24,000 nucleotides of DNA from Rhizomicrobium sp. Its GTDB lineage: Bacteria; Pseudomonadota; Alphaproteobacteria; Micropepsales; Micropepsaceae. How positions within the stretch are numbered: position 1 is the first letter of the stretch; each line of letters begins with the position of its first letter. The stretch is taken from contig DATCOJ010000063.1 in assembly GCA_036564785.1 (NCBI GenBank), forward strand, positions 6,692 through 30,691, read 5' to 3'. The notes beneath the pieces were generated by a model. The model ran no database searches. It saw nothing but the letters and a program-made list of their open reading frames with translations, and was not told the DNA's origin. This document shows, in pieces, positions 1 through 24,000 of this stretch. The position numbers were made by a program, and so were the translations under genes.

Positions 1-157
1 GGCAGAGAGCTTCCAGCGTGGTGAAGCGGATGGCGCGGGCCTTGTTGGTCTTGAGGATCGAAAGATTGGCGAGGGTGATGCCGATGCGATCGGCCAGTTC
101 GGTCAGGCTGATCTGGCGCTCCGACATCACCCGGTCGAGATTGAGTTTGATCGACAT
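1..157 (-). CDS. XRE/Cro-C1-type helix-turn-helix regulator (YozG-like). Only the N-terminal part is present; the C-terminus lies beyond the window edge.
   Basis: Reverse-strand translation from ATG (rc of 155-157) gives MSIKLNLDRVMSERQISLTELADRIGITLANLSILKTNKARAIRFTTLEALC..., a short HTH with the ISLTELA..GIT..NLS pattern. It starts 4 nt after the stop (161-163) of the upstream membrane-protein gene, the usual arrangement for YozG-type HTH plus DUF2975 pairs. It is absent from the ORF track because the window edge truncates it. Confidence 0.75.
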   Translation of the reverse strand, partial: MSIKLNLDRVMSERQISLTELADRIGITLANLSILKTNKARAIRFTTLEALC

Positions 158-160
158 GGT

Positions 161-838
161 TCAGACCGTCAGGTCGTTTTCGCGCTGCAGAGCCAGTCCC
201 TGGCGGAACACTTCGGCCAGCGCCAGCACCAGCAGGCCGGAGAAGAACGCCCAGTCGAATCGAACTCGGAACCAATGGCCGTGATCGACGGAGGGCGGCA
301 GATGCACCGGCGTTCCGGAAATCGCGATCTGCGTGTGCTGGGTCAGATAGGCGTACATCGCGTGCGCGAACCAGCTCTCGCCGGCGGCGGAGACGAGCGA
401 AAAGACGATCAGCGCTGCGCCGACGATCTGCACCAGCCGCACGCTTTGCGGCGTGAAGCTGTCGCCCCGCCCGACGTTGCGGAACAGCCGGCGCAGCACT
501 TCGAACAGCGCGGTAAAGAAGAGGGCATCGATGAGAAGCAGCGGCAGGCCGTATCGCTTGAGCAGCGCGATGATTCCAGACGGCTTGTCGACCTCCACGG
601 TGACGTTGCCGTTGAAGGCCCGCGCATTGAGGACCGGCTCCTGACCGCTTGCCTCCGGCTGCAGCGCCAGCGTGGCGGGCTGCCCCATGAAGTCGCCGTG
701 GACGGGGCCGAAATGGGCGCCGGGCGGCAGGCTGGGATCAATCAGCATGACCGCCACCAGGCCCACCGCGGCGAGGGCCGTTAGAACGGCAAGAACCGTG
801 AAAGCCCAGCGGAACAGCTTGGGCAAAATGCGGGTCAT
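161..838 (-). CDS. DUF2975-like integral membrane protein (225 aa from the preferred start)
   Basis: ORF 161..895 (-). The preferred start is M20 (rc ATG at 836-838), preceded by AGGAG (rc of 846-850). The N-terminal TM segment is FRWAFTVLAVLTALAAVGLVAVML, with further hydrophobic helices after it. The C-terminal LAEVFRQGLALQRENDLTV resembles the conserved DUF2975 tail; this family match is from memory. The gene is co-oriented with and abuts the HTH gene. Confidence 0.7.
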   Translation of the reverse strand: MTRILPKLFRWAFTVLAVLTALAAVGLVAVMLIDPSLPPGAHFGPVHGDFMGQPATLALQPEASGQEPVLNARAFNGNVTVEVDKPSGIIALLKRYGLPLLLIDALFFTALFEVLRRLFRNVGRGDSFTPQSVRLVQIVGAALIVFSLVSAAGESWFAHAMYAYLTQHTQIAISGTPVHLPPSVDHGHWFRVRFDWAFFSGLLVLALAEVFRQGLALQRENDLTV

Positions 839-858
839 CGAGCATCTCCTTTGACTCT

Positions 859-888
859 TATCGGTAAACGATATATCGTTTTTCGATA
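859..888. promoter_or_regulatory. AT-rich imperfect 30-bp palindrome with a perfect 16-bp core AAACGATATATCGTTT; candidate operator or promoter element of the DUF2975-HTH operon
   Basis: Sequence read directly: TATCG-GT-AAACGATATATCGTTT-TT-CGATA. The core at 866-881 is a perfect palindrome and the outer 5-bp arms (859-863 and 884-888) are also complementary. It lies 21-50 bp upstream of the 838 start codon and is conspicuously AT-rich in a GC-rich background. Confidence 0.4.
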
Positions 889-1100
889 AAATCAAGAGGG
901 TCTTTCAAAATGCAGCCGAACGCCCGGGCATCCTTGGGAGACGCCCGCGTTCACCGCCGCGGCTGTCCTCCCGGCCTCTTGTTACCTGCAGTCATGTTTT
1001 CGATTCGCAGCGTCATGTCCCCTGGAATCGCCGCCCCTATCTAGGAGGGATGACGGGGACCGGCCGCACTCCCGGGCCGCTCGTCGAGGAAGGCTGTGAA

Positions 1101-1841
1101 ATGACAATTCTCTATGTGAGCCCGGAAGCTCCCGCATTGGTCCGCTATGGCGCAGACGCCCTGCTGGCGACTCATATTGGCGGCGGGGCCATCGGAATTG
1201 TCTCCGGTTTCGTCGCCTTGCTGTCCGGCAAAGGCGAGCGCCTGCATCGCATGGCCGGAACCGTGTTTTTTGCCGCCATGCTCGCCATGGCAACGATCGG
1301 GGCAACGGTTTCGCCATTCCTGCCGACGGGCTTTCTCCAGGAGACGCCGAATGTCATCGCGGGCGTGATGGCCTTCTATCTCGTCCTCACCGGATGGATG
1401 GCGGTGCAGCGCCAAGACGGCAGCATCGGGCGCGTCGAAATCGGAGGCTTCCTCGTCGCGCTCACGGTTTGCGCGGCCGGCGCGATCTTCATCACCCTCG
1501 CCGCCAACAGCCCCACCGGGACCATCGGCAAAACGCCGCCGCAGGCCTTCTATGTCTTCACCCTGGTTGGCGCGATCGCGGCGGCCAGCGACCTCAAGGT
1601 GATTCTGAAGGGCGGCATATCGGGTGCGCCGCGCATCGCACGTCACTTGTGGCGCATGTGCGCCGGGCTGACGCTCGCCTCGGGCTCCTTCTTCCTGGGA
1701 CAGCAGAAATTCCTGCCCCCTTCCTTGCACAACTCGCCGCTACTCTTTCTGCCCGTGCTGGCTCCGCTGGCGGTGATGGCCTTCTGGCTGATCCGCGTTC
1801 GCCTCACCAACTGGTTCAGAAGCGAGCCGGCCGCAGTCTAG
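1101..1841 (+). CDS. Multi-pass inner-membrane protein of unknown function (246 aa)
   Basis: ORF 1050..1841 (+). The preferred start is ATG 1101 (GAGGAAGG upstream). ATG 1050 has AGGAGG only 1 nt upstream, which is too close. About six hydrophobic helices are visible, e.g. GGGAIGIVSGFVALL, AGTVFFAAMLAMATIGA, VIAGVMAFYLVLTGWMAV, IGGFLVALTVCAAGAIFITLA and LLFLPVLAPLAVMAFWLI. I cannot assign a family confidently. Confidence 0.65.
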   Translation: MTILYVSPEAPALVRYGADALLATHIGGGAIGIVSGFVALLSGKGERLHRMAGTVFFAAMLAMATIGATVSPFLPTGFLQETPNVIAGVMAFYLVLTGWMAVQRQDGSIGRVEIGGFLVALTVCAAGAIFITLAANSPTGTIGKTPPQAFYVFTLVGAIAAASDLKVILKGGISGAPRIARHLWRMCAGLTLASGSFFLGQQKFLPPSLHNSPLLFLPVLAPLAVMAFWLIRVRLTNWFRSEPAAV

Positions 1842-1874
1842 GAAAACCGATCCGCGTCCGTTACAGGAGAGATC

Positions 1875-2243
1875 ATGAAACGGTTCTCGATCGCAGCGTT
1901 CCTGGCGGTCCTTGGCGTCGCGCCGGCACTCGCCGCCGACGACGTCATGGCCGGATTCTACGGCAACACGGCGGTCGCCACTGGCGGACCGGCGGAGATT
2001 CACGCCCACTATCGCGCCGACCACACGTTCGATTTCGTCGCTTCGATGATGCTCATGAGCCGTACCTTCAAGGGCACTTGGGCGCTGGACGGCAAGGGCA
2101 ATATCTGCCGGACCTTTATCGGCGACGTGCCGCCGGGCACCACCAATCCGAACTGCGTACCGGTCTCGGCGCGCAAGGTCGGGGACACCTGGAAGTCGCA
2201 GGACGGCACGCGCACCATCACCTTGAAGGCAGGCATTCTGTAG
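1875..2243 (+). CDS. Small secreted/periplasmic protein of unknown function (122 aa)
   Basis: AGGAGA (1865-1870) lies 4 nt before ATG 1875. The Sec signal peptide is MKRFSIAAFLAVLGVAPALA|ADD. Amino-acid composition is sensible, unlike the R/A/G/P-rich overlapping shadow ORFs. Confidence 0.65.
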   Translation: MKRFSIAAFLAVLGVAPALAADDVMAGFYGNTAVATGGPAEIHAHYRADHTFDFVASMMLMSRTFKGTWALDGKGNICRTFIGDVPPGTTNPNCVPVSARKVGDTWKSQDGTRTITLKAGIL

Positions 2244-2463
2244 CCGCACGGCTACCGATTCGCGGCGTCCGCCCCGCGCAGGATTTGCAGTCCGGCAGGT
2301 CACCGACGCATGCATCATTATCTCTTGAAACAAACTGTTCCGATTGCGGCGGAGTCTTGTCGAAAACCTGTTCAGGCGCCCGAAGTTCTGTTACAAACAA
2401 AGCGTCGGAGAGGCGGCCAACTCGCAGTTTTGCGCACAGCCAATGCGAGAGCGGAGGAGAAGA

Positions 2464-3648
2464 ATGATGCATCGTTATCTGACTGCAGGCGTCCTGTCGG
2501 GCTTCATTGCGCTCGGCCTGGCGTCAGTCGCCAACGCGCAAGCGCCGCGCGTCGAGCGTTCCGGAAACACCTATCACATCGCGGCTTGCGGCATGGTCGT
2601 CGGACACGTGGCCCGCTGTCATGCGCGTATCGTGACCGACCAGACGGGCAAGATCAAATTCTCGCCCGCGGGAAAGCCGCCGGTCTCCGGCTACAGCCCC
2701 GCCAATCTGCGCGATGCCTACAAGATCACCGGCTCGGGCAGCTCGTCCACCATTGTCGCGATCGTGGACGCCTATGGCTACAACAATGCGGAATCTGATC
2801 TCGGCGTCTATCGCGCGCAGTTCGGCCTGCCCGCCTGCACCACCGCCAACGGCTGCTTCAAGAAGCTGAACCAGAGCGGACAGCAGGGCAACTACCCGCC
2901 GCAGAACACCGGCTGGGCGCAGGAATCCGCGCTCGACCTCGACATGGCGAGCGCCATGTGTCCCAACTGCAAGATCTACCTGATCGAGGGCACCTCGGCG
3001 ACGTTCGCCAATCTCGCGGCGGCGGAGAACACGGCTGCGGCGCAAGGCGCCCACGCCATCAGCAACTCCTATGGCGGCGGTGAATCCGGCTCGCAGAGTT
3101 ACGAGTCGGCGTACAACCATCCCGGCATCGCCGTGACGGTGAGCTCGGGCGACAGCGGCTACGGCGTGGAATTCCCCGCCTCCTCGCCACACGTGACCGC
3201 GGTGGGCGGCACGCATCTGGTGACGGCCGGCAACAGCCGCGGCTGGACGGAGACCGTGTGGTCGGGCGCGGGCAGCGGCTGCAGCACGATCTACGCCAAG
3301 CCCAGCTGGCAGACCGACAGCGGCTGCTCGCGGCGCACCGTGGCCGACGTTTCCGCGGTGGCCGACCCGAACACCGGCGTTGCGGTCTATGGACCGACCA
3401 GCCGCAATCGCTCGGGCTGGCTCGTCTTCGGCGGCACCAGCGTGGCAGCGCCTCTGATCGCCGGTGTCTATGGCGTCAATGGCGGTTCGGTGAACTACGG
3501 CAGCGATCCCTATGCGAACACCTCGGCGCTGTTCGACGTCACCTCCGGCAGCAACGGCAGCTGCGGCGGCTCGTATCTGTGCACCGGCAAGGTCGGCTAT
3601 GACGGCCCGACGGGGCTCGGCACGCCGAACGGCTCGAGCGCGTTCTGA
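2464..3648 (+). CDS. Secreted S53-family (sedolisin/kumamolisin-like) serine-carboxyl peptidase, paralog 1 (394 aa)
   Basis: GGAGGAG (2452-2458) precedes ATG 2464. The signal peptide is MMHRYLTAGVLSGFIALGLASVANA|Q. S53 hallmarks are present in order: GYSPANLRDAYK, QESALDLDM (catalytic Glu/Asp), SNSYGGGE, SSGDSGYG (oxyanion Asp), FPASSPHVTAVGGT, RRTVADVSAVADPNTG, GGTSVAAP (nucleophile Ser) and GYDGPTGLGTPNG. Confidence 0.8.
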   Translation: MMHRYLTAGVLSGFIALGLASVANAQAPRVERSGNTYHIAACGMVVGHVARCHARIVTDQTGKIKFSPAGKPPVSGYSPANLRDAYKITGSGSSSTIVAIVDAYGYNNAESDLGVYRAQFGLPACTTANGCFKKLNQSGQQGNYPPQNTGWAQESALDLDMASAMCPNCKIYLIEGTSATFANLAAAENTAAAQGAHAISNSYGGGESGSQSYESAYNHPGIAVTVSSGDSGYGVEFPASSPHVTAVGGTHLVTAGNSRGWTETVWSGAGSGCSTIYAKPSWQTDSGCSRRTVADVSAVADPNTGVAVYGPTSRNRSGWLVFGGTSVAAPLIAGVYGVNGGSVNYGSDPYANTSALFDVTSGSNGSCGGSYLCTGKVGYDGPTGLGTPNGSSAF

Positions 3649-3677
3649 GGCTCCAAGCCTGAGTTGAGATTTGTGAA

Positions 3678-3716
3678 TCGTCCCGGGCGGGAACCCTCGC
3701 CCGGGACGAATTCTTT
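3678..3716 (+). terminator. Rho-independent terminator after peptidase paralog 1
   Basis: The stem pairs 3678-3691 with 3696-3709 (tcGTCCCGGGCGGG / CTCGCCCGGGACga, one G.U pair). The loop is AACC, followed by aTTCTTT. It lies 30 nt after the stop codon. Confidence 0.65.
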
Positions 3717-3826
3717 CAGCGGGCCGGCTCGCACGAGCGGAACGCGCCTCAAGCCGACTGCTTCCGAGGCTTGACGCAATCTGCTAGAAGGCCAATCCGC
3801 ACAAGGGGCATCAAGGGAGGGACTCA

Positions 3827-5011
3827 ATGTCACGATTTTCAAGCGGCGGCATTCTGGCGGCGCTGATCGCGCTCGCCATGGCGCCAAACGCCAATGCGCA
3901 GACGACACGCGTGGAGCGCTCCGGCAACACCTATCACAAAGCTGCCTGCGCTCCCGTGGTGGGAGATGCGGCGCGCTGCCATGCCCATGTGGTGACCGAC
4001 CGCGCCGGGCATCTGATCGAAGGCCGCTTCCCGCCCATCAGCGGCTATGCGCCGGCCGACTTGCGCGACGCCTACAAGATCTCCGCCACGGGCACTTCCT
4101 CGACCATCGTCGCCATCGTGGACGCCTTCGGCTACGACAATGCCGAGGCCGACCTCGCCGTCTATCGCGCGCAATGGGGATTGCCCGCCTGCACCACCGA
4201 CAATGGCTGCTTCAAGAAGCTCAACCAGAAGGGCCAGCACAAGAACTATCCGCCGCAGGACATCGGCTGGGCCGAGGAATCCGCACTCGATCTCGACATG
4301 GCGAGCGCCATGTGCCCGAACTGCACGCTCTATCTTGTCGAAGCCGACAGCAATTCCTTCACCCATCTGGGACGGGCGGTGGACACCGCCGCCAGGCTCG
4401 GCGCCCACGTCATCAGCAACAGTTATGGCGGCGGCGAGCATCGCGGCACCCGCGACAAGCTTCACTACTACGACCATCCGGGCATCGCGGTCCTGGCCAG
4501 CACCGGCGATTCCGGCTTCGGCGCGCAGTCTCCCGCCGACATGCCGACCGTAATCGCGGTGGGCGGCACTCATCTGGTGCGCGACACCAGCGACCGCGGC
4601 TGGGGCGAGACGGTGTGGCACGGCGCCGGCAGCGGCTGCAGCCGCTTCCTCGACAAGCCGGTGTGGCAGGCGGACAAGGGCTGCCACAAGCGCACCATCG
4701 GCGACGTGTCGGCGGACGCGGATCCGGCGACTGGCGTTGCGGTGTACGGCCCCAATTCGTCCGGCATTTCGACCTGGCTGAAATTCGGCGGCACCAGCGT
4801 ATCGGCACCGTTGGTCGGCGGCATTTTCGGTGCCAATGGCGGCGCAGTGGATGCGGCCAGCACCATCTATGCCGATCCGGGCGAGCTGTTCGACGTCACC
4901 TCCGGCAACAACGGCACCTGCGACCCGGCGTACCTTTGCACCGGTGAAGTCGGCTACGACGGGCCCACCGGCCTGGGCACGCCGAACGGCATCGGCGCCT
5001 TCGGCAACTGA
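3827..5011 (+). CDS. Secreted S53-family (sedolisin-like) peptidase, paralog 2 (394 aa)
   Basis: GGGAGGG (3815-3821) precedes ATG 3827. The signal peptide is MSRFSSGGILAALIALAMAPNANA|Q. The same motif series as paralog 1 is present: EESALDLDM, SNSYGGGE, STGDSGFG, VIAVGGT, GGTSVSAP and GYDGPTGLGTPNG. In an 83-aa stretch aligned by eye (SSTIVAIVDA... to ...YL[IV]E) I count 67 identical positions. Confidence 0.8.
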   Translation: MSRFSSGGILAALIALAMAPNANAQTTRVERSGNTYHKAACAPVVGDAARCHAHVVTDRAGHLIEGRFPPISGYAPADLRDAYKISATGTSSTIVAIVDAFGYDNAEADLAVYRAQWGLPACTTDNGCFKKLNQKGQHKNYPPQDIGWAEESALDLDMASAMCPNCTLYLVEADSNSFTHLGRAVDTAARLGAHVISNSYGGGEHRGTRDKLHYYDHPGIAVLASTGDSGFGAQSPADMPTVIAVGGTHLVRDTSDRGWGETVWHGAGSGCSRFLDKPVWQADKGCHKRTIGDVSADADPATGVAVYGPNSSGISTWLKFGGTSVSAPLVGGIFGANGGAVDAASTIYADPGELFDVTSGNNGTCDPAYLCTGEVGYDGPTGLGTPNGIGAFGN

Positions 5012-5024
5012 CGTTCGGCAAAGG

Positions 5025-5066
5025 AATCGGTCCGGGCGAGAACCCTCGTCCGGACCGATTTTTTTC
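5025..5066 (+). terminator. Strong rho-independent terminator after peptidase paralog 2; may also serve the convergent lipoprotein gene
   Basis: A 16-bp stem pairs AATCGGTCCGGGCGAG (5025-5040) with CTCGTCCGGACCGATT (5045-5060), including one G.U pair. The loop is AACC and a run of seven T follows (5059-5065). Confidence 0.8.
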
Positions 5067-5086
5067 GGTGCGTCGCTCGAATGCGA

Positions 5087-5524
5087 TCAGCTGGTCGGGC
5101 GTCCGCTGCCGGCCGGTGTCATCGAAGCGCCCGGCGCGGCGCCGGCCGGAGTCATCGGCACTTCGAAGGCGTGCGGATACTTGTTCATCGCCCCCGTTCC
5201 CGCATCGATGGCCACCCCAACCACGCCGCCGATTATGAGATTGCCCAAGGTCCAGCCCGCGAAATCGGCCGGGATGGTGGCAGTCGCCGTCTGAAAGCCC
5301 GGCTTGCTGCACTGGATGGCCATGTCGTGCCGGCTCTTCTTGACCGCGACGGTCCCCGGCGTGGTGACCGTCCACTCGCCGCGCGAATTCGAAAGCGTGC
5401 AGTTCGCCCCCGTGGTCGGCGGCGAAGTGATGGCGATGGATTCAGTCTGGCCTTCCATGATGGAAGCGCAGCCGGACAAGGCCACGCCGAGCGCGGCCAC
5501 GGCCGCGAGTGCTGACGATTTCAT
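5087..5524 (-). CDS. Lipoprotein of unknown function (145 aa)
   Basis: ORF 5087..5620 (-). The preferred start is M33 (rc ATG 5522-5524) with an upstream AGGGGAAAC. The lipobox is MKSSALAAVAALGVALSG|C. A Gly-rich C-terminal segment reads GNLIIGGVVGVAIDAGTGAM. Confidence 0.75.
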   Translation of the reverse strand: MKSSALAAVAALGVALSGCASIMEGQTESIAITSPPTTGANCTLSNSRGEWTVTTPGTVAVKKSRHDMAIQCSKPGFQTATATIPADFAGWTLGNLIIGGVVGVAIDAGTGAMNKYPHAFEVPMTPAGAAPGASMTPAGSGRPTS

Positions 5525-5787
5525 GATGTTTCCCCTAAGCCCAGTTGGAGCGCAGAGAGTAGTCGCCGGGCCAATGCAGGGCAACTCCCGGCCGCAGATT
5601 CTCCAGACCGGGGCAAGCAATCACGGCCTGTTCCCGGACCATACGTAGATTTACCTATTGGACGGCCCTGCGAATCGGGGACAAATCCAAGGCGCCGCTC
5701 GCGCCGCGGGCGATGAGCGTTTAGGTTTGTCGATCATGCACCCGTCCGCGGCCTTGGTGAGCGGCGGAGCATCCCCGGGGGCCGGTC

Positions 5788-7173
5788 ATGCATCTCGATC
5801 CCTTGCTGTTGTCGCGGCTGCAGTTCGTCTGGGTGGTCGCCTTCCACATCCTCTTACCGGCCTTCACCGTCGGCATCGCCTCCTACATCGCGCTGCTCGA
5901 GGGGCTCAACTTCTTCACCGGCCGCGACATCTATTTCCGCGTCTCCAATTTCTGGATCCGCATCTTTGCCATCTCCTTCGGCATGGGGGTGGTCTCCGGC
6001 ATCGTCATGCCGTTCCAGTTCGGCACCAATTGGAGCCGCTTTTCGGACGCCACCGCCAACGTGCTGTCGCCGCTGCTGGCCTATGAAGGTCTGACGGCCT
6101 TCTTCCTCGAGGCCGCGTTCCTCGGCGTGCTGCTGTTCGGGCGCAACCTGGTGCCGCGCTGGGCGCATTTCGTCGCCGCCCTGATGGTGGCGGGCGGCAC
6201 GCTGTTCTCCTCCTTCTGGATCCTGGCGACCAACAGCTGGATGCAGACGCCGGCCGGCTACAAAATCGTCGATGGCCGCTTCTTTCCGGCAAGCTGGATG
6301 GAAATCATATTCAATCCCTCCTTCCCCTATCGCCTCGCCCACACCGTCGTCGCCTTCTACATCACCACCGGCTTCGTGGTGATTGCGGTGGCCGGCTGGC
6401 TGATGCTGCGCAAGCGCTTCGCCGAAGAAGGCAAAGTGATGCTGTCGACCACGTTGTGGCTGCTGACAATTCTGGTGCCGCTGCAGATCCTGCTGGGCGA
6501 TCTGCACGGGCTGAACACGCTGCGCTATCAGCCGGCGAAGGTGGCGGCGATCGAGGCGCACTGGAACCGCGAGACGCACGCGCCGCTCACCTTGTTCGCG
6601 CTGCCGGACGAGAAAGCGGAGAGCAACCGCGCCGCGGTCAATGTTCCCGAGCTCGGCAGTCTCATCCTCACCCATTCGGCGAGCGGCGAGGTGCCCGGCT
6701 TGAAGCAATGGCCGGCGGCGGACCGCCCGCCTGTCGCCATCACCTTCTTCGCCTTCCGCATCATGGTGGGCGTGGGCCTCCTGATGCTGGCCGTGGTGCT
6801 CGTCGGTTTGATCCTGCGCCTGTCGCGACGCCTCTACAGCTCCGATTGGTACCTGCGCGCCTGCCTGTGGGCGGGACCCCTCGGCTTCATCGCCGTGCTG
6901 GCCGGCTGGACCACCACCGAAGTGGGCCGCCAGCCCTGGACGGTCTACGGCCTGATGCGCACGGCGGATTCCGTCTCGCCGTCGCTAACCGGCTGGGACG
7001 TGGTGCTGTCGCTGCTGGGCTATATGGCGGTGTACCTGATCCTGTTTCCCGCGGGCGCCCTGATGATGGCGCGGGTGGTGCGCACCGGCCCCATCGCGGT
7101 ATCCGAACGAACGCCGGTGGAAAGCGGGCGGCCTGAAGGTCCCGTCACCGCCATTCCGGGAGCCGCGCCATGA
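5788..7173 (+). CDS. cydA: Cytochrome bd-type ubiquinol oxidase subunit I, short Q-loop (CIO-like), 461 aa
   Basis: The N-terminus MHLDPLLLSRLQFVWVVAFHILLPAFTVGIASY is the classic CydA start. Also present are GRDIYFRVSNFW, WMQTPAGY and EVGRQPW. The 461-aa length fits the short Q-loop, cyanide-insensitive subclass rather than the ~520-aa E. coli type. Confidence 0.9.
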   Translation: MHLDPLLLSRLQFVWVVAFHILLPAFTVGIASYIALLEGLNFFTGRDIYFRVSNFWIRIFAISFGMGVVSGIVMPFQFGTNWSRFSDATANVLSPLLAYEGLTAFFLEAAFLGVLLFGRNLVPRWAHFVAALMVAGGTLFSSFWILATNSWMQTPAGYKIVDGRFFPASWMEIIFNPSFPYRLAHTVVAFYITTGFVVIAVAGWLMLRKRFAEEGKVMLSTTLWLLTILVPLQILLGDLHGLNTLRYQPAKVAAIEAHWNRETHAPLTLFALPDEKAESNRAAVNVPELGSLILTHSASGEVPGLKQWPAADRPPVAITFFAFRIMVGVGLLMLAVVLVGLILRLSRRLYSSDWYLRACLWAGPLGFIAVLAGWTTTEVGRQPWTVYGLMRTADSVSPSLTGWDVVLSLLGYMAVYLILFPAGALMMARVVRTGPIAVSERTPVESGRPEGPVTAIPGAAP

Positions 7174-8177
7174 GCATCGATTTCGTGCCGCTGTGGACCG
7201 CTATCCTCGCCGCCGGCGTGTTCCTCTACGTGCTGCTGGACGGCTTCGACCTCGGCGTCGGCATCCTCTATCGCTTCGCGCCCGACACCAATGCGCGCAA
7301 CCTGCTGATGAACTCCATCGCCCCGGTGTGGGACGGCAACGAGACCTGGCTGGTGCTGGGCGGCGTGGCGCTGCTGGCGGCCTTCCCGCTCGCTTTCGCC
7401 ATCATCATGCCGGCGGTCTATTTCCCGGTGGCGATCATGCTGCTGGCGCTCGCCTTCCGCGGCGTCGCCTTCGAGTTCCGCTTCCGCGATACCGAGCGGC
7501 GCACCTTCTGGGACCATGCCTTCACCAACGGCTCGCTGGTGGCGACCTTCGCGCAGGGCATCGTGCTCGGCGCTTTTATCCAGGGCTTCCAGGTGGAGGG
7601 GCGTCACTTCACCGGCAGCTCGCTCGACTGCTTCACGCCGTTCTCGCTGTTCACCGGCGCGGCGCTGGTGTTCGGCTACGGCTTGTTGGGGGCCGGCTGG
7701 CTGATCCTCAAGACGGAAGGCGAGCTGCAGAGCCTGGCGCGGCGCTGGGGCCGCTGGTGCTTCCTCGGCACCCTGATCGCGGTCGGCATCGTCAGCCTGT
7801 GGACGCCGCTGATGGACCATGAGATCGCGCAGCGCTGGTTTGCCTGGCCCAACATCCTGTTCCTGGCGCCGGTGCCGGTGGTGACCGCGCTGCTGGCGTG
7901 GCTGGAATGGCGCTCGCTGAACAATCCGCAGGCCGAGTTCGCGCCGTTCCTGTGGGCGATCCTGCTGTTCGTGATGTCCTATCTCGGCATCGCCATCAGC
8001 CTGTGGCCGATGATTGTGCCGCACCGCTATACGTTGTGGCAGGCCGCCTCATCGCCCGACACCCAGGCCTTCATGCTGGTGGGAACGGTGTTCCTGCTGC
8101 CGGTGATCCTGATGTACACGGCGTGGTCTTATTGGGTGTTCCGCGGCAAGGTGAAGGCCGATATCGGCTACCACTGA
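7170..8177 (+). CDS. cydB: Cytochrome bd-type ubiquinol oxidase subunit II (335 aa)
   Basis: An ATGA overlap with the cydA stop (7170-7173) couples the two genes. The sequence begins MSIDFVPLWTAILAAGVFLYVLLDGFDLGVGIL and includes APVWDGNETWLVLGG. It is a typical polytopic CydB. Confidence 0.9.
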   Translation: MSIDFVPLWTAILAAGVFLYVLLDGFDLGVGILYRFAPDTNARNLLMNSIAPVWDGNETWLVLGGVALLAAFPLAFAIIMPAVYFPVAIMLLALAFRGVAFEFRFRDTERRTFWDHAFTNGSLVATFAQGIVLGAFIQGFQVEGRHFTGSSLDCFTPFSLFTGAALVFGYGLLGAGWLILKTEGELQSLARRWGRWCFLGTLIAVGIVSLWTPLMDHEIAQRWFAWPNILFLAPVPVVTALLAWLEWRSLNNPQAEFAPFLWAILLFVMSYLGIAISLWPMIVPHRYTLWQAASSPDTQAFMLVGTVFLLPVILMYTAWSYWVFRGKVKADIGYH

Positions 8178-8198
8178 TTTCGCGTTATACTCCTGAGC

Positions 8199-8948
8199 AT
8201 GGCGGAAGCGAGGAACGTCCTCATCACCGGTGCGGCGAAGCGGCTGGGCCGCGCCATCGCGCTCGACCTGGCGCGCCACGGCTGGAACGTCGCCATCCAT
8301 CATCACAGCTCGGAACGCGAAGCACGCGTGACCGCGGATGACGCCCGCGCGGCCGGCGCGCGCACCGCACTGATCAAGGCCGATCTGTCGCGCGAGGAGG
8401 AAACGGCGGAGATCGTTCCGCAGGCGGCGAAGGAATTGGGACCGCTGACGGCACTCATCAACTCGGCGTCCGTGTTCCAGAACGACAAATGGTACAGCGC
8501 CGACCGCGCCTCGTGGGACGCGCATCTGAACGTCAATCTGCGCGCGCCGCTGGTGCTGAGCCAGGGCTTCGCCAGGCAGCTGCCGCGCGAGGCGGACGGC
8601 GCCATCGTCAACCTGCTCGACCAGCGGCTGTTCCGCCCCGGTCCGGATTTTCTCTCCTACGGCGTCAGCCGCGCCGGGCTTCACTGGCTGACCACCACGC
8701 TGGCGCAGGCGCTGGCGCCGCGCATCCGCGTCAACGCCGTGGCGCCAGGACCCACGCTCAAGGCCGCGCGCCAAAGCGCGGCGCATTTCGAGCGCGAGCG
8801 CAAGGCGACGCTGCTCGGCCGCGGCTCCGATCCACAGGACATCTGCGACGCCGTGCGCTACCTTCTGGACGCGCGCGCCGTGACCGGACAAACCATCGCG
8901 GTCGACGGCGGCCAGCACCTGTTCGTGCCGGCGAGCGAGGGGGAGTGA
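8199..8948 (+). CDS. Short-chain dehydrogenase/reductase, pteridine-reductase (PTR1/FolM)-like (249 aa)
   Basis: The cofactor motif is NVLITGAAKRLGRAIALDL, a TGAAKRLG-type glycine-rich loop as in PTR1-like SDRs (from memory). NSAS is present. The active-site region reads SYGVSRAGL (Y-x3-R rather than Y-x3-K). It is translationally coupled to folB through a TGATG overlap at 8946-8950. Confidence 0.85.
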   Translation: MAEARNVLITGAAKRLGRAIALDLARHGWNVAIHHHSSEREARVTADDARAAGARTALIKADLSREEETAEIVPQAAKELGPLTALINSASVFQNDKWYSADRASWDAHLNVNLRAPLVLSQGFARQLPREADGAIVNLLDQRLFRPGPDFLSYGVSRAGLHWLTTTLAQALAPRIRVNAVAPGPTLKAARQSAAHFERERKATLLGRGSDPQDICDAVRYLLDARAVTGQTIAVDGGQHLFVPASEGE

Positions 8949-9328
8949 TGAAGATCGCCGATTCGGCCGATGCGGTGCGCCATGTGTTCATCCGCAACCT
9001 CGAAGTGCTGGCGCATATCGGCGTGCACGGTCACGAGCGCGGCAAGCCGCAGCCGGTGCGCATCAATGTCGATCTCGCGGTGGAAGATTCGGCGAAGCTC
9101 GAAGACCGGCTGGAGAACGTGGTCGACTACGAAGCCATCACGGCAAAGATCCGCACCATCGTGGCGGCCGGCCATATCAATCTCGCCGAGACCCTGGCCG
9201 AGCGCATCGCCCAATCCTGCTTCGAGGATCAGCGGGTGAAGCGCGCGCGGGTGCGGGTGGAGAAGCTGCATGCGCTGCCCGGCGCGGAGGCTGGCGGCGT
9301 GGAAATCGAGCGCGCGCGGAGCGATTGA
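8948..9328 (+). CDS. folB: Dihydroneopterin aldolase family protein (FolB; a FolX-like epimerase is not excluded), 126 aa
   Basis: ATG 8948 overlaps the SDR stop. VFIRNLEVLAHIGVHGHERGKPQPVRINVDL...VVDYEAI...NLAETLAERIA...VRVEKL fits the FolB tunnel-fold family pattern. Confidence 0.8.
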   Translation: MKIADSADAVRHVFIRNLEVLAHIGVHGHERGKPQPVRINVDLAVEDSAKLEDRLENVVDYEAITAKIRTIVAAGHINLAETLAERIAQSCFEDQRVKRARVRVEKLHALPGAEAGGVEIERARSD

Positions 9329-9427
9329 CCCAAGGCGCCGCCACACCGGTTTTTGACTTGCGCCTGGCCGCCTTTCCCGGGAAGAGTTGCCGCCAGCACC
9401 ATCCCCGGGGGTTCCGTGAGCCAAGGC

Positions 9428-10837
9428 ATGACCACAGCGGAGTCCGCTGACACGTCCGAGCGCGCCAAGCGCGACACCCGCTTCCTCGGCCATCCCGTCG
9501 GGCTTGGCTGGCTGTCGGCCTCCGAATTCTGGGAGCGCTTTTCCTATTACGGCATGCAGACGCTGCTGGTGCTCTATCTCACCCACTACCTGCTGCAGCC
9601 CGGCCAGATCGAGCAGGTGTGGGGCTTCGATGGGTTCCGGCGGTTCCTCGGCTGGCTCTACGGCGCACAGTCGACGATGGCGCTGGCTTCCAACACGGCG
9701 CAGCTCTATGCCGCGCTGGTCTACGTGACGCCGCTGGCCGGCGGCTTTCTCGCCGACCGCCTGATCGGGCGCACCACCACCGTCACCCTCGGCGCCACAC
9801 TGATGGTCATCGGCACCTTCCTGCTGGCGCTCAATTCGACCTTCCTGCTGGCGCTCATGCTGCTGTTGTTCGGCGTGGGCTGCTTCAAGGGCAATATCGC
9901 CAGCCAGGTGGGCGACCTCTACCGCATCGACGATCCGCGCCGCGCCGACGGATTCCAGATCTACTTCCTGGGCATCCAGCTGGCGGTGATCATCTCGCCC
10001 TTCGTCTGCGGCACCTTGGGGCAGCGGGTCGACTGGCATCTGGGATTCGTCGCCGCCGGCGTGGGCATGGTGCTCGGCTTGGCCATCTACCTCACCGGCC
10101 GGCGCACCTTCCCGCCGGAGCCGCTGCGCAAGAAGGGCGACCATGTCGAGCGGCCACCGCTCACCGCGCGCGACTGGAAGGCGGTGATCCTGCTGGTGGC
10201 GCTGCTGCCGGTGCTGGCGCTCTCCATCGTCGGCAATCAGGAGATTTTCGACGCCTATCTGGTGTGGGGCGAGAAGGCGTTCCAGACGGTGTTCTTCGGC
10301 TTCAACATGCCGATCACCTGGCTGGTCTCGCTCGACGCCTTCGTCAGCACCGTCACCATGATCGGCGTAATCGCCTTCTGGCGCTGGTACGGCAGGCATT
10401 GGAAAGAGCCCGACGAGATCACCAAGATCGTCATCGGCGTGGCGATCAGCGCGACGGGGCCGCTGGTGCTGGCCGGTTGCGCGGCGGTGGCGAAGTCCAC
10501 GGGCCATCCGGTGCCGCTCTATTGGGCGCTGGGCTTCCACATCCTGAACGATGTCGGCTTCGCCAACGTGCTGCCGGTGGGACTGGCGCTCTATTCGCGC
10601 GCCGCGCCGAAAGGCCTCGGCGGCATCATGATCGCCGTCTACTACCTGCACCTGTTCTTGGGCAACCTGCTGACCGGCTATCTGGGTGGGTTGCTTGGAA
10701 CCATGCCCGACGCCACGTTCTGGCTGATGCATGTGGCGCTGATGGCGATCTCCGCCGCGATCCTTCTCGTCGTCCGCATTGCCTTCGCCCATCTGGTAGC
10801 GCCGACCAAGGCGGACGTTCAGAGTCCGAACGGATAG
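9428..10837 (+). CDS. Proton-dependent oligopeptide transporter (POT/PTR2 family MFS), 469 aa
   Basis: ORF 9353..10837 (+); ATG 9428 is preferred (GTG 9416 is possible). The PTR2 signature is GLGWLSASEFWERFSYYGMQTLLVLYL, followed by ADRLIGRTTTV and 12 or more hydrophobic helices. Confidence 0.85.
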   Translation: MTTAESADTSERAKRDTRFLGHPVGLGWLSASEFWERFSYYGMQTLLVLYLTHYLLQPGQIEQVWGFDGFRRFLGWLYGAQSTMALASNTAQLYAALVYVTPLAGGFLADRLIGRTTTVTLGATLMVIGTFLLALNSTFLLALMLLLFGVGCFKGNIASQVGDLYRIDDPRRADGFQIYFLGIQLAVIISPFVCGTLGQRVDWHLGFVAAGVGMVLGLAIYLTGRRTFPPEPLRKKGDHVERPPLTARDWKAVILLVALLPVLALSIVGNQEIFDAYLVWGEKAFQTVFFGFNMPITWLVSLDAFVSTVTMIGVIAFWRWYGRHWKEPDEITKIVIGVAISATGPLVLAGCAAVAKSTGHPVPLYWALGFHILNDVGFANVLPVGLALYSRAAPKGLGGIMIAVYYLHLFLGNLLTGYLGGLLGTMPDATFWLMHVALMAISAAILLVVRIAFAHLVAPTKADVQSPNG

Positions 10838-10872
10838 GTCTCCGGCGCCGCCGCGCGGTTCCGGCAAAACAG

Positions 10873-10908
10873 AACGGCCGGGCGCCAAACCGGCACCCGG
10901 CCGTTTTC
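10873..10908. terminator. Bidirectional terminator hairpin between the convergent POT transporter gene and a secreted-protein gene
   Basis: A 10-bp stem pairs AACGGCCGGG (10873-10882) with CCCGGCCGTT (10896-10905). T4 follows on the + strand and CTGTTTTG follows on the - strand. Confidence 0.6.
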
Positions 10909-10926
10909 GGTGTCAAACGCGCGTCG

Positions 10927-11355
10927 TCAGCAGGTCACGTTGAGATGAAAGCGGTAGTCGGCAGGCGTCAAAGTCGCGGTCAGGAAGGTGGCGACGAAGA
11001 CGCCATTGGCGACGCCCTTGCGGCGCTGCACCACGATGAACCCCGGCACAACTTTGCTTTGCGCCTTGTGGCCGGCGATGGTCGCCGTGTAGGCGCACTT
11101 GCCCACGCCGCTGTTGAAGTCCACCTCATATTGGCCCTTGGCGAGATGCAGAGCGGCGGAGACGTTGCGGCCGCGTTCCAGTTTGCCGCTTGCGCCAATC
11201 ACGGCCCAGCCGCCTTGGCCGGCGGGCTCCTGACCGTCGGCGGCGTTCGCGGTCGAGCCGGCAGCCGCCGGCGGCTGTTCATCGCTTGCGGCGATTGCAG
11301 GAATTGCGGCGAGCGCCAGGCACGCGGCGGCGCCGAACAAAGCATTGCGATGCAT
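10927..11355 (-). CDS. Secreted protein of unknown function (142 aa)
   Basis: ORF 10927..11427 (-). The preferred start is M25 (rc ATG 11353-11355) with GAGGAG 6 nt upstream. The signal peptide is MHRNALFGAAACLALAAIPAIA|ASD. A low-complexity A/G/P linker precedes a beta-rich body with two Cys (GKCAY and the C-terminal VTC). Confidence 0.65.
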   Translation of the reverse strand: MHRNALFGAAACLALAAIPAIAASDEQPPAAAGSTANAADGQEPAGQGGWAVIGASGKLERGRNVSAALHLAKGQYEVDFNSGVGKCAYTATIAGHKAQSKVVPGFIVVQRRKGVANGVFVATFLTATLTPADYRFHLNVTC

Positions 11356-11565
11356 GACTATCTCCTCGATCCCTTCGACAGCCGCACGAGACCCCGGTTG
11401 CCGTTCGTCTCTGCAAGCAATCGGCAAGAGTAGCGTTCCGTCACAATGAAAATCGCGGTTAGCGAATGCCTAACCGCGAAGTTACAGCCCAATCGAAGCA
11501 AGTGCCGTCGCGCGGGAGATTTCCGGCTTTGCGCGAGGCCGAAGGGCCGCCTATATGCTGACGTC

Positions 11566-13452
11566 ATGGCCGATCGCCAATCGAGGAGCGAAAGCGAGGC
11601 GGCGCCGCTGAAGGGGCCGGCGCGCATCGCTGCATACCTGAAGACCCTGCCCGACGCGCCCGGCGTCTACCGCATGATGGATGCGGCAGGCGCGGTGCTC
11701 TATGTCGGCAAGGCCAGGAGCCTGAAGAAGCGGGTGACGGCCTACGCCAAATCCGGCGGCCATACCGAGCGGATCGCGCGGATGATCGCCGAGACGGCGG
11801 AGATGCTCTTCATCACCACGGCGTCCGAGATCGAGGCGCTGCTGCTGGAATCCAACCTGATCAAGCGGCTGAAGCCGCGCTACAATGTCTCCTACCGCGA
11901 CGACAAATCCTTCCCCAACATCCTGCTGCGCGAGGACCACCAATTTCCGCAGCTGTTGAAGCATCGCGGCGCCAAATCGACCAAGGGAATCTATTTCGGA
12001 CCCTTCGCCAGCGCCGGCGCGGTCAACCGCACGCTCAACACCTTGCAGCGCGCCTTCCTGCTGCGCTCCTGCTCGGATTCGGTGTTCGAATCGCGGACCC
12101 GCCCGTGCCTCTTGTTCCAGATCAAGCGCTGCAGCGCGCCCTGCACCCAGCGCATCGACCAGGCCGGCTACGGCGAGCTGGTGCGCGAGGCGGAGCTGTT
12201 CCTCAACGGCAAGAGCCGTGCGGTGCAGGACATTCTGGCCAAGGACATGAATGCGGCCTCCGAAGCGCTCGATTTCGAGCGGGCGGCGCGCTACCGCGAC
12301 CGCATCCGCGCCATGAGCCACATCCAGCTGCACCAGGGGATCAACCCGACCACCTTCGCGGAGGCCGATGTGTTCGCCGCCTTCAGCCAGGGCGGCGAAA
12401 CCTGCATCCAGGTGTTCTTCTTCCGCGCCGGGCAGAACTGGGGCAACCGTCCCTACTTCCCGCGCCACCCCCGCGAGCTCTCGGTCGAGGAGGTGCTCGA
12501 ATCCTTCGTCGGCCAGTTCTACGACGAGCGCGAGGCGCCCAAGCTGATCCTGCTGTCGCATGAGATCCCAAACGGCGCGCTGCTCGCCGAGGCGCTGTCC
12601 ACACGGCAGAATTTCAAGGTCGAAATCGCGGTGCCGCAGCGGGGCGAGAAGCGCGAAATCATGGACATGGCGCTGCAGAACGCGCGCGAGCAACTCGGCC
12701 GCCGCCTCGCGGAGAACTCCGCGCAGCGCGAATTGCTGGAGGGCGTGGCCGACGCCTTCGGGCTGGAGGCGCCGCCGCGCCGCATCGAGGTCTACGACAA
12801 CTCCCACATTTCGGGCACCAATGCGCTCGGCGCCATGATCGTGGCAGGGCCGGACGGCTTCGAGAAAGGTGAGTACCGCAAATTCAACATCAAGTCGGCG
12901 GAACTCGTGCCCGGCGACGACTACGCCATGATGCGCGAGGTGCTGACGCGCCGCTTCTCGCGCCTCATCAAGGAGAACGAAGCGGACGAAGCCAAGGCCA
13001 AATGGCCGAACGTGGTCTTGATCGACGGCGGACCGGGACAGCTGGCGATCGCCTGCCAGGTGTTCGCCGATCTGGGCGTGGAGGACGTGGCGCTGGTCGC
13101 CATTTCCAAGGGTCCGGACCGCGATGCCGGCCGCGAGCATTTCTACCTGCCCAAGCGCGAGGCCTTCCGGCTCGATCCCAAGAGCCCGGTGCTCTACTAC
13201 CTGCAACGCCTGCGCGATGAGGCGCACCGATTCGCCATCGGCAGCCACCGCAAGAAGCGCTCCAAGGCGATCGGGGCCAATCCGCTGGACGAAATCGCGG
13301 GGGTGGGCTCCAGCCGCAAGCGGGCGCTGCTGCAGCATTTCGGCTCGGCGCGGGCGGTGGCCGGGGCGAGCCTCACCGATCTGGAATCGGTCGGCGGCGT
13401 CAGCCGGACGCTGGCAAAAAAAATCTACGACTTCTTCCACGCTGGCGGCTGA
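11566..13452 (+). CDS. uvrC: Excinuclease ABC subunit C (628 aa)
   Basis: ORF 11446..13452 (+); ATG 11566 is preferred. The GIY-YIG domain is present ([26 protein letters not shown]...YNV). The UVR motif is [13 protein letters not shown]. The C-terminal HhH segment is [21 protein letters not shown]. Confidence 0.92.
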
Positions 13453-13473
13453 GCGGGTGTTACACTAGACTCC

Positions 13474-14127
13474 ATGTTTCGGCTGCCGAACATCATTACC
13501 GTCGGGCGAATCGCTCTCGTACCGGTCTTCGCCCTCACCTTCGCCCTGCCCGGCACGGCGGCGCGGCTCACCGCCTTCGTCATCTTCTGCATCGCGGGCC
13601 TCAGCGACGCTTTCGACGGCCTGGCGGCGCGCAAGCTCAACGCCGGGAGCGATTTCGGCCGCATGCTCGATCCCATCGCCGACAAGATCCTGGTGGCGGT
13701 GGCGCTGATGATGCTGGTGGCGGAAGGCAACATCCAGCAGTTCAATCTCGATCTCACGCCTGGCTCCGGCCTGCGCAGCCTGCTCAAGCTGGTGCCGGCG
13801 CTGGTGATCCTGGCGCGCGAAATTCTCGTTTCGGGCCTGCGCGAATTCCTGGCCGGCGCCGCGGTGAGCATTCCCGTCACCGCCGTGGCCAAGGCCAAGA
13901 CCACAATCCAGATGATCGCAATCGGCGCCATGATCCTCGATCCGCTGGCGTGGCAGTGGCTGCCGGGCCCCCTCGGCCTGACCTATAGCAGCATCGCCTA
14001 TGGCGGGCTGTGGCTGGCCGCGGCGCTGACGGTCGCGACCGGTTATGCCTATTTCCGCGCCGGGCTCGCCCATCTGCATCCGAAACGTGCGCGGGCAGCC
14101 GAGCGCCGCGCCGGAGAGACCGCGTGA
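13474..14127 (+). CDS. pgsA: CDP-diacylglycerol--glycerol-3-phosphate 3-phosphatidyltransferase (217 aa)
   Basis: The CDP-alcohol phosphatidyltransferase motif is DAFDGLAARKLNAGSDFGRMLDPIADK (D-x2-DG-x2-AR...G-x3-D-x3-D). The protein is polytopic. uvrC-pgsA adjacency is common in alphaproteobacteria. Confidence 0.88.
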   Translation: MFRLPNIITVGRIALVPVFALTFALPGTAARLTAFVIFCIAGLSDAFDGLAARKLNAGSDFGRMLDPIADKILVAVALMMLVAEGNIQQFNLDLTPGSGLRSLLKLVPALVILAREILVSGLREFLAGAAVSIPVTAVAKAKTTIQMIAIGAMILDPLAWQWLPGPLGLTYSSIAYGGLWLAAALTVATGYAYFRAGLAHLHPKRARAAERRAGETA

Positions 14128-14375
14128 CCTTGCTCTATTTCGCCTGGGTCCGGCAGAAGATCGGGCGCAGCGAGGAACGGCTGGTTCTCCCGGAAGGCGT
14201 TCGCACGGTGGGCGATTTGCTGGCGCATCTCGGCGCCCGCGGCGGCGGCTATGGCGAAGCCTTCGCCGATACGTCGCGGCTGCGCGCGGCCCTCAACCAG
14301 GCACATGTCGGCCTCGACGCCGTTGTGCGCGACGAGGATGAAGTCGCCTTCTTTCCGCCGGTGACCGGGGGATGA
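14124..14375 (+). CDS. moaD: Molybdopterin synthase sulfur-carrier subunit (83 aa)
   Basis: GTG 14124 overlaps the pgsA stop (GTGA). The ubiquitin-like small protein ends in ...FFPPVTGG, the obligatory C-terminal Gly-Gly. An ATGA overlap links it to moaE. Confidence 0.85.
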   Translation: MTLLYFAWVRQKIGRSEERLVLPEGVRTVGDLLAHLGARGGGYGEAFADTSRLRAALNQAHVGLDAVVRDEDEVAFFPPVTGG

Positions 14376-14821
14376 GCGCGCGCATTCAAGTGCAGACCGA
14401 CGACTTCGACGCCGGAGCCGAAATCGCGACGCTGGCAGAGGCCTCCGGCGGAGTCGGCGCGGTGGCGAGTTTCGTCGGCGTGGTGCGCAGCACAGACGGC
14501 GTCACCTCCATGACCCTGGAGCATTATCCCGGCATGACCGAGCGGGAGATCGCGCATCATGTCGCGGAGGCGCAGGCGCGCTGGCCGCTGCTCGGCCTCA
14601 CCGTCATCCATCGTATCGGCAAACTCGCGGTCGGCGACGCCATCGTGTTGGTCGCCGCGGCTTCGGCGCATCGCCAAGCCGCCTTCGCGGCATGTGAATT
14701 CCTGGTCGACTACCTGAAGACCCGCGCGCCGTTCTGGAAGCTGGAGGAGCGCGGCGGCAACACCGATTGGGTCTCAGCCCGCGCCGAAGACGACGACGCA
14801 GCCGAGCGCTGGCGACGATAG
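14372..14821 (+). CDS. moaE: Molybdopterin synthase catalytic subunit (149 aa)
   Basis: GAVASFVGVVR...LEHYPGMTE...IHRIGKLAVGDAIVLVAAASAHRQAAFAACEFLVDYLKTRAPFWK is the typical MoaE pattern. Confidence 0.9.
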   Translation: MSARIQVQTDDFDAGAEIATLAEASGGVGAVASFVGVVRSTDGVTSMTLEHYPGMTEREIAHHVAEAQARWPLLGLTVIHRIGKLAVGDAIVLVAAASAHRQAAFAACEFLVDYLKTRAPFWKLEERGGNTDWVSARAEDDDAAERWRR

Positions 14822-14832
14822 AAGGGGCGAGC

Positions 14833-17097
14833 TCAGGCGACCTGCCGAACGATGCGCGCCAGCGCCGCGTTCTCTTCCGAGCCTGAGAGGGCTTCGATGA
14901 TCTCGCGCGGCTCGCTGGCGGCGCTGCGCGACAATTGGAGCAGCAGCCGGCAGAGCTGGTACTTGAACAGGAACAGCCGGATCGCGCGCGGGCTTGCGCG
15001 GCGGCCGCTTTGCGACAGGCATTTGGCGACCTGCTCGCGCAACAGCGCAATCTCGCTGTCGACGAAACGCAGCGCCGAGCCGGAAAGCTTCGGCATTTCC
15101 TGAGTCGTGGACGTTTCGCCGGTAAACGCAGCGCCTTCGCCCCGGATGTGCTTTGGCGCCTTGTTTTCCCGCGGCAGTTGCGGACGCGGCGTAGACGGCT
15201 CACCTTCTTGCGCTTCGGGCTCCGGCACTCGCGCGACGAAGCGCTCCATCAGATCGCTCACCTCCTCCGGGGTCAGCGCCGGCAGCCGCAAATGGCACGC
15301 GAACAGCTTCTCGACATGTTCCTGCACGATGCCTTCCGCCGTAAAGTCGCCAGACTCCTTTTTTATGAGCTCGGAGAACTTGGTCAGGATGGCGTTCTTC
15401 AGGATGTCTTCGTCGACCAGCATCACGACCTGGACGCGCTTCTCAATCTCGTCGTCCTCAAGCAGGAGCTTGACCGCTTCGGCGATCTCGATCACCTCCG
15501 AGGGGCTGCAACGATCGAGGTCGTCGACGACGAGCAAAACCCTGTCCGGCCCGTCGGCGGCAGCGCGCAGGACGGCGAAGACCAGCACGACGAGCGAGCC
15601 CCAGACTGCGAAGCCCGCGGCATACAGCAACGCGTCCGCGGACGGCACGGCCATCATACGCCACAGCCATAACGCGGCGAACGCGGCGAGGCCGATCAAG
15701 CTCAAGCCCAGGGCGCCATTCGAGACCCGATCGGCCGGCGCCTCGGCGTCGTGGGCGACGAACGTGTGCTCGCGCGGCGACGGGATCCAGCTGACCAGCA
15801 GCGCACGAAGATCGTCGCCTACGAGCGCCTGCGGGCCGAGACGTTCGGCATGGCGCCCAAGCGTGGCATAGCGCGCGGTGAAGGCATGAACCGCTTCGAG
15901 CCCGCGCTCCGCCGTTCCCGATCCTACGATAAGGCCGCCCAGTCCCAGCGCGCTGACGCCGATCGCGAAGACTTGCCATAGCGGTTCGCGGACCGGAACG
16001 ACGAACAGGCCGAGCAGCAGCATGTCGAGCATGAGCAGCCAATAGCCGCGGCGCGCGACGCCGGTCTGCACCGCCAGACGAAACTTCTCGCGCAGCTTCG
16101 CGTGCATCGCGGGACGCGCAATCGACTGATAGAGGAACACCCAGGATTCCGGCGGGCGGCGATATTTCCAGGCGCTATACCAGACGACCTTGTAGTGGAG
16201 CTGGTCGAAATCGTCGCCTTCGACGCGATAGCCGCGGGCCGCCATCGCCATCTCGTATTGCTTCGGGTCCTCGAGCAAGGGCGTCAGCCGCCGCACCAGC
16301 CGCGTCTTGCCGATGCCCCACGGCCCGAAGAGACCGAAGCAGAACTCGCCGATCGCCGTGCGGAAGATCGTCGCAAGTGTCGTCGCATAGACATCGACGC
16401 TCGACGAAAGCTGAGCAGGATCGTCGGGATCACGGTCTATGTGGGTGCGCAGATCGGGTCGGGCTGGCTCCGCAGCTGGCGTCGATTCGTTAGTCGGTCG
16501 CCGCGCGTCATCGGCGACTGGTGTCACAGCATCATCGTCGTCGCCGACCGGGTATGGTAACAGGCTGCCTGGAGAGATGTCGATTCTGCGCAGTCTCCCC
16601 TGCAGCGCAGCCGAACGGTAGTGCAGCACCGAGTACAGCAAATCCATGGCGCCGATAATCGGCGGAAGCCAACTCTCCACAGCAAGACGCAGGGATTCGC
16701 TTGGCACAACCCGGCGGGCTTCCTTCTTTTCACGCACATTGGTCGGCAAGGATTCGGTCACGTAGTATTCGCGGATGAGCCGTTCCAGCTGATGCCGGTG
16801 CGGTTCAATGTTTCTGAGATGATATCGCGTGAAGCGGCGCAGTTCGGCCCTGTCCGCCGAAACATCCACCAGGACATGGCCTTCCTTCATCATTGTAGCC
16901 GCGGCCAGGAAGATGCCGGTGCACGAGACCTCGTAATTTCGATCGCGCTTTCGCGTCGCCAGAACGGATGCCCATTCCACCAGTGAGGCGGCCAACGGCG
17001 TCAGCGTGTGCTCGGCGAACAGCGCACGCATTTCCGCCGAGCTGAGCGACGGCATTGCCGGTTCGCCGCCACCCTTCATCCCGCCAGCCTCTGACAT
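14833..17097 (-). CDS. KAP-family P-loop NTPase with a 4-TM insertion in the NTPase domain and an unassigned N-terminal domain (754 aa from ATG 17097; the maximal ORF reaches TTG 17118, 761 aa)
   Basis: Walker A is GPWGIGKT (rc of 16303-16326). Four hydrophobic helices (about 15568-16047) lie between the Walker motifs. Walker B is LLVVDDLDRC (rc of 15508-15537), the family-typical DDLDRC. The C-terminal SPRAIRLFLFKYQLCRLL (14944-14994) resembles the conserved KAP tail. Start choice: ATG 17097 (GGGGGAAG upstream) or ATG 17079 (GAGG 8 nt upstream); 17118 is TTG with no SD. Confidence 0.8.
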   Translation of the reverse strand: MSEAGGMKGGGEPAMPSLSSAEMRALFAEHTLTPLAASLVEWASVLATRKRDRNYEVSCTGIFLAAATMMKEGHVLVDVSADRAELRRFTRYHLRNIEPHRHQLERLIREYYVTESLPTNVREKKEARRVVPSESLRLAVESWLPPIIGAMDLLYSVLHYRSAALQGRLRRIDISPGSLLPYPVGDDDDAVTPVADDARRPTNESTPAAEPARPDLRTHIDRDPDDPAQLSSSVDVYATTLATIFRTAIGEFCFGLFGPWGIGKTRLVRRLTPLLEDPKQYEMAMAARGYRVEGDDFDQLHYKVVWYSAWKYRRPPESWVFLYQSIARPAMHAKLREKFRLAVQTGVARRGYWLLMLDMLLLGLFVVPVREPLWQVFAIGVSALGLGGLIVGSGTAERGLEAVHAFTARYATLGRHAERLGPQALVGDDLRALLVSWIPSPREHTFVAHDAEAPADRVSNGALGLSLIGLAAFAALWLWRMMAVPSADALLYAAGFAVWGSLVVLVFAVLRAAADGPDRVLLVVDDLDRCSPSEVIEIAEAVKLLLEDDEIEKRVQVVMLVDEDILKNAILTKFSELIKKESGDFTAEGIVQEHVEKLFACHLRLPALTPEEVSDLMERFVARVPEPEAQEGEPSTPRPQLPRENKAPKHIRGEGAAFTGETSTTQEMPKLSGSALRFVDSEIALLREQVAKCLSQSGRRASPRAIRLFLFKYQLCRLLLQLSRSAASEPREIIEALSGSEENAALARIVRQVA

Positions 17098-17158
17098 GCT
17101 TCCCCCGCCAGATCCCAAGCTCAGCTTAGAGTTGCGGCAGCTAAGCGCAAGAGACGCT

Positions 17159-18055
17159 TTAGAGCCTGACCTCGCTCACGGAGGCGCGGACTTCGGCCGC
17201 GTAAGCGTTCATCATCGCCTCGCACATCTGGCCCGGGGCGAAATTCCAGCGCCCGATCTGGCGCACCGGCGTCACTTCCGCCGCGGTGCCGGTGAGGAAG
17301 CATTCGGAGAAACCTTCCAGCTCGTCCGGCTGGATATGACGCTCGATCACCGGAATCTGCCGCGCCCGCGCCAGCGCCATCACCGAGCGCCGCGTGATGC
17401 CGTCGAGGAAGCAGTCGGGCGTCGGCGTGTAGAGCTTGCCGTCGCCCACGAAGAACACGTTGGCGCCGGTCGCCTCCGCCACGTAGCCGCGATAGTCGAA
17501 CATGATGGCGTCGTGAAAGCCGTCGGCTTCCGCCTGGTGCTTGGCGAGCGTGCAGATCATGTAGAGCCCGGCCGCTTTGGACTTGGTCGGGGCGGTGTCC
17601 GGCGCCGGCCGTTTCCAGTCGGAAATCGTCAGGCGGATGCCCTTGAGCTTCTCGGCCGGCGAGAAATACGAGGGCCAGCGCCAGACCGCGATGGCGATGT
17701 GGACGCTGGAATGCGGCGCCGCAACGCTCATCTGCTCGCTGCCGCGAAACACCACCGGCCGCACGTAGCCGTCCTCGATATTCTGGACCCGCGCCGCCTC
17801 GTAGCAGGCGTCACTGATCTGCTGCTCGGTGAAGGGAATGGTCATCCCGAGGATGCGGGCCGATTCGAACAGCCGCGCGGTGTGCTCCGCGAGCTTGTAG
17901 ATGCGTCCCGAATAGATGCGCTCCCCCTCGAAGCAGCTGGAGGCATAGTGCAGCCCGTGGGTCAGCACATGGGTCTTGGCCTCGCGCCAGGGCACCAGCT
18001 TGCCGTCGTACCAGAGCGAGCCGTCGCGGTCGTCGAAGGGGATGATGTCTGCCAT
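17159..18055 (-). CDS. ilvE: Branched-chain amino acid aminotransferase, class IV (298 aa)
   Basis: AGAGGA lies 5 nt before the rc ATG (18053-18055). MADIIPFDDRDGSLWYDGKLVPWREAKTHVLTHGLHYASSCFEGERIY...KAAGLYM...GTAAEVTPV is the typical IlvE pattern. Confidence 0.9.
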   Translation of the reverse strand: MADIIPFDDRDGSLWYDGKLVPWREAKTHVLTHGLHYASSCFEGERIYSGRIYKLAEHTARLFESARILGMTIPFTEQQISDACYEAARVQNIEDGYVRPVVFRGSEQMSVAAPHSSVHIAIAVWRWPSYFSPAEKLKGIRLTISDWKRPAPDTAPTKSKAAGLYMICTLAKHQAEADGFHDAIMFDYRGYVAEATGANVFFVGDGKLYTPTPDCFLDGITRRSVMALARARQIPVIERHIQPDELEGFSECFLTGTAAEVTPVRQIGRWNFAPGQMCEAMMNAYAAEVRASVSEVRL

Positions 18056-18085
18056 AGTATCCTCTGGTAAACGCGCGAGACCGCC

Positions 18086-18109
18086 GGATGAGGGCGGCTT
18101 GCCTCATCC
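18086..18109. promoter_or_regulatory. Inverted repeat GGATGAGG-N8-CCTCATCC in the divergent ilvE/MarR intergenic region; candidate operator
   Basis: Read directly: perfect 8-bp arms at 18086-18093 and 18102-18109. The repeat lies 25 nt upstream of the MarR-family start (18134) and 31 nt from the ilvE start. Confidence 0.3.
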
Positions 18110-18133
18110 CGCGCCCGAAGTTAGGACTGTCGC

Positions 18134-18622
18134 ATGCCCAAATCCGCAGCAAGACCTGCCGGGTCTGCCTTATATCTTCGGGATGAAGAGCTTAGGCAAG
18201 GCGTCCGACTCCTGTTCCTGGCCTACCTCGATCTCTTCGACCGCGGGGGCGAGGCGCCGGCCGCGGCCAGGCTGGGCAGCGCCCACCGGCGCGCGCTTTA
18301 TTTCATCGGGCGGCGACCCGGGATTTCCGTGGCCGAACTGCTGGAAATCCTGAAGATCACCAAGCAAAGCCTGGGCCGTGTGATCAGTGAGCTGATCTGC
18401 AAGGGTCTCGTGGAACGCAAGCCTGGCCTGCGCGACCGGCGCACGCGCCAACTCAAGCTGACCGCCAAGGGCGCGGCCATGGATCAGGCCATCTGGAAGA
18501 TGCAGCGGCCGCTGATCGCGCGGGCTTGCCGCCGCGCCGGCGCCGAGGCGAGCGCGGGCTTCCATCGCGTGTTGCGGGCGCTGGCGGGCGAGCCGGACGC
18601 CGACAAGCGGAAGCTGCCGTGA
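18134..18622 (+). CDS. MarR-family transcriptional regulator (162 aa)
   Basis: AGGA lies 7 nt before ATG 18134. The winged-HTH region is ALYFIGRRPGISVAELLEILKITKQSLGRVISELICKGLVERKPGLRDRRTRQLKLTAKG. Confidence 0.8.
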   Translation: MPKSAARPAGSALYLRDEELRQGVRLLFLAYLDLFDRGGEAPAAARLGSAHRRALYFIGRRPGISVAELLEILKITKQSLGRVISELICKGLVERKPGLRDRRTRQLKLTAKGAAMDQAIWKMQRPLIARACRRAGAEASAGFHRVLRALAGEPDADKRKLP

Positions 18623-19323
18623 ACGCCGGCGCGCCCGGCGTCGAGAGCCCGCATCTGCTGGTGGTCGATGACGACGAGCGGCTGCGCGCCCTGCTGCAGC
18701 GCTATCTCTCGCAGAACGGATTCCGGGTGAGCGCGGCGGCGGACGCGGCCGAGGCGCGCACGCTGATGAAGAGCATGGCCTTCGATCTCCTGATCGTGGA
18801 CGTGATGATGCCGGGCGAGACGGGGCTCGATCTCACCCGTTCGGTGCGCGGCCAGTCGCAGGTGCCGATCCTCATCCTGACGGCGCGTGGCGAGCCGGAG
18901 GACCGCATCGCCGGGCTCGAGCACGGCGCCGACGATTATCTGCCCAAGCCATTTGAGCCGCGCGAACTGGTGCTGCGCTGCGGCGCGCTGCTCAGGCGCG
19001 CTGCGCCGCCGGTGCAAGCCCATCGCGAAGTGAAGATGGGCGAAGCGGTGTTCGATCCCGATCGCGGCGAACTGCGGCGCAAGGGCAAGCCGGTGCGGCT
19101 GACCAGTTCGGAATCCGCACTGCTGAAACTGTTCGCCGCCAATGCGGGACGGCCGTTCTCGCGCACCGATCTGTGCACCCGTCTCGGCGTGGCGCTGGAG
19201 CGCTCCATCGACGTGCAGGTGACGCGGCTCCGGCGCAAGATCGAGGAGGATCCCAAGCTGCCGCTTTACATCCAGACCGTGCGCGGCGTGGGCTATGTGC
19301 TCGTGCCGGACCGGGTGGACTGA
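18619..19323 (+). CDS. OmpR/PhoB-family response regulator (234 aa)
   Basis: GTG 18619 overlaps the MarR stop (GTGA). The receiver domain is HLLVVDDDERLRALL...DLLIVDVMMPGETGLDL...PILILTARGE...DDYLPKPFEPREL. The winged-helix output domain is SIDVQVTRLRRKIE...IQTVRGVGYVLV. Confidence 0.88.
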   Translation: MNAGAPGVESPHLLVVDDDERLRALLQRYLSQNGFRVSAAADAAEARTLMKSMAFDLLIVDVMMPGETGLDLTRSVRGQSQVPILILTARGEPEDRIAGLEHGADDYLPKPFEPRELVLRCGALLRRAAPPVQAHREVKMGEAVFDPDRGELRRKGKPVRLTSSESALLKLFAANAGRPFSRTDLCTRLGVALERSIDVQVTRLRRKIEEDPKLPLYIQTVRGVGYVLVPDRVD

Positions 19324-19325
19324 TC

Positions 19326-20666
19326 ATGAAGGGCCTGCATCCGTTTCGCGCGCTGAAGCGGACCATGCCGCGGGGCCTGTTCGGCCGCTCGCTGATCATC
19401 ATCGTGGCGCCGGTGGTGATCCTGCAGGGCATCGTCACCTACATTTTCTTCGAGCGGCATTACGACATCATGGTGGCGCGTATGGGCCGCAACGTGGCCG
19501 CCGACGTAGCCTTCCTGGTGAATCTGGAGGAGACCCATCCCGCCGGTCCCGAACGCAAGGCGCTGTTCGATATCGCCTCGCGCACGCTCGGCTACCAGAT
19601 CGCGGTGCTGCCCGGCGAGCGTCTCGGCCGCCCCTATCGCCATTCCACGCCCAATCTCAAGGACGCGATGACGGCGATCTTCGCCGGTCAGCTGGGTCAG
19701 GCGCGGCCGTTCACCTCGCGCGAAATCGGCGACTTCGTCGATCTCAAGGTGCAGGTGAAGGACGGCGTGCTGCGCATGATGATCCCGCGCAAGCGGCTGG
19801 TGGCGTCCAATGTCGACATCTTCATCCTGTGGATGGTGGGCTCGTCGCTGGTGCTGCTGGCGGTCGCGATCCTGTTCCTGCGCAACCAGGTGCGGCCCAT
19901 CGAGCAGCTGGCTCTGGCGTCGGAAAGCTTCGGCAAGGGCCGCGCGGTGCCCGACTTCAAGCCCTATGGCGCCACCGAAGTGCGCCGCGCCGCGCAGGCC
20001 TTCCTCACCATGCGCGACCGCATCGAGCGCTACGTCACCCAGCGCACCGAAATGCTGGCCAGCGTCAGCCACGACCTGAAGACGCCGCTCACCCGGCTCA
20101 AACTGGAACTCGCCATGATGGCCGACAGCGCCGACGTCAGCGCGCTGCAGGAGGACGTGGCCGAGATGGAGCATATGCTGGACGAATATCTCGACTTCGC
20201 GCGCGGCGAAGGCGGCGAGGATTCGCAAGTGTCCGACCTTGCCTCCATCGTCAACGAAGCGGCAGCGGCGGCGGGCCGCGCGCGCCGCGCCGGACCAGAG
20301 CGCCTGAAAGTGGAGACCGAATCCGGCATCAGCCTGTCGGTGAAGCGCAATGCGCTCAAACGCTGCACCACCAACCTGATCGACAATGCGCTGAAGCACG
20401 GCGCCCATGTCGGCGTGGCGCTCAGGCGCAACGGCCATCATGTCGAGATCGTGGTGGACGACGATGGCCCTGGTATTCCCGAGGAGCGGCGCGAGGAAGC
20501 CTTCCGCCCGTTCCATCGGCTCGACCAGGGCCGCAATCTGCAGAAGGGCGGCTCGGGTCTCGGCCTTGCCATTGCGCGGGACATTGCGCGCGCCCATGGC
20601 GGCGAGTTGATCCTGGACGAAAGCGCGCTCGGCGGCCTCCGCGCCGCCATCCGCCTGCCGGTTTAG
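19326..20666 (+). CDS. EnvZ-type sensor histidine kinase (446 aa)
   Basis: ATG 19326 lies 3 nt after the response-regulator stop. There are two TM segments (LIIIVAPVVILQGIVTYIFF and IFILWMVGSSLVLLAVAILFL) and a HAMP-like linker. The H-box is SHDLKTPLTRL, the N-box NLIDNALKHG, G1 DDDGPGIP and G2 GGSGLGLAIA. Confidence 0.88.
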   Translation: MKGLHPFRALKRTMPRGLFGRSLIIIVAPVVILQGIVTYIFFERHYDIMVARMGRNVAADVAFLVNLEETHPAGPERKALFDIASRTLGYQIAVLPGERLGRPYRHSTPNLKDAMTAIFAGQLGQARPFTSREIGDFVDLKVQVKDGVLRMMIPRKRLVASNVDIFILWMVGSSLVLLAVAILFLRNQVRPIEQLALASESFGKGRAVPDFKPYGATEVRRAAQAFLTMRDRIERYVTQRTEMLASVSHDLKTPLTRLKLELAMMADSADVSALQEDVAEMEHMLDEYLDFARGEGGEDSQVSDLASIVNEAAAAAGRARRAGPERLKVETESGISLSVKRNALKRCTTNLIDNALKHGAHVGVALRRNGHHVEIVVDDDGPGIPEERREEAFRPFHRLDQGRNLQKGGSGLGLAIARDIARAHGGELILDESALGGLRAAIRLPV

Positions 20667-21241
20667 TCGTCGTCGGATTTCGTGCGCCGCCCGCCGAACA
20701 GGTTTTCCGTGCGGCGGAGGTCCTGGTCGAGGCGGGCCATGGTCTTGCTCAAGGTCTTGTCGTCCTCGAGCCAGACGGGAATGGCGCGCGCGAGGATGCC
20801 CGCCAGCGCCAGCGCGCGAAGGGGAAGTGCTGGACCCGTATCGGCTTCCGCCAGCACGAACAGCCAGTTCGCCGCCGCCACCAACTCGGCGCGGGCGGCA
20901 ATCAAGGTCAGTGGATCGCGCTTCAGCCCGTCATAGAGCGAGCGCACGGCGCGCTTGTGCGGCGCCAGCAGCTCGAACCAGGTGAGCGAAACATCGAGCA
21001 GGCGGTCGCGTGCATCCTCGGAGCCGGGATCGCGGCGGTAGCGTTTGGCGATGTCGGTGCTGACGCTCGTCAGGATCAGGCCCAGCAAGGCCGGCTTGTT
21101 TGGCGCTGTGGTTTGCAGCGAGGCAAGCGGCTGCTTGGCCGCCTTGGCGACTTCGGCCATCGTCAACTCGGACCACGGCTTTTTCGCCAGCAGCTTCAGC
21201 GCGGCCTGCGCGAGCTGGGTTTCGGGATCGGCCTTTGCCAT
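20663..21241 (-). CDS. Probable TetR/AcrR-like regulator with a degenerate HTH (192 aa)
   Basis: This is the only ORF in the interval with ordinary protein composition. The N-terminal AALKLLAKKPWSELTMAEVAKAAKQPLASL resembles a TetR_N HTH, and the rest is all-helical. No clear SD is present. Its stop overlaps the kinase stop. Confidence 0.5.
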   Translation of the reverse strand: MAKADPETQLAQAALKLLAKKPWSELTMAEVAKAAKQPLASLQTTAPNKPALLGLILTSVSTDIAKRYRRDPGSEDARDRLLDVSLTWFELLAPHKRAVRSLYDGLKRDPLTLIAARAELVAAANWLFVLAEADTGPALPLRALALAGILARAIPVWLEDDKTLSKTMARLDQDLRRTENLFGGRRTKSDDD

Positions 21242-21280
21242 GCGCGCAGCATCGCGTACCGCGGCGTCCGGCTCAAGCGG

Positions 21281-21676
21281 TCACGGTCCCGCCAGCGTCC
21301 AGATGTGGCCGGCGGGATCGGCGATGCGGCAGCGCCGGCCGCCTTCGGTCGACGGCTGGATGGCTTCGACGATCCGGCCGCCGGCGGCTCGCGCGCGTTC
21401 GATGGCCGGCTCCAGTTCGGGCACGTCGATCCAGAAACCCACCGAGGTGCCGCCCAGCGCCGCAGGACTCTTCACCCCGATGGCCTCCATCGCGGGATAC
21501 TCATCGGCCAGGAACAGCGACTGCCGGCCGATGCGGAATTCGGAATGGCCGATCTTGCCGTTCGCCGGATCGACCCAGCGGCTCACTTCCTCCGCGCCGA
21601 GGCCTTTGACGTAGAACTCCATCGCCTTGGCGGCGTCGCCTGCGATCAGATAGATGACGACATCGGGATTGGGCAT
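21281..21676 (-). CDS. VOC-family (glyoxalase/bleomycin-resistance fold, PhnB-like) protein (131 aa)
   Basis: AAAGGAG lies 6 nt before the rc ATG (21674-21676). The sequence VIYLIAGDAAKAMEFYVKGLGAEE...GKIGHSEFRIG...LFLADE...RIADPAGHIWTL is typical of small VOC proteins. Confidence 0.8.
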   Translation of the reverse strand: MPNPDVVIYLIAGDAAKAMEFYVKGLGAEEVSRWVDPANGKIGHSEFRIGRQSLFLADEYPAMEAIGVKSPAALGGTSVGFWIDVPELEPAIERARAAGGRIVEAIQPSTEGGRRCRIADPAGHIWTLAGP

Positions 21677-21764
21677 GGCGGCTCCTTTCGTAGCCGTTCT
21701 AGCGCGCGTCCGCGACCCAAGGATTGTAAAAATTTCGCGCTGCCGGAGAGGCGCGAGCAGAAGG

Positions 21765-22067
21765 TCAGTAGTCGCCTGCCTGGACGGCGTCGAGCTTGCT
21801 CTGAAGATAGGCGCGATGTTCGGGCGTCAGGGTCCCGCCGTCTCCGGCTTGGAGCTCCACGCCCTCGTTGCGCAGGTCCATGAGCGCGCGAAGCTTCCGC
21901 GTCGACTTCCGATGCGTCGTGTAAGTTCCGCCGTGAAACATCGGGTCCGTCGCCTGGGGCCCAAAGGATTGGGGAACCATGACGATGGCCGTGGCCTCGG
22001 CGGGCACGGCCCAGGCGAGGCCGCAAAGCGAGAGCGCGATCATCAGCGTTTTCATTCGGCGGTCCAT
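21765..22067 (-). CDS. Small secreted protein of unknown function (100 aa; the start may be M5 at 22055)
   Basis: The signal peptide is (MDRR)MKTLMIALSLCGLAWAVPAEA|TA. The mature part is hydrophilic. No convincing SD is present for either start. Confidence 0.5.
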   Translation of the reverse strand: MDRRMKTLMIALSLCGLAWAVPAEATAIVMVPQSFGPQATDPMFHGGTYTTHRKSTRKLRALMDLRNEGVELQAGDGGTLTPEHRAYLQSKLDAVQAGDY

Positions 22068-22094
22068 ATTCCAAATGAACCCGAGGCGCCAGTC

Positions 22095-22919
22095 CTAATT
22101 GGACAGCGGCACGTGCTGCAGATAAGGCCCGCGGCGGATTAGATATTCGGAGGGCGTCAGACCGGAGAATTCGCGGAAGTCGCGGATGAAATGCGACTGG
22201 TCGAAATAGCCGTGGCGCTCGACCATGTCCCCCCAATCGACCTGCGGCGCCTGAAAGATGCGCAGCAGCACGCGCTGGAAGCGGGTGACGCGCAGATAGA
22301 GCTTGGGCGTGAAGCCCACTTCGTCGGCGAAGAGCTTGATCAGCCGCTTGTGGCTGACGCCGGCTTCGGCGGCAAGCCTTGCGACGCTCGCCTTGTGCGG
22401 CGCGCGCGCGAAGCTCGCCAGCGCCTCTTCCACCACCGGATGTCGCACGAAGGCGCGCGGCGCGGCCGCGATCAGCGCGCGCTGCAAAATCTCGAACTTG
22501 TCCTCCGGCGTGGGCGCCTGCACCAGCCTCTGATGCAGCCGCTCCGCATCGCCGCCCCAGATGTCCGAAAGCGAGATATGCGCGTTCTGGAATTCGCGCG
22601 CCGGCGGCTTGAAGAAGGGAAAGGCACCGCCCGCGCGGAACTGCACCCCCATCATGTGCGGCTGATGGGCGTCGATGGCGAAGGCACTGGAATGCGTGCC
22701 GCAGAGCGCGATGCCCTTGAGCCGGCTCAGCGCCGCAAAGCGCTCGCCGCCGTACCAGGAAAGCTCGTCGCGCTTGAGATTGACCAGCAGGCCCACGCGG
22801 CCCGAGGCCATGATGGTGTCCTTGGCGTGCCCCGGCGCCTCGCCTTCCCAATACCAGAAGTTCTCGATGAAACGATCGAGCGGCGGCGGCGGAACGGCGG
22901 TGGCGTAGATTACGGGCAT
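22095..22919 (-). CDS. AraC/XylS-family transcriptional regulator (274 aa)
   Basis: ORF 22095..22952 (-); M12 (rc ATG 22917-22919) is preferred. The C-terminal double HTH is SVARLAAEAGVSHKRLIKLFADEVGFTPKLYLRVTRFQRVL...HGYFDQSHFIRDFREFSGLTPSEY. Confidence 0.8.
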   Translation of the reverse strand: MPVIYATAVPPPPLDRFIENFWYWEGEAPGHAKDTIMASGRVGLLVNLKRDELSWYGGERFAALSRLKGIALCGTHSSAFAIDAHQPHMMGVQFRAGGAFPFFKPPAREFQNAHISLSDIWGGDAERLHQRLVQAPTPEDKFEILQRALIAAAPRAFVRHPVVEEALASFARAPHKASVARLAAEAGVSHKRLIKLFADEVGFTPKLYLRVTRFQRVLLRIFQAPQVDWGDMVERHGYFDQSHFIRDFREFSGLTPSEYLIRRGPYLQHVPLSN

Positions 22920-23089
22920 TTTGGCGGCGGCAGCTCTTTTTCGGTGCCCCATGATAGAAGCCAGCGTCGGATTTCTTCGTAGGAAATCACCCGGCCGGAC
23001 TTTGCATCAGCCAACCCTTCCCGGACTGCGGCGGACAGCGCGGTTCGCTCCGGGTCGCGAGTCTTCAGGACTGCGTTCTGAGTGGTCAT
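22910..23089 (-). CDS. Small ORF (59 aa) resembling only the C-terminal tail of ribbon-helix-helix (CopG/ParD-like) antitoxins; possible remnant
   Basis: The translation is MTTQNAVLKTRDPERTALSAAVREGLADAKSGRVISYEEIRRWLLSWGTEKELPPPKCP. The pattern GLAD..SGRV.S.EE...WL..WG....P.P.C recalls antitoxin C-termini (from memory), but no N-terminal RHH strand is present. The ORF overlaps the AraC start by 10 nt. The SD is weak. Confidence 0.35.
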   Translation of the reverse strand: MTTQNAVLKTRDPERTALSAAVREGLADAKSGRVISYEEIRRWLLSWGTEKELPPPKCP

Positions 23090-23145
23090 GCATCCAGCAT
23101 AATCCTCTTCGGCCGAAAAGCGCACGGCTGGCCAGAGAGTCTCGC

Positions 23146-23949
23146 TCAGCCTGCGAGGGTGCGAGCCCGCTTCCGGGCGGCGCGAACGGTGCGCGCGATC
23201 AGGGGCTTGAGGCCGTCCGTACCGAGCAGGATTTCGAGCGCCGCTTCGGTGGTGCCGCCGGGACTTGTGACATTGGTGCGAAGCCGTTCCGGCGAAGAGG
23301 GATCGGATTTGAGCAGCGCTCCGGAACCGATGACGGTCTGGCGCGCGAGTCTTTGCGCAATGTCGCTCGGCAGGCCCTCACGGCGCGCCGCCTCGGCCAG
23401 CGCTTCGGTCAGCAGGAACACGTAGGCCGGGCCGGAGCCGGAGACGGCTGTTACCGTATCGACGTCGCTCTCGCGCTTGACCCAAACGGTTTCTCCGAGC
23501 GCGGCCGACAACGACTCGGCCAGCTTGCGGTCTTTGGCGCTCGCGCCCGGCGCGGCATAGAGCGCCGAGATGCCTTCGCCGATGGCGCCCGGAATGTTGG
23601 GCATGGCGCGCACGATGCGCGCCTCCCGGCCCCAGGCCTTGCGCATCAGAGCGGTGGTCGTGCCGGCGGCGATGGAGATCATCAGCGCGCCGGACTGCGC
23701 GACCGGCGTCAGACGCGGCGCCTCCCTCTTCAGCACCTGCGGCTTCAGCGCAATAACGCAGGCGCGTATATCGGCCGGCGCATCTTCGATTTGTTTCACA
23801 AGCGTGACGCCGCGCCGCGCCAGCTTGCGCAACTCAGGCGACGCATTTGGCTCGACAACCACCAGCGGCCCAAGCCCGCGCGCCAGCCAGCCCTTGAGCA
23901 GCGCCCCGCCCATGCGGCCGGCCCCCACGAGCAGAATGCTGGCGGACAA
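23146..23949 (-). CDS. proC: Pyrroline-5-carboxylate reductase (267 aa), TTG start
   Basis: The start codon is rc TTG at 23947-23949 with GGGGGAGG 4 nt upstream. The NAD(P) fold is ILLVGAGRMGGALLKGW. The C-terminal ProC signature is SPGGTTEAALEIL. Confidence 0.88.
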   Translation of the reverse strand: MSASILLVGAGRMGGALLKGWLARGLGPLVVVEPNASPELRKLARRGVTLVKQIEDAPADIRACVIALKPQVLKREAPRLTPVAQSGALMISIAAGTTTALMRKAWGREARIVRAMPNIPGAIGEGISALYAAPGASAKDRKLAESLSAALGETVWVKRESDVDTVTAVSGSGPAYVFLLTEALAEAARREGLPSDIAQRLARQTVIGSGALLKSDPSSPERLRTNVTSPGGTTEAALEILLGTDGLKPLIARTVRAARKRARTLAG

Positions 23950-23952
23950 TTT

Positions 23953-23973
23953 ACCTCCCCCGTGCGGGGAGGT
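23953..23973 (-). promoter_or_regulatory. Stem-loop whose 3' arm contains the proC Shine-Dalgarno sequence (or the terminator of the off-window upstream gene)
   Basis: The minus-strand RNA reads ACCUCCCC-GCACG-GGGGAGGU-AAA-UUG. The 8-bp perfect stem spans 23953-23960 and 23966-23973, with a 5-nt loop. Confidence 0.4.
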
Positions 23974-24000
23974 CGCGAGCGCGCGAGCGCGAGCGGGTGG

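Follow-up and report, generated by a model that had tools for sequence, protein, structure and literature searches.

A lone KAP-family NTPase with four predicted transmembrane helices at a strain-variable moaE-ilvE junction of Rhizomicrobium sp.: a candidate single-protein antiphage sensor

Introduction

The PifA protein of the F plasmid excludes phage T7. Exclusion is triggered by gp1.2 or gp10, and the phenotype is membrane-associated, with membrane leakage. The founding description of the KAP family of P-loop NTPases is that of Aravind, Iyer, Leipe and Koonin in 2004. PifA has been reported to be devoid of transmembrane (TM) helices (PMC13001434). In the original prediction concerning the DNA analysed here, PifA was named as the sole studied bacterial member of the KAP family; this no longer holds, now that Tmn, QatA and EF_KAP have been studied as well.

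Tmn (Gao et al. 2020; Wu et al. 2023, 2026) is termed "KAP" in one report (10.1101/2022.08.21.504612) and assigned to the YobI family in another (PMC13001434). Its mechanism, presented in a 2026 preprint, involves sensing of phage RIIB by cytosolic arms and coupling of ATP turnover to Mg2+ export and plasmolysis (PMC13001434). QatA binds DNA and forms a soluble heptamer or octamer (PMC13279940). For KAP proteins that act alone, direct evidence first came in 2026, from EF_KAP and three metagenomic KAP NTPases, all TM-containing and endowed with an antiphage activity that depends on Walker B (PLoS Biol 2026, PMC13552941). That P-loop NTPases embedded in the membrane can be antiphage effectors is only beginning to be recognised.

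Here we analyse a KAP gene found in a 24,000-nucleotide stretch of DNA from Rhizomicrobium sp. (hereafter, the window) and compare it with these systems.

Results

An intact gene for a KAP-family NTPase

The open reading frame singled out in the original prediction is real and intact, and specifies 761 amino acids when read from a TTG codon (Table 1). That it could be a shadow ORF of high-GC DNA was ruled out by its Pfam match (see below), by 3245 relatives identified with HMMER and by the existence of a 100 % identical deposited protein of 748 aa, annotated "P-loop NTPase fold protein [Rhizomicrobium sp.]". A promoter-like element ends 5 nt upstream of TTG 17118; therefore, this codon is probably not the initiation codon. 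Translation is more likely to start at ATG 17097 (754 aa) or at ATG 17079 (748 aa), the latter being the start of the database gene call. The residues previously put forward for mutagenesis, K271, D532 and D533, are numbered correctly for the 761-aa reading and become K258, D519 and D520 in the 748-aa form. The GC3 value of the gene, 0.78, is the lowest of the set (0.79-0.90 in neighbouring genes). Overall, its composition is nearly native and denotes no recent foreign insert, a trait that counts against a defence role.

Table 1. Features of the KAP gene and its surroundings (window coordinates).
Feature	Position	Strand	Residues, basis or remark
KAP-family NTPase ORF	14833..17118	-	maximum extent, 761 aa from TTG 17118
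N-terminal all-helical double-repeat domain, Clp/Hsp100 N-domain-like (predicted)	16555..17049	-	aa ~24-188 (761-aa ORF)
Linker, low-confidence, probably disordered, ending in conserved DLRTHIDRDPDDPAQL	16405..16554	-	aa ~189-238
Walker A / P-loop GPWGIGKT	16303..16326	-	aa 265-272
Putative TM hairpin 1 (TM1 aa 359-376, TM2 aa 380-399; 3-residue loop)	15922..16044	-	hydropathy, AF2 model
Predicted cytosolic inter-hairpin linker, motif RH.ERLG.QALVGDDLRALL.SWIP	15715..15921	-	alignment
Putative TM hairpin 2 (TM3 aa 469-489, TM4 aa 497-517)	15568..15714	-	hydropathy, AF2 model
Walker B LLVVDDLDRC	15508..15537	-	aa 528-537
C-terminal half of KAP NTPase domain	15235..15564	-	aa 519-628; best Pfam stretch
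Conserved C-terminal helical tail incl. SPRAIRLFLFKYQLCRLLLQL and terminal QVA	14836..15093	-	alignment
moaE, convergent flank	14372..14821	+	stop 11 bp from KAP stop
ilvE (Aminotran_4), upstream flank, same strand as KAP	17159..18055	-	ORF and family match
Promoter-like element TTGCGC-N16-TAAGCT, ilvE-KAP spacer	17123..17150	-	kept at L001 orthologous locus
Segment missing from L168/L169	14819..17209	.	blastn; 46 bp in its place

The assignment to the KAP family was borne out by a profile search, in which Pfam KAP_NTPase (PF07693) scored 79.6 bits against a cut-off of 20 (E 3.2e-22) and the best stretch aligned aa 526-640 with profile positions 152-253. Both Walker motifs are found where they had been predicted and fit the patterns of the family (GxxGxGK[ST] for Walker A, hhhhDD(L)DR for Walker B); the tail motif SPRAIRLFLFKYQL (14953-14994) is likewise in place. 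In an alignment of 150 relatives, the G, W, G, G, K and T residues of Walker A are invariant or at least 90 % conserved, while D520, D522 and R523 of Walker B (748-aa numbering) are invariant. The C-terminal helical tail is 59 % identical to that of the orthologue in a distant relative, L001. Judged by its sequence, the protein is thus a KAP-family P-loop NTPase, and it has the Walker A/B signatures, the intra-NTPase TM helices (two or four in the membrane-bound subset) and the variable fused accessory domains of the family. It differs from the wider family in belonging to a tight, separate subclade, characterised by an inter-hairpin motif and a SPRAIR.FLFKYQL tail and, in the sub-branch at hand, by a predicted Clp-N-like N-terminal domain. 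No prior description of the motif, the tail or this N-terminal domain was found in the searchable literature.

Two predicted transmembrane hairpins between Walker A and Walker B

The four hydrophobic helices thought to interrupt the NTPase fold were recovered at the expected position (15568-16044), with Kyte-Doolittle peaks of 1.9-2.2 in a 19-residue window. An AlphaFold2 (AF2) model of the protein presents a P-loop core and paired long helices, that is, helical hairpins. The insertion between Walker A and Walker B is real and clade-wide: by a crude estimate, four TM helices are present in 81 of 134 relatives and three in 40, and 123 of the 134 have no hydrophobic segment elsewhere in the protein. 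Hydropathy and model thus portray an inner-membrane-anchored protein with four TM helices arranged as two hairpins. Since both hairpins lie between the Walker motifs, the N-terminal domain, the two NTPase halves, the linker and the C-terminal tail would all be cytosolic. The segment joining the hairpins carries the clade's most conserved motif outside the P-loop, RH.ERLG.QALVGDDLRALL.SWIP, with L414, G415, A418, G421, D423, L427 and W431 at least 90 % conserved in 150 sequences.

The N-terminal domain is predicted to adopt a Clp-like fold

Approximately 185 amino acids at the N-terminus had been left unassigned in the original prediction. At the sequence level this still stands. No Pfam profile, Clp_N (PF02861) included, matched the domain at E<=10; a 25-sequence profile found no Clp sequence in the PDB, and a full-length profile run against PDB sequences gave nothing significant. 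On the other hand, a fold can be assigned from the predicted structure. The AF2 model of the domain (pLDDT 82, pTM 0.82) was compared with the PDB using Foldseek, and the best 50 matches were all N-domains of ClpA, ClpB, ClpC, ClpC1, Hsp104 or ClpT (probability up to 0.99, TM-score (target) up to 0.65, E 0.04-1), those of ClpC and ClpC1 giving TM-scores of 0.45-0.65. The eight-helix pseudo-twofold double repeat of Clp_N is predicted here as well. Profile comparison with hhalign yielded weak matches (probability 5-13 %), with P 0.0077 and the correct repeat register against ClpB N-domains from fetched loci, and P 0.0021 when two further sequences were added. Another N-terminal class of the clade has a sub-threshold Pfam Clp_N match. 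The model therefore indicates a Clp-N-like domain, followed by a linker whose pLDDT falls below 50 (model residues 176-225). In Clp ATPases this fold binds proteins or peptides, namely substrates and adaptors, and sits on AAA+ unfoldases, whereas here it is joined to a KAP NTPase. We propose that it serves as a ligand-binding sensor module.

The KAP gene is strain-variable at the moaE-ilvE junction

As originally described, the gene stands alone. It is flanked by moaE, moaD, pgsA and uvrC and, at its opposite end, by ilvE, marR and a two-component system. The window contains no other defence gene, integrase or transposase, which counts against a role in defence, and a search of Rfam returned nothing. 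The promoter-like element in the ilvE-KAP spacer is conserved at the orthologous locus of L001 even though the two KAP proteins are only 46 % identical; a generic sigma-70 scan did not flag it. The gene is probably expressed from a small promoter of its own in the 40-bp spacer that follows ilvE.

A universal orthologue at this locus, which the original prediction would have taken as a sign of a housekeeping membrane role, was not found. Close relatives were traced through their ilvE proteins and the corresponding contigs, and comparison of their moaE-ilvE junctions revealed empty sites. The site is empty in the nearest relative (L168/L169), whose uvrC is 97 % identical to that of the window, with 99 % and 98 % for the response regulator (RR) and histidine kinase (HK) of the neighbourhood. 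Besides the KAP gene, the missing segment takes in the spacer upstream of it and the sequence that, in the window, replaces the final ~17 codons of ilvE. No direct or inverted repeats of 9 nt or more were detected at the junctions. The site is also empty in three more distant relatives (L170/L171 and L173), and in L172 the interval holds an EamA gene only. By contrast with these vacant sites, L001 has an orthologue at the same junction. Between the window and L001, identity amounts to 60-83 % for the flanking proteins against 46 % for the KAP protein, the most divergent parts being the N-terminal domain (36 %) and, above all, TM hairpin 2 (28 %). The KAP gene is therefore an accessory gene, subject to presence/absence polymorphism among relatives.

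In yet another relative, L005, the interval is occupied by a type I-C retron RT-Toprim (613 bits plus a 70-bit tail); Rfam found nothing in this gap. A moaE-anchored genome scan showed the synteny block to be widespread and the gap variable (among the matches listed, at <=62 % identity), and a KAP relative was present in none of 80 moaE loci of other Proteobacteria among the matches listed. In distant alphaproteobacteria the gap accommodates, among others, a CHASE2-cyclase, an ECF sigma factor, a dehydrogenase or EamA. As this cargo is unrelated to defence, the interval is variable in general rather than defence-specific.

A clade with a constant core and exchangeable N-termini

An exhaustive HMMER search identified the 3245 relatives mentioned above, 272 of them at E<=1e-30; the clade accordingly has at least 272 cluster representatives at 50 % identity. 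A Pfam census was taken of 54 representatives of the N-terminal classes. All 54 matched KAP_NTPase, and their N-terminal modules included SIR2_2, PNP_UDP_1, SLFN_AlbA_2, EAD1, DUF4062, LRR, TPR and pentapeptide domains. In all, the N-termini fall into at least 15 classes plus 32 singletons. The clade thus combines a conserved four-TM core with modular, swappable N-termini, and has no partner gene: no gene family recurred beside the relatives in more than 2 of 63 neighbours, as counted from crude gene calls and without a background control.

One member (P0009) resides in an island with SNF2, HNH, MmeI-like methyltransferase and FRG genes. Around 15 other members, crude gene calls identified a type IIG R-M enzyme, McrBC, TIR_2 and DpdE/ZorD-like proteins, in addition to PD-T4-6, PDC-S68 and two resolvases (2/63 neighbours). 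The context at L003 is a housekeeping one, as in the window. The clade was not found in PLSDB plasmids or INPHARED phages and gave only 3 weak partial matches in IMG/VR; hence, its mobility is not evident.

Comparison with characterised systems

The description of the protein as PifA-like is valid at the level of the KAP family and does not extend to the sequence. The PADLOC PifA model scored 17.9 bits over ~25 residues (best stretch, aa 526-550), and a tblastn search of 72,556 plasmids (PLSDB) returned no PifA or F-plasmid match at E<=0.01. Moreover, PifA is plasmid-borne and the present gene chromosomal.

QatA, which has the KAP NTPase core in common with the protein, is its best match in both PADLOC (35.8 bits) and NCBIfam. 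Identity with QatA was rejected, the NCBIfam model NF041923 scoring 45.4 bits against a cut-off of 600. Neither qatB, qatC (QueC-like) nor qatD (TatD) adjoins the gene, whose neighbours are moaE and ilvE. A relationship to RdrA of the RADAR system was rejected as well (Foldseek E 0.12-1.6, TM about 0.2, no neighbouring RdrB deaminase), and no link between RdrA and KAP was found in the literature. In fact, the KAP protein falls below the threshold of every defence-system model, which speaks against a defence role.

No Tmn family was among the PADLOC matches at E<=1, and identity with Tmn was likewise dismissed. Nevertheless, of the known proteins, Tmn would be the best mechanistic analogue: like the KAP protein, it is the product of a single gene and combines TM helices inserted after Walker A with a cytosolic sensing module. 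Tmn has two such helices and solenoid arms, as opposed to four and a Clp-N-like domain, and is encoded in plasmid leading regions as opposed to the chromosome.

The EF_KAP class also consists of lone KAP NTPases with TM helices and a fused region without known domains. The variable region of these proteins (322 aa in EF_KAP) is C-terminal whereas here it is N-terminal, and they have one N-terminal and one intra-domain TM helix instead of four intra-domain ones. They originate from Firmicutes, where they lie beside small serine recombinases; the window contains no recombinase. The KAP protein is, then, a fresh architectural variant among lone TM-containing P-loop NTPases.

Discussion

We propose that the gene encodes a stand-alone, accessory KAP NTPase of the inner membrane, which most likely acts as a single-protein immune sensor against phages or mobile elements; we put the probability of this reading at roughly 55 %. 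The absence of the gene from the closest relatives and the presence of a retron at the same site in another genome make a single-gene antiphage sensor the most likely interpretation. The defence role, initially suggested as a hypothesis, is in our opinion strengthened and circumstantially well supported, though not proven. Tmn, PifA, EF_KAP and STAND-type switches suggest, by analogy, a working model. The Clp-N-like domain would recognise a phage-derived or infection-induced ligand, and ligand binding would alter the nucleotide state or the oligomerisation of the NTPase ring. The inter-hairpin linker might then pass the change on to the TM hairpins, modifying membrane permeability or ion balance and arresting phage replication.

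Extending the model to the whole clade is possible but doubtful. The clade might represent a distinct class of one-protein membrane immune sensors in which an N-terminal module (Clp-N-like or one of more than a dozen others) gates the NTPase and the four TM helices form an ion exporter or a pore. The genes might be exchanged among soil alphaproteobacteria at integrase-free hotspots such as moaE/ilvE, by homologous recombination through the conserved flanks. Independently of this, the clade keeps its four-TM NTPase core fixed and its cytosolic linker strongly conserved while the N-terminal modules are exchangeable, and so constitutes a natural domain-swap series for studying how the sensing of a ligand leads to a response at the membrane. 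Among the testable ligands suggested by the Clp-N-like sensor are phage proteins, adaptor-like proteins and phospho-arginine. The locus would also illustrate how a defence gene can reside in housekeeping DNA without the marks of mobile elements, where island-based discovery would miss it.

Proceeding from the same accessory membrane NTPase, one may conceive of a function outside defence, which we regard as unlikely. The protein could act on a membrane complex as its NTP-dependent scaffold or regulator, reportedly the original proposal for the KAP family, or could be a membrane-proximal sensor of protein quality control or stress, whose Clp-N-like domain would bind unfolded, tagged or adaptor proteins. 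The substrate and adaptor binding of Clp N-domains, whose fold is matched here, would suit such a role, and the nearly native composition, the housekeeping context in the window and in L003, the lack of a mobile-element signature and the non-defence cargo of the interval in distant relatives are all compatible with it. A non-defence role is, however, difficult to reconcile with a gene that the nearest relative and several others lack, and whose product diverges much faster than its flanks. It also leaves unexplained why recognised immune effector and sensor domains occur among the N-termini of the clade, why some members lie in defence islands and why L005 has a retron at the very same site.

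That the gene is the relic of an old mobile-element insertion bringing no present benefit to the host, either a neutral passenger or a selfish exclusion gene in the process of being lost, is quite improbable. Prokaryotic KAP genes were reportedly noted by Aravind et al. in 2004 to be often disrupted, and the patchy distribution, with several empty sites, and the low GC3 could be viewed in this light. Yet the ORF is intact (748-761 aa), the upstream promoter-like motif is conserved and no mobile-element remnants were found; furthermore, all invariant residues of the clade are kept in the window and in L001 despite 54 % divergence, which indicates purifying selection. Finally, a core housekeeping gene coupled to ilvE or moaE, for example in an ilvE operon, might have been surmised from the location of the KAP gene on the ilvE strand, 40-80 bp downstream with no terminator predicted in between, and from its syntenic position in L001, but the conserved promoter-like element of its own, the 0/80 count in other Proteobacteria (among the matches listed) and, decisively, the empty sites, at which ilvE directly adjoins or overlaps moaE in relatives whose uvrC is 79-97 % identical, effectively refute this interpretation.

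Identity and limits of the KAP gene

The minus strand between moaE and ilvE contains a 761-codon ORF whose Walker A, Walker B and C-terminal motifs lie exactly where the original prediction had placed them (see table). All four strongly hydrophobic segments fall between the two Walker motifs, in agreement with the predicted transmembrane (TM) insertion. At 79.6 bits, the match to the Pfam KAP_NTPase profile clears the gathering cut-off of 20, and by all criteria that could be tested the protein belongs to the KAP family. HMMER, run exhaustively against 1.84 billion representatives, returned 3245 relatives, of which 272 reached E<=1e-30, and a deposited "P-loop NTPase fold protein [Rhizomicrobium sp.]" is 100 % identical. 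Together, the Pfam match, the identical deposited protein and these relatives rule out a shadow ORF in high-GC DNA. The predicted gene thus stands, but its start probably needs correction: since the conserved promoter-like element stops 5 nt upstream of TTG 17118, initiation at this codon is unlikely and ATG 17097 or ATG 17079 is probably used. The database gene call starts at 17079. The ilvE-KAP spacer has no predicted terminator.

Features of the KAP locus and of the corresponding interval in L005, a relative lacking the KAP gene
Feature	Locus	Coordinates	Strand	Remarks
KAP ORF	window	14833-17118	-	761 codons
Promoter-like element TTGCGC-N16-TAAGCT	window	17150-17123	-	conserved in orthologous locus L001
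Walker A GPWGIGKT	window	16303-16326	-	
Four strongly hydrophobic segments	window	15568-16044	-	aa 359-376, 380-399, 469-489, 497-517
Walker B LLVVDDLDRC	window	15508-15537	-	
C-terminal SPRAIRLFLFKYQL	window	14953-14994	-	
Segment extra to L168	window	14819-17209		KAP gene, spacer and substitute for the last ~17 codons of ilvE
Retron RT-Toprim	L005	12784-14534		inside moaE-ilvE gap 10451-14704

The moaE-ilvE interval is variable

The block uvrC-pgsA-moaD-moaE / ilvE-marR-RR-HK recurs widely across Alphaproteobacteria. Among the matches listed, its moaE-ilvE gap is 113 bp at the shortest and 4.4 kb at the longest, and a KAP relative was present in 0 of 80 moaE loci. In more distant genomes the gap holds a CHASE2-adenylate cyclase, an ECF sigma factor or a dehydrogenase; at L076:10464-12707 and L028:2345-4588, both from more distant alphaproteobacteria, the occupant is a 747-aa CHASE2-adenylate/guanylate cyclase, similar in size to the KAP gene and unrelated to it.

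Close relatives were found via ilvE, L001 and L005 having been found earlier. The presence/absence comparison proposed in the original prediction revealed a variable locus. The interval is empty in the near-identical L168/L169 (uvrC 97 %, RR 99 %, HK 98 %), in L170/L171 (Rhizomicrobium sp., uvrC 79 %) and in L173 (83 %), while L172 (81 %) carries an EamA gene only, L005 (81 %) an EamA gene plus a type I-C retron RT-Toprim, and L001 (83 %) a KAP orthologue. Homology between the window and L168 ends at 17210 and restarts at 14818, which delimits the extra segment. At the empty sites ilvE and moaE converge and share 23 bp in L168 (7887-7909) and 14 bp in L170 (7890-7903); therefore, any insertion must bring a new 3′ end for one of the two genes. 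Both the window and L001 differ from the empty-site version over the final ~17 codons of ilvE. The two share the junction, including this 3′ end and the spacer motif, and their KAP proteins are 46 % identical as against 60-83 % for the flanking proteins. The empty sites, this lower identity and the retron in L005 thus identify an accessory, fast-evolving gene in a variable interval able to house a known defence system. No integrase, transposase or junction repeats were found at the KAP locus; GC3 of the gene is only slightly below that of its neighbours, and by composition it is no recent foreign insertion.

The L005 retron scored 613 bits in PADLOC over a 490-aa ORF. Its Toprim tail (profile positions 472-559) lies in a separate 93-aa ORF beyond a frameshift at ~14253-14256, which marks a pseudogene or else is an error of long-read assembly. 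The ~560 bp of non-coding DNA upstream (12222-12783) could be the site of the msr/msd RNA; an Rfam search of the gap gave no match.

A membrane-anchored NTPase with a Clp-N-like head

The AlphaFold2 model of the whole protein, of moderate quality (pLDDT 69), runs from a helical N-domain through a disordered linker to the P-loop core; two long helical hairpins follow, then the second half of the NTPase, a low-complexity stretch and a helical tail. With two TM hairpins, every soluble part is cytosolic, including the 68-residue inter-hairpin segment with the clade's best-conserved motif outside the P-loop (RH.E.LG.QA.IG.DLRALL.GW.P). The product is a cytosol-facing NTPase anchored via two hairpins, with an N-domain of protein-binding type.

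The ~185 aa previously left unassigned gave a better model when folded alone (pLDDT 82, pTM 0.82). Clp/Hsp100 N-domains (ClpA, ClpB, ClpC, ClpC1, Hsp104, ClpT) filled the top 50 places among Foldseek matches in the PDB, covering ~155 of 180 residues with probability <=0.99 and TM-score <=0.65. Pfam and PDB HMM searches gave no sequence support for Clp-N, and hhalign against real ClpB N-domains from genomic loci produced a weak match (P 0.002-0.008) with the second repeat in canonical register. Since the fold match lacks sequence confirmation, the modelled domain is best termed Clp-N-like in fold; homology with Clp N-domains is plausible, not proven. In L001 the orthologue P0002 occupies 7635-10148, and its database call (715 aa, start 8001) is too short at the N-terminus: the part encoding the Clp-N-like domain lies ahead of the annotated start.

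A fixed core with exchangeable heads

HMMER relatives share a core corresponding to about residues 200-735 of the query, preceded by an N-terminal extension of 0 to >800 aa. When the N-termini of the best 150 of the 3245 relatives were clustered by blastp, the class of the window protein had 28 members, a class with a sub-threshold Clp_N signal 18 and a Schlafen/AlbA_2 class 14, the rest forming ~12 small classes and 32 singletons. Pfam detected KAP_NTPase in 54 of 54 clade representatives, and their N-termini yielded SLFN_AlbA_2, HTH_31, MIR, DUF1508, LRR, DUF4062, PNP_UDP_1, pentapeptide, TPR, glyoxalase, SIR2_2 and EAD1. A crude hydropathy count put four TM helices in the stretch bounded by the Walker motifs in 81 of 134 members; another 40 have three there, and 123 of the 134 have no hydrophobic segment outside that interval. 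This modular clade, a fixed NTPase core with exchangeable sensor/effector heads, shows the pattern of conflict-system NTPases. No members were found in PLSDB plasmids or INPHARED phages, and nearly none in IMG/VR.

The Schlafen-KAP relative P0009 lies in a co-directional island (L004:1-18577) with genes for an SNF2 helicase, an HNH nuclease, a 1460-aa MmeI/Eco57I-like methyltransferase, FRG, NOV_C and RadC; the island also encodes several proteins without known domains. Another relative, P0007, is surrounded by housekeeping genes. Crude gene calls at 15 further loci gave 63 neighbours, with no gene family represented more than twice; the clade thus has no obligate partner. These neighbours included a type IIG R-M enzyme, McrBC, TIR_2, a DpdE/ZorD-like SNF2 protein, a PD-T4-6 kinase, PDC-S68 and two resolvases, along with ordinary genes.

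Relation to known systems and possible function

The suggestion of a PifA-like protein held for the KAP family and failed for PifA itself (17.9 bits on ~25 residues; no tblastn match to plasmids). Identity with QatA was rejected (45 bits against a cut-off of 600; qatBCD not adjacent), as was identity with Tmn (no match in the defence-model search). Tmn, a single-gene P-loop NTPase, has two inserted TM helices and assembles as a decamer; its cytosolic arms sense phage RIIB, and its ATP turnover is coupled to Mg2+ export and plasmolysis (PMC13001434). EF_KAP and three other lone TM-bearing KAP NTPases confer Walker-B-dependent, non-abortive phage protection (PMC13552941), and QatA forms DNA-binding heptamers or octamers (PMC13279940). 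The window protein has four inserted TM helices against two in Tmn, and its combination of Clp-N-like head, four-TM intra-domain insert and conserved tail is unlike Tmn, the EF_KAP class and QatA. No description of this combination was found in the literature searched; the architecture is new as a variant of known KAP NTPases, not as a category.

Thus, the observation behind the original prediction was confirmed and its hedged interpretation supported, with corrections. The functional claim is circumstantial, and we put the probability of a defence role at about 0.55. More tentatively, the N-domain would bind an infection-specific ligand, nucleotide-dependent oligomerisation or a conformational change would follow, the conserved inter-hairpin linker would pass this change on to the hairpins, and these would upset ion balance or permeability, stopping phage replication. 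An accessory membrane NTPase with a role outside defence is a possible though less probable reading, and a functionless relic appears unlikely. A housekeeping function coupled to ilvE is effectively refuted by the empty moaE-ilvE sites of relatives. The clade is large and offers good material for working out how NTPases with inserted TM helices convert sensing to membrane output.

Other differences and annotations

Two more indels distinguish the window from L168. At 10844-11596, a 166-aa ORF with no assigned function (10927-11427) stands opposite an erythromycin-esterase gene of L168; at 21736-22104, ~370 bp with a 100-aa ORF (21765-22067) stand opposite two hypothetical genes. Window positions 2344-5011 encode a 434-aa protein without Pfam or PADLOC match and, after it, a divergent 394-aa S8 subtilase. 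In the Rhizomicrobium-like L172 a Gp49 (HigB-like) + HTH_31 pair (3755-4362), apparently a toxin-antitoxin module, is inserted beside proC; the window lacks it. At 17976-19323, marR (18134-18622) overlaps the response-regulator ORF (18526-19323) in the mechanical ORF list; the real start of the response regulator is probably further downstream, at ~18640.
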